Part shown: positions 1 through 64,000 of the stretch, piece by piece
Layout of the letters: the number at the start of each line of letters is the position of its first letter
Position numbering within the stretch: position 1 is the first letter of the stretch
From: Trichoplax sp. H2
Lineage: Eukaryota
DNA: 64,000 nt
Reading direction: 5' to 3'
Assembly (NCBI GenBank): GCA_003344405.1
Contig: NOWV01000161.1
Location: 62,001 to 126,000 of the forward strand
Notes under the pieces: generated by a model
What the model was told of the DNA's origin: nothing
Seen by the model: only the letters and a program-made list of their open reading frames with translations
Databases searched by the model: none
Made by a program: the position numbers and the translations under genes

Positions 1-407
1 AGACTTTCACAATAAATCGCTGGTAACCTGTACTGGTCTCATTCGGTACAGTACAGTACTCATGTTCGTTCGCAGACAGACAGAAGAACAGACTTGCGCA
101 ATAAATCGCGCAAAAAAGCTATCACCCTTTTCGAGCATTTATTCAGTTAAAGCAACAAAAAAGCCCTCATAACGATGTGAAGAAGGTGACAGCTATTTTA
201 CACCGGATGGATTTCTGCATCTCTGAAATCCCTCTCCTGGAATATTAAGGCTAAGTTAGTCAGGAGTTGCACTGGAGCTACTAAAGCTGCTGCATCCCCC
301 TCTGTCTTGCTAAAATGTGCAAATTAAACGGTAATTAGAGAGATCGGGATTCTATTGAAAGCTTTCCTGTCGTCCTAGCTACCAATATTGATTGCATGCT
401 ACACATC

Positions 408-3400
408 ATGACCAACTGCGAACTGTTGATACGCTATTTACCATCAATTGCATCTGCAAGTGATATTAAAGAATTGTTATCCAATTTTGGTGCTACACAT
501 GTCCATTACTTTGGCCAACATGGTAAAATGGTGAGCTAAGCGTGCAATATTTCTAAATGTTAAACTGCACGAGCTGATATCAACTTACCAATAATGCATT
601 TCTACTTTAAACGAGCCGTAAAACCAGTATTGAACTCTTAGCGATCATGATAGGGATCAATTTCAAGTAGAAGCTTATTCTCTTCATTGATTTGACAATC
701 GCAATCCTAATCATTACTGTAGAATTATTTCATACAAATGATTATAATTATTATTCGCCTTTGATCCCCATTAGAACGATTTGGAAATCCTGTTTATTCT
801 TCCATTTTATAATAAATGTTTGTCTTTGATATAGAAAAATTGTGCTATTGCCAAATTCGATAACGAAAATACTGCTAAGCAGGTAAAAAAATTCGGGTCG
901 ATCTATCTTTCGATGTTAAATTATGTATCATAATAATTGTTATTAAATAATTGTTCGATATACACGTACAGTAAATACTAAAATGCTCACCTTTGAAGTA
1001 AATGAATCAAAGAAACTTAAATTGCTAATAGAAAATATAGCCAATGAATTTATTTTATGTGCTTATTTTCGCATACTACGGCATTATCTGTACTGTAAAC
1101 TAGGCCCTGCAACGACTTCATCAGTTGCAGATTTTCGACCAAAGATTAGTAGCCGTTTATACTACAGAAAAGGCTAGGAGCAATATAAAATCAAGCAAAG
1201 AATCTGTTAGGTAAGTTTAAATTAATTTTCACAAAACGCTGTACCTTAAGTGGTGTAATGACGAATCATCTTTGTATAATTGCTTGTAGTGATCTCGATA
1301 GCGATGATGACAAACACAGTAATACCAAATCTTCCCGAAATTCAAAGACTCAAGATCTATCCAAATCATTGCCTCCTGTAGCTGCTAATCTAGGGTAAAG
1401 TATACATAATTTCTTCAACATGGGATACAAAATGATGTTGTTATAATAGCCTACTCGTACCGTACTTTGGCCATAGATTTAAATATGTAAGATTTAATGT
1501 AGTATTATAATGTGATACCGACTCGTATTGTTGGCTACCGTTTCCTATCAAATGTTCACTAGCGTTATTCGTACTCTTTTTTGGCTAGCCTACAGTATTA
1601 TAATATAAGCTATCTTAACTATAATATTGTGCTTTACAGATTGAACTATCCTTCTCCACCAGACCTACATTACTTATACCCCGAAGCAAACATTATGATA
1701 TTGACTAACATTGTTAATGCTATGCTAGCAGTACCTAAATTCTATACTCAAGTAAGAAACGCCAGTTTGTATAAGCTATAACAATAATAACAATCAGTAA
1801 CGATATTAGATTTGCTGTATTAAATAATCATACATTGCAAAATCAATAGGTTTTACATTTGATGAATAGAATGAATTTGCCTCCACCATTTGCATTTCCA
1901 ACGCCAACCCCTCCTATGGTATGTTAAGGATCTTTTCCAAAAATTTTTGGTTCTTAAAACATAGATTCATCAATATACCATAATGTAGACCGAACGAGAT
2001 TTATCTTAGCTGATAACTCTTAAAAGTTATACTGCTCGTAATTTTAACTCAATAACCTCTAAGCGACATTCTAACACATAATTTTGCTATGCAGAAATCA
2101 AAACTAAACCAAGCGGTGGCTAATCAGAAAGAAAAAAATTCGTTACCAATATCTAGCGAAGAATCGGAAATTGAAAGCGAAGATAACGAAAGGTATTAAA
2201 ATCATTTTGTATAGCAAAGGGCATAATTGGAAAAGGAAATATTCTTATTCAAGCAAAGTAATGATAAATCGGCCTGTTATTGTCATGATACTACTATAGT
2301 TTAGCAACAAACGTAACCTCCAGAAAAAGATCACGTACCGGTAGTAAACCTGCAAACTTCAGCAAACAGTTGAAACTACCTAAAATCAATCAAGCAACTG
2401 TGCTCCCAGCATCTAATAATAAATCTTATGATGAACAATATAAAGGTAAGTACCAGAATTAGATAATGAATTAAAATGGCTTCCAAATAATCAAATGCAA
2501 AGTTCTAATCGTTATCTGTTGTATTATAATGGTAGTATTGTCAACGGTTGACGAAGTTTTTGAAAATTTTGATAAAGAAAAACGTAGTATTACAGAATTT
2601 AGCTTGCAAGATGCTATACAAAATGCCTACAATAGAAATTTAGGAGAAAAACTTGAGTTGGCGGTAAAGAATACTTTGGTTATCATCTATATTTATTGCC
2701 ATATTCATTAAATCGCGTAATCGTAGTTTCCTGACACTTAGTTAATATTTCTCGTATTGGCCTCATAGGGAACTTTAGCATCAGAAAGTGGTGCAGGCTT
2801 TGGAACATTTGCTCCGATCGTACCCATCACTGAATATACTTCCAATGTCGAAGACGATATGAATGATTCTATACGACTTGAAGACCTAAGAGCTAACCGA
2901 ATGTCTAAAATAGGTAACAAATATTTCACTATCCCAAAACATCGGTCTCCTTTGGCTATTCTAATTGTACTGTTAATATTGCACCTTTCAGAACTTCAAA
3001 AGTTATCAGTATATCAAAATTACGAACGTAAAGAACCCACAGGTCGATTATATGTTAAGAATTTGTCTGATAAGGTCAAAGAATCGGTAAGCTCTCTTAT
3101 CAATCGAATGCGTGCTATGAAATGACTATAAACTAACCTGTTTTTTCTCAAAACTTCACGTGTATAGGATTTGATATATATTTATAGCCGATTCATCAAT
3201 AAAGATGACAACAGCCACCTAGACCGGTAATCAAACGTTAATGTCAGAAATTATTCACTGTTATACTGTACAATTCGCTGGAACCGGGATCAATTCAGTT
3301 AAAACTAAAGTATGAAATCGTATTTATAGATTTGATGTTAGATTATTGACACGGGGTCGGATGAAGGGCCAAGCGTTTGTAAACCTGCCAGACGAAGTTG

Positions 3401-3584
3401 TTGCCACAGAAGCTGTCAATGAGACCCATGGTTATGTATTACATGGCAAACCGATGATAGTAGTAAGTTCTGCTACATTGCTTACTATAACTCTACATCA
3501 CTTGTTTCGTGTAACTACACTAACTCTTTATGGCTACATATTTTATTGTAGGATTTTGCTCAATCAGCCAAAAAGAAAGATTAA
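408..3584 (+). CDS. RNPC3: RNA-binding region-containing protein 3 (U11/U12 snRNP 65K), ~14 coding exons
   Basis: Spliced translation gives an N-terminal RRM (MTNCELLIRYLP...ELLSNFGA...KNCAIAKFDNENTAKQ ALQRLHQL) and a conserved middle block (YLYPEANIMILTNIVNAMLAVPKFYTQ VLHLMNRMNLPPPF). The C-terminal RRM reads EPTGRLYVKNL...GRMKGQAFVNLP...ETHGYVLHGKPMIV DFAQSAKKKD*. All introns read GT-AG. Confidence 0.93.
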
Positions 3585-4865
3585 TCCGTCTTTATCATGG
3601 ACTCAATGTAAAAAATCGATAATTACTGTAAAGTAAAAATCTCACGTAGTATATCATGCATTTGTGTATAAATATAGCTTACTGTGTAAAGTACCGACGA
3701 CCTTTACATGATTCATTAATTTCTTATGTAGTGTAAATAAGAGTCTATCGAAACGGAATCTAAGATCTCCTTCTGTATGTATACAGGACAACATGCATGA
3801 CTCTACGAGTATACCTAATCACAGTCAATTTCATAGTAAAACTTCCATTTCAAAATGATGTTTGATGCTCTTAAGTCTTAATAACGATAATAATTCTATG
3901 ATCATTAAAGCATAAGAAATTTTAAAGTTATACTGACAGAATTCGATAGTCTTAGATATATTGATAGGTAGAGTTTTTTGGATTAGCTTTAGCAGAAGGT
4001 ATCATAAGTTGTGATCCATAAGGTTTAATCTTAAATTCATTGAAAGATCCTTTTGACAGTAGATACCGTTTGACAAATATGATTAACGGGAATATCTGTA
4101 CATTTGGTAATGTAGTCACCTGTTACATAATGCTACATTATAGAAATTTTTAACTTACAGTTAATAATTCGATTATAATAATTATTAATACTATATTCTG
4201 TAGTTTACAGGAAATAAGTTTTAAAATTGTCTATTTTCAATTCAGAATTTCTATTTAGATGGCGATATATCTCCCATCGTACTGATAATAATTATATATG
4301 TCAATATGTCACGGTCCATGTAAGGGCCCTATAGAATGCCCGACACTCCGGGCAATCTACGAGAAAATCTCCTTTTTTACAATCATATATATCAGGAAAT
4401 GACATGCAATCAAATTGATAACTACATTACTTAAACTTAATACGAATATGGATACCAAAGATTTTACTGCAGAAACTGGCGTTAAAGCATAGGCTGAAAT
4501 GGTATCAAAATATCATGCACTATGTCTGTATAGTAATGTATACTTTGCAAATTGTCGCCCTATAGTAGTTTGTGTAGTATTAGCAATCATATAGTATCTA
4601 AGGTAAATAACAATATTTCAACAAACGAGCAATTAATAGAGATAGGGAAATGCCAGGCTACAGATAGTATGTATACCCACAAATATGAGAAAGCATATAA
4701 CAATTTCTCCCTCAATGCCAATGTTTACATCATTATGTCCACTGATTGAATAATAGGCAATCATATAAAGCAATCATTATTCCAGGCCACTAGAATAATA
4801 GGTACACCAGGTACTAAAAATTCAATCAATAAAACTGATTGCATGCTACAAAGTAGACGGTACAT

Positions 4866-7800
4866 TCATACAATCCTATTACTGCATAACGTATATCTGT
4901 CGATCGTGTCAAGCGTTATTACTGGTTTAACGCGTTGTCGCAGCTCGGTATCCGAAGAAGTATTTACATCCTTCTTTGATGATCTATCGTATGGCGCAGA
5001 TACAGAATCGTGACGTTCCGCTTTTGTATTCTTGCTATCAGCCTTGCATCTACGTTCCTTTGCTTTTCTTAGGTAATGAGCAGCGTTGGCTAATATAAAC
5101 CTGCTATTGACTATTTTCGTTAAAATTAGCCTGGATAAGATTGAAATAAATTAAAAATTCTGTATTTGACGTTATCCCTAAATAGTATGATCTAGCAGTT
5201 GTTTCTATTTGCTTAAAAGTTTGTAATACTTACATTAAGTAAACAATGGTAGCTATAAATACTTGATATTTCCCAGTAATTGTGATCGACTGCGCCATAA
5301 CACGATAGATCTTTACAAATAGATAAAAGCTTAGCGTCAAACTTGTTTTTCGTTAATTTATGCGTATAAATAAGACCTACCAAACACCCTATAGGCAAAG
5401 GCGTCAAGCCCATCCTTCTACAGATTAAATCTGAATGATGAGAATGAGACTATAGCCGCATAATAAAGAAATGTTGGTATTTAGATAAAGATATGACAAG
5501 GAAATCGCAGTAATATCATAAGTTCAAGGACAAAAAAAAACGTTAAAATTCTCTTATAGCTATTGGACGTACATCTAAACGTCGGCTAACCGCCACATCT
5601 CTAGCAAGTGCTTCTCGATAGTCCAAGTACACCTATGAAAATAATTGAGTAATGATTCAAGCGATAAAAATGGCAAATATAGCGTAGCTATGGATTATAC
5701 TTGAGCTAACCTCCGCCGAAATGTTATTAAATTTCGTAATAAATGCATGTTTAACCCAGTCAACTAAAACCTCGGATACCATAACCATCAGGAAGTCAGG
5801 CACTAATTCCCAAAAATAATCTATAAGAAATGTTAAGAAAATTTGATCACATCAAATACCAGTACATAAATTTTTTTGAGCCCGCAGCTACCTAATTTCA
5901 AATGATGTTTATGACGATGTAATAACTCACCGGTACTATACGCATATTGAGTTAAGTTTCGTAAGCAAACAATGCTAATTAAAATAAAATTTTGAAATCT
6001 TTCCCTAGCATCTGAATAAGGAGACGTGCCGTTAAATGCGCCAATTTATGCAAAACGTAAGTTTTATGGACACAAATAACAGTGCAAAAACTCTCCATAT
6101 CTTCAAATCTTACCGGCACATGACATTTGATATAAGTTAAAGCGATCGAATCTTTTGAAAACGCTACCTTTTAATTCAACAAACTATAAAATGGAATGAG
6201 AATTTAGATTAGTCTTCCAATATAAATGGTACTAAAAGGTTAGTCTATGTACCCGAACTCGCACGATTATCAAAATACTGACCTGATTTGATACTATAAT
6301 AGTAAGTAAGGCTTTACTATGTGAATTGACAGCTACATTCAGCGTAACCGATTGAACCAACACCAGTATAGTATGGAGAACTGGCACAAAGAGCTTACGT
6401 TAAAGAAATAACTCTAAGCAGATACAGTTGATTAAATCAAAGGCATAGAAACGATTTCGCTTCAAGAATATAAATTAAAATAATTGTGAAATAGACCACT
6501 ACCCATAATAGATCAAACAACTTTTAACTTAATTTTTATAGAAGTGCATTAGGATACAAACATATAAGACACATAAAATGAAATATTGGATGACTTGAAA
6601 TTTGTTTCCTTTTCCTTTTTTAAATTGTGTAGTAGTCCAAAACAGAGTATCTAATATGTCTTGGCCAAATGAGGCGAACAACTTGTCTAAGATCTAATCA
6701 ATAAATTGAAATGATAGATTGTAAACATATTACATAACACATCACTATTTCGTATGAAATATCATAATCGTATTGCTGCCACTTCTTATAGTAATTACTA
6801 TCTGATAATAGAGAACAATAAAATGATACTCACATCTAAAATATTAAAAATGACATACAGTTTGATAACTGATTGGCCACGTATAACATGATAAATTACA
6901 GATATATCCAAATTTCGTATAAATATGCAACAAATTAGAAAGACCAAACCTACAATAACGAGGAAATCAAAAAAAATGATGAGTTATAATTGAATCAGTA
7001 AACGAGCTGTAGCTAACATCTACAATTGACCAGCATATACAGTATTCGATAATCTAAATTAGTTCTTCTAGTTGCTGGTATTTTTGGAAAGGCTACTACA
7101 CATCCAATTATTAATTTTGTGTAGAGATGTCATAATCAATTCAAGAAATGATGATGATTATCTTTAACAATTGTACACTTACCACGTAGTACATCGCATA
7201 TTTGATAGGAATAGAGGGTTAAATTCCTAATTATAAAGAATACTATATTAGTTTGTCATTAGATAGGTACGTGACATTAAAAATAACGGCTGTATTAATT
7301 AAAAGTTAAGCCTAGATTTTGTAAATGGCCAAATGAAAAACAGTCAGGTATTGTAATTTAATAACGTAGCATTCTTATTATGACATATTTTGATATCGGC
7401 ATACAGCATTGTAAACCCTACAATCATCGACTAATGGGTATACGAAGTGAACTAAATCGCCTACTAGCCATTATAAAAACAATTCCAGTTCCATCAATTG
7501 TTACAAAATCGCAAAGATTTTTATTACCTGAAAAAGTACAATGCAGCCATGATAATCCGGATAGGCAATAACGTGAAAATGAACAAAAAGGAATCCAAAC
7601 AGAGTAGGAAGCCAATCGCTAACGTCTGTAATAACAGAAGAGGATAGTAAAAAGTACATAAACGATAACGCTAATTTCTGCGATACTTTTTCAATACAAT
7701 GTAGTACGAGTTATACGGTATTTCGGATTGTAACAGGCAGTAATATAACATCTCGAATTTGTATTAAGACTTGATAGAATGTTAGGGTACAAAGTGTAAG

Positions 7801-9820
7801 ACTGATTGATTTACATCATTGTACACTGTTGTTATGCACCATACGACTTCGAGTTTATTAATTTTAGCCCTAGAATGATAATGTCTAATCCCAAATAATG
7901 ACGATAAGTCAATACTATTTAATTGAATTAACTTGATACACTACTACAATATATTGTTGATAACGAGCAATGTAGTACGTCATTTTACGGGTCTGCAGCT
8001 TTACAATATATCTAGTGTATCACCGCAAAAGGTAAAAAATTGATATTGGTATTGACGGCGTTAAGAGTTCTTATCACCTATCAATTCGTCAGGTAATCAA
8101 CTATACCTACACTAGAACATACGGTAGTAACTTCTACAGTATACAGAGTCCATTACATCTACAAAGTCATATGCGAATAAACACTTAGGAAGCGCACGAT
8201 TTTATCAATTCACTTTACAGCAAATTAATTATCGATATTTTTTAATATACACGGTTAGATTAATCACCTTTTCTAGTTCACGAGGCGTTTTCATAAATGT
8301 CTGAATCTTGAGAAGCCCAGATGAATAGCTGTCACTATGATAATCAGGTGCGAAACCGCGCATAAATTCATGAGCCATGAACTGTGACCACGGTAGTCCT
8401 AAAATGAATATAAATAAGATTGATGAAGGATCACAATGCAATCATTATCCATTGATGAATATCATTCAAAGTGTTTTAAATCGATACTCTTGCCCTCTTC
8501 CAGATATTATAAATCTAGTGCAGTAGCTCTTTTCACAAAGTCTCTACTCCTATCTCTAAGTTACGAGTCGATCATACAGGAAATCTCGTACGTAGTCCAG
8601 TAGATTACTTCAAAAGCATATAGATAGTCCTACCCTACACACCATACCGATAATGGGTGATGCAGTAGGCCGTATTGTAACGATGACTCTACTGATGGCC
8701 TCTATTATACAGAAATAAGTGCTGCAAAAGACCATTATGTAAGGTATGATTTTACTTTTGTCCGACATCATATCGCCTTTACTATATTATATCGAAATTA
8801 GGTAGTACACGTAGTGAGTTACTTTCTAAATCTGAAGGTGCTAATACTCTTATTGTAGAAAATTATTACGTCATGGTAGAAGTACTGTATGAAGATACTC
8901 TTGTCCAACAGTATTTCAAACAAAAGTAAGTGGTTCAATGGTGGTAGATCATTTAATATACAGTAGGCTAATTTTATTCCTGTTCAATATTCTACAGGAA
9001 ATACGTAGTATAGCAAGTCAATGTATTCAATGCGTTTATAAGACGAGCTACTGTAGGTTAATATCATTACAGAAAATGCATTTTACTATATGCATAATTG
9101 TAGTTTTGAACCTCAAGACTTTTGTCATTATCTCATTACTTTGCCATCCTACCGAAGATCTACATGCACTACAGGCAGCAGCATGGTGATAATAGCCTTG
9201 CCTACATCAATCATAAATACATAACGCAATAGAAGATGATTGCATGAAGATCGAAGGGAATGATGTTGCAAGGCATGGGTATGTTTACGAGGCTATCAAT
9301 AAAGGAGAAGTTTGATGGATTGTGCACACGATGACAAAAATAAATCCCAACGCAGCAATCCATTAAAGCGATTATAGCATGTGAATTCCTTCTTGTATCG
9401 TCTACACACAACTTGTATTCAATCTTCTTAGTCATAGAAAGATAGGGCATTACAAAACTGTGATTCCACTTTACTCTATCTTCTAGTTTAAAACGATTCA
9501 AGAAAAAAAATCTAATGAAGGGAAAGAATGCTTGCTACCTACTTAGCAACGTATTCATTGCTAGAGCGTATCACGGCATATAAATGAGCAAAAGCGATTG
9601 CATGATTACTTTCCTACTAGGCTCTACAACTGAATGAGCACTTATGCATGGTTTAGTATGAACAGAGAAGTGCAGGCTAGTCGATTAAAATTCCTTCCTC
9701 TCTCTCTCTCTCAACACGACAGTATCTCACAATCATTAATGACAGACCTCTTATTTCATTCAAAAGGCGTTCATTTTGATCAGCTTCCATTTCTTTGGCA
9801 TCGTCTTCTTCTTCTGCCAT
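4866..9820 (-). CDS. TAPT1: Transmembrane anterior posterior transformation protein 1 homolog (DUF747), ~14 exons
   Basis: Minus-strand exons encode KTPRELEK, GFLLCLDSFLFIFTLLPIRI, YHVIRGQSVIKLYVIFNILD, ILDKLFASFGQDILD, TLNVAVNSHSKALLTIIVSNQ, RRMGLTPLP and the C-terminal IDRYTLCSNRIV*. Exon 1 (9748-9820, MAEEEDDAKE...) is inferred from phase-1 compatibility with exon 2 and is less certain. Confidence 0.92.
6381..6557 (-). other. U12-type (minor spliceosome) GT-AG intron in TAPT1
   Basis: Donor is GTATCCTAAT. A branch-point-like TTTCTTTAAC lies ~20 nt before the CAG acceptor, with no strong polypyrimidine tract. Splicing restores VLYV-F-LHTIL. Confidence 0.8.
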
Positions 9821-9920
9821 GGCTCTTTCAACTTGAGCAACGATGAAGTAGCCAAGTCAGGAGGAGTTTCGTGATCTACGAACGAAAGTGATAGCCCGTT
9901 GTCCTGGTTGCGTAGAGATA

Positions 9921-9986
9921 CGTACCGTACCGTATCGTACCGTTCCGTACCGTACCATTCCGTACTGCGATGGGACCGGTACGGTA
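9921..9986. repeat. (CGTAC)n pentanucleotide microsatellite just upstream of TAPT1
   Basis: Nine near-perfect CGTAC units at 9921-9965, followed by an inverted GTACGGTA copy. Confidence 0.85.
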
Positions 9987-10854
9987 GTCCTAATCGAAGA
10001 GAACCTCCCAAGTCCAGTTCCAGTACAGTACTAGAACTGCTATGTAGGCTAAAAATGACCAATACATCATTTCCATACGCTACCCTATATTGTACACGAC
10101 TGTATACTACAGTAGAATGGCGTTCTTTGTTCGAAACGATACTCGGTAGTAACAGCTCAGTAATAAAAGTCCTCCCCCCTCTTACCCCCACTCCAGTAAA
10201 AATAGAATTGATCCTTCTTCTCCATTTTTTGGACTGGGATTATTACTTGAGAGATCGCTGGCCTATGGCACTGGTAATAACGTATAGTAAAACTATTCAG
10301 TATACAGTACTACCAAGTCAGTATTTCCTAAATATTAATAAATTCTTTCTTGACAACATGAGATCCCGTTCCATGCATGCAGTGCTACAATATACGCGTA
10401 CATGTTTTATCCCAATCAAGCTGGCTATCCATAGGACGAAATGATCCATTTGAGTCATTCAAAAGTTGAAATTCTGCTGATGATTCAACTTCAATATCGC
10501 TTTATTGTAACTTTCGAATAGCTTGTGCAATGGTAAATATCCAGTATTCTTCGTTGAGATCATGTACTGTAGGTCTAAACTTCCTAGATTTGTCTCGGTA
10601 TACTGTACTGTACGCATATTATAATGTAGCATAGACAACTGTGGATGCACCATCACGAAATGGTACAATACTGTCAATCTCGTAGTCCATCACTGTAGTG
10701 AAGGATTCGTGGTAGATTTTTAGACTGGAACTATTCGTGGTCTCTGTTTTAGGTGAGCGTAGTGCAGCCTTGATAATTGATTGCATTTGCCGATGAAGGT
10801 GTTGTAATTGTGTTTGAGCATAGCCTTTCGTACATCTCATTTTTGGTTGTATAG

Positions 10855-11102
10855 ATGAACGTGACCGTATGCGAAATGACAATACGGACAGACAGTTTGC
10901 AAACTGCCCGTGTATTTTGCAAAATGACAATACGACAAGACATTTTGTAAAATGCCCGGTCACTTTGCAAAATGTTAAGCAGTATAGTCATTTTACAAAA
11001 TGCTTTAGCTTCAGTAGCGGTCATTTTGCTACAACAATTTTAAATCTTTTAATCCTAAGGGCAGTTTGTAAAATGACCGATTTCGCATACGGTCACGTTC
11101 AT
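10855..11102. mobile_element. MITE-like non-autonomous DNA element (248 bp)
   Basis: Perfect 23-bp terminal inverted repeats ATGAACGTGACCGTATGCGAAAT (10855-10877) and ATTTCGCATACGGTCACGTTCAT (11080-11102). The interior has ~7 copies of a CATTTTGCAAAATG-type 14-bp palindrome. No unambiguous TSD. Confidence 0.75.
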
Positions 11103-11769
11103 ATTGTCATAAAAATGAATAAAATGATGGTAAACATCAACTTCTTGCCAAGGAGCTCATTTAAAATACCAAGTAGCTTTAGCATTAACAATAGTCATCC
11201 ACTATAGCACGAACAGACGGATCAATATGGATGGACTTACTGTTAGATCAAGTTGCCCTAGGAGTTCTTAAACACATGTATATTGTGGAACTCAAGCTAA
11301 GTACAGTGCGATCAGAGCATTGTATGCATAAATGGAATGGGCTGTTGCTATTGTATAACAGGCTACACAGTGCAATATTACTACAGTAAACAACAGCTAT
11401 TGGAGTTAGTTTAAATGGTTTGAGTAAGTAAGTTACATGCACTGTACTCAGACTAGTTCAGATCATTTTTTATAAACGCGTAGTATAATTTATTTTTACC
11501 AAAATGCTACCCTACAGAGTTGTATATTTGTTGTATTGTATTAATGTACAGTAATGCGATACTGTACAGTGTACACTTCAGTATATGTGCAATGCCAGTA
11601 TATCAATCTTATTATATAATTTAAAAAAATTATAATGATATGCCAGTCAATCATAATTTACTGTACAAGTATTATTTATATACATTTAAATCTCTGATAT
11701 ACTATATACATAACAATATTGTAGTAATTTCAGCTAACAAGAGTAGTAACATCTATCAGTGATATGAAG

Positions 11770-12423
11770 TAAGCACTTGGTGATATGGAATAATCTATTA
11801 TGCTTAATAAAGTAATTGTAGATACTATGGTAAAGCGTGCTAAAATCCATAACACACGAGTCGTATACAAATCCTTATAATAGAAAATACAGTTAAGTGA
11901 ATAACCCGACAAACTTTGCACAATGGAGCTATGTCATTGCTAATCCTTACGAGAACTGCATACACTGATATAATTCGAAATTCAATTTCGCCAATTTTAC
12001 ATATAGATAAACCTCATACAGTAACTATTGCAATTCATTTGAATGGTTTGAATAATTAATTTGCATGTATACAGACCAGTTCAGATTATTTTAAAGAAAT
12101 ACGTAGTATAATTTACTTATACAAAGCGCTACCCCACATAATTGTATGTTGTAGCGATTCAGCTTATTGTAGTAGCAATATCTATGAGTTATAATGACAT
12201 AAGCACTATGTTACATAGAATAATCTGTTATGCTTAATAAGATTGCAGTAGGCGACATGATGAATCGGGTTAAAATCCATAAGATAGACAACCCTTTACA
12301 ATAAAACATACAGTTTAGTGAATAAACAGATAGGCTTTCCATGGAAATTTATGTTATCGCTAGCGCTTATGGAGGTATCATACATAGATCTAGTTAGAAA
12401 TTTAAAATCCGCCAATTTTATAC
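11770..12423. repeat. Diverged direct duplication (~230 bp, two copies ~430 bp apart)
   Basis: Shared blocks TAAGCACT...GAATAATCT.TTATGCTTAATAA...TAAAATCCATAA...ATACAGTT.AGTGAATAA...CGCCAATTTTA at ~11770-12003 and ~12201-12423. Confidence 0.7.
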
Positions 12424-14243
12424 AAAAATGTAAACTGACCGATATTTCAAACGGACTCCATCAATAAGTTATAGACAAAACCCAAAATTGACTAATATAC
12501 AAATGAAACATCGCTTATCCTCATAATGCTCTTATCTAAGTGATTAAGCCCATCGGGTAGAATGGTGAGTTTGCAAACATAAAAGAAAAACAATTTGTCT
12601 CCATCTGTCCAGTGATTGTTAACGCACGGGCTACTAAAGCAAGAATAAAAACATTTTTCTGGTGTACTTTTCCATCCACCGCAACATTGAGATGATTGCA
12701 TATAATATTTTATAGCGATACAACTATCATATCCAAAAACGACCAAAAATAAGTACTTCTAGTAGTCTAATGGAATATACAGCAAACTAACCCTTAATAA
12801 CCCCATAAACTAGCAGTAGAATAGTTTTAGTAGACCATCCATTTTATTATAAGTGAAAGTATCAAGAAAGCCACACCCAGCACTTGGAATCTCCTCTAGT
12901 CATGCGCATTACCGCTTCATCGTCTCCATGCCTCCCAACGTAAACACCTTCTCCAAATTCAAATTTCCATACCATAACCACTCTAGTTGCGAAATCATCG
13001 TTAGTGCTTAGAGTAAGAAGCTATAGTTAGGCCGAACGGACAATCGATTTCGGTAGACAGACAAGAGAACTCAAAATCATTGGACTAATACTTTGTAGTA
13101 AGGGTTAACACCATCGAACATTACTCACACATCACGATCATCGTGGGATCTTTGGATATTCTTCGTGAAATCCTTCATCAATCAAAACAGGTAGAAACAC
13201 ATAAAATTTAAATATCGTTCGAATAACTTGAATATTACTACTTGAACCTATCTAGGATCTACAGAAGAGATATTGCTTACAACTATTTTATTCATTTCAA
13301 CAGCCAATAGTTGCTGGAACGCGTTGTAATACCCTTTCTAAAATTATTGGTTGATGTTAATGAACACAAATTCCAGCGTTCGTTCACCTTAGACTAGTAT
13401 TCCCAGAAAATTATAGGCCATGCTCAAGTGACCATGATAATTATATCGTGTAAACTAGTTCATTGAATACCATCGGTAGTGTAAATATTCCATCATTAAC
13501 TTTATCAATGATATAATCAAGTTTTAGCATTTTATACTGAACGGCGAGTACCAGTATACTATCAATAATACATATCTATATGACGATGATCACAGTTGAG
13601 TATATGAATTTTTTACTGAAAACATGATAAAATTGCATCAATAACTTCGATATAGCATCAATTGGATAGTTTTATAATTTGCAAATCTAATAACACCCGC
13701 TGATATGATCATGATGGTTAATACAGCTGTAAGTAGCAATTGCTTACCGAAATAATATCAATCGGACGCGTAATTTTATCTTTATGCTTTACAATTAATA
13801 TTTTTATTGCTTAAACATCGAAAGGAAGAATTTATGATTTACCATATCATATAAAGCATACTTATAAGATATTTAGTATAGTTGTACATGCTAGTCACTA
13901 ACTGGAAAGACGTTCACTACATCCTCATCCCGATACGCTTAAATTTAATATCACCGGTAATTTAAAAATTAAATGATAAAATCGGAAATTGAATTACTAT
14001 CTAGGATTGAAGTTTTATCAATTCACCATTCCTTGAAGCTACATCAAACCATATCATTTTAATCTAGAGAAATAACAACTAGCCATGAGTAGAACAAAGT
14101 TGACCTTACATGAACTTTAAAATTAGTTTGATTACTGTACTTGAACTGATAACGTGAATTACTAAACATTATAATGGATCTATCTTAATGGTACAATTTT
14201 AAGATCATCTTCAATTTCCTTCTCTTCCTATATTATATCAGCC

Positions 14244-17200
14244 ATGTCTAAAGCACAAGCTGAAAGCGTTATTAAAAATATCATTCGAGAGATTGCTCAA
14301 GAATGTGCAACCCAAGGCCAAGCCGTGTCAGAAACCTTGGTAGCTTTTATCGTAAGTTTTAATCGAAAACCTATCAACCCTGTATCATTTTGTAATTAAC
14401 TTACTTGACTGAAAATATAATTCAACTCTTAAAATTGTCTAAACAAGAAATATAATGTTTAGCCGCTAAATATATATCCTCCTGCAGTGTAAAATAACTT
14501 AAAATAGCATGAAATAGTCGTCACTGATTAGTAAAAATCTAGTTTCTCGTATTCTATGGTAATTTATGACTAAAGCTTACTATTCCACTAATTTCAATGT
14601 CAGTACCTCCTTTTCATTTATTGCTAGAGGTGATAAATGAACAATTATTAATACAATACAGGATCGATGCTCATCAAACATCGCTATATCTAAACAAACT
14701 AAACAGATGATATTTATTTCGCATCAAAATATACTCATCACGTAGTAGTGAGCATTAATAACACTCAAATATGTAATTCTTCTCCACTCATCGCAGTTTG
14801 TCAAGATCTATACAGAACTAATTTCAAAAGCTAAAAAACAGATGTATCACCAACTTCTGATACAATAAAATTAATTAACCTGATATAATTTATTTCTCAT
14901 CCTAACCTACTATTAAGGACTGGCAATTATCTTAACATTCGAGAGCTTTTTTCAAATATTACGTCTCGATTACGATTGTAGACAGTACGGCAGATTAACG
15001 CTAAATTTCATCAACATCATTCATGTATGCTTATAAGATCAACCAACTTAATAAAGAACTAAGTATTTTAATTATAATTAGCTAATTTTATTATTAATTT
15101 TTTTATGCAGCAAGGTTTATATAATGTTAAGATGATTTAAAGATACTCAACTCAAGGTTTATCTTGTACTAGGATGTATTACTTATGCATCCATCAACTA
15201 ATTGACAAATACGAAATCTTTTCGCGACATGTGTAATCTTATACCATACAATCGCATCGTTTCGAAATAAATTTCTAAATAAACCTAAATACCCAGCCAT
15301 CTCTTGTGAATGAATACCTTTAATATAATAATAATTTAGAAAATAATTTTACTGCACTTGAACCCTACCTCATATCCTAAAGCTAGTATAATCCACCAGA
15401 AGAGAAAGCAATGCTAAATTCTAATGTTACAGTAATTCCTAGATTAAACTGAAATAGACTTTGAATGAGCCATAATTTAATATGTATACCGAGCGAATTC
15501 AAGATTATAATTGTGTGCTATCTTTTCACAGACATTTTATTTAATTATCTGATATAAGACTTATGATACAAATATATACTCCTATAAACATTTCTCTGTA
15601 TATTGATAGAAGATAGTCTTATGAACAACGATTTTGTTATTTGCTTTCAAATGGATATTTCGCAGGTAAAGGCTATTGTTCTCAATCCCGAAAACGATTT
15701 TAATGTTGATCGAGCCTTAACTAGAGATGACGTCGAAAGATTAATTCAGGTTAATTTCAATTAACAAATAATTTTGATCTCGTATATAAATGATGTGAAT
15801 TTTCTACTGTCAACTCATTTGATATCGTAATCTTTTATTCAAAATTATAAAATAGAAATGCGTGGAAACTTTATTAGACAATGAATCTCCATCGTTAGAC
15901 ACCATTAAAATGCAGGTTTATTTCGATATGAATTATACAGGCAGAGGTAAATACAATTTGATTTATTACAGACTTTAGAAAGATGATTTTATTAATGATT
16001 ACATGTTGTAAGGAAGTGATAGTAGTACCTATTAACTGCTAGAAATCAGCTAATAGGTGTAATATCGTAATTACTGTATAAGGTCATATAGAGTAAAGAA
16101 ATCGTAATTTTGATAGCATTTTCGTTGATTTTCCATCTATATAACTTTAGCGACTACGTTTAGCGGAATGATAGTTTAATGCAATTGACCAAAAACGAAA
16201 TAAATGATTTTGTACATAATGGTAATCTAAGTCAATATCCTTGACTCATCCATCCAGGAGTACATGTATTATAAAACAATTAGTTTAGCAATTCGTAAAA
16301 GTGGGAGCTCTTATACTCGCTAAGATTAATGCTATCCTGCATCTAGTTACCTTATCCCATTCGCCTACAATTTCTACGTAGCCATTATAAAGCATGACTT
16401 GAGGATGGACCCATTATGATTGTTTACTATATTACTATTCTTAATAATCTTATATTTTCGTTTCTCTTGAATCATATTAATAAATACTAACTCAAAGCAC
16501 ACATTCAATAATTCTATTTTTGCCTAATATAATATAGAGGAGTTCTTAACAGAACACAAACGTGTACTGGATAATCGCCTAGATATAGTACTACGAGAAA
16601 TAACTGACAGTCGCGCCAGAACGAAAGAAGAGTTAGAAGGTAACATACTTTTAAAAACAAATATTTTGTTATTACCGATAGTAAGAAAGTTGTTAATAAA
16701 GCTATTAAACGGTCATATCTCAATATGCACAGGCTTAAAACACCTTTAATGATAAAGTACCTTGTATAAATAGTATTTTATAATAAATTTCAAACTTTAT
16801 TTGATGCATTAATTACGGATATTGGTAATAGAATTACGTAAATAAAAGTAACACATCTTTCAGTTCGCAACTATGTTAGTATTATAGCAATTTTTTTACA
16901 TTATTTAAATCCTTACAGCATTTCCTCATTCAATCATTTATTTCAGCATTATACAGGAAAATGGTGTCTTTCATTATCCTAAAATCAGGCCTTGGTTCTC
17001 CAACGGATATTAATGTTGTTCGTGAAGCAACAGCAGCCTTACAAAGTATTTTTCCACAGACTGAACTCGGCCCATTCTTAGCAATGGTTAAGAAAGATAA
17101 AGAAAGACAATTACAAGAGTTGATATTAATTGTAACCGGTATTCGTTTATTTAACAAAGACTGTGGTAAAGGAGGAGAAGGAATTGACGATTGTAAGTTT

Positions 17201-20200
17201 CCTCTCATTTACACGCTCTAAAGCTATTCGCATTACAGATCACCTATATTCAAAATCGCGATTTTCTATTCACCATCGCAAATTGCTATTTAATATTTAA
17301 AATATAATTCGCAGCCATGACCTTTTCAAATTTCTATTTCTAACCCGATGGTGTTGCTAAATATTGCTTTTTCTGACTAGTGCCATCACTACTTAGCGAA
17401 GCGATTCCAGAAACCTTAAATAACATCGATCAAAATTTAGGCGCTATACGCCAAATGGCTTATAAATATACTGGTTAGTAGCAATATTAGTTTATAAACA
17501 GAAACGGACTTGAAGTTTACATTAACACATTTTAATCTATCCTAATTTATACTAAATGCCTCATAATTTTATCGCTATATATGTATATAATCATATCAAT
17601 TAAACCAACATGATTTCTATATTCTATCCATTTTGAAGTCGATAATAACCAATTATTTTCCTTCTGAATTAATAGCAATACTAAATAAGTATCAAGACCC
17701 ACATAATCGTAACGAGTCCGTGCCTAATTTTTCACTAATCAAAGATTCCTTGGTTAATAGTCGTCAGCATGAGGGGTTCTTGCAGATATTACTGGTAAGA
17801 TAGAAATAAAAGCATAGGATTTAAGGCAATAGCAACTCCACCAGCGAATAAACATATCATATTCAACCTGATGGACTATAGCACGCAATTTAATCATTAT
17901 CCATGCAATGCGTAACAATTTAGGATGATGCTCATAAATGTAATGATCACAGCAAATCTGTAGAAATTGAACTAAAAGATCGATTAAATGGCTTAAGAAC
18001 GATTGTTCAATCCAAGACTGCAGTACCTACTGCTCAAGTTTATGTAAGTACCATTAACAGAAAACAAGTTATGACGATAATTAATCATTATGAGCTCATT
18101 CCATAAAATTTATACTCATACCCTAATACAGTAATTAAGCACTCGATATTTGACATTTGAAATACACTATTACGTTATAGTATTTCAAAGTTATATATAT
18201 ATAAATATAGTTGATCATCTACTAAAGAAATGTGGATAATACGCCGTTAATAGTACATGATAATGATATAGAGTCAGTAGTAATCTTTCTGTGATAATTT
18301 TAAGGCTTCTTTGATAAATAGCGATTTCTTTAGCTACAGTAACGTTGAATAAATGAAAATTATAGCATGTACCGATATCAAATGATAATGCAGATGCTCT
18401 ATTCTATTTCAACAGCCTCAGTTTATTCGAGTAGCCCAACTTTGGAGAGGATTACAAGATGAATTAGTACTCCTCAGTGTGTTGAATAATATCCTCTATA
18501 GTTTGGAGCCATTTGCCAGGGTAATCTTATTCTGTCATTTCAAAATTGTAAATTACATATTTCATCGGAGTAAATCATTTTTCTTCAATTAATACGATTA
18601 CATACTGCTCCAGCTATTTCAATTTTAGTACATGTTCAATCTAATGTTTTGCAGCTTAAATATTTTACTTTTAAACTGCAGTATACGTAATTTAATAGCC
18701 TAAAATTTAAATAACTGGAACTTTAATTCGTAGCTGTATTGACTTCAATACGCTATTTATTTAAATCCTGCTTAGTTGCACTTCTATCTATTAGCAATCG
18801 AGAAAATCATGTTTTACACATGACAAATTTTATCAATATCATTTAGCCATGTTATATTTAACAAAAACTAGTTGAGAAGGCATAAATCTTAGTATATCCT
18901 TATTTAACTATTATTTAGCTCCATCAAGAGATATTTACCGACGAAGTATTGGAGCCATACTTGGAATATGCTAATATTTTATCTGATGAAGAAAGAGTAC
19001 AATATGTTAGTAGAAATAGACATCGACGCATAACTACCATAAAATTTAAGAAATCTTTAATGTCTTTAATAAATTGAATGAAGAATTAATATCTTAATAT
19101 ACAACGCTAGAATACCGATCCAAAAAACCGTTTCAGCACCCTGTTATTTCCGAAAACAGATGTCCTCTTTCCTGAAACGACTAAAAATTTCGACAGCCTA
19201 CCAATCCAATATAAGGCAAGAAATGCTTAAGTATCCTTATGAATGATCAGCACAATAATGAAATACTAGCATACGAGTATAATTTCAATTCAATCTCAAT
19301 ATATAGGGTTTTTGCGCTTATACTTGCGCTATTGAAGATCGATTTCTCTTGCCTGGAGATCCAAATATTGGTATTATTCGCTATAAAGGTCACAATTTTG
19401 CATTTTCATCACAAGAAGCCGCACATGAATTCGCTTCCGATCCTGATAAGTATGTTACTGAAAGCATCCTTCTCACTCATTTCCTATATGTAATTTAGCC
19501 TAGATCTGTTTACTGTTATTGTATTGAAGCCTTACAAAGCATGTTTATTGAATGCAACTTATTTCATGTTTAACTTAATTACTGGTGTCCGGTAATATAA
19601 ATAGGCATCTTGAATATACTATGAAACAGTACTTAAAGATAGTAATGTTATTGTACGAAATATACCTGTTATCGAGTAATATAAATGGCATCTTAAATAT
19701 ACTATGAAACAGTACTTAAAGATAGTGATGTTATTGTACGAAATGTACCTGTTATCGATTAATATTGCAGTACTTACTTTTTATTGAATTCCAAAACCGC
19801 TAGTTATATTAACATGGCAACTGAAAATGCAAAATTTCATCCTGAATTAATACAACTACTGGAGCTTCATAAACAATTTGCGACCATTAGCCCATATGGC
19901 AGAGTATGCAATAAACGCTTTAGTACTTCGTATCTATTCCTATCTATGATTAAATCGAGAGTATTTTATAACCGTATGTATATCATAAAAATTAAAACTG
20001 CTTATTGAAATTTGTAAATAGGCTGCCGATTCAGGTAAAATGGTAGAAGCTCCTGTTACTAAAGCAGATATGGGAACACAAACTGATACGCATATATTAG
20101 AAAGCAATATCGTCAAATCTTACGAATGGAATGAGTGGGAACTCCGACGAAAAGCTTTAAAATTGGTCAGTATTTTTCGATATTTTAATAATAGCTAAAT

Positions 20201-20625
20201 ACAACTTCATTTTTACTCATATCGTTATTCCTCCTTTAATCAAGCGAATTCTCGGGTAATTATAAGGCAAAATATTAAAAATATATTACAATAATTTCTT
20301 ACAACTTAGGCTAATTTAAGAACTAAAGTAACCCATTCGGCACAAACTAATCTCAGCCACTTCCGGCGTGATAACATATCACAAGTTTATCTGCCAAAGT
20401 AAGTCTTGAAACGATTTCCTGATTATAACTTTTAACTAAACTAACTTGAAATCATTCCTTTATATCTATACTTATAACAGAGAAAACAAAACGCAAACGA
20501 AAAAAGATTCCTATAGCAAGGTTCCTAAGCCATCACGCTATATTTCTGGCTTACGAGGCTGTTCATCAGAAGATACAGTCATGCAAACAGTCGATTTGAC
20601 TGTAACTGTTGAAGAAGATTTGTAA
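14244..20625 (+). CDS. CFAP206: Cilia- and flagella-associated protein 206, ~16 coding exons
   Basis: Exons encode MSKAQAESVIKNIIREIAQEC...SETLVAFI VKAIVL, PSLDTIKMQVYFDMNY, LKSGLGSPTDINVVREATAALQSIFPQTEL, GIRLFNKDCGKGGEGIDD, QYKGFCAYT, PELIQLLELHKQF, TQTDTHILESNIVKSYEWNEWELRRKALKLANL and end VDLTVTVEEDL*. An AG just before the ATG suggests an upstream non-coding exon. Confidence 0.95.
19216..19306 (+). other. Non-canonical GC-AG intron in CFAP206
   Basis: AAG|GCAAGA...ATATAG|GGT joins LPIQYK to GFCAYT in frame. Read-through hits TAA after four codons and no GT is available before it. Confidence 0.8.
19592..19760. repeat. Recent ~84-bp tandem duplication in a CFAP206 intron
   Basis: Two near-identical copies of GTAATATAAAT(A)GGCATCTT.AATATACTATGAAACAGTACTTAAAGATAGT.ATGTTATTGTACGAAAT.TACCTGTTATCGA. 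Confidence 0.9.
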
Positions 20626-23367
20626 TAACTGTAAAATTATAGATTATAGATAGTAATTTCGTAGACGTATCAAGGTAATTTAAAATTATAATGATAAGTA
20701 TAGCAATAACGGATTCAAATCAGTCAAGTATCATTGTAAAATAAATTTCTATGCTATTAGCAATCCATTCCTCTAAGTTCAATATCTATGTTATGTCTAT
20801 GTAGTTAAAAGTATTACAATGATAACAATCATATCGGATTCAAAATAGTAAAATCATAGACATAAAATATGCGAAATTGCTACCTATTTTGCAAAGTAAA
20901 TCGGTAATCAATGATGACATTTTTATCATATCCTTTCGCACGTAACTGTATTCCATCGATTATCAATAATGACTTATTTAAACAATTTATGAAGTCATAA
21001 ATATTGCAGAGTCAATATTCGCTATCAAGCCCTTTTAGGACTCATAGCATAGATAATGGAGTAGTTTCATTACTCTATTTTGACTGAAATGATGACAATA
21101 TTAATCTTCATACTGTTGAATCTAGACTCTACATGTCATGGTAACAAATCTTAATTAAGAAATATATGAAATCGTTTGTTATTTTTTTTGTATAGCTACC
21201 GAATCAAAATTTTCTACCCTTTTATAAGTAATTGTGCTAACCACTTCATTAAATTGTACTGCAATATTGGAAAATTTTTATTAACGTAAATTATTATCAT
21301 TAGAGCAGTGTAAAGACTGTATTATAAAATATCATTTATTATGTGCAATAAGCTTATTAAATAAAAACGCGATATTGGACTCTACCGATGACTATTTTAT
21401 CTTTTCCAATAAGCAAATTATCCTGTTCTTGATTGTAGTGAACCGTTAGACTAGATAACTGCTATGTATTTGTAGGATATTGAGCTACTTTCTAGCAGAA
21501 GAATGAACTCCATGCTAGCGTCAATTATTCATCAAGTCATTTCATTCATTTTATCGGTTAAATTGCCAACAAATTTTGATACCAATATTCATCTATGATA
21601 CTTTATATTTTCTACATTCTTCTTCTGTAATGAAGAGCATACCACTAAAATATAGTATATTTCAGCTATCTTTCAGTATAATAAAATTCTAGAGTCAATC
21701 TAACGTTCAAATACCGTCAAAACTACAAAAGTAATTCGTGATCAAAATCTTTGCCTAAAATATAACTGTTTTTACTCAGTTATTCCTTATCTAGCGTCTA
21801 CCTATCTCGATCTAGAATGAACAGCTTAGAATAGCTCTATAGCAGACTTTCCTTCTTCAATATTGTCACAGCTACATCTTCACTATGTTAAATTTAATGC
21901 ATCTGAAGGTATAAATCAACCTTAACTGTATACATGTACTGTAAGTGTGATGGTATCGAATTTAGCACTTCTAAAGGCATTGCTCAATCGGGAATGTGCC
22001 GTACAAATTACTCTCGCATATTCCAAAATAACACCAATGCTGGGGATAGATTAGGTCAAGAATAGAATAGAATTAAATTGAAACAGCTGTTATAATAACT
22101 GTTCAAATTAGATTGTTATCAGAAAGAATTTCAGGTACAATGACTACCTGAAGAATTCATCAGATCTGAAAAAAATTTATCTGCTTGAACTACTTGATAA
22201 ATTCTGGTTAGTTTTATCTCCTAGGATTACTATAAGCCTACATTTAACTTGAATTAAGCTAAAAGAAGATTCTGCACACTAATGGTTTGCATATAATGGA
22301 TAACCAGGAAACTGTTTGAGCCAGCAATTACAAAATTACCTGAAATTAATCACATTTTTAAGGTCTTTGAATATCTTTATTCTTCTTCGAGCCTAATAGT
22401 AATTATTTAGCGTACTATCAATTCCCGAAATACTTCAATCTAAAAGTGCAAAATTTATTATAGCTACAATACGATAAGTCGACCTAACAAATCGATTTAG
22501 TCTACACTTACAGTAATAAATAACAGCATTTTCAGCAAATATGTATATATATTGCTTTGTCGTGATATTACTTCGTCGAGAAGTTAAATTTCATTAAATC
22601 TAGATTTATCTTCGCAACAGTGATGAAAATACTCACTCTAATTAAAAACTAGCTTTGATAACCTTAGTATTTATGATTTCTTTAGTGATGCTATACTCTA
22701 GCATTGCATTTAGTTGTGAACTTTGTTAATAAGAATAGCCTAATTATATCTAAATATGAATAGTATTACTTCTTAACACTTTTTTAACCAGCATTGAATA
22801 TACGATATTGCAATTACAGGTAATTCTACCTTAAGATAATCAGTAAAAAAAACTATGAAATAACTTTTCAATCTTGGTGACTTAAACTAATAGTCAATAG
22901 AATAAATCTAAATTATTTAAACGTGATTCGATAATTTCAATATTTGTAGGTAGCCTATTATATCTATCTATTCTACAAATTATGCCTGAACAAGGAGAGT
23001 ATCACGGAGGACGTTCATCTTGAAATTATGAATGTATAAATCAATTATTTTCTTTGATCTAATGATGGATGTGAATTAAATCTCGAAGATTTTTATAACA
23101 TTAACTAGATTAGCCAGCTTTTAAGTTATGTTAACTATACTATAACTCCAATTCCATCAAATAAATCAAAAATATTATAAGCAGCATCCATAGACGAGAA
23201 TTAAAAGAATTTTAGCGTGTTACTAAAACAGATATCTTATCTTATAAAGTACTAATTTGCTTAACTAAGAATTATTTAAAGATGTTTTAAGCTAAACTAA
23301 GATTGATTTTTAACAGTCATAAAATTAGTAAGCAAACATATCTAAAAGTAGCCCAGCAGCATAGAAC

Positions 23368-26300
23368 TTAGATATGCATTTGTGATGGCGCTTGCTGCAT
23401 AACCTGAGCCGGCTGAGATGGAGCTTGTTGCTGCATAACTTGAACTGGTTGAGGAGTAGCATGTTGGCGCAAAACTTGCACTGGTTGAGGTGTGGTTTGC
23501 TGTTGCATAATTCGAACTGGTTGAGGTCTGGTTTGCTGTTGCATAATTCGAACCGGTTGAGGTGTTGTCTGCTGTCTTGGTTGCATAACTTGAGTTACTG
23601 GTGATAGCATCTGAGCGGGATTGCTACCTGTTGTAGCAATATATTGCGATTGCTGAGCGGGAATAACACCTTCTTGAACAGCTTGCTGTGGAGAAGCAAT
23701 AACGGTTCTAACGGGTTGGCCTTGAGGATAGCGATTAAATTGTGCTGGAGAATTGCGTTGAACCTGTTGCATAATACGTGGTTGAGCCTGAGCTGATGGA
23801 TTAATCGGCCTTGTAACTACCGAATAGGTTGGAGGAGGGTGCTGTTGAGCAGTTGATTGCTGATAGACTGGCGTTCCGATTGGAGTTACAGGCATTTGAC
23901 GGACAGGGCGTATAGCTGGTGAACTACCAGTTCTAACAGGTTGGACTATACGTCTTGGTGGTGAAGATGTTGCTACAACAGATTGCTGTTGGCTCTGATT
24001 TTGTTGGACAATCGGTGATGGACGCATCGTTATTGTCGATGGATGTGGATTTTGAGGTTGGATATAACGTATACTTGATTGTTGAACCGGTTTATGCGGA
24101 ACTGATGGTGGAACATATTCAATGATCTGATGATGATCAGCATAGTCTTCAGACTCATGATTGACTTCTTTTGGAACTACTGCAACTGGTTTTGGAAGAT
24201 CATCATGCTTCGATCTGAGTCTTTCATCAGGAGCTTCAACGTCCACTACATTGGATGGTGTCGGTAATCCTACTGTTAATACATAACGATAAAAAGGATA
24301 AGGATATAGTCTTAGTCTCAATTACTAGAAATCAGCTAATAAGCATCGAATCAATCTCTTGAATAGAAATATAATGCAACACTATGATAATCCTAAACAC
24401 ACCTTTATTCAATTTCCTAGGTGATATTTGATCCGGAGCAGTCTGAGGTCTAGAATCATCAGCTACAACCGCTGCACCTGCTACCACAGCGCTATCATCA
24501 GCTGCCTGAAGCAGACTGGAACTTGACTTTTTTTTCTTATTTCGTCTTTTCCTTTTCTTCTTCGATACCGATTTCGAAGCCACATCGCTATCAACAGTCT
24601 TAGTGACATCATTGCTTTGTTTAGCAGTTACATCCTCTTCAGTTTTGTTTTCTTCAAACTTAACTTTCTTTTCTACATCTTCAACATCATCCTTTTCGTC
24701 TTCATCTGCCAACTCTAATTTACTTTTAACAACACCAACTTGAGTATGATTGGAATCTTCATGTTCCTGCTTCAACTCGATTTCTTTAGGTTGATCATGA
24801 TATTCAGCAGCCCCTTCAACTGTTACAACTTCAGTTGCAACTTCTAACGCTTTGGGCTCTTCAACATCATTCTTGGCTTCTTCTGCTTTCGATTTTACCT
24901 CATTTAATTCGACAAATTCAGCTTGATCATCTTTTTCTGGAGGTGCATTATTCCTAAATGGTAAGTATAATAAATGAAAGTCAATTCATTCCTTGGTAAT
25001 TGGCAATCATTATCCAATATCATTAAGATATTGCCTCTACTAGTGATAAGATATTAAGCTATTGAGAGTATCGACTCATCAAACAAATGCCTACGTATAA
25101 GCAGTAGTTTTTTATATTTTGATTAAAAATAGATGGAAGAAAATGGCTATAGATGGTAAGAAATACTCAAGGCAGGATACATATGCCTGTAGGACTAAGC
25201 TAAAATTTTTTATCATATGTCAAAATAATCCTTGATTAATAGTAACACGAACTTAGGATTTTAAACTACTTACAGGCCTTCTTCGATATCCCGACTGGAT
25301 GATTTCTCTTCAATTAAACTATTTTAAAAATGAATAAGAGAATTAGATGGACAGAAATGGATAGAAATCATTTTGCTATGATAAACAACTCCGGTTGTAC
25401 CACGCTATCTCAACTTAAGATTGAAATTGAAATTCGAACTAGAGGAAATAATTTACGCAAGGTATTAAATTAATTATTCAATGATAGTTAAAAATAATTA
25501 TCAAGACAAACTTACTGTTTTTTGATATCTTCATTTGATGGTGCAACTTGTGATTTTTTCCTACAAAAATGAGATGGAAAATAGATAATTACATTCTAAG
25601 ATCAACCATTTCCATACTCAGATCATGGTTAAGATTAAGCGTGTATAGAGGTAGGAATAATCGATTCTTGAAACTTCATAACAAAAACTACAGTAAATTA
25701 CGTGTATAAAAGAAACTTACGCAACAGTGTGGTGATCAGCGTATTCATACTTCATGATTCGTAAAAATTTAGCGAATTTAATAGCCATGATAATGACTGG
25801 GATGAAGAAAAATTCGGAAATCCCAATAGAAAACCAATAGCTATTCTAAAATTGAATAAATAGGATCTATTATATATGAGGCAATCGATATTGGAGCAGT
25901 ATGTTAAGATGAAGCAAGAAGATATGTTTGAAAGCTAACTTACGAATCCATCTAATAATCGATGGCAACCCAATGTTGTAAGGCCATTCCATGCATTTCC
26001 AAGTAAACCGGTAGGACTAGCTACATTTACCAACTGTATAAGAGGAAGAGAAAAAGGTACAAGGTAAAGCATGATGCTGATAAAGGATGCAATCTTGATG
26101 ACAATATTAACTACTGCTATTAACGAAGAATATAGCTATCATTAATTTCATCATCTATCTATCCAAAGTGAGGTAATGACATAAGTCTGAAGATAGCTAG
26201 GAGGGAATTCTGTTTTTAAACTTCATGGACTACTGCCTTCTAAACGTATTGGATTGCATTAATATCTCTAGTCATGGACGATTATATTAATTCATCGGTA

Positions 26301-29300
26301 TTATTACTGTTCCTATTCTAAGAGTATTCTAGACTTTATCATCAGGACTACTGTAATATGGTTAACTTTTGCTATGATACAATTGCTAATTCTTCCTTAT
26401 CACATTCATATCAATATTCTAGACTATAACTTGATAACTATTTAAGATTTAATTATTTTAACAAGCTCAATTACCAATGACTTACAGTGTAATTAGCGTA
26501 ATTGTTGTATTGAATAGTGAAAGAGTTAATCTTGACTCTAGCGCTATTAACAGGCTGTGAAATAGAAGCATATACATATTAGAATGATGCATGAAAGAAC
26601 TGGTTTACTGTACGTGGTAACATATTTGATTATACTATAATTAATATTAATGATTTACGTACCTGATAAAATGTAATATTATTGCTAACTTTCAATCGTC
26701 TGGTTCCATCGTCAGCAGTTTGAATAGTATTATTAATTGTAGTCTGTGTGGAAAATATGAAGACAGCATTAATCATCTGGGAACGCATAGATAAAAAGAA
26801 CGGAGATCTTAATTTATTATATCTTAATATACCATTGATGTTTGTGAGATCGATTTCAGAGCTGTCAAATTAGCATTTAGTTGATTCTGCAAAAATTGAA
26901 TCCATTAAATATATTGGAATTTTATGATAATAGTAAATACTGATAATAAAATTACTAGTATTAAAATAATTAGCCATGCAATCTAGTTAATAATTAGAAG
27001 GATTACCTTATCTGGGATAATTTGGCTTTTAATTTTTGCGTCCATTGCTCGAAAGCTAGCAACGGCAAGATCGTATGGCTTTCTATTATTAAGCTAATAT
27101 AAGCAATGAAAGCCATCAGAATTTTTGTTACTTTATCAATTAAACATTGCTTATACGTTATACCTCAATAAATCAATTAGGGAGTTACATGTATTAGCTT
27201 ACCGGGACAGTAGTAAATGATTTGAGATAATCTTCTAGCTGTTGAGCTAATTGTAGCAAATCAACACCATTGGTCATTGGCTGCTGTAGCTGTTGCCATC
27301 GAAAATGAGACCGATCGTTAGATTAAACGTTATTAAAATTTATGTTGAATGCATATTCTCGACAATTAAGTAGGTGTTAGGATACTTACCACGTTTGAAA
27401 ATGATGCATAATTGATCATTTGTGTATCAATACGATAGCGTTGTAAGCTGCTACGAAGATTAGCTGGCATAACATTGACATTATTGACAAAGTCTACAGT
27501 TTTATTTAATTGGCCATTAAGAGACTTAATTTTCTAATCAAAGTCAAATTGGAAATAATGAATTACATCAGCACAAATGTGAAAACCCTTTCATCATCTA
27601 TCAGCCCATATTGCATTACATCATTGCTACTTACTGCTTGTAAAGTATCAAAAGCTACAGACCAATTATAGTAATCAACGATAGGCTGAAATGTCCTATA
27701 AAGTGAGCTGTTATGTTGGCAGTTCCTGTTATTAAAAATAAAGCATAAAGAATATTACATGCTTGCTCATAACAGATAGAGAGTAAGGATATTCAATAAT
27801 GGAATCAGGTATTAACTATTTCTGACTAGTCAATCAAGCATAGCTATAAAACGATTTTCAGTAGCCAAATAAAAACAAATCAAGATTGCTAATATTGCTC
27901 CCTAGAGATTGGAATCAATTTCATTCCAACTCTTAGATATGTAAAATTAAATCAAACAGACCTGACAATGGATGAAAATTTAACTGGTGCATTGCCATCT
28001 TTTAGCCATAAAACTCCCAATGGATATTCGCCATACGCAGTCTTATTATCAATAGTCTAGGATTCCATAGGAGAGCAATAGAATGATGGTTAGCTAGTAG
28101 AAGTAGTTTAGAATTGTGTTATATGTCTATAGCTTGAAATTAAATTATGGAACCTTCTCGAACGCTTCCAGAGAGACAATTCGTGGACAAATTAAGGCTG
28201 CATTAGAACCAGCAAATAACATGATAGCGGAAATGATGAAGAAGAAAAATCCCAAAATGATCAAGATGGATGCAGCTCTAGAATGTGCAAAATAGCATGT
28301 CAAAAAGTTAAGGTTAGAACTTAATAACCCTGGCGATAAAGAAGTTCGTTAGAATTTATTATAAATTATTAGATTCAATGTTTAAATAATTAACCATTAT
28401 ATTCAATGCTATATCTAAAGCTTAAAGTTTTATATAAGAGTATAAGAAAATAACATCATCGATTCCTTACGCCATTAACATATGTCCACCAGCATTGGAA
28501 GTTCGAGTTCTATTTCGTGAATCAACTCCTTTTTTATAACCAATGCAGCCTAATAGTACACCAATGTAGAGGAAGAGGGAGACAAGAATGATCACGGCTC
28601 CAAAGAAGATGAAAAAAATCATGCTAGAAATGCCAAAATTGACAAACATGAATAAATTTACGGGCTCTCATGTTTAGTACTTTATACAAATTCTATGTAT
28701 ATTAAAATTTTCTTTTAACTTACGAAGCATGATAAATACTAGTGGCAACACCATTAGGACCAATAGCTTCAATAACGTCTTTCTGAGTATCTTGGCTTAA
28801 TAGTGGATTAAACGTCTACACAAATCACGTAAAATGTTTTAATTGTTTAGCAGCATGGTTAAATTATTCTAAAAACAGCAATCATCTCAAATATATTATC
28901 TATAATTTAGCCTTCGTTCGATAGTGGCCCACTATTTATGAATAATAATCAGTTCAACTATATGCTCTATAATTTAGCATTAACTGGATATGAACTACTT
29001 TAATCATATAGTAATCATCTCAATAAATATTCTTCTATTTTATCTTTGCCATATTATCCATTCGATAGTGAACTACTTTTAGATAGACTTGACTTATAAA
29101 TATTTTGTCATTTAGCAATTGGTTAACAGCGAGCAACTGCTTATAAATGACACTCAACTAAAATACTGAACTTACATCATCGGTTATTTGAACAAAAAAG
29201 TTATATTGATTGGTAAAAGCTATTCTGGCGGTAGTAATCGCTTGATTAGCAACTGTAGAAAAGAAAGATCATGTTTAAAGTTATTTATGCATCGGATTTG

Positions 29301-32300
29301 GTTAAAAAATTCTAGTTGAATATTTACTAAATGCAGATAAATTAAGAGATACTTTGCAAAATAATTTCATTGTCATCGTAGCTTATAGTTAGTACAGATT
29401 CGGGTAGAATTATGAAGTAGATATGGTGGCTGTTTGACATTTTTAGACGGTCAATCGCGTAAAACAATTACTCGTATCATTTCTTACCTTGCTTAGTGTT
29501 AGTCATGGCAGAAGAAACTGAAGTTGTGACTAGATTGCAACCCTAAATTAATACCGTGAAGAAAGAATGGCATGAGTAAAAATGGCATAACTATAAAATA
29601 TTTTCCCAACCTATCTTACCTGAGCTGCTAGCGTTGCTAGTTTAGCAGCAATGAGTTGATCAATATCATTTTTTATATTGGTTAAATCTTGCATCTAGAA
29701 ATGAATGCAATTAAATGATTTATCGTGGAAACGTCTACATAAGATAGAACGCATCGTTCGCTTTAAAGTATACCTGAGAGAAATCTGCTGAAAATTGAGC
29801 TGTGTTAACATTGATTGTAAAATTAGAACAAGCATTGCCGCAAAATACGATAGAATTGGTAATGTTGGTTCTTGCATCCGCTAAGGTCTTGCTAATTTCT
29901 TGCTGTAAGCTGATCAATCGATTTCTTTGATGCATGATATTTCGTATGTCTGAACTAGTTTGGGCCATATCTAAAGGATTGGCACAATCATTTAAGAATT
30001 CAAGAAGCAAAGCGCGGCAATTTATAACGTGTTTTTGTCGATATTTATCATGATATACATCTTCCTATCTAGATCAATTAATTCAATAAATATACTACTG
30101 TTATTTATTTCCCCTTTTTTGTAGATAATTATCATGCTATACACTTTCCTATTTTGATTACTTAATTCAAGAAATGTACTAAAATTATTTACTCCACATT
30201 TTGGTAGGTATTCTTATGATCTCTGCGCGTACTAGAGTTATTACATGATTTGGTAGATATTTATCATCATCTATACTAACGTTATTTCACATTTTGCTAA
30301 ATATTTATCATCATCTATACCACAGTTATTTGACGTTTTGATAGATATTTATCATCATCTATACTAAAGTTATTCCACGTTTTAGTAGATATTTATCATG
30401 ATATACAGCGTCCTAACTCGATCATTTTCTAATCTACTTACTAATTTGAATATTCTTAACGTTATTGACAATGGTTTGTTCGTTAGAATGGCAAACAAAA
30501 TCGTTAATACTTGTAGGCAATCCTATAGATTTGATCCAATGTAATAGTAATAGTAAAATAGTTTTAAAAATAAAGAAAGCGAGTCATTTAGATGCTAGAA
30601 CGGCTATTTGTAAGCGCGTACTATCAGCTGTATTACAAGTTAATCAATTAAATCTATATACCATTAACTCTGACAGAGACTTGATCCAGCATGAAATTCG
30701 ATTTAGTAACCACAATGTCTTGAATTTGCTATATTGTAAAATATTCAATTTGTATAGTAAACCAATTAAATAAGCGGATTAGCATATGAAATGATAGAAT
30801 CAATTCTCTAATACTATATTCACATGATAGGCAATTGTAGGCTAAATTTTGAAAGCGATATTACAAATGAGCGTCAATAATGTGCGGTAATTACTAAAAT
30901 AGATGATGACAATTTTAGCGCCAAATAGATAGAACAGCAACATCCATAAATATCATCTGTCTCTACCTATACTAAATTTGCGGCATAAAATTGACATTAC
31001 TGTAGTGATTGAAATCGTTGCCAGGTCATATGGCATTCTATCGAGTAAATCACTCTTATATCACTGGAATAATCAGTCAATTCTACTAACATTTTTTCCT
31101 TTATCGACAAAACTTTGTACATCTGTTCTTGCTTTTTGAACTGTTGGTAGACCAGTGCTATAAGCATAGAGCAATTCGCTAACAGCAAAGATGGAGCAAA
31201 TCCCTCCGGCTCTGGCAAAGGAAATCGGAAAAGAATTTAGTATCAGACAACTTGTTTATAGCATTTTGTTTTAATGGCTTTAATGTAGGAATTAGAAAAA
31301 GCTAAAAAAAATTCTATCGCTAGCTATGAGCCACTGGCAGTTTTGGTTAGACGTTAATATATAGGAAGTTTTATATACCAGTAGAATAAAAATAGATGGG
31401 GCAATAGATCAGCTTATTAGTCTTGAACTGCTCAATGTAATTATTTAACATCGATAGCAAAGATAGATCGAATGAGTGCATCAGAGATTGCGATTTATCA
31501 AATGGGAAAATAAGAGAAACTTGATATAGAGTCAGGTGTTTGCAGAAGAAAATAATTCAAAAAAAAGACCAAGTGTCTATCTAATATCTTATTGCAACAG
31601 TCAGTCAGAAACCAACAGTTCTTTCGAAATGACTATGAACAAGATCCTTGAATGCGTCTTGTACAAATGGGATCATCATGGTAAAGAGGTATTTAGCTTA
31701 CTCTGCATGGTTAAGAATTAGGGGGTAAAAGGAGAAATGAATAAACTGATGCAGATGGAATAAATAGAGATGATAATAAGTTACTTTATTAAGGAAGAAT
31801 CTAGGAATAAGAACAGTAGAAGAATAAGCTGTATTGGTTAGAAAATGAACTACTATTTGCTTGATATCCTCATTCAACAGTCAGGAAGAAACAAGCAGTC
31901 CCTTGGATATGGCTGAGAACGATATCCTCATTACGAGTTTCTACCCATCACAAGTAAAAGGGAAGATGGAAATGACATTCATTTACTTACAAGATGAAGG
32001 TAGCAAATATAACCAACCAAAAGGAATAACAAAAACGCGTATATCTTTCAGTTTTAGGGGGTCTTTGAACCAATTCGCCACCACAATTTCCTTGACATCG
32101 GCAAATACAGAAAATGAGGCCGACAATTGGCAAAACGATACCGATGATTATTCCTAGAATGGCCATAGCCCAAAATGGTGCCTCGTATTCTGCAGCCTAG
32201 TGCATAGAAAACAATTTGCATTAATTCATTTTACATCACTTGGAATTTTCCTTCATCGACTACATTTATATCCGTTGCCTTGACTGGAGATTGAATGCAA

Positions 32301-34358
32301 TAAGTTATACAAGGATACTTTCTTTGCTTACCTGAGCTACTAATAAAGTAATAGTATCGCGGTTAAAGGTAAAACCAGTAGCACTACCAGTGGAAGGAAT
32401 AACTTTGGCACCTTTCAGGACGCTGTTGATTTGAGCTAATCATTAAGAATCAAGATTGAAAGAATGTTTAAAAGCGAAACGTTAAACATGGATTCAGTTC
32501 TAGTGATGATGAATAATTATAATAAAGTTTTTTTCGTTAGATTATAAAGTAGCTGATGATGGATTAAGAAGAAGGAAGATAGATCTTTGATATAGTTTAA
32601 AGGAAGAGGTAGTCAAGAAAGTTGTTCTTTAATACTATTATCTAATTAAAAACAAAAACAAAAGGTAGCCATAGAAAGTCTAACTGAATTACTCTTCTAT
32701 CCTTCACTTTTAGATAGTAAATTGATTGAAAGTGATATTTTATCAATTTTAATAATAACTTGTCCTTCGAATCAATATTGAAAGTAAAATGGCTTCATTT
32801 TCAATTTGAGTTCAAGTAATGTTCAACAGCTCCAGCTGGTAAATTAGAGTAATTTAAAATATTTATACTTAAATTCTTTCCTAAACATTAAGAGTAATTG
32901 TACAAAAATCAGCTTCGGATGATCACAACATAGTCGTCATTGCTTGAAAATTATTTATAATTTGCTACTACTCCGTTGGTTAAGACGCGTAAACTACTCT
33001 TCTTCAATATCAGATTATCGATAAAATAAAACTATCCATCTCTTTCTACCATATCGTTGTCATATTGAAATTTTAAACGCAGTAGTCTTTCCCATTTACG
33101 AGCTACATTTTTCTTTAATTGACATTGACTAATTGACTATTCTTTCTCCCTGTCGAGTTATCAATAAACAAAAACATCCATCTTCCTCTACAATATCACT
33201 GATATCTTACAATTTTAAAAACGGACGGGTTCGGTACTTTTATCGAGCTACAGTATTCCTACTTGAACTCTTTCCTAAAGGTTAAAACTACGTTCCAAAA
33301 AAAATCAGCTTGAGAACACTGCGCTAGCATCTCGTTGTAATGACTTGAAGAATCTCCACCATGGAGTACTACTCCATTGACTAATTGACTACAGTGCTCG
33401 TCCTCCCTTTCAATAAAGTAAAATAAAATGTCCATCTTCATGGACGATATCATATTGCAATTTTTAACGCGTAGTTTTCCTTATTTCCGCGCTACACTAT
33501 TCCTACTTAAACTCTTTCCTAAACGTTAAAACTGCTTATCCCAAAAATTAGCTTTAGAACATTGTACTAACATTTCATTGTAATCACTGAAAGAATCTCG
33601 ATGGGCTAATTGGCCATAGTACTTATCCCTCCAAGTTATCAATAAAATAAAATAATATCTTCATGGACGATATTGCTGTCATATTACAATTTTAAACGCG
33701 CAGTTTTCCCTATTTCCTAGCTACAGTATTCCTACTTAAACTCTTTCCTAAACGTTAAAATTACGTAGCAAAAAATCAGCTGGAGAACACTGTACTGTAC
33801 TATGTCATACTCTAACTTAAGAATCGCCATAGACTAATCAACTAAGGTATAGTACTCATCCTCCGTATCAAGTTAGCAATAAAATAAAATATTCTTCTCC
33901 CTTGAAGATATCACTGATATGTTACAATTTTAAAGTCAGTAACGTTTTTCCTATTTCCGCAGTCTTTGTTAGAAAGAAAGCCGAAAGTGATTATCCAACA
34001 TTTTCCTCTATGTAAAACTCAATTATCGCCATTATTTTTTTCTATTAAGAGAGAGATTGTTCTTAGCTATCATTAGAATCGATTGTATCAAGCACTTACC
34101 GTAAGGTAAATCGTTAGGTTGAAGAAAGAAAATGAAATCTTTGACCATTTTATAAAGATAGACGGTAACGACTTCCACTATAGGTGTAGTATCAGGATTA
34201 CTTTGAGGAGTTGGCATTGTTGGCAATTCTGCCCAAACGATTACACCATTCGGTTGGATATAATTTTGTGTCTGAGCTTGAACGACATAGTTGTAGGTAG
34301 AAGAGAGAAGTAGAAAGTACAAGACACCTGAGATAGCCTTAGAAAGATTAACAGCCAT
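23368..34358 (-). CDS. Prominin-family pentaspan glycoprotein, paralog A, with very long C-terminal tail
   Basis: Signal peptide MAVNLSKAISGVLYFLLL. TM1 is followed by the Cys-rich FCICRCQGNCGG, and TM3/4 by RTRTSNAGGHMLMA. TM5 reads NSYWFSIG...IPVIIMAIKFAKFLRIM. Four further exons (~25515-25561, ~25274-25318, 24403-24953, 23368-24272) splice on in phase. Confidence 0.9.
23395..23600 (-). repeat. Coding 36-bp minisatellite (12-aa PQPVRIMQQQTT-type repeat, ~5-6 copies)
   Basis: Repeating + strand unit of the type TGTTGCATAATTCGAACTGGTTGAGGTCTGGTTTGC. Protein reads QQTTPQPVRIMQ QQTRPQPVRIMQ QQTTPQPVQVLR QHATPQPVQVMQ. Confidence 0.9.
30237..30412. repeat. 44-bp minisatellite, 4 copies, in a prominin A intron
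   Basis: GTTATT....TTTTG.TAGATATTTATCATCATCTATAC units start at 30237, 30281, 30325 and 30369. Degenerate relatives lie near 30030 and 30183. Confidence 0.9.
32860..33960. repeat. Degenerate tandem array (~230-245-bp unit, 4-5 copies) in prominin A intron 1
   Basis: Anchor CCTACTT(A/G)AACTCTTTCCTAAA.GTTAAAA at ~33258, 33502 and 33732, degenerate at ~32865. A second anchor CAATAAA.TAAAAT recurs at ~33162, 33411, 33640 and 33877. Confidence 0.85.
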
Positions 34359-35199
34359 GATTGAACAGCGTTAGAAAATGTGATCGGAGAAAGAATAGAC
34401 GAAGAGAAAATGATTAATCTTGTTGGCAAAAGAAGAAGCAAATTGTCAATGTCAAAAAAGAGAACTTTATCCAAGTGGAGATCAAGGCACAGTTGGTAAA
34501 ATTTGTCTATCGCTTGTTAATGATTTTTTGCTTAGCAGTCTGTTATCCAAAACGTGTTAATCTTTCTTCTTTTGGATCTTCTTCCTGTCGAAGGATAAAT
34601 TGATGTTGATATCAAGATAATATTCTATCTCGATATTTTCCTTTTTTCACCAACTGCTTACCCTCGGCCAGGGCTATCAATTACATCGATGAAAGCAAGT
34701 CCTTCTCTCTTATTCTGTGTTTATTTTCTTTGGCGTGATCTTAGCAACGCCTCCTGCATGCATTTTTCTCTCAACTCGTTGAATAAAATGAACTCATTAC
34801 TATGGTAACTTATCAATGACGATATCACCATTAAGTCGCTAATCTGTTGCAATTATTCTAGCATCAATCGATTAGGGTATGAAGGACAATGTAAAGGCCA
34901 TGAGTAAAGCCTCCTTTCCAATTGATCCTTATTTGCTTTTTATTGTCCATTAAATCAATCAATGGACGCTTATGATTGGATTGTTATTTTAATATGAAAA
35001 TAGACCAAAATAAATGGCTGCCCATTTTAACTCCTTTTAACCAATCCAATCGTCGCATTGGATATTGAAATTGGATGATTCCATGCTATTCTATCGGGGA
35101 TTTTAGCGATTGATGGTAGGTAAGAGCTAAGATGAGCCGATGTCAATGTGATTTATCCTCCTATCGGCTCTTTTTTCCCCTCAATAAAAACATTCCACA

Positions 35200-36995
35200 T
35201 GAGTGATCATCATGGAAACTCGATAAAGTATCACGGAGAGGAAACTGGAAAAAGCAATATGTCCACTGCTTGTAGTATTCTTTGTACAAAGTCAATTCAT
35301 TCCTCTTCTCCGTGTAAAACTATATCTATAATTATAATTCATGCAAGATGTTTAAAGTATCTTGGAGACATTACTCTTATCGGAGGAGATTTATTACTCT
35401 TCTTCTCCAAACACGCGTAAAACTGCATCTGCAATGAAATAGAAAGTTCTATCATAGACTTTACTTACTCGTCTAGGCAGGTATAAACTGTCTCTAAGAC
35501 GTTATACGTAATCTTCTCATATGCACTATTTGTACTTTTCCCAGAAGACATTTACTATTCTTCTTCTCCAAGTAAAATTGCATATGCAATAAAACAGAGA
35601 GTTCTATCATCGACTTCTTTTACTCGTCTTGAGAGATATAAACTATCTCCGAGATTTTATACATGCTTAATCCATGGCACTATTTATAGTATTCTCTACA
35701 AGAAGTTCATTTATTCTTCTTCAGATTAAACTATAAGAGTGGCAATAATACGAGTAAAATAACCTCCAAGATGTACGTACCTCGGAGAGGAAATAGGTAA
35801 TGTTATATGCATTAGTTATACATCGTATTCTCTATAATAGTTCAATTTACCTTCTCCTCCAAGTAAAATTACATCATTTATAATAATAGAGCAACCCTTA
35901 TATAGTACCGTAAATACGAGGTCCATGCACTCTTCTTCTCCAAGTAAAAATTACGTTATCTGCAGTAATAGAATAGAATAGTATAACTTTGATAAAGTAC
36001 CCCGGACAGGGAATATGCGAACTTATATCTGTTACTATTAGTATTCTCTACAAGACTTCGATTTATTCTTCTTCTCCAGCTCAAACCACATCGGTAATAA
36101 TTACATTATAACAACCTCTATAGGGTACCTCGGATAAGAAATACTTATATGTATTATTTACTGCATTCTCTACAGCAGCTGGATTTACTCTTCTCCAGGT
36201 AAAACTACACCATTCAAAATAATGAAACAACCTGTATAAAGTACTACGGATAGCAAATACGCAATCTTGTGTGCATTACTTGTAGCATTCTCTACAAGAG
36301 ATCAATTTATTCTTCTTCTCCTGCTTACATCACATCAGTAATAATTATTTTAATACAATAACCTCGTTATGGTACCTCGGATAGGGAATACGTAATCTTA
36401 TGTTCGGTATTCTCCGCAGGATGTCAATTTATTCTTCCACGGGTAAAACTACGCCTTTCATAATACTAGAATAACCTCTAGAATTAACCTCGGATAGGGA
36501 ATACTTAATTGTATATGTATTACTTGTAGCATTCTCTACAAGTAGTCAATTTATTCTTCTTGTCCAGCTCAAACTTTATCAGTAATAACAATTATAATGC
36601 AACCTCTATATTAGGTACCTTGGATAGGAAATAAGTGATCTTATTCTCTACAGGTAAAAACTACATCATTCATAAATAATAATACAACAACCTGTATATA
36701 GTGTCTCGGACAAGGGATATAGAATCTCATGTTCATTACTTATAGTATAACTATAAGAAGTCAATTTATCCTTCTCCAGGTAAATCTACATCATTTATAA
36801 TAATAGAATAACCTCTATATAGTACTTCGGATAGGGAATACGTAATCTTACGAGTATTACTTGTGGTATTCTCCGCTGGAGGTCAATACACTTTTCTACT
36901 CCAGGTAAAAACACATCAGTAACAGTAATAGAATACGTCGTAGAAAATCTTCTATGAAACATCTCGGATAGAGAATACGTAATCTCATGTGTACT
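35200..36995. repeat. Degenerate satellite-like array (~115-130-bp unit, ~13-14 copies) upstream of prominin A
   Basis: Anchor GTACCTCGGATAGGGAATAC variants at ~35777, 35997, 36125, 36241, 36372, 36487, 36615, 36702, 36822 and 36961. TTCTCTACAAG and TTCTTCTCCAG recur with the same period. Confidence 0.9.
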
Positions 36996-37979
36996 ATTTT
37001 TAATGGACCCATAAAAGAGGCCTTATAGAATTAATTGTTAATGCAGTCAATCAATTGAATAATAAAAGTGTCAATTATCCAACATCCATTATATTGAATC
37101 ATTTTTGATTGGCATGTCTATTTATAATAATATTACTCTTATTCAATGACATCATTGCATCTTGATCATCATTATGAAGGTTTAGACTATGAATTTATTC
37201 TATTTCTCTGATATATACAAATCGATATCTTACTGAAGGCAAAAAACTGTCGATATGATTGATTAACATCTCATTTGCATCATCCATTCTTCCTACCACC
37301 TCATCTCCATAGAATTAACTAAAGTATGTCTAGGACTTTAGGTATTGTATAAAATAATTTACCATATTTGGTTATTATTGTACCCATTAAATAGCTTTTG
37401 TTGCAAAGGCATCGGTAATCGATTTTAAATATATCCTAATGACGTAGTGGTTATAAGGCAAAACGATGCTCTAAGTAGATAGGTCTGGTTTGCTACTACT
37501 AATACTAGTACCAACTAGTCGTTGCAGCTAGAATGATAGGCAAAACAGTCTGGATGGGCTATAGGTATGCATATTGAACTATTATAGTATAGGTATGATC
37601 ATGACCTTTACGATGGATGGGAAAGAGAACAGATGATATTGATTGTAAATGGTATCAGTATGCTTGTAAATAGGTTGCAAGCATATTCTCACCGAGTACT
37701 GCTATAGATGTGGCCATGATAGTATTTATGAGCTAGCTATGCCGGCTGTGATGATACACAAGAGAGTATACAAGTCTTTCCGCGCTAAAATCACTCATTT
37801 CGCCTTATAGCTGTATGGGAATTAAACTACCTTGGCTCAATTGGTATAGGTAATCCATTAATTCTATAGAGATATGATTACCTTAAATGATGCAAAACTC
37901 TGTTCTCTCAGTCGCTGCTACTATATTATCTAGTGTCTGGTGTTTATAAGGGACACGTAAAAATAAATCACAGGAATAA

Positions 37980-38525
37980 GGTTTGCATGCTTGATTATAT
38001 ATACATACTCGTATGTATATAAGCCTATTAAATATAATATAATAGCTAAATGTCATATCGATCATATAAATTGACTTTATTGACTATTAATGTAGGAATA
38101 GAATCACAGCAATGATGATATGCAAGATGGCATATACAATATTTAATCACACCTAAGCAGTACGTGAATATAAGGCATTCATGCTTGATTATAGCTGAAT
38201 CCCATCTCGATCAGATAAATTGACACCATTGACTATTATTGCAGGAATAAAATTACGGTGATGACGATATGTACTTGAGCTTATAGAGTAGATTTTAATC
38301 ATACCTAAACAATACACAGATACGAAGCTTTCATACTTGATTATAGCTGTATCATATCTCGATCAAACAAATTGATACTATTGACTATTATTGCAGCAAT
38401 GAAATCACAACTATGATAGTATTTACGAGAGCACATACAAGAGATTTAAATATGCCTAAGTGAAATACGGGCGTAAGATGTCAAGGCTTAATTGTAGCTG
38501 AATGTCATTTCCATCAGAGAAATTA
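37980..38525. repeat. Degenerate tandem array (~150-bp unit, 3+ copies)
   Basis: CTTGATTATAGCTG at ~38184 and 38336, degenerate at ~38487. AAATTGA...ATTGACTATTA.TG.AG.AAT at ~38068, 38217 and 38369. Confidence 0.8.
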
Positions 38526-41500
38526 GCAGTTAGAGCTTTGCAAATAACGAGCCATTTCTGAATTGACTACTATCCACGTAATATACTTTTGATTTACTGC
38601 ATAAAATAAAACATTGACCGCGTATGTTACAGCGTTATAAATAATGAGCCGATTTTTAATTTTATTACTATGTAAGATACTTTTAGTTTACAACACGAGC
38701 TAAGGCGTCGGTCGAGATTCAATCGTATAACTTCATACTGAAAAATTCAAGTGTGGATTATCGCTGGCTAAAACACTACTATGGAGGTACATGCACTGAC
38801 CATCTCTGCTTTAGAAGGAGTTTCATTATTCGTAACATCTGACAACGTACGGTGTAAAAATTATAATTTAAGAGTATCTGTATACCTTTGTACTAACAAG
38901 GTAGAAGAAATTTTCTATATTATAAATAAATCATCTATTGCCCAAATTCTATATCATTACAGAATGCGACGGATGTTAGAACATCAACTTTGCAATATAG
39001 GACAAAGTCATCTTTATTGCTAGCTAATGATGCAAATAGAGAATCAATTACCTTATCTATAATTTTTAGGATTTGCTTGCAATAAAGCAATAATTCATTC
39101 CTGTTTTAATTAGGTCTTTATTAGCTGTTTTAATTTTAAATTGAATTGATTTCTTAATAATATTTTAATAGATAACGTATTGATTATTAACGGAACAAAA
39201 CATACTAGAATGGATCAAAACTATTTTAAAAACATTTCAATTTTTCTGTTTTGCTTGAAATACCATTAGAAACATTTTAATTATTTACTCACAGTATTAT
39301 AAGCTCCTTAGTTCATAAAATATTTTATTCGGTCGTTTTCCAATCGGTAATAATGCTATAGCATACTGTACATCATTCTCTGGAAATAATCAATAGTAAA
39401 ACTTTCATTAAAAAAGAAGATACGAATAAAGCCATAGGCATCATATTCCGTAGTTAATATTAATTCTTGTTATCTTTCAACTTAATTTATCCATTTCTCA
39501 TTATATATCATGTAGTTATTTTTTTATCAACAAGTAATGGGAAAGCTCTGTTATAGACGGATAGCTTATTGTGGTAAATATATATTTGTATCAGCAGTAA
39601 TTAAAATCCCTATGGTCCTGTAGTAAATATTATAAATACTTGAAACAACAAGGAAATGATTGTCTTGAAAGCGATCTCAAAATGCAAAATGGTTGCTCCC
39701 TTCTATGCACTCCTATTCACAATCATTCTTCAGAGTTCTTATAAAATTATAATCAGCATACTTAACGAGTAAAATAGCCTAATGATGATAACCTGATTGA
39801 CGGATTCAGATATAACAGCAACTATATAGAAATTGAAATCAATAAACAATCATTAATTTACGATTAACTGAAAATTGATAAGCGGAAAAATGAAAACAAC
39901 TCCAGAAAACATTAAAATCCATTATAAGCATAGCTAAGGGCGCATAATTGATGATATCCTCAAACTCGTAATCTTTTATAGAGTTACAGTAGACTATGCA
40001 TAAAAATATTGTAAAGTAAAAAGTACAAGTACATCCTATAAGCAAACTATCATAATGCATAAAATATAAATAAGAGGAGAGAAACAGTCATTTCCCTTCA
40101 TATCATCCAACTCTATTCACTTCATGATTAAAATTGCTACCTAAATAAAGAAAAATATTTAAGAAGTGGAAAGAATATGGTTTTCACATGCCACAGAATT
40201 TTATATATAAATATAGTGCACGGTAATATAGATCTGTTTTATAGGTTAATTGGGAAGTTTGATTTAATTACCGAAGTCTATGCTACTACAAAAGTAAGAC
40301 AATCAAAGTAATTAAAAAGTTTCTTCCTACTCAATCTGTGCATTGATAGCTATACTGTATAGAAATCCTTTGGTTTTTATTTTTAAATTTTCCAAATATA
40401 GAAAATTTACAGAATTAATCATATTAGAAAATGTAAAATATTTTGACGTAAATTAGCTAATTACATCAGTTATAAAAACAAAAGCAATCGTTTTCAATTC
40501 TAAATTAGGATATTTTTAGCTTAAAAATGGCAATAATATCCTATTTTGCTATTAATTTTGTTTCCATTTAAGAGAATGGAAGAAAATAATCCATTTATCT
40601 ATATCTAGCATTCTGATCAGTTGGCAGATATCGAATCATGAAAATACGACGGTGCATTTATTTAACTAAATATGCCAGTAAAAATAATTTATACACAATT
40701 GGATATCATTTAATTTAGTAATTTGTAGCATAGTTCAACTCTCTTTAATTGAGATTGATTGAATTGGATTATTTAACTTAATTAGTAAGGATAAAATAAT
40801 AAACGAGAGTTTGTTATTTAATCTTTAGTTCTTCCGCACAAACTAGCCTAAGTATAATAGAATAAAATGTTTTTTAAATTTATTTATGAGTCGATCATTT
40901 CGGCCAAACTAGGATGCCATACTGAATCTATAGTATTTTCTTTTAAACTAATGCTATGATATTCGATCCTATTTATCTCTACGTACGCATGTATTTAATT
41001 TACTATTTTAAATTGATTTGTCTCTTTTGCACAAGATACTCACGGATTAAAGCCTAAATAGTAGGCAGAAATAAATAGCCAATATAATTTAGTACAAGAT
41101 CTTATATTTTAACTATTTTGGAGAGACTTCTATCTGAGTAGGCAATCTGATATTAAACGAACTCTGCAGCAATAGTCTAATCAAGATAAGCCAATGCAAC
41201 TAATTTATAATCATTTCCAATATTACTTACTTCCATCACACTAGAAAGAAACACCAAATTAGTGCACGTTTTATCACTATTTGAGAGGGTTGGTATATTG
41301 TATCATCTCTAATCCTTATTGTTATGCCAAAATAAATATATTTAATTATAAGGATATTATAAATAGGGGATTCGGTCGTTGGTCTTTGCTCACTTTATTC
41401 TACTTTGGCTAATTGAAAATAAATTGTACTTCAATTAGTCTGTTGGATCATGCAATTGATCATTAAATAGAGCATTGCTTAGCTCTGTTACTTTCTCTCG

Positions 41501-41633
41501 AAAGTTATAACGTCTTTGTTGATAACCGTTGATATCGAGTCCTATTTGCAGACTACCTTCATGATTTGGCGTACTGAATATGATAGCTATGAGACAGTAA
41601 CATCATTTTTGATAATCATTTCTACACAGCTTA

Positions 41634-42475
41634 ATAGCTTACATAGAGTAAAATGACAGAATAGGTATGCTTTGATATGGACTGTATTGAAAAGAATTCA
41701 TTCTACTGTACCTTGAATTTACTCATTCTCTGAATAAGATAAGTTTAGATATGTATTAGATATGATTTATATTCGAAAGGTTCTGTCTTACCGCATCTTG
41801 ATTATAACGCATTCTTTGGATTGAAGATATTCAGCTATATAAATGAAGAAATCTTTTTAATCTTAATAACTTACATAGAGTAAAATAGTAGGATAGGTAG
41901 GATGTTGCACTATGAACTGTATTGGAAAGAATTGATTCTACTGTATTTTGATTTTACTCATTCTCTGAATAAGATAAATTTAGACATATATATTTTGTAT
42001 TTAGATACGGTTTGTATTTAAAAGGATCGATCCCACCGCATTTTGATTCAACACATTCTGCGGATAACAGTAGAGTATTCTTGATAGCATAACATCCAGA
42101 AATAGATCGTTATAAACTTTACTGACATTGATGATGAATAAGCTGAATATAAGTTGTATTATATTTAGATAGGGTCTGCGTTGAAGAGAATCAAAGTATA
42201 GAGTATGCTGACGTTTCTCATTCTCACGATAAGGATCAAGTATTCTTTGATAGCATTGCATCAAGAAATCAACCGTTGTAATCTTTACTAATATTGATAA
42301 CAAGTAAGCTTGAATTTAGACATACTTGTGTTATATTTAGAGAAGGTATGCGTTGGAAAGGATCAAAGGCTACTGTATCTCGATTTTAGTCATTCTCAGA
42401 ATGACCTTAACGTATTCTTTGATAGCAAGGCATAAAGAACTAAACTGAAATTATCTTTGCTAGTATTGATGACGT
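41634..42475. repeat. Composite degenerate tandem array (~233-bp x2, then ~170-bp x2.5, sharing a motif)
   Basis: CTTACATAGAGTAAAAT...TTTACTCATTCTCTGAATAAGATAA occurs twice (~41638, ~41870). GTATTCTT(T)GATAGCA occurs at ~42075, 42240 and 42412. Confidence 0.8.
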
Positions 42476-42924
42476 TAAAAGGAAATTTCTTTGGCGTATC
42501 GTATCCAATTAACATAGTGTATTTAATAAAGTAATTTTTCTATTAATATTGATAATTAACTTTAGATGATTAATATTATTCTATCACATCTCTCTATATG
42601 ATACTTTATTCAATGATATAAGCTATCTTTTATGCACAGTTGCAGATATAAATCTGCTGGAGCATTCATTAAATTATTCCTTCGTTTAATTTGAGGTCAA
42701 TTGGTGTTAATAATTTATAACTCATCTTTTAATTCGGAATTCAATCATATCTAGAACATCTTTAAAATAAAGTCTTTCATAGACTAACCGCAGACATGAA
42801 CTCATTCGATTGAATTCGAATATTGCCTCCTGATTGAGCTCAATTGTAGTATTCCTAGCCCATCTCTTAGGTATCAAGATGAAGATAGAGGGTATATTAA
42901 GAAAATAGAACGGAGCAATTGAAC

Positions 42925-44245
42925 CATCTAGCTACCCTCGATTGAAATTCTATCTTAAAACAAATACGATTGAACACTTGAATACGGTATTCTATCCCTT
43001 GATTTGACCTAACTTCACTATCTTTTAGCTTCAATACTTTATCCATTTTGATGGGATCCAGCTCCCCTCGGCTGAAACTCTATCCTAAAACAAAATACAA
43101 CTGAGCAATTAAAGTATTCTTCAATTCGATATTCTATCCCTTGATTCGACCTAATTTCACTGTCTGTAGCTTAGAATCTTAATCTATTTGGACGGGATCC
43201 AGATACTCTCGATTGGAACTCTACCCTAAAACAAAATGCAACTAAGCAATTGAAGTATCCTTCAATTCGATATTCTATCCCTTGATTCGACCTAACTATC
43301 TGCAACTTAGACACTTAATCATTTTGATCGTTCTTCAATGCTATATTTTAACCCTAGTCCTCTGTAGATGTATCTCCATTATAACTTTAGAAACTCAGTC
43401 CATTTGGAAGGCCAGATACAACTGAGCAATACAACCACTCTTCAACCCTCATTATTCTATCCCTTGATTGAATCTCAATCAACTTTTCATTTCGCAATCT
43501 TTCTTAATTTCTTTTAGAAGAGATCCAGCTCCCTCGACTGCAATTCTACCGTCAATAAAATACAACTGAGCAATTGAAGCATTCTTCAATGCGATATTTT
43601 AACCCTAATCATCTACAGAGGTATCTTCATTACGACAATAGAAACTTTATCGATTTGGAAGGGGCCAGATACAACTGAGCAATGTAATCACTCTTCAATA
43701 CTGTATTCTATCCCTTGATAGAATCTCAATCAACCTTTCATTCGCCTGTCTTCTCAATCCATTTTAGAAGAGATCTAGCTCCCTCGACTGCAATTCTACC
43801 CTAAAACAAAATACAACTGAGTAATTGAAGCATTCTTTAATGCGATATTTTAACCCTAATTATCTACAGAGGTAACTTCATTACGACAATAGAAACTTCA
43901 TCGATTTGGAAGGGCCAGATACAACTGAGCAATGTAATCACACTTCAATGTTGTATTCTATCCCTTGATAGAATCTCAATCAACTTTTCATTTGCCTGTC
44001 TTTCTCAATCCATTTTAGAAGAGATCTAGCTCCCTCGACTGCAATTCTACCCCCAAAACAAAATACAACTGAGCAATTGAAGCATTCTTCTATACGATAT
44101 TCTAACCCTAATTCTGTGTAGAGGTATCTTCATGACGATTGTAGAAACTCCATTGATTTGGAAAAGGCCAGATACAATTAAGCAATGCAACTACTCTTCA
44201 ATACCATATTCTATCCCTTGATTGAATTTCAATCAACTCTTCCTT
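42925..44245. repeat. Tandem array with ~141-bp monomers grading into a ~251-bp higher-order unit, upstream of prominin B
   Basis: ATTCTATCCCTTGAT at 42989, 43131, 43272, 43454, 43705, 43955 and 44208. ATACAACTGAGCAAT occurs twice per ~251-bp unit. Confidence 0.92.
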
Positions 44246-45387
44246 CGGTATCTTGGTGAATTAATAGCTCGCCATTCTAGTCAAGTCAATTATATTTAAT
44301 TAGAATGACAGAAAATGGGATTGGCTTGGTTATTCTTGATGATACTGTATTCAAATCCAATTGAATTGTTTTTATTCTGTTAGCATGATGAAAGCTAATA
44401 ACGTCTATTATGGCTCCAATGTAAATCATCATGACAATAGCACGAGGAAAGAAAAATAAAATCCCATTGCTATACATTGCCAACTTAACTTATTATGTAA
44501 TCATTTAAGTGTGATGAAGAAAACAACTTGCAATCATTGTTTCCCTAACGTCAGGAGTTATTGATTAAAGGAAGAAAAAGGAGATGCTAGCCTAGTCAGG
44601 AAGAAAAATAACCTAGACAATCGCCATTCAATCCAATAATTTGCTTCAAAAGACAACAACAATGATTACATTGGGAAAAGATTCCATTCTTGCTGAACAA
44701 TATCCAATGTATGTATAATTAATTTATATCGACAATTCAACAGTATACAAACTAAGTCAAGATCGATTTGAATTGCAATGGATGAGAATAAGACATGAAC
44801 CACTTAAACCTTTGTCGCCAAACTATACTAGCTTACAGACATCACAAGGAAAACTACAACACAACAGCTTGTTTTTCTCCTCATTTTCCAACATGCTAAT
44901 GATGGACAAAAGAAAGGCCTAACGCCATTTTTTTTTCATGAATATTGACGTCGGGATAGACTATTGTTCTTATCCTACGGTGTTGCTCATCATTGGCAAA
45001 GTGATTACCGTAGGCCATTTTTCCTTCATTTATTTCTCTTCTTCTCCCTTGACGCAACGCTTTATATATTACGATTGAATATCTACTGCAATTCATTACA
45101 TCGGAATAGTGTAAATTAATTAAACGATTAAGTTCGACAAAAAGAAAAGCTAAATTGACTCTATTCCACCACGACAAGAGGAAAAAAATTGCCATCATTT
45201 TTTTCTCTTAGATATCCCATTTGATGCTTATTAACCATTGCAACCCTCTCTTCTTCTCTTGATTGGCATTACTGATTACCACTGCAGAAGAAGACTTCAA
45301 TTTTAACTAACTAATCTATTTCGCCATTATTATTAACCATTTATATCTTGGAGAAAGTTACTTAACATAGTTAATATCACTTCAATC

Positions 45388-48300
45388 ATGTCCAAATTTC
45401 AAGTCGGGATTTTAACCTTCTTGGTTTTGGCTATCCACACGGTATACGGACAAAATACGACAACCGTCAATAATGGCGTCATTACTTTTAGCCAACTACC
45501 AACCATTGGGACTACTCAATCCAATCCCAATGATTATGTACCAGAATCCAATTTAGCCACCTTATATGCTATGGCAAAAGGCTTTACCAATGCCCTCATT
45601 CCTGGTCATCTACCCTATAGTAAGTACTTAATGCTAAAAAAAGTGACTTTGCCTATTTCCATCGCTGATCCGTGATCGATTTGGACACCACTTGCTGTCT
45701 ACAGTACATTTACCCAACAATTTCATTTCCGACAATTTCCGTCAATCCTTTACCCTTCTCGTGTTTGTAAACCTTCATCAATTCGGTCAAGAAGATCAGA
45801 TATGGCCCGTTATTTCTACAGTGACTAACTGACTAACTGTTCCACTACAGTAGCACAGTTTAAGTATAACCATCTACTTTATAATGTATTTTTTTCATTC
45901 TTTTTCCTATCCTCCTATTCCCGTTAATCAAGAGGATAGTGTAATTAACCAAAACTTTCATCTTTTAATTGACAACAACGGCACTTTAAATAATAATGCG
46001 GGGCATCTCTCTATTTCTCTCCTCTTCACGTTGACTATCCTTCATACCCGTTAAACTCAGAAGTATCAAGAGAAATAAAGATGCGATAGTCAATTTCATT
46101 TTTAAAACCCTACCCATAACCAAAATAGTGTCGTGAACGAAAGTTTTTATCCTTTTGATCCACAACCACGGCACTTTAAATAAATAATATTCCGGGATAT
46201 CTCTCCATTTCTCTCGTCTTCATTTTGTCTATCGGTCGCGCCTGTTCAACTTAGAGATACCAAGAGAGAGATGAAGATGCGATGGTCAATTCTAATTTTT
46301 CTTTCCTGCAAAATCAACTACGCACTTTAATTTCAAAATAATTTGCAAGGGGAAATACCAAAGTAGAGCTCGCTTCAAAATATGAATGCAGGGTTATCCT
46401 CGTTCTATTCTCTATCAGCAATCAATTTCACGGATTTTTGTAAACATAAAAATAAGCGTTCCATGTGGAATAATACTTTCTTAACTGCCTTTCCAAATTA
46501 ACAACGAATACCTCTAGGCCCTATAGCAATAATTAATTGTCATCCTTACGATATGAAATGTTTATTATCTTACGTTGGGCATATTTTATCCTCCTTCCAT
46601 TCGCTTTCCATCCCGTAGATTATTGTTAACATAAAAAATGGACCTTTAAAAGCAGAAATATACTTTCTAAGCTGCCTTTCAAAGTTAACAACCATGGCTT
46701 AGAGCAATAAATTGCCGTCGTTACTATGATGAGAGATGTTCAATATCTTACTTTGAACATTTTTTATCCTCTTTCCATCAACCTTCTATTCTGTAGATAT
46801 TCGTCAATATTAATTTGATCATTAAAAGTAGAAAAAACACTTTTTAAGCTACCTTTTAAAGATAATGACTCTGATTTACCGCAAGAATTGGACGTAGTTT
46901 ATATCACTGGAGATGTTTACCATCGTATCAAGATATCTTTTCTCCTCTTTCCGTTAGCCTTTACCTTCCTGTGTTCCATAGCCTTAAATTGATCATTTCA
47001 ATGTAGAATAGCCTTTCTTGGCCATCACTACAGAAATGGATTATTTAAAGGATAACGTTTCTCCTTTTTCCGTTAGCTTTCATTATGGTGGGATTCGTTG
47101 ACATTAATTTCACCATTCAATACAGAAAAAGATTTCCTTGGCTAGCCTTGATAGTAAATATTAATGGCTTATTCTAACACTTTACTGTCGTTAATATCAC
47201 TCCAAATGGTTCGTATTTCATGAACACCTTTCCTTCTGTCTCTGCTAGACTGCAATTTCACGTAGATTCATTAACATCAAATGCATCTCTAAATACCCTA
47301 AATTTTCTTGCCTGTCTTTCCAAGTTGACAACAATGGTCCGTTCCAATAGTAAGTTTACCTTAGTTAATATCCACGGCAATGTCCATTAACGCCTGTGCG
47401 ATCAATTTTTGCTAACTTTTTGATCCGCTTCGTAAGCATAAACCTGGAAAGGGACACGTTATTAGGCAAATGAATCTGAATTTCCTTTTTACCGTAATCG
47501 TGAACCAACCTAGACCGAACGCAAGAGCCATGATTTATTACGATATCATATTACCGATAAAACCCTAGAGTGCTATAAATAATTTTAATAGCAACAATCA
47601 AAATTTAGTTCCGATCGACTGCCAAAAATTAAACATCAAAAATCCATCCTGTCCTATTGAGTTAACCCTTTGACAACACTTTACCCATTCTGCAAGCGTT
47701 TTCCTCTCTTTTACTACGTCCAAAACCTACCGTAGTCTATACGTAATGGATTCTATCGATAGAATCTATAATTTCTACTAATTTCAAGAGGACACTTATT
47801 TCATTTAAATTTACCTACTTCAAATTAAGCTCATAAACCAATTGAATTCATTATTTAGTCGAATTGCATTCTGTATTCAATCCAACATCTTCACTCAATG
47901 ATTTTCTCTTCTATTTAGCGTTCATGGTCGGTATCCTCAGCAATTTACAAACTCCTAATGGCATCTTAACCTATTTGACGACAAATTATCATTCGGTAAG
48001 ACATGGATTCAAATGAAATTCAATGGCAATATTGATTCCTGTATATTTAAGCGTAACTTGTAGTTCTTTATTTTTACTTGTAAACCCTTACCCAAATGAA
48101 ATGGATTCCAATATAATCAACAACAATATTGCCATAGTTAACCTCAAAAGAAGTTGGTTTACTCGCTTGTGTGGCTATCGGACTCCTAATTGGTGTTCTT
48201 ATGCCTATTGTTGGATTAATATTTTGTTGCTGTCGAATGTGTGGTAAATGTGGTGGTGCCATGGTTCAAACCCATAAAAAGAGATCTCATTGCTACTGCT

Positions 48301-51300
48301 ATACCATCTTCTTGGCCATTTTTGCTTCTATTGCCTTGTAAGTATTAGCTCAAAATGATCCATATTTATGGATTTACTGGACATAACATCAACCCGATGA
48401 CTTTATACTCGATCAAGATAATAAATAGTATTTATTGAGTATAATTACTTTTGGTGATCCATTAGGGCCGGAGGAATACTCAATATTCTCACTGATAAAC
48501 ATATCATGGCCACCGTTCCATATGTTAATGGTGTCGCTCAAGAAGCGATAAGTGATCTCAACCGATGGAAAAACACAGCTACCGCGGTAAGACTCAATTA
48601 CCTTTTGCAGCAGTAAACTACGTGAATAAACCCTTTTCTCGTCCAATCCCCATTTCTTATAGTTATAGATGATTAGCTTAGGGTAAAAGAATGATTAACA
48701 CATATTCTATATATTGTTTTGTATTCGACGCATATACGCTCGCATAACCACAATATAGCAAATTGAAACCTTAGCTGGACCTCAATTAAACTATACAGCG
48801 GATCTTGTCAAAGCTGACTTAGGAGATGCAGGTACCAATAGAATAAATAATTATCCTATCAGAAAGTAAATGCCATTTTCATCATAATAATGATATCCAG
48901 TTTTGTATCCCTTAAATATGGATTTTATCTGTTATAATTTCAAATTTAGCCGTCAGAAGTGAATTAGGTGCACCCCTCCAAGTCGCTGTGGAACCTCATG
49001 CAGATTCTTCTATCGTAACTGTTACTAATATATCGAAGAGTAAGTTTATGTTTCCATTTTTACTAGTTTATGATGTATCCAAGACACTCCGTGATTGATA
49101 AATATGAACGATTGATGTATTCAGTTTTATTGTGTAATAAAAATTGCAATAATTTAAACTCTATCATCTCTCATCTACAACTGTAAAAAATTGAATTTCG
49201 CTAAAGGATAATCCAACAAACTTATGCGCTTACTTTCATTTGCAGCTGTTAACGATACCGCTGACGAACTCAATGCCATCAACGCTAGGAGGACTCAACT
49301 TGTAGCATTGCAAACTTCATTAACTAATGAAGTCAACAAGGCAAAGACTGATTTAAATTCGGCCATAAGTGATTGCAATACACTTCCAGGCAGTCCCTGC
49401 AGTGACATCGATACCTCAGTAATCAACGTCAATGTTGATTATGGAACGGTACGTATACCAACATTAAAAGTAAATCGATGATGATTTCCAGATGAATGAA
49501 TATCGATAAAATGAAATGATTTCAGTTACCAAGTATCGATAGTCAAATCGCAGAAGTCCAGAAAGTAAGAAATCTTGGCCTAACAAATATGGCATCACAG
49601 GTACGGAATCATATCTTATGCGCCAAACGCAATAATTTACTCTTCTATTAGCTTGTATCATTGCCGATTTGTTTCAAGATACCATTAAAAATTTATCTAT
49701 CAAATTTTCCTATATTGAAGGAAAATATTTTGTACAATCCTATACAAACAATCATTTTTTTCATGCTATACCGTGCTAGGCTCAAAGTGAAATTAGGAAT
49801 TTGCCTGACACAGTGGTAACACAAACAAGCGCCACTCGAAGCAGTATGTTATAACTGATTTATTGCATCATGACAAGACTAGAGTTGCTCACTTTTTCCT
49901 AGATAGCAATAAATAGGCTGCTCTATCTCTCTAAGGAATTAAGTTATAACCTGATCACTTTATATTGAATCAATTTAGGTGTTGTCACTAGTGTTAATAC
50001 ACTACAATCGCAAGCTGGATCTCAAGTTGCAACCATCACTCAACCTATTAAAAATGTAAGGATAGGGTTAGCGTTTATTTTATGAAGCACAGAGATAGAT
50101 CGGTGATCCGATAATTTACTATTGAATTATTCCAAATCGAATGACTGTAGATTAGCATGCTGAAGCATTGATAAATTACCGTACTTTTATATACTTCATG
50201 CTACTTATAATATCAAGTATTATTGTAAGATATTAATAGGTAATTGTACTTTGCCATACGGTACTTACTCGTACAGTGTGAATTTAAACGAATGAAATAT
50301 TTTAATATCTTTTGTTGATTTACCAGCCATAAAATACAGTTCAAAGCTAATTTTTTTGTACGGTATATTATATTCCAGATTGATTTTAGCACTTTTTATA
50401 CTCCAATCGCTAATGCTCTGAATGGCATTACCAATTCCGATGCCTATAAATACGCGTAAGTGCAATTTCGGGATTGAATTTAAATTGATTATACATATAT
50501 CCTTAGTCATCAAACCTTATAATAGATCATTCTTATTTGTAATAGCATGAAATTATACTTGAAATTAAGTAGTAAAATGATCAGTAATCAAGCTGTTACT
50601 ATTAACGACATTTGAGCATAAAACTATGTCATCGATCACTTTCATGTCAATTTTATCAGCCATTAATATTCTTTATTTTTATCTGTAATACTTAGGGAAT
50701 ACGGCTTAAATGGGTTCGCTGGACTTTTAATCTTACAAGCTGGTTTGATTATGTTGGCATTGCTTTTGGGTGGATTATCTTACAAGGATGATGTACCTTC
50801 AATAAAGCGATCAACTACATCCAATATCGCTGGCTATCTCCTTATGGCGTAAGTAATAAAAAATTACAGTTTAAGTTAAATAAAATGATTACACATACTC
50901 TGGCGAAAATAAAGATAGAGTAGGTTAGCAAATTGATTTCAACCACTTATATAGCAGCATTTTTGTCATGGTATTACAAATCTTGCTTCAAGTTTATGAA
51001 AAGCACATTGAATGACATGGAATTCAATAATTTTTAACTTTAGAGCTGCTGGCTTGATTATCATATTTTCGTTCCTGTATTGCTTTGTTGCCATTACCTT
51101 ATTGACAATTGGAGCTAATACAGAGAAAGCCTGTCAAGGTCTTCGTGATAATTCATTCTTTTCTCAGGTTGGAATTCTTAATCGTGATGATATAAAGTAT
51201 AGTAATGACTAAATATTAAAATACTCCAATATTGAAAATTTCTATTCCTTCTTTTACATTAGGTTGCCGACGCTCGTTTACCTGGCGGCAAAACTGTTTT

Positions 51301-54243
51301 AGAAAGCTTAATTAATCCTTCTAATGCTAATAATCCAACCACTCAATTATTCTCTGGTATCTCCGCTGCAGGACTTATATCGTAAGTTCACTTTTAATCG
51401 TGTTACATTCTAACGATATTAATTTACCTCCAAGCGCTAATATATTCCTTTTGTAAGAACAAAAGTCATTTATGTTTCAATATGATAGTTAAATGCTATA
51501 TGATCTCATACCGCTCTAATAAATTCAAATTAGGATAACGATAAATATATAATTTAATACATGCATGAGTAGCGATGATCCATATTCAATTTACTCACTT
51601 ATAAAATCACTACAACATCCGTGATGTATACCTCATATGTATACACGCACTTCTTCAAGTATTCAGTCTAACTACTTAAAAACATTAGTGGAACTTCATA
51701 GCTAGCTAGCCACATCTCGTAAAGATATTTACTTTTCAAGTTTTGCTACCTAATTTCGCTCCATTATTAAATTAATCATCGATAAGTAACGCGCTATATC
51801 ATTTTATACCTTCTACAGTGCATGCCAGCAGAACAGAGCATTGTACACTGCTCTAAATTTATCCAAAAGTGCTAATATTGCCAATATTGTTGAAGGTGGT
51901 TTGGTTAATACCGTAAGTGCTGAATAGGAAATTTTACTGAAAGTAAAATAACTTTTTAACATTTTGCAATTTCTTTTATTGCCTTAAATTTATTTTCTTC
52001 CCCTGTTATATATTTCCTTTTTGCTGTTCAACTTATGTTACTATTTTCTTATGCAACAGACCCTGAATAGCGCTGAAACTCAGCTTAATTCTATTACCAT
52101 CGACTATTCAAAATTAAATGTTGCTGATAACTCGACATTGAATAATTTGGACACTCTAAAATCGCAAATTGACGCAATCAGCATATCCAATTATGATAGC
52201 TTGGTAATAACAAAATACCGAATTGATATTATTCCCTCGATCTAACTTTAAAATATAGTAATTCTGTCTGTGAATAATATAGTATTGTCCTAGAAGTTAT
52301 TATAGAACAGTAAAAAAATGCAAAATTAGAAAATCTTAAAACCCTGTTTTAACTATTTTCTAATTTTATCCCATTACTAGATCAATAAAGCAAAAGTAAC
52401 ATTCAACATATCAGACTATGCGGATACCCTGACTGCAAAAGCCGAACAAATTCGGCAAGTTCCTCATCCTGTAAGTTCTTTATTTTGATCAAGAATCTGA
52501 TACAAGTATACACTTGTATGATAGTTTAAGAACAATCCTTCAGCGATCAGTAACCATTAGTATAAAATTCATCTTTAATACTAACATATAGAATTATGCT
52601 TTAATTGAAGTGCTTCTTTTCTAATAATTAAAAATAGACGGCAGCTTCTGTTGCAACTAAACTAGATTCAGTTGCGATTCAACTCAACACTACCATACCT
52701 AATACCATCATTGAACCGATCAATTCCAATTTGGTAATTATTGTAAAATCGAAATTAACTAAAATACGGATTATAACAAATAATAATAGTACAGTTATAT
52801 ATATATCACACAACTATTGTAGACTGCCATGAATACCTCTCTTCAATTATTGGTAACAAATAAAGCTAAATTATCGGTAAGTCACGTTACAATGATGCAT
52901 CTATTGTAGTGCCATAAAAATTTTGCTCCTAATAGTAGCTGATATTAACTATTAATTAATAATAATAAACATCTTCCAGACTCAAATTACCAGTGTCAAA
53001 GATGCTGTTATTAACTGGAATAGCTATGTCGCTAATACTTTGCCTAATACAGTCGCTGGAGTAAGTACAAACATTTCATACCTATGTAACTTTCGTAGTT
53101 CTTGGAATAACGCTCTACTTACCGGTTACCGTAGGTGATTAATACTTTCAAGAACAAGCTTTTTGGCTACGTTAGACAGTATTCGTCTCATTTAAGCAGT
53201 GAGGTAAGCAAGAAAATAGCCGTTTACTATGATACTTCAGTTACTATATTATTGGCAATGGTTCTTCAGAAAAATAAACTAGTTTACTTAACTACTAACT
53301 AGCTCTATTAAAACAAGTTACTAAATCAGTACTTTGTACATTTTGTATCAACAGATGAAAAATAGTGTTGGACGATGTCAACCAGTCTACAACGCTTACG
53401 CATCTTTGGCTTTGAAAGCAGCTTGTGGTTACGGTATTGATGGTCTGGTAAGTCATAGTTATTGTCCTATAGTATTCTATATTAACAAAATGAGGCCGAG
53501 TCTAAATCTCTTGTCTTATTATAACTACCCGTATAACTTATTAAATTTTAATTAATCGCAATTAATTATCGGTTATAGAGTGGTTTCTGGTTCGCTCTAT
53601 GCATGTGCGTTGGATGTTTTATACCCAACTGTATCTTATCTATTAAATTGGCGAAATACTTCAGAAGGATGAAGACAGAATTTTTCACTTCCAAAAATGC
53701 AAAACAAATGTTGTAAGTTTCACAAAAATAACTATAATTGGAATCATTACATTTGTTGTTCTATATCAGATCACTTTAGTCATAACTTTAGATAAACTTA
53801 TGGAAACCTTTATTTTTATTAATAGTGAAAATAGCCCTAACAAGGATAACGTTCAACTCAAAAAGTAAGATATTTTCCCCCATATATTAATTAATGCAGT
53901 AAATACACTCATCATTTAATTATAAATAAGGCTAAAATTAGAAGCTTTATTATCTATAGTATTAATTATAAATTATCCATATATGGATAGTTTATTATTT
54001 ACTTATTAAAACTGAGCATCTTTCAACTACGTTATGCTCAGATTAAAAAATTTTAAATTAATGTATAACAACGATTAAATATCTCTATGATTGATTAGCT
54101 ATAAAGGCAATAAGGTTGGACCCTCAGGACCCGTTGCTGAAAAAGTCCCACCACCGCCTGGATACAAAGCTAACGGTCATCGTGGTCCACCACGCCCGCC
54201 AATGAAACGAAGTTCTGGTCACAAAGTTCCTATCGCTTACTAA
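45388..54243 (+). CDS. Prominin-family pentaspan glycoprotein, paralog B
   Basis: Signal peptide MSKFQVGILTFLVLAIHTVYG. Later motifs are LYAMAKGFTNALIPGHLPY, GLIFCCCRMCGKCGG, KRSTTSNIAGYLLMA, GANTEKACQ, VGRCQPVYNAY and SGFWFALCMCVGCFIPNCILSIKLAKYFRRM. The last exon ends HKVPIAY*. Confidence 0.92.
45950..46335. repeat. ~190-bp direct duplication (2 copies plus a start) in prominin B intron 1
   Basis: CAAC.ACGGCACTTTAAATAA...ATCTCTC.ATTTCTCTC.TCTTCA...AAGATGCGAT.GTCAATT at ~45973 and ~46163, partial at ~46315. Confidence 0.8.
46400..47350. repeat. Highly degenerate tandem array (~178-bp unit, ~5-6 copies) in prominin B intron 1
   Basis: TTT(A/C)TCCTC(C/T)TTCC-type motif at ~46586, 46764, 46940 and 47059. 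An AGAAA..TACTTT...GCTGCCTTT-type block recurs at ~46465, 46652, 46830, 47003 and 47122. Confidence 0.7.
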
Positions 54244-55368
54244 ATGATTACTTAATCATCTAGAGCTTTACCAATGATGTAAACTACACATCAACAATGG
54301 GTCTGTAAGATATGACTCTTCCTTTAGTCTTTAAAAATTTCTTTTTCTAATTAAATATTATATCATAAAATGGATACATAGATAAAATTACTTTAGATAG
54401 AGCAATAGTTTGCCGTTGGCATAGTATCATATCGGCATAAATGTCAAATTTCACTTATGTTATCCGACGCCAATCGTAAGACTATCATCCACTAATTTCC
54501 TATCATCGTTAACCATTAATTGTCATTGTATTTCTTGTTGATATCATCTGCATCCTTGCATTACCTGTAGAACATAATTCTATCCTAAGTTATTGGCGTA
54601 ATACGCGCCAAGATAGTTAATATTTTATTGTAAACATAGAGGAAATTCCTACCAAAGTCTTTGTAATTTAGTAACAAAGCATAACTAATGCTAAACTTAT
54701 CTTGTACCAAAACTGTACTGAATATCATTATATTGTTGCTTAAAAAAGTTTCAGCATCTTCAAAATTATTAAAGTCATTCAAATCATAATGCTGAATGCA
54801 ATGTTAACATGTCAGAAGTAAAATATAGTCGTATCCATAAATAATCGTAATTTTTAAAGGAGTACCGTAATACGGTATTAGAGTCACTTTATTCGTTCTG
54901 TATGAGTGAATAAAAGAACATTTATTTACTATAAAGACCAATACGTGTTATGATTATTACTAATTAGAATTATCAATGCCGTCATTCATAACCTATCATG
55001 CAGAGTAAAACAAGAATTGTCGATTACATATTCAGAGGAATAGCACACCAAAATGAATAGAATAAAATTAATTACTAACGCACGTAAAATGAATTGTAAC
55101 TTCTACGTGGCATGGCTGAAAATACGGTCGTACTATGTTTGATGACCTTACATTAAAAGAATTACATATTCATGATTAATCCTAGCATAATGTTATCATT
55201 CAGAGAATATTGCTTTCTAGTTACATATCTCATACATCAAATAGGCAGTAACCTTCGACAAATATTATAAATATACAGGTTCATCTAGCAAACCTGCAAA
55301 ATCGTAACACATTTCGAAGTACCCATCTAATAATTCCACTACAATAGGTTTAACCCTTGTACAAATGC

Positions 55369-58300
55369 TCAAGATATCCTCGGCACATTATTATTTAGTC
55401 GAACATACAAATTCTTTATTACGTTCTGTAGTATGCAATTTTAAAGCATAAAGAGTTTTATCCAATTAACGCTTACAAAAATTTCAATCATCTACAACTT
55501 GTGAGTAGTGGTATTTAGGTAATTATACCATTTTAGGCTTTTCCTGTAATTAAAAGCATGCAACCAATAAATGCAAAATTGTAGAAAAAAGACCTTAAGT
55601 GATCAGACAATTTACAAAATTTTAAATTTTTATTGTGAATTCTATGACTTACCGCGTGCATATAACCAGTATCATAATATGCATCCCTATGAAAAATATG
55701 AAGGAAAAGTTTATTCTCGGGTTTACTACTACTTTGATTTGACTACTATAATCTCACTTACATAGCGTTTTTGTCATAGGGATGCTCTTTTTCCATACGT
55801 CTATAATATTTCGCCAGCTTTACTCCAAATATAATATTTGGTATGAAACAAATGGCGCATATTCCCACAGCACACCATACACCGTTCTACAATTGAGATA
55901 TAAATTTTATGTGACATGTACCAATAATGTTACAACAAAATAAAATTTAACATATCGTAAGCAAATCGGATTAATTGATTGAACCATTTCCAAAAATCAC
56001 ATACTATTGCATCTTGCAAGAAATCACAGACGACGTTTACTGCATTGTCGTACACATTACGTAGAACAAAGCATTTGCCTACGTCGTTCGAAATCTACAC
56101 GATAGAAATAAAATAGTATCACTTCTAACAATTATAATAAATCAAAATTAACAAAGTGCATACCTATTAATTTATTTATGTTAAAAATAATACTGATCCT
56201 AAAATAACTACCTTGTTTTTAACATAGTTAGCATATTCTTTGGCTTCGTTACCGATTTGGGTTGCGATAGTTTTTACAAGCTAAATATTTCAAAATTGGA
56301 TAGCATAAATTTGGTAAATAAATGTAAGATATTCAACACTAATTACGATATACTGCAACCAATCATTGTGATTTAAATGTGTTATACTGTACTTACGTTC
56401 TTAGCATCCGTATGAAAGCTGGCTTTTATGTAATTATCGGCAACTTTAGCTCGATCTAATAATACCCTTATATCACTCTATATATAGATGAATGTAATCA
56501 AACTTTAAAACAAGGCAGTATTTACTCTACGAAGTTTTGTCATCATTACGCTTGAATCTATAATATAATATCTATTTAATTGTTGCAAGAAATTTTGCTT
56601 AATACAATACTAACCCTTAGAGCCATAATTTCTGTTTCTAGTTTGTTGACATTTGTTTGTAATGAAGTCTAATTATGATCAATAAAGTAATTAAAAGACT
56701 TAGGCGAAAATATATAGATAAGCTAGACTGTTCACAACTATAATACTCGTATCATAATTTAGTACCTTCAATTGATTAATGGCAGCAACCTTCCCGGAAT
56801 TTAAGATACGAAGTTCTTGTGCAACTTGTCGAACATCATTAGCAACGCTCTGAATAAAAGTACCAGCACAACAATTTTAATCAATTATGTAAGCTAACCA
56901 TCCTTATTTTGTAAACATTGTATACGGTTAACTGCCAATATACAAGCAGTAGAGCTATTATTCTGATACAATAGCAAGCTAACTACTAAACTTACGGTGG
57001 AATTTGTATCAGCTTCTAGTCTATTAGCGTAATCCACTAAATTGATCGAAGTAGTTCTTATCGACAGCTACAAATAGCAAAAAAAGAAGCCGAAACAATG
57101 AGGTCACAAAATCGTTGACTTTAATTACGTTGAAGTTTCCCAAACAAATAACATTTAAAGCTTACTATAGCGTCAATTTCAGTAGTATTAATTTTAGTAG
57201 CATTATTATTCAGACTCTCTTGCAGAGTTCGATTATTCTGACTACTCAGAAGTGTTATATTAGGCGTTGGAATGACTATTTTGTCCACTTCAGCAGTTAT
57301 ATTCGGAAGGAGCTGTAAAAAAGATTTTAAAAAATTTACGACAATAAATTAAACTACCTGAAAAGTATCTATCCGTTATGTAAGTTATCTTTAAAATTCT
57401 AAAATTTTACCCTTTGAATATCTAATTCTTTGGTAATGTTAAAGCGATAGGCTAAAAGAAATGTTGAATATAGCGAGTTATCCTTTTGGCATTCACTGTT
57501 AATTTGCAACGATAAGAAAAAAGAAATCAGATATATATAAAAATAAAGTTAATTATAATCAGATTAAAAGGCATACTTCAGGATTCTGGTAGCGGTCAGA
57601 GGAATAGTATCGTTTTGTAATAAAAATCCAGCGATGGGATAGCCACCCCAAACAGTTTCATTATCAATTACCTGTAATTTATAGCAAAAAACTAGTTAGT
57701 GATAGCATGTATATGGTGATAAAGGCATGAATAAAACACTGTAGTATTATCCTATGTGCTATAACTAGCTAGTAAATGATTCAATGGCAAGCAGAATCGA
57801 ACCTGTCTGTAGATACTACCATTCTTGATTGGGTGGCAAGCAGCCCGCTGCATATTACCACCAATCATGAAGAAAGATGCGTTAATGAACAGGTAAAAGA
57901 ATGCGAATATAAACATTAGCCCTACGCTCCTGTAACATGAGAATGATAAATTCTTAATTGAAACTAATGTAAAAATAAAAATTATTTGCTGGATAAATAT
58001 ATTAACAACTTACGCCATTAAGAAGATGCCGCCAGCATTTGACATTAAACCGCGTTCAGTCGGTGCAGCATCGGCCTTACGTCCAAGTATTCCAAAGAAT
58101 AATCCAAGGATAATCAAACCAGGGAATAGCATAAGGATACCGCTGTAAACCATATATCCAGCTACCCTGTGGAGTCAACACAATAATTGTGATATGCATA
58201 AATTGTCGGTATTTAATTAAAATACAAATCAATCGGGAGTACTGTACTACAGACACGGTTAAGCGGTATAAGAATTTAGTTAACCTTTGTCTTAATATTT

Positions 58301-61300
58301 CCTTAAACAATGATTCAAGATAAAATTTATTGGATAATCAGATGTTTTAGGCACTTACACGTATACATCATACTCCTTTTTCTCTTTCTGAAGTGCATTG
58401 ATCGCTGGATTCACGTAACTCGTTATATTGAACTATTCCCATAGGAATCAGAATATTGATAGTAAGAAATAGACTAATAAAACTGCTAATATATGAACAC
58501 ACGTACAAAATCGTATTATCTTACGTTTCTAATGAAAGATATATAGGATAAAGCAGATCTTCGAATAGTGTCCAAACTCGTTAACTGAGTGGAGATTTCT
58601 GTAGCCATAAAATAGTATATATACATTATTAATGTTGAATTGACAATAAACAATTAATAGATAAATTATTTTCAAGCATATCATACTTTGCCTAGCACTC
58701 TTCGTTTCATTTACGACTTGTTTTGGAATCTTTGCAGTACGATTATTGATCTAGTAAATAAAAAAGATATTCACTTTATTATTAAGCAATAGGAATGACA
58801 TAAAAAAGTAAAATTTTTTAAATACCTCTCCACTAATCTTTAACGGCTGCCGATCAGATACATTCTTGATTACATCAGATACGGGCTGTAAGCTTGGCAT
58901 CTATCCATAATTAAATTTATTTCAAATATTAGTTTGCAAAATCAAATAAAAATGATCCGTCAATCCTAACAACAATAATTAATTAATGGATTATATATAT
59001 ATGAATAGGATTAGCTCCAATACTAATAAAATAAAGCACAAAATAATCCATCTTTATCATAAAGTTTAAAATTTAATAAAACAATTCAATTGACGTCGTA
59101 GTAATTAAATAGTAAAATAAACGATAATTGATATTGCAAGAATACAAAAAATACAGTTTTACACCTAAGCTTCTTAATGTCATGATTTTTACCTTCGAAG
59201 CATCAAAGATTACGAATAAACTCGAAATGTTAAATTGAACGGAACTGCTGCACGAACAGGCTGTTTCAAGTCGAGTAAGGTTTGCCTTAATAGCGTTTAT
59301 CGTAATGTTCAATTCAGTCATATTAGCATTGAGTTGAGATAATTGTGAATTAATTTTCTGCAAAGTCATATTGGCCGCAATATTATCTACAATGAATATA
59401 AATTAATCATAAATTAATTTGTAGCACTTTTAAAATAGCTTATAGCAACTATATAAGAGGATTAGTATAATTATTAGCGTTAATAATTTCAAAATACCAC
59501 TTGATAGTTGTGTTAAAATTTGAACTACTGGATCTGTTCTATTCTGAATCATTCCTTTTAAGGGAATACCAACCGTAGTCTCAATACCTGTGGTGATAGT
59601 TATCAAATTATATATACATGAATTAGTTATTAATGAACAACATTTAAAAAATAATTTTTTTTAAGTCAATTACCGCTGTCGCTGATATATCTTCTAACTC
59701 TGCTCATGGTAATGTTGAAATCATTGTCCAATAAAATTGTGAATTGCTAGAAAAATTAAATAGGTATTTTCTCGGTTACTTTAAACGGCCACCGATGAAA
59801 TAGAATTAATCACCAGTAGTAGCCGTAAGATGTACTTATAATTGGAAGAAGTCGATACGATGGATGGTGAATTAGGGTTAATTAATACGTCATGTAATTT
59901 CAACCTTGTACTTGTACATGTATGTATGTATAATACACTGTAGCTAATTTATTTTAAAGTTGATTTTATCTATTCAAAATTTTTTTCTTAAATCACGAAA
60001 TATTCAGACAGCTTACATTTGATGTAACAGTTTGATAGTTAGTAACATCCACCAAACCATTTCGGAGGGTTACGTCAACTTTCTGTACAGTTTCCGCTAA
60101 TTGAGCGGAACTCAGAAAGCAGGTAATAGCTCCACCGCTAAAAGAGTAGACAAAATGCATAATATACATTCATTATAGAAAATCTAGGCGATATCGTCAT
60201 AATGTACGAAATTAAATTAAAAAATTATTTTTTATAGTCTATTAAGTAACGAGAGAAAGCTATAAGCAGGTCTAAATTAACTCAAAACACTTTTAACATC
60301 GATTATAATTATTGAAAATATTGACATAATCATTTATTACTGTTTTGATAAAATGCATGATTAATAAGTTAATTTACGAGTGGTAAATGATAATAGCAAA
60401 CAAGAAAATTGCTAAAGCTACAGTATAATACAGTATTTGAATACAGTATCAGCTGGGGTTAACCTATTACTCTCACAGATGATTATTTCCAACGGACAAA
60501 AATCAACATTAAATTAACATTGCAATGGATAGCATACTGTGCAATGCGTTAGCATAGCACTTAGACTGTACTGTACATCATTTAAAAGAGAAGAGTGCAG
60601 GCAAATAAACTAGCCCATAACAAGATAGGTCACTAAATATAAGTACTGTACTGTACGTTATACCGTAAACTTATAATTAATATGAACTTACATTGCTAGG
60701 AGGGAAAATATTACTAAAAATATGCCATAACAGATTCCTTTGCATCTAAAATTCTTTCCTCTGGCTTGCATCATTTCGCTACCACACATTCCACAACAGC
60801 GTAGTGTACAGAAAGTGATACCAACTATAACGAATGTAAAAGCAGCAACAATACCGATACCACCAAGAATTGCGAAAACAAGCTCGTAATGGATAATCTG
60901 TTATAATGGTCATTTTTTTGTTAAAACAAGGTTGATTAATTTCAAAATATGAAACAGCCTAGAAAACGTTTGAGTATACAGTACTAACTGTACAAAAAAA
61001 TTAATTGTAATAACCGATTAGATAATTTTTCATTATGTCGATAAATTTATTGGTGAAAAAACTGTGATTTTCTAATATTACCAATAGTACGAGTACAAGT
61101 CAGTAAGAGACTGATATTATATAGAAAGAGTCACTTTTTCAAGTAGTACTTGATTAAATTTTAAATCAATTAAACAAAATATGGTTTTTCAATCGTTCAA
61201 TAGATCCATGTACTGTACTACATGACCCGCGTTGGCTGATTTCAATTGTGCCCTTACCTTCTCGTAATTCAAATCCCAAACAGCCTGAAGTTGTGAAGTT

Positions 61301-63418
61301 GTCCGTGCTTTAATCAATTCACGGAGGACACCTAGGTATTAATAAAGTAAGCAAGACAGCATTATTATACAGTAGTAGAAGTAATGTACATTGCATGATT
61401 ATTGATCTTTAAAATATCGTGGTATATAGATATACCGCAAGCATACCAGGAATAATTTGGTTAGTATTAACAGAAAAAGACATTGTTGTTTTTCACTATT
61501 ATAATAATATCACGGCGAATGCTCTAAAAATAATAATCGTCTCCACTTAACACTGGATAATCAATGTGTCGTTTGTCGTTTGATATTTCATTCTATAGCC
61601 CAAACTTTGTGTTGTACTCAATGCGGATGGACATGATTACTGTAGAATATTACAATACTATCATTTTATTAGCTTTATTAGGGCTTGCTAAGGTCCTAGC
61701 TGTAGTTATCTTCAAAACTGTTTGCTAAATTAATATACGTAAAGAGTCAGATAGGTTAACAGATCTACCAAATATTGTCATCATGCTTTTCATCTGCTCC
61801 TGCTAATGCTAGGGTAAAGTAATGAATACTTCTAACTGACTCTTGACATTCTGGGCAGTACTGTAAGATGATACGGGGGGGGGGGGTTATGTCAGCATTC
61901 TATATCGGAATAGAAATTTTAAAATTAAACCAATTTATGAATGCCACCATACTCAATGTACATTTCACAGCAACTTGGCGTAGCCTAACATCACATTTAA
62001 GCGACACATGATTCCCTGCGCGAAGATAATTTGTCTTCAAAAGCAATCAATATTGAATTTCAATTTTCTACCTTCAAAATTAAATTTTTTTGAGAGTATA
62101 GAAAAGGATTTTAGATGTCCAGTATGAAGATTGATAAAGAATAACATTTATTATTATTATCATCCCGATCGGGGACAGACATCACTTTAACTTTATTATC
62201 CATCAATTTTTTTTCTTTTCTGTCCCGACGTAACCACAATTCGTCATTTATAAACAAAGTCTCGTTAACATGTTAACATCCTCCAGCTTCAACACTTTCA
62301 TATTCAGTTTGATACTAATTCATAGACAAAGGATTGGGTCAGACAGTGTATATGGATAGAAAGCCGGCGAAATCAAGTCGGTTGCTATATTGCACACTAG
62401 ACAAGGACATTTTTTTATTCATGTTGTCGATCAGGAGAAAACATTTCTAATTAACGTGGAAATGTACAGGAGTGTAGAAAGGAATCAACTTCTGCTGATG
62501 TCAAATAAGCAAATATTCATCACAATAGAACGCCAAGATTACTTTCAATAGTGGACGGACAAATATCGTATACTTATTAAAAACGTGATCCAACAGTAAT
62601 TAAGTACTGTATAGTCAATTGTGGTGGCCGGATATCAGTATGTTTATGTCTACTAATGAAATGATTTTATCATTGGGATCACAATTGCAGTTTTACTCCT
62701 GTATGTACGCGTACAGTTGCTAACCTTCTCTTACCAACAAATGCAACAGAATCTGCTATATTGGTTGGTAAAAAATAGATTTGTTATTTAATTCTTGAGA
62801 TCAAAGTAATATCCAATTGGATGAAAGGTCAACAATGTCAATAACAACAACATTAAAGATAAATCAATGATGATTTCGATGTCAAAGTGGATCGATCTTG
62901 GCCCTCTCAAAAATGAATTCATTTCTACTGTATGAAACCAGTCATTTCACTAGTCCTGAATCAAATAATCAAATCGATTCTAATTGTAGTCATTGTGAAA
63001 TGAAGAGGAAAATGGCAATTGTACTAAGGAACTCGCTTGCAAGATGATCATTTGGTCATTTAGGTTGATGACTAGGAATTAGGGATGGATATTCAGTATT
63101 GATATTGTACTTACCGTAAGGCAATTCTTGAGTATGGATGGCATTGATAAATCCACGAGCGATATTATAAAAAAAAGCCATGCCAGTTTCCAATGGAGTT
63201 GTGGCAGTATTGGTCACGATTTGATCCTGAGTCGGTAACTTGGAAAAGAGTGAGCTGGAAGATGAAGTGGTTATGGTAGTCGTATTGGCTGTCATGCTAT
63301 TGCCACTTGGAGGAGTTGTGGCTCCTGTCGATTGTCCTAAGCTCAATGTCGCTAACAAGGACAGTGTTAGCAGGGCATGAAAATAAAATGGTTGCATTTC
63401 GCTTGATTTCAATGGCAA
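55369..63418 (-). CDS. Prominin-family pentaspan glycoprotein, paralog C (3' end approximate)
   Basis: Signal peptide followed by a Thr/Ser-rich segment. Motifs are FYNIARGFINAIHTQELPY, FCTLRCCGMCGSEM, PTERGLMSNAGGIFLMA, ISNDVGKCFVLRNVYD and NGVWCAVGICAICFIPNIIFGVKLAKYYRRM. Exons are secure down to ~55652. The last micro-exon and the stop at ~55369 are tentative. The start may be 63418 or the next Met (MQPFY). Confidence 0.88.
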
Positions 63419-64000
63419 TCAGAAATATAATTATAATAATGACTAAAATAACTGTTGGATTGAGGCTTGAATACGCGTCGACTGGCTTTCTCTCTTGTTA
63501 TCGGCTCTGTTGGTCTAACGTCGAGCAAGACACAAAATAATGTTTTTTCCTCTTAGTAAACTTTTTACTTTCTTTCACTACCGGTCGTCTACCGTTTAGC
63601 ACAGCTTTTCTTCACTAGAAACGATATCCAATAATGTGGGAAATGGCCCGTAAAATTCAATGAGGACAAGGAATTTTCTTGCAAGTTTTTAGGCCGCCAC
63701 TGTCACTTTGCCCAATTTAGCTTAATGACGTTTTCACTCGTTTCCTTCTTCTAGTGTACACTTGCGTAGTTGATTCCGAGATTGAAGACTGAGGCGTTAT
63801 ATAGCGCTCGTTACTACGTCGTTACATTCCAATGACAACACGAGCGCTAGTGTGTCTGACGGTCTGTAGGGACAGTACAGTGGACACGATCTAAATTTAT
63901 ACTATGACGTCTTGGACAGGACAGTACAGTACACTGTAAAATTCACTTCATGTACTGTACACTGTACACTGAGTGGACAACTGTGTTGTGTTCCATTGTC

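Follow-up and report, generated by a model that had tools for sequence, protein, structure and literature searches.

A tandem-array prominin of Trichoplax with a 534-residue C-terminal tail and short motifs that recur in invertebrate prominins

One of the three tandem prominin genes of Trichoplax, referred to here as paralog A, encodes a real and expressed protein with a tail of 534 aa (counted from K826, after the fifth transmembrane segment, TM5), which is the longest in the sample of prominins compared and roughly tenfold the usual length. It represents an extreme member of a known family and not a new kind of protein. Within its tail lies a PPxY motif, overlooked by the original prediction made from the same DNA, which we consider the best lead to a mechanism. 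All three genes are found within the 64,000-nucleotide stretch of Trichoplax sp. H2 DNA that was analysed (the window), and a genome-wide profile search with Pfam PF05478 placed all seven of its matches inside them:

23368..34358, minus strand: prominin paralog A, 27 coding exons, 1359 aa (P0001 = RDD38784.1)
45388..54243, plus strand: prominin paralog B, modelled tail of 83 aa with NKVG and then PPPPGY (tail exons modelled from splice signals, without read support)
55523..63397, minus strand: prominin paralog C, P0011-like, 854 aa, with a tail of 37 aa and no PPxY

The deposited protein RDD38784.1 (named Prominin-1-A, Trichoplax sp. H2) maps exactly onto the 27 exons of paralog A, the exact mapping covering 1357 of its 1359 residues and the remaining two being split codons. 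Its sequence cluster has one further member, T. adhaerens XP_002114778.1 (P0002, TRIADDRAFT_58605), likewise of 1359 aa, and the long model is hence already in the databases, where it stands without comment. Two single-exon fragments (P0133 and P0156), 63–70% identical to core exons of paralog A, probably derive from a more distant placozoan. The spacer between the divergently transcribed A and B genes holds tandem repeats at 36032-36633, 38042-38459, 42977-43297 and 43331-44247, with periods of 244, 152, 141 and 251 bp, respectively, and shorter ones (84 and 44 bp) were seen in the paralog A intron at 30032-30399. Elsewhere in the window, an exon-like frame at 16880-17221 (plus strand) resembles a cilia-associated CFAP206-type protein, and another at 3316-3636 (plus strand) an RRM protein.

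By every sequence criterion paralog A is predicted to be a five-pass prominin. The Pfam profile matched residues 67-830 with 286.5 bits (cut-off 34.3), covering profile positions 38-797 of 799, while the Tweety profile (PF04906) gave no match on the same protein at E values up to 1. Hydropathy peaks at 1-19, 124-159, 174-207, 436-476, 488-527 and 805-834, judged by the Kyte-Doolittle scale only, correspond to a signal peptide and five transmembrane segments in a 2+2+1 arrangement. The two inner loops are short, and the outer loops span about 230 and 280 aa, with two N-glycosylation sequons in the first and eight in the second; these sizes fall short of the '>300' stated in the methods of PMC11405016 and come close to its textual '~280'. 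Four cysteines (Cys 151, 153, 155 and 159) cluster at the boundary of TM1 and the first inner loop, and W807, which precedes TM5, aligns with a Trp in 148 of 149 relatives and is the presumed equivalent of human W795. Paralog A has in common with the prominin family (human PROM1/CD133 and PROM2, fly Prominin and Prominin-like) the 2+2+1 topology, two large glycosylated outer loops, the Cys cluster after TM1, and the Trp before TM5 followed by a KLAKY-like motif. It is approximately 23–24% identical to fish prominin-1. Its 27 coding exons compare with 28 exons in PROM1 (PMC13651184), and both genes have several small tail exons. The difference lies in size, since rodent and primate prominins measure 804–865 aa in all (PMC10967083) and the tail of paralog A alone measures 534 aa.

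The tail is encoded by four exons downstream of the TM5 exon, with the following features, all on the minus strand:

25721..25845: TM5 exon, with the family Trp W807 and the juxtamembrane motif KFAKFLR
25516..25560: first 45-nt tail exon, containing the VxPx-like QVAP (25539-25550, residue 849)
25274..25318: second 45-nt tail exon, from splice signals and RNA contigs
24403..24953: third tail exon, with an acidic E/V/K/D segment, KVKF, the K/R run, SSSS and an A/V/D linker
24515..24562: polybasic run of 12 residues, 11 of them K/R (24527-24562; residue 1006), then SSSS
24268..24409: NKVG motif at residue 1057, split by the last intron (24403^24272)
23368..24272: last exon, in which about 50 residues of mixed composition precede about 250 aa rich in Q/P/V, ending in QMHI and a stop
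23824..23838: PPPTY at residues 1204-1208, a WW-domain ligand motif of the PPxY type
23392..23575: 36-bp (12-aa) tandem repeat, about 5 copies (4.8 over 23392-23565)
22381..23367: 3' untranslated region, with AATAAA at 22459 and 22381

All four tail introns are of the GT-AG type, and the frame is kept (phases 2, 2, 2 and 1) from the TM5 exon to the stop codon. No stop-free frame in the window is longer than that of the last exon (317 codons), and GC content by codon position is 0.60/0.31/0.25 and 0.66/0.45/0.25 in the two long tail exons, compared with 0.27–0.29 in introns. Together with the spliced junctions described below, this indicates that the open tail frame exceeds chance. Counted from the membrane, the tail starts with 50 juxtamembrane residues and a 130-aa acidic block; the K/R run with SSSS comes next, and a linker of 94 aa leads on to a Q/P/V block of 248 aa. 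The acidic segment (876-1005) contains 19% E, 14% V, 13% K and 11% D with a net charge of -22, and the Q/P segment (1112-1359) 23% Q, 17% P and 11% V, with scarce aromatics (Y 2%, F under 1%). No tail segment reaches transmembrane strength on the Kyte-Doolittle scale, none exceeding 1.3. Disorder is suggested by FoldIndex, for which seven of ten tail windows were clearly negative or near zero, and by single-sequence AlphaFold2 of the last exon alone, which returned a mean pLDDT of 47.5 with no strands and no fold, weak evidence given that the method scores folded orphans low as well. The tail further holds 13 S/T-P sites, and KVKF in the acidic block (24656-24667, minus strand) fits the PP1-docking RVxF pattern, as did 7% of shuffles. 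This layout bears out what had been predicted of a tail of about 530 aa on four in-phase exons, of its acidic E/D/K/V region, of the polybasic run directly followed by SSSS, and of the 12-aa repeats and QMHI-stop end; the predicted ~300-aa Q/P/V region stood as the length of the last exon, of which only about 250 aa are Q/P-rich.

Transcript support was assessed in contigs from four sequencing runs of four studies, one recorded as RNA and three guessed to be so, these being four of the 20 runs, among 23 listed, in which the stretch was partly present. All four tail junctions, as well as joints upstream of TM5, were spliced in all four runs (CT..AC ends), so that transcripts do not end before 24953 as they might have. 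In run X7, contig 24 (3264 nt) holds both long tail exons, and its depth of 197.9 is unchanged to the joint at 30728; it joins the Q/P exon to the prominin core, which places that exon in the same gene. RNA contigs extend into the 3' untranslated region to at least 22600. In one of the four runs, X4, the depth of the tail-exon contig (23400-24950) was 9–20 times that of upstream joints, a measure unsuited to ranking transcript parts. A short isoform through retention of the intron at 24954-25273, with a stop after about 50 aa, was considered and rejected, as the unspliced depth of 6–7 against a spliced depth of 90–198 resembles that of other introns.

For comparison with relatives, the core served as a phmmer query; of 422 representatives with E values up to 0.001, the best 150 were used; removal of two sequences under 400 aa and four without an aligned TM5, and addition of five, gave a survey set of 149 that excludes P0001 and P0002, leans towards sequences near the query and holds one isoform per cluster. 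Among these 149 (from the best 150 of 422), the median tail was 52 aa and the maximum 294 aa, in Glandiceps (311 aa in its isoform X1), with 35 tails of at least 100 aa, four of at least 200 aa and none of at least 300 aa. The earlier statement that characterised prominins have tails of tens of residues therefore agrees with the median but is overstated, given the 35 longer ones. Long tails among 20 proteins looked up belonged to hemichordates, echinoderms, a priapulid and an insect, while eight named non-bilaterian or unicellular relatives had tails of 41–88 aa (corals 56 and 66, Hydra 70, sponges 41, 58 and 88, Capsaspora 69, Pigoraptor 58), and long tails were thus not common among those sampled. 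Tail length also varies between isoforms elsewhere, from 153 to 311 aa in Glandiceps and from 55 to 234 aa in a sea urchin.

The database models with tails of 150–311 aa (Glandiceps XP_077991895/6, Saccoglossus, Ptychodera, Strongylocentrotus, Acanthaster, Priapulus and Anabrus) mostly carry PPxY, several of them with a K/R run before it and P/Q/Y-rich ends. They reach at most 58% of the paralog A tail, their K/R run lies near the membrane and not 180 residues away, and neither a 130-aa acidic block nor 12-aa repeats were noted in them, unlike in paralog A. The proposal of a novel prominin architecture was consequently too strong, since hemichordates, echinoderms, a priapulid and a large insect-containing clade also have tails of 100–311 aa with a K/R run and a proline-rich, PPxY-containing part. 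In the FastTree phylogeny, from which B is absent, A groups with C (support 0.96), which, with the short tails of B and C, makes the great length specific to one placozoan paralog. The long-tailed invertebrate proteins are not the sister group of A in this tree, and the length probably arose separately. There is precedent for the long-tailed body plan in the sister family TTYH, whose Drosophila member Tweety has the same five-pass 2+2+1 layout and carries 520 additional hydrophilic residues in short repeats at its C terminus; as in paralog A, this long extension is lineage-specific, and no function is assigned to it in the review (PMC8273234). Tweety differs from prominins in its shorter outer loops and in having no equivalent of W795 (PMC11405016), and its comparison with paralog A is one of descriptions.

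Searches for relatives of the tail itself returned little. The acidic exon, run against longer proteins, found P0001 alone (1 of 3597 candidates), and the whole tail, run against shorter proteins, found no relative among 7998 scored, a weak result because low complexity crowds the candidates. The ESM Atlas gave no usable match to the tail, the repeat region matched only itself in its own genome, and two metagenome scans found no relative. Evidence that the long tail is conserved comes only from a pair of Trichoplax models that are almost identical: the T. adhaerens protein and that of the window, both 1359 aa, differ by seven substitutions and no indel, with five substitutions in the 534 tail residues against two in the 825 of the core (Fisher p 0.12).

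A clearer signal came from short motifs across the family. PPxY was present in 46 of the 149 other tails, compared with a shuffle mean of 7.2 (maximum 18), and in 33 of the 35 tails of at least 100 aa (4.8 expected). Kinship inflates such counts, 28 of the 46 PPxY tails belonging to one clade; outside it the motif was still found in 18 of 107 tails against 3.1 expected. It also occurs in the named coral, Hydra and Capsaspora proteins, while four named fish proteins lack it. K/R runs (6 K/R in 8) were found in 12 of the 35 long tails (0.3 in shuffles), 17–45 residues from the membrane. Two further patterns, both chosen after seeing the data, were N[KR][VI][AGS] in 18 and [KRQ]V[AS]P in 10 of the 149 tails, each against 0.8 expected. 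The latter is similar to VxPx, known as a ciliary signal in rhodopsin and polycystins (PMC7973215), a likeness that we treat as a lead only. Several prominin tails end in NKVAPA, NKIAPA or NKVAPF, likewise similar to VxPx, and 52 of the 149 end in Y, F or W (17.1 expected). Not enriched in the 149 tails, observed against expected, were RVxF (4 and 5.0), LPxY (1 and 3.6), YPxL (9 and 6.2), P[ST]AP (4 and 0.9, shuffle maximum 5) and class II PDZ-type ends (10 and 6.3).

Paralog A carries QVAP (849), the K/R run (1006), NKVG (1057) and PPPTY (1204). Taken alone, each motif in A lies within chance (1.5–23%), with PPxY in 11–14%, the NKV type in 5–6% and the K/R run in 1.5–10% of shuffles, while the NKV type and PPxY came together in 0.5–0.7%. 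In paralog B, NKVG and PPxY lie 12 residues apart in the same order as in A, which is consistent with, though not proof of, an ancestral B-like tail having been stretched by insertion.

The reading we favour, tentatively and at a little under even confidence, is that the tail may be a disordered, membrane-tethered docking arm whose recruitment of a Nedd4-type ligase serves vesicle or endosomal sorting, likely in a gland-cell setting. After the placozoan tandem duplication, the tail of A would have been stretched approximately sixfold relative to that of B. By analogy with the family, the core would sit on curved apical membrane, such as microvilli and cilia, and shed vesicles, with the tail acting as a flexible tether. 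The putative K/R membrane patch could bind the anionic inner leaflet, an interaction that phosphorylation of the adjoining four Ser could switch off, and PPPTY would dock the WW domains of a C2-WW-HECT ligase of the Nedd4/WWP1 type. Such a ligase could then ubiquitinate the Lys-rich acidic segment (13% Lys) as putative acceptor, and ubiquitinated A would enter ESCRT-dependent vesicle or endosomal sorting, as NEDD4 directs human CD133. The docking step draws on four points: PPxY binds WW domains of Nedd4-type ligases; C2/WW/HECT ligase genes have been catalogued in two placozoans; human CD133 receives a single ubiquitin at K848 from NEDD4, which marks it for TSG101 and vesicle sorting (review PMC13651184); and Nedd4-2 regulates TTYH2/3 (review PMC8273234).

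The likely site of A would be secretory, absorptive gland cells of the ventral epithelium, and that of B ordinary ventral epithelium. Each of the three paralogs has orthologs in four placozoans (PMC10580291 suppl. 4). In that study, A orthologs belong to the 'gland' module of H23 (0.671) and to an unlabelled H2 module (0.599) that has many gene names in common with it, with similar genes such as DMBT1, mucin-4, cubilin and tetraspanins; the Hoilungia ortholog belongs to a peptidergic-nu module (0.514), and none is listed there for T. adhaerens (PMC10580291). These modules have moderate scores and are mutually discordant, which counts against the gland-cell reading. In all four species B orthologs belong to modules of ventral or pan-epithelial type, and C orthologs to a fibre module in H23 and a peptidergic-kappa module in Hoilungia (PMC10580291). 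Digestive gland cells have cilia and microvilli and an absorptive function (PMC12013895). Whatever their role, the motifs account for a few dozen residues and not for the length of 534 aa.

The main rival takes up this last point, proposing that the tail is mostly neutral bloat, gained as low-complexity sequence by slippage and exonisation in a tolerant tail, of which only a few short motifs would matter, the length itself being without function. This is possible, though we lean clearly away from it. Low complexity, recent 36-bp repeats and the lack of homologs in our searches agree with it, as do the greater number of substitutions in the tail and the highly variable, alternatively spliced tails elsewhere. 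It is harder to reconcile with approximately 480 codons that stay open across two long exons, with their codon-position GC signature, in a genome of 30% GC, with the absence of indels between the two Trichoplax models, and with charge so sharply blocked (acidic, basic, then uncharged Q/P) that the tail looks organised.

Less probable, and in our view unlikely, is a cortical scaffold or condensate in which Q/P repeats and charge blocks gather prominin into clusters connected to actin or apical polarity proteins, the terminal MHI serving as a class II PDZ ligand. The predicted disorder and the 13 S/T-P sites would suit such a role; PDZ ligands are found at the ends of some CD133 splice forms (PMC10967083), and a LIN7 PDZ gene shares the H2 module of the A ortholog (PMC10580291). 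On the other hand, the disorder call is weak for the reason given above, the family shows no enrichment of class II-type ends, and the Q/P region, though Q-rich, is Pro-rich and has few aromatic residues, a scarcity that speaks against a strong condensate driver; the condensate-forming domain originally proposed found no clear support.

It is very improbable that the tail is released by cleavage, or arises from its own internal transcript, and works in the nucleus with the K/R run as localisation signal. The run does match a classical NLS, and tail depth was higher in run X4, but the uniform X7 contig joins tail and core, a tail-only product would start at the first Met of the two long exons and hence miss the K/R run, which is encoded upstream of that Met, and the near-membrane position of the runs in relatives fits membrane binding better; an NLS patch, as once suggested, is without support for a five-pass membrane protein. 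That the gene model is an artefact, the Q/P exon belonging to another gene or being unspliced to prominin, is scarcely credible and already largely refuted by the in-frame junctions in all runs and the single-depth X7 contig, the sole point in its favour being that contigs are not single molecules.

Beyond the docking-tail reading lies a broader and rather doubtful possibility, namely that an old tail code (PPxY, NKV[AG]P/VxPx-like and often a K/R run), reaching back to a unicellular animal relative and absent from the sampled fish, may give invertebrate prominins a Nedd4/ESCRT and possibly ciliary handle. Paralog A would have made of it a charge-blocked gland-cell scaffold, in parallel with fly Tweety, and each paralog would owe its cell type and its fate (vesicle shedding or uptake) to its tail length and motif set. 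Reviews state that prominin sequences show no function-explaining motif (PMC10967083), and the terms PPxY and WW domain were absent from the CD133 reviews searched for them. No mention of PPxY in prominin tails was found in literature including PMC10967083, PMC11776279 and PMC11405016, most subscription papers being outside the search; at the level of titles and abstracts, VxPx or intrinsic disorder in prominin tails was not treated in the matches. Likewise no paper on placozoan prominins was found, which does not prove absence, as the search excluded most subscription papers, bioRxiv supplements and the figure supplements of PMC11405016.

Microvilli, cilia and photoreceptor discs owe their shape to prominins, which also shed vesicles. 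Much of the interest of the finding comes from the family-wide motif signal rather than from the length of the paralog A tail; should that length prove neutral, what is left is just a record for the family, in a gene model that had been deposited before. The motif set enriched across invertebrate tails offers a testable link to the NEDD4–TSG101 sorting of CD133, and three tandem placozoan paralogs, with tails of 37, 83 and 534 aa and different cell-type modules, provide a natural comparison of what the tail contributes.

What the first reader, a model, noticed from the sequence alone, without database searches (positions are those of the whole stretch)
32860..47350. Near-symmetric set of distinct tandem arrays around the divergent prominin A/B first exons
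Each first exon is sandwiched between an intron-1 array (A 32.9-34.0 kb, B 46.0-47.3 kb) and an upstream array ~1-2.6 kb from the ATG (A 35.2-37.0 kb, B 42.9-44.2 kb). A second tier lies ~3-4 kb upstream (38.0-38.5 and 41.6-42.5 kb). Units are 115-250 bp, roughly nucleosome scale, and I see no homology between families. The ~1 kb next to each ATG has no array, and prominin C shows none. Inference: repeat-built regulatory or insulating architecture separating two head-to-head paralogs, or a local duplication hotspot.
Basis: partly seen in the sequence, partly recalled or inferred. Interest (0 to 1): 0.7.

Follow-up and report, generated by a model that had tools for sequence, protein, structure and literature searches.

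The report
Clustered tandem repeats flanking prominin promoters
Seven unrelated blocks of head-to-tail repeated DNA really do crowd around the starts of two back-to-back prominin genes in the tiny animal Trichoplax, but they look like ordinary home-grown repeat DNA, and only one of them hints at a regulatory job.

Summary
The window is Trichoplax sp. H2. Between 32857 and 47393, seven unrelated tandem-repeat families (units 109-251 nt, 2-13 copies, mean unit identity 0.60-0.78) cover 6830 of 14537 bases (47%). They sit in intron 1 of both divergent prominin genes and in two tiers of the 10.4-kb spacer between them. TRF alone sees 4 of them (15.6% of the region against 1.8% in the rest of the window and a published 2.4% genome-wide).

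Each family is confined to its own spot. No cross-family or inverted homology was found, nor transposon ends, transposon protein remnants or Rfam hits. DNA contig depth is single-copy in two organisms. Prominin C has an equally long first intron with no repeat.

My reading is that these are old, decaying minisatellite-like arrays born on the spot in the only large unconstrained spaces of the locus. The near-symmetry would follow from two paralogous, array-free promoter/exon-1 cores. Only B_up1 shows motif-like constraint: a 14+16-nt module is 99% conserved against 58% in its flanks. An insulator role is untested and the literature disfavours it. The scan earlier called a single-locus 330-bp repeat elsewhere in this genome ordinary (e1-7319761).

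The parts
32436..34099 (-). Intron 1 of prominin A (1664 nt); 65% of it is the A_int1 array
   Evidence: An RNA-run contig joins 34100 to 32435, with CT..AC on + (GT..AG on -)
32857..33940 (.). A_int1 array: 5 units (one partial) of ~230-245 nt, mean pairwise identity 0.70
   Evidence: TRF misses it
34100..34661 (-). Prominin A exon 1 (ATG at 34358; the mRNA contig's 5' end is at 34661, followed by adaptor letters)
35191..36985 (.). A_up1 array: 13 units of ~122 nt with a 244-nt higher-order period, mean identity 0.67
38041..38489 (.). A_up2 array: 3 units of ~150 nt, mean identity 0.70; a small extra repeat lies at 38529-38691 (offset 97)
38490..41629 (.). Array-free, AT-rich centre (GC 0.285) of the divergent spacer. 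It includes 40094-41353, which contigs of one organism label both hold and skip
41630..42474 (.). B_up2 array: two 232-type units then 165-172-nt units of the same family, mean identity 0.69
   Evidence: TRF misses it
42927..44264 (.). B_up1 array: 141-type units (42927-43327) then 251-type units (43331-44264). It carries 10 copies of TACAACTGAGCAAT (6 exact) and 7 exact copies of TATTCTATCCCTTGAT; 6 of those 7 lie 34-36 nt (start to start) after a copy of the first motif
45063..45619 (+). Prominin B exon 1 (ATG 45388); the gene matches Prominin-1-A of Trichoplax sp. H2 (P0001)
45620..47918 (+). Intron 1 of prominin B (2299 nt, GT..AG); 57% of it is array
   Evidence: RNA-run contig joint
45936..46299 (.). 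B_int1a array: 2 units of ~185 nt, identity 0.78
46439..47393 (.). B_int1b array: 6 units (two partial) of ~170-185 nt, mean identity 0.60; unrelated to B_int1a
61333..63112 (-). Intron 1 of prominin C (~1780 nt, bounds from protein alignment only): long like those of A and B but without any repeat; serves as a contrast

Best explanation
The region holds seven independent, locus-specific minisatellite- or satellite-like arrays. Each arose in place by tandem duplication of a 110-250-nt piece of local non-coding DNA. The likely mechanism is replication slippage or unequal exchange. Two arrays then re-expanded as dimers, giving the 244- and 251-nt higher-order periods. Most have since decayed neutrally.

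They cluster here because this gene-dense locus has few large stretches free to absorb such duplications: the first introns and the 10.4-kb spacer between the divergent genes.

The near-mirror layout follows from two paralogous genes that each keep a constrained, array-free core of about 1.3-1.7 kb (promoter plus exon 1 and the intron's 5' end), with free DNA on both sides. It need not be a designed architecture.

Shown: the arrays exist; they are unrelated to each other; they are single-copy; they lack transposon marks; they are old; both organism labels share them. Inferred: birth in place by slippage or unequal exchange, neutrality, and the reason for the symmetry.

Exception: B_up1 keeps a paired short motif nearly invariant, so it may have been co-opted as a cluster of protein-binding sites.
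For: Existence and extent.

Each family is confined to its own spot in the 64-kb window, on both strands searched. No cross-family hit falls below E 0.62, and no cross or inverted BLASTN hit involves the arrays.

Not dispersed. With contigs laid at >=80% likeness, DNA depth in array-rich bins equals that in array-free bins: 31.9 vs 30.2 in X2 and 30.0 vs 29.5 in X7. Only 7 of 69 (X2) and 5 of 64 (X7) laid contigs were under 95% alike.

No transposon marks. 0 of 57 ORFs of >=45 aa from the spacer and both introns pass a Pfam cutoff. No terminal inverted repeats were found. Rfam gave 0 hits. Published transposon content in T. adhaerens is 0.13%, against 2.4% minisatellite (PMC2871265, Findings read).

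Old and decaying. Mean unit identity is 0.60-0.78. Five of the six families tested show no conserved block beyond a column shuffle, or only a marginal one.

No extra conservation over the short term. Contigs of the other organism label differ from the window by 1.43% and 1.07% over array pieces (35757-36455, 41751-43148) and by 0.68-0.95% over non-array pieces. The promoter/exon-1 piece 33731-35098 differs by only 0.22% (table 8).

Minisatellite behaviour. One contig of X7 joins 33497 to 33727, skipping 229 nt, which is one A_int1 unit. Depth in that bin falls from ~31 to 19.3.

A long first intron without repeats in prominin C shows that the arrays are not needed for the family's gene structure.
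Against: Seven births in 14.5 kb, against three small arrays in the other 49.5 kb, is a strong local excess. TRF coverage is about 6.5 times the published genome mean (PMC2871265). A purely neutral model explains this only by pointing to free space, which is partly circular because the arrays themselves make the space.

B_up1 is not decaying uniformly. It has a 16-nt block invariant in 7 of 7 units (run test p=0.0002; window test p=0.003). Between unit types, 254/256 block positions are identical against 650/1119 elsewhere.

A_int1 is marginal (p 0.016-0.045).

In run X16, whose library type is unknown, contig depth falls with distance from the two transcript starts (Spearman -0.77) and stays raised over A_up1 and B_up1. 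This would fit promoter-centred open chromatin, though GC bias (rho +0.37) is not excluded.

Most of these arrays have more copies (5-13) than the '<4 copies for 94% of types' reported genome-wide (PMC2871265).
Confidence: 0.55

Rival explanations
1. Repeat-built cis-regulatory DNA. The arrays, or at least the promoter-near ones A_up1 and B_up1, are homotypic clusters of transcription-factor sites that drive or tune the two highly expressed prominin paralogs. Duplication multiplies a binding module.
For: B_up1 repeats a module of TACAACTGAGCAAT followed 34-36 nt later (start to start) by TATTCTATCCCTTGAT. Six such pairs are present. The blocks are 99% identical between unit types while the rest is 58%, and the tests are significant.

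Both genes give deep mRNA contigs (143.7 and 228.7 in X23).

A and B lack the (ACAGT)n promoter element that prominin C has at 63872-63935, so they may rely on other upstream DNA.

X16 depth is raised over both upstream arrays. Distal enhancers do exist in placozoans: 241 promoter-enhancer contacts are reported (PMC12221973, passages read).
Against: Only 1 of 6 families tested shows motif-like constraint. A_up1, B_up2 and B_int1b do not. No motif is shared between the A-side and B-side arrays beyond a 6-mer expected by chance. Short-term divergence over the arrays is no lower than in the flanks. The library type of X16 is unknown. The B_up1 motifs occur nowhere else in the window, so no wider use of them was seen.
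Confidence: 0.22
2. Inherited mirror. An ancestral inverted duplication copied promoter, exon 1 and flanking arrays together. Each array has since been kept as an array by turnover (concerted evolution) while diverging beyond recognition from its mirror partner.
For: The layout is roughly mirrored. Upstream tier 1 lies at 530-2324 vs 799-2136 nt from the transcript ends. Intron arrays lie at 721-1804 vs 873-2330 nt. Both tier-1 arrays have a ~122-141-nt base unit and a 244-251-nt higher-order period. All three paralogs share a long first intron.
Against: No residual homology between mirror partners, even with profiles on both strands. Five of seven arrays are C-rich on the same (+) strand, not on opposite strands as an inversion would give. 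The second tiers barely overlap in distance (3380-3828 vs 2589-3433 nt). The B and C proteins are only 27% identical overall, and A and B exons 40-53%, so the duplications are far older than the 60-78% unit identities. Most arrays show decay rather than homogenisation.
Confidence: 0.08
3. Insulator or boundary. The arrays bind an architectural protein and separate the regulatory domains of the two head-to-head paralogs, as DXZ4/FIRRE-type tandem arrays do in mammals.
For: Position between two divergent paralogs, and repeated units that could multiply a binding site. T. adhaerens has strong insulation boundaries, 38% of them at loop anchors (PMC12221973, passages read).
Against: The same paper reports no evidence of sequence-defined insulated domains in early-branching animals. 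It ties placozoan loop anchors to a promoter motif that resembles Mutator terminal repeats, not to tandem arrays (passages read). The seven families share no motif. Two of the array zones are inside introns, not between the genes. The B_up1 motifs are not in that paper's readable supplements (2 of its files could not be read).
Confidence: 0.04
4. Transposon debris. The arrays are internal tandem repeats of decayed Helitron, MITE or Mutator-type elements.
For: Such elements often carry internal arrays (recalled). Helitron, Mutator and other DNA transposon fragments exist in Trichoplax (PMC2871265). Mutator copies are frequent at placozoan promoters (PMC12221973).
Against: Single-copy depth at >=80% likeness in two organism labels. 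No second copy of any family in the window on either strand. No inverted repeats around any array. 0 of 57 ORFs have a transposon domain. No look-alike was found in the scan's other windows (low power).
Confidence: 0.04

Closest known systems
Trichoplax minisatellites catalogued with Tandem Repeats Finder (Wang, Zhang, Meyer, Bao 2010, Biol Direct 5:18, PMC2871265; Findings section read, supplement 6 is a figure only)
   Same: Non-coding head-to-tail repeats in a genome that is very poor in transposons (0.13%) but has 2.4% minisatellite DNA. Four of the arrays here are found by the same program.
   Different: This is a cluster of seven unrelated families covering 47% of 14.5 kb. Units are long (109-251 nt) and most arrays have 5-13 copies, whereas the paper reports mostly short units and <4 copies for 94% of types. 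Three arrays are too decayed for TRF.
Satellite-type higher-order repeats formed by unequal exchange (general model; recalled, no paper read)
   Same: A_up1 (122-nt unit, 244 period) and B_up1 (109+142-nt subunits, 251 period) show units that diverged and were then amplified as dimers. Unit lengths are near nucleosome scale.
   Different: The arrays are tiny (0.4-1.8 kb), sit in euchromatic gene flanks and introns, and show no ongoing homogenisation except in the 251-type part of B_up1 (up to 96% identity).
Tandem-repeat enhancers, e.g. the MORC3-repressed tandem repeat enhancer near interferon (PMC13373173) and the TCF25 intron-1 repeat acting on MC1R (PMC13743518); both seen only as search listing and start of abstract
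   Same: Repeats lie in an intron or upstream of a gene, and each unit could carry a binding module. B_up1 has such a conserved module.
   Different: No binding, accessibility or expression evidence here. Only one of the six families tested shows constraint.
Boundary-forming macrosatellites DXZ4 / FIRRE / ICCE (PMC6985041, PMC6125249, PMC5899154; search listing and start of abstracts only)
   Same: Tandem units that could multiply an architectural-protein site between domains.
   Different: Those units are kilobases long, bind CTCF and act over megabases. Placozoans are not known to have CTCF (recalled), and no shared motif or contact data support such a role here.
(ACAGT)n promoter microsatellite of Trichoplax (PMC2871265; earlier scan note e1-7272381)
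   Same: A repeat class tied to gene 5' regions in the same genome. It is present upstream of prominin C in this window.
   Different: That repeat is a 5-nt unit shared genome-wide. The arrays here have 109-251-nt units unique to this locus, and A and B lack the ACAGT element at their promoters.

Membership tests
Locus-specific minisatellite / satellite-like tandem repeat | Head-to-tail copies of one non-coding unit | tested here: met
   TRF, self-BLASTN and nhmmer profiles agree. No ORF with a family match, and no prominin-like coding hit inside the arrays.
Locus-specific minisatellite / satellite-like tandem repeat | Confined to one locus, not dispersed | tested here: met
   Every profile hit lies in its own array within the 64-kb window. 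DNA contig depth equals that of the flanks at >=80% likeness in two organism labels. Copies under 80% alike elsewhere in the genome cannot be excluded, because no genome is held.
Locus-specific minisatellite / satellite-like tandem repeat | Length variation between individuals by whole units | tested here: inconclusive
   One X7 contig skips 229 nt (one A_int1 unit) and depth drops to match. A second joint skips 130 nt in A_up1 with no depth drop. Contig-graph shortcuts across a 34-nt exact repeat are not excluded.
Transposon-derived tandem array | Many dispersed copies of the unit or its carrier | tested here: not met
Transposon-derived tandem array | Terminal inverted or long terminal repeats, or transposon protein remnants, beside the array | tested here: not met
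   No inverted BLASTN hit involving the region. 0 of 57 ORFs pass a Pfam cutoff.
Tandem-repeat enhancer / homotypic binding-site cluster | Short motifs conserved well above the rest of the unit | tested here: inconclusive
   Met for B_up1. Marginal for A_int1. Not met for A_up1, B_up2 and B_int1b. A_up2 gave mixed results (p 0.0018-0.14) with only 3 units.
Tandem-repeat enhancer / homotypic binding-site cluster | Open chromatin or enhancer marks on the array | tested here: inconclusive
   X16 contig depth is raised around both promoters and tier-1 arrays, but the library type is unknown and contig depth is a poor measure.
Tandem-repeat enhancer / homotypic binding-site cluster | Conservation at the orthologous locus of distant relatives; effect on expression | not testable with these tools
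   No placozoan genome is held. Only near-identical runs could be laid.
Insulator / boundary tandem array (DXZ4-like) | One architectural-protein motif repeated in the units, and contact insulation at the site | not tested
   No motif is shared among the families. Micro-C data exist for T. adhaerens (PMC12221973) but could not be viewed at this locus.

The most novel reading that the evidence does not exclude
In a nearly transposon-free early-branching animal, new cis-regulatory DNA for two divergent, highly expressed prominin paralogs was built by local tandem duplication. B_up1 is a working array of six to seven copies of a two-part binding module (TACAACTGAGCAAT, then TATTCTATCCCTTGAT 34-36 nt later), held invariant while the spacer DNA decayed. 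The other arrays are older or retired versions of the same process. That would make tandem duplication, rather than transposon co-option, a route to enhancer birth in placozoans.
Probability: 0.18. Interest if true: 0.55.

Novelty: new member of a known kind. Interest (0 to 1): 0.3.

Why it matters
If the arrays are neutral, the locus simply shows that non-coding DNA in the compact, transposon-poor Trichoplax genome grows by local tandem duplication rather than by mobile elements. It also shows that such growth piles up next to constrained promoter cores.

If B_up1, and perhaps A_up1, proves to be bound and accessible, it would be a concrete, testable case of an enhancer assembled by duplication of a binding module in an early-branching animal. 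Distal regulation has only recently been demonstrated in this group. The published ATAC, ChIP and Micro-C tracks can settle this.

Tried and rejected
Whole-genome background: no genome is held for this window. TRF density genome-wide and a BLAST of each consensus against the genome could therefore not be run, and only published totals were used.

RNA: no RNA holder was listed for the spacer. In X23 most array bins had no cover. This is no evidence on expression.

Protein word search with the full prominin B returned only itself. The HMMER library search gave prominin C (P0003) but no record for prominin A among 151 proteins. I did not date the duplications with a tree.

The scan's earlier notes, looked up by sequence, by relatives and near this place, gave nothing.

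A metagenome scan for the B_up1 module gave 0 matches. Its motifs are not in the readable supplements of PMC12221973 (2 files unreadable). Supplement 6 of PMC2871265 is a figure without numbers, so the genome-wide share of units >=100 nt is unknown.

Rfam gave 0 matches at E<=0.1. Pfam on 57 ORFs gave only 3 sub-threshold chance hits.

A shared GGATAG 6-mer occurs in A_up1 (+ strand) and B_up1 (- strand): 47 in the window against 21.5 expected. I rejected it as evidence of kinship, because the excess is just two arrays each repeating one founder 6-mer.

The 1.26-kb polymorphic centre piece has no terminal inverted repeats.

A first run of the self-repeat control timed out and was repeated with fewer resamples.

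A literature search for 'Trichoplax' with 'prominin' gave 0 papers. 'Trichoplax' with 'minisatellite' gave 2 papers, only one of them relevant.

Full report
**What the window is.** Exon 2 of the plus-strand gene is 100% identical to Prominin-1-A of Trichoplax sp. H2 (P0001, 907 aa, Pfam PF05478). tblastn of P0001 places prominin B at 45388-54240 (+). It places weaker paralogous exons for prominin A on the minus strand (34346 down to ~25741) and for prominin C on the minus strand. P0003 (854 aa) maps to C, with its ATG at 63397.

RNA-run contigs fix the 5' structures:
- A: exon 1 is 34661-34100 and intron 1 is 34099-32436 (1664 nt).
- B: exon 1 is 45063-45619 and intron 1 is 45620-47918 (2299 nt, GT..AG).

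The distance between the 5' ends of the two mRNA contigs is 10,401 nt. These are contig ends, not mapped transcription starts.

**Checking the observation.** TRF at default settings reports four arrays in the region: 36032-36633 (period 244), 38042-38459 (152), 42977-43297 (141) and 43331-44247 (251). It reports nothing in the two introns or at 41.6-42.5 kb, even at score 30.

A self-BLASTN of the whole window finds 52 direct near-diagonal hits, 46 of them inside 32860-47350. nhmmer profiles iterated from seed units then give seven families:
- A_int1, 32857-33940
- A_up1, 35191-36985 (13 units)
- A_up2, 38041-38489
- B_up2, 41630-42474
- B_up1, 42927-44264
- B_int1a, 45936-46299
- B_int1b, 46439-47393

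Together they cover 6830 of 14,537 bases (47%). That is 65% of A's intron 1, 57% of B's intron 1 and 43% of the spacer.

Outside the region the same BLASTN finds only three small arrays: 11.4-12.4 kb, 19.6 kb and 30.0-30.4 kb. TRF coverage is 15.6% inside and 1.8% outside. The published genome mean is 2.4%, with 9208 minisatellites in about 95-104 Mb (PMC2871265, Findings read). By my own hand arithmetic that rate predicts about 1.4 TRF arrays of any unit size per 14.5 kb, against 4 seen (Poisson P about 0.05). This figure is uncorrected for the many windows the scan reads.

**Are the families related, dispersed or mobile?**
- No BLASTN hit at E<=0.01 links any two arrays on either strand.
- With nhmmer --max, the best hits outside a family's own array have E 0.62 and 0.78.
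- B_up2's two unit types are one family, and so are B_up1's.
- Every profile hit in the 64-kb window lies in its own array.
- Contigs of DNA runs from two organism labels, laid at >=80% likeness, give the same depth over array-rich and array-free bins: 31.9 vs 30.2 and 30.0 vs 29.5. Few contigs are under 95% alike (7 of 69; 5 of 64).
- 0 of 57 stop-to-stop ORFs of >=45 aa pass a Pfam cutoff.
- Rfam finds nothing, and no inverted repeats flank any array.

The 'dispersed transposon fragments' refutation is therefore not met, within the limit that copies under 80% alike elsewhere could not be searched for.

**Age and dynamics.** Mean pairwise unit identity is 0.60-0.78. Only the 251-type units of B_up1 reach 0.96. 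Contigs of the second organism label carry all arrays and differ from the window by roughly 0.2-1.4% per piece (table 8):
- array pieces: 1.43% (35757-36455) and 1.07% (41751-43148)
- non-array pieces: 0.68-0.95%
- promoter/exon-1 piece 33731-35098: 0.22%

So the arrays long predate the split of these lineages. On this coarse measure they evolve no more slowly than their flanks, while the promoter cores are conserved.

A_up1 matches better at offset 244 than at 122. B_up1's 251-nt unit is two diverged subunits. Both are the usual signature of unequal exchange.

One X7 contig joins 33497 to 33727, which is one A_int1 unit, and depth falls from ~31 to 19.3 in that bin. This is probably a one-unit length variant, although a contig-graph shortcut across a 34-nt exact repeat is possible.

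**Is there any sign of function?** I asked whether units decay evenly. Column-shuffle tests on six families gave these results:
- B_up1: a 16-nt block, TATTCTATCCCTTGAT, is invariant in 7 of 7 units (p=0.0002; 14-column window p=0.003).
- A_int1: marginal (p 0.016-0.045).
- A_up2: mixed results (p 0.0018-0.14) with only three units.
- A_up1, B_up2 and B_int1b: nothing.

In B_up1 a second block, TACAACTGAGCAAT, occurs 10 times (6 exact). Six of the seven exact copies of the 16-nt block start 34-36 nt after the start of a copy of it. Between the 141-type and 251-type units, 254 of 256 block positions match against 650 of 1119 elsewhere. These pairs are not independent, and the blocks were chosen after seeing the alignment. 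This is the one real hint of constraint.

I recall that CAACTG fits Myb-type and E-box-type sites, but no tool tested that. The motifs occur nowhere else in the window. They are also absent from a metagenome scan and from the readable supplements of PMC12221973.

In run X16, whose library type is unknown, contig depth falls with distance from the two transcript 5' ends (rho -0.77). It correlates more weakly with GC (rho +0.37). It is 6-12 over A_up1 and B_up1 and 0 over 39.4-40.6 kb. This is suggestive of promoter-centred enrichment but cannot be interpreted without knowing the library.

**The symmetry.** Measured from the transcript 5' ends:

| Tier | A side (nt) | B side (nt) |
|---|---|---|
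| Upstream tier 1 | 530-2324 | 799-2136 |
| Upstream tier 2 | 3380-3828 | 2589-3433 |
| Intron arrays | 721-1804 | 873-2330 |

The layout is similar but not exact. Five of the seven arrays are C-rich on the same + strand (skew -0.15 to -0.30), whichever gene they flank. The combined one-sided p is 0.023 and is post hoc. That argues against inheritance through an inverted duplication and against a gene-oriented design.

Prominin C has an equally long first intron (~1780 nt) with no internal repeat above a Markov resample: 22.0 bits against a resample mean of 21.6 and maximum of 23.8. C alone has (ACAGT)n upstream, at 63872-63935.

The simplest account is this. Two paralogs have similar constrained cores, and free DNA on both sides has repeatedly absorbed local duplications.

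**Comparison with what is known.** The arrays are members of the minisatellite class already counted in T. adhaerens (PMC2871265). What is unusual is their clustering, unit length and copy number.

Tandem-repeat enhancers and boundary macrosatellites are functional analogues (search listings only: PMC13373173, PMC13743518, PMC6985041). Membership in either class is unproven.

For insulation in particular, Kim et al. report no sequence-defined insulated domains in early-branching animals. They describe placozoan loops anchored at promoter motifs that resemble Mutator terminal repeats, plus 241 promoter-enhancer contacts (PMC12221973, passages read).

**Verdict.** The locus is an unusually dense cluster of ordinary, old, home-grown tandem repeats, with one candidate regulatory array (B_up1). 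Interest is modest.

Noticed in passing
window 40094-41353: In organism-B run X2, one contig holds this 1.26-kb AT-rich piece (depth 12.5) and another joins across it (depth 18). Together that is about full depth, so it looks like a heterozygous insertion/deletion or a replaced haplotype segment in the middle of the spacer. Several loose contig ends cluster at 39.35-40.7 kb in three runs. The piece has no terminal inverted repeats.
   Followed up: partly
window 63872-63935 (also 48-57, 10602-10611, 60565-60654): (ACAGT)n-type repeats, the known Trichoplax promoter microsatellite, lie 475-540 nt upstream of the prominin C start codon. They are absent from the promoters of A and B. There are 20 matches to ACAGTACAGT with <=1 mismatch, against 3.45 expected.
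   Followed up: partly
window 32436-34099, 45620-47918, 61333-63112: All three prominin paralogs have a long first intron (1664, 2299 and ~1780 nt). The other introns seen in RNA joints are 118-779 nt. A long intron 1 seems to be a family trait that does not depend on the arrays.
   Followed up: partly
window 33497-33727 and 36491-36622: Contigs of run X7 (same organism label as the window, another study) skip 229 nt (one A_int1 unit, with a matching depth drop) and 130 nt (about one A_up1 unit, no depth drop). These may be copy-number variants or contig-graph shortcuts.
   Followed up: partly
window 32857-47393: Five of the seven arrays are C-rich on the + strand (GC skew -0.15 to -0.30) regardless of which gene they flank. 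The two middle-tier arrays are not (+0.03, +0.16). Combined one-sided p is 0.023, post hoc.
   Followed up: partly
window 42307-42499: A 193-nt low-depth (2.8) contig of the RNA-guessed run X23 lies inside the B_up2 array. Faint depth (0.5-1.3) also appears at 37.0-38.2 kb. This may be background DNA or weak non-coding transcription.
   Followed up: no
window 11397-12420; 19592-19765; 30031-30427: These are the only other tandem repeats of this kind in the window: a pair of diverged ~430-630-nt offsets at 11.4-12.4 kb, two 84-nt units (94% alike) at 19.6 kb, and 84/44-nt units inside prominin A, probably within one of its introns.
   Followed up: no
window 23392-23575 and 9921-9965: A 36-nt periodic repeat (4.8 copies) lies inside a 317-aa minus-strand open frame (23368-24321) and is probably a coding repeat. 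Nine copies of CGTAC at 9921-9965 recall the GTAC-core pentamer arrays noted elsewhere in this genome.
   Followed up: no
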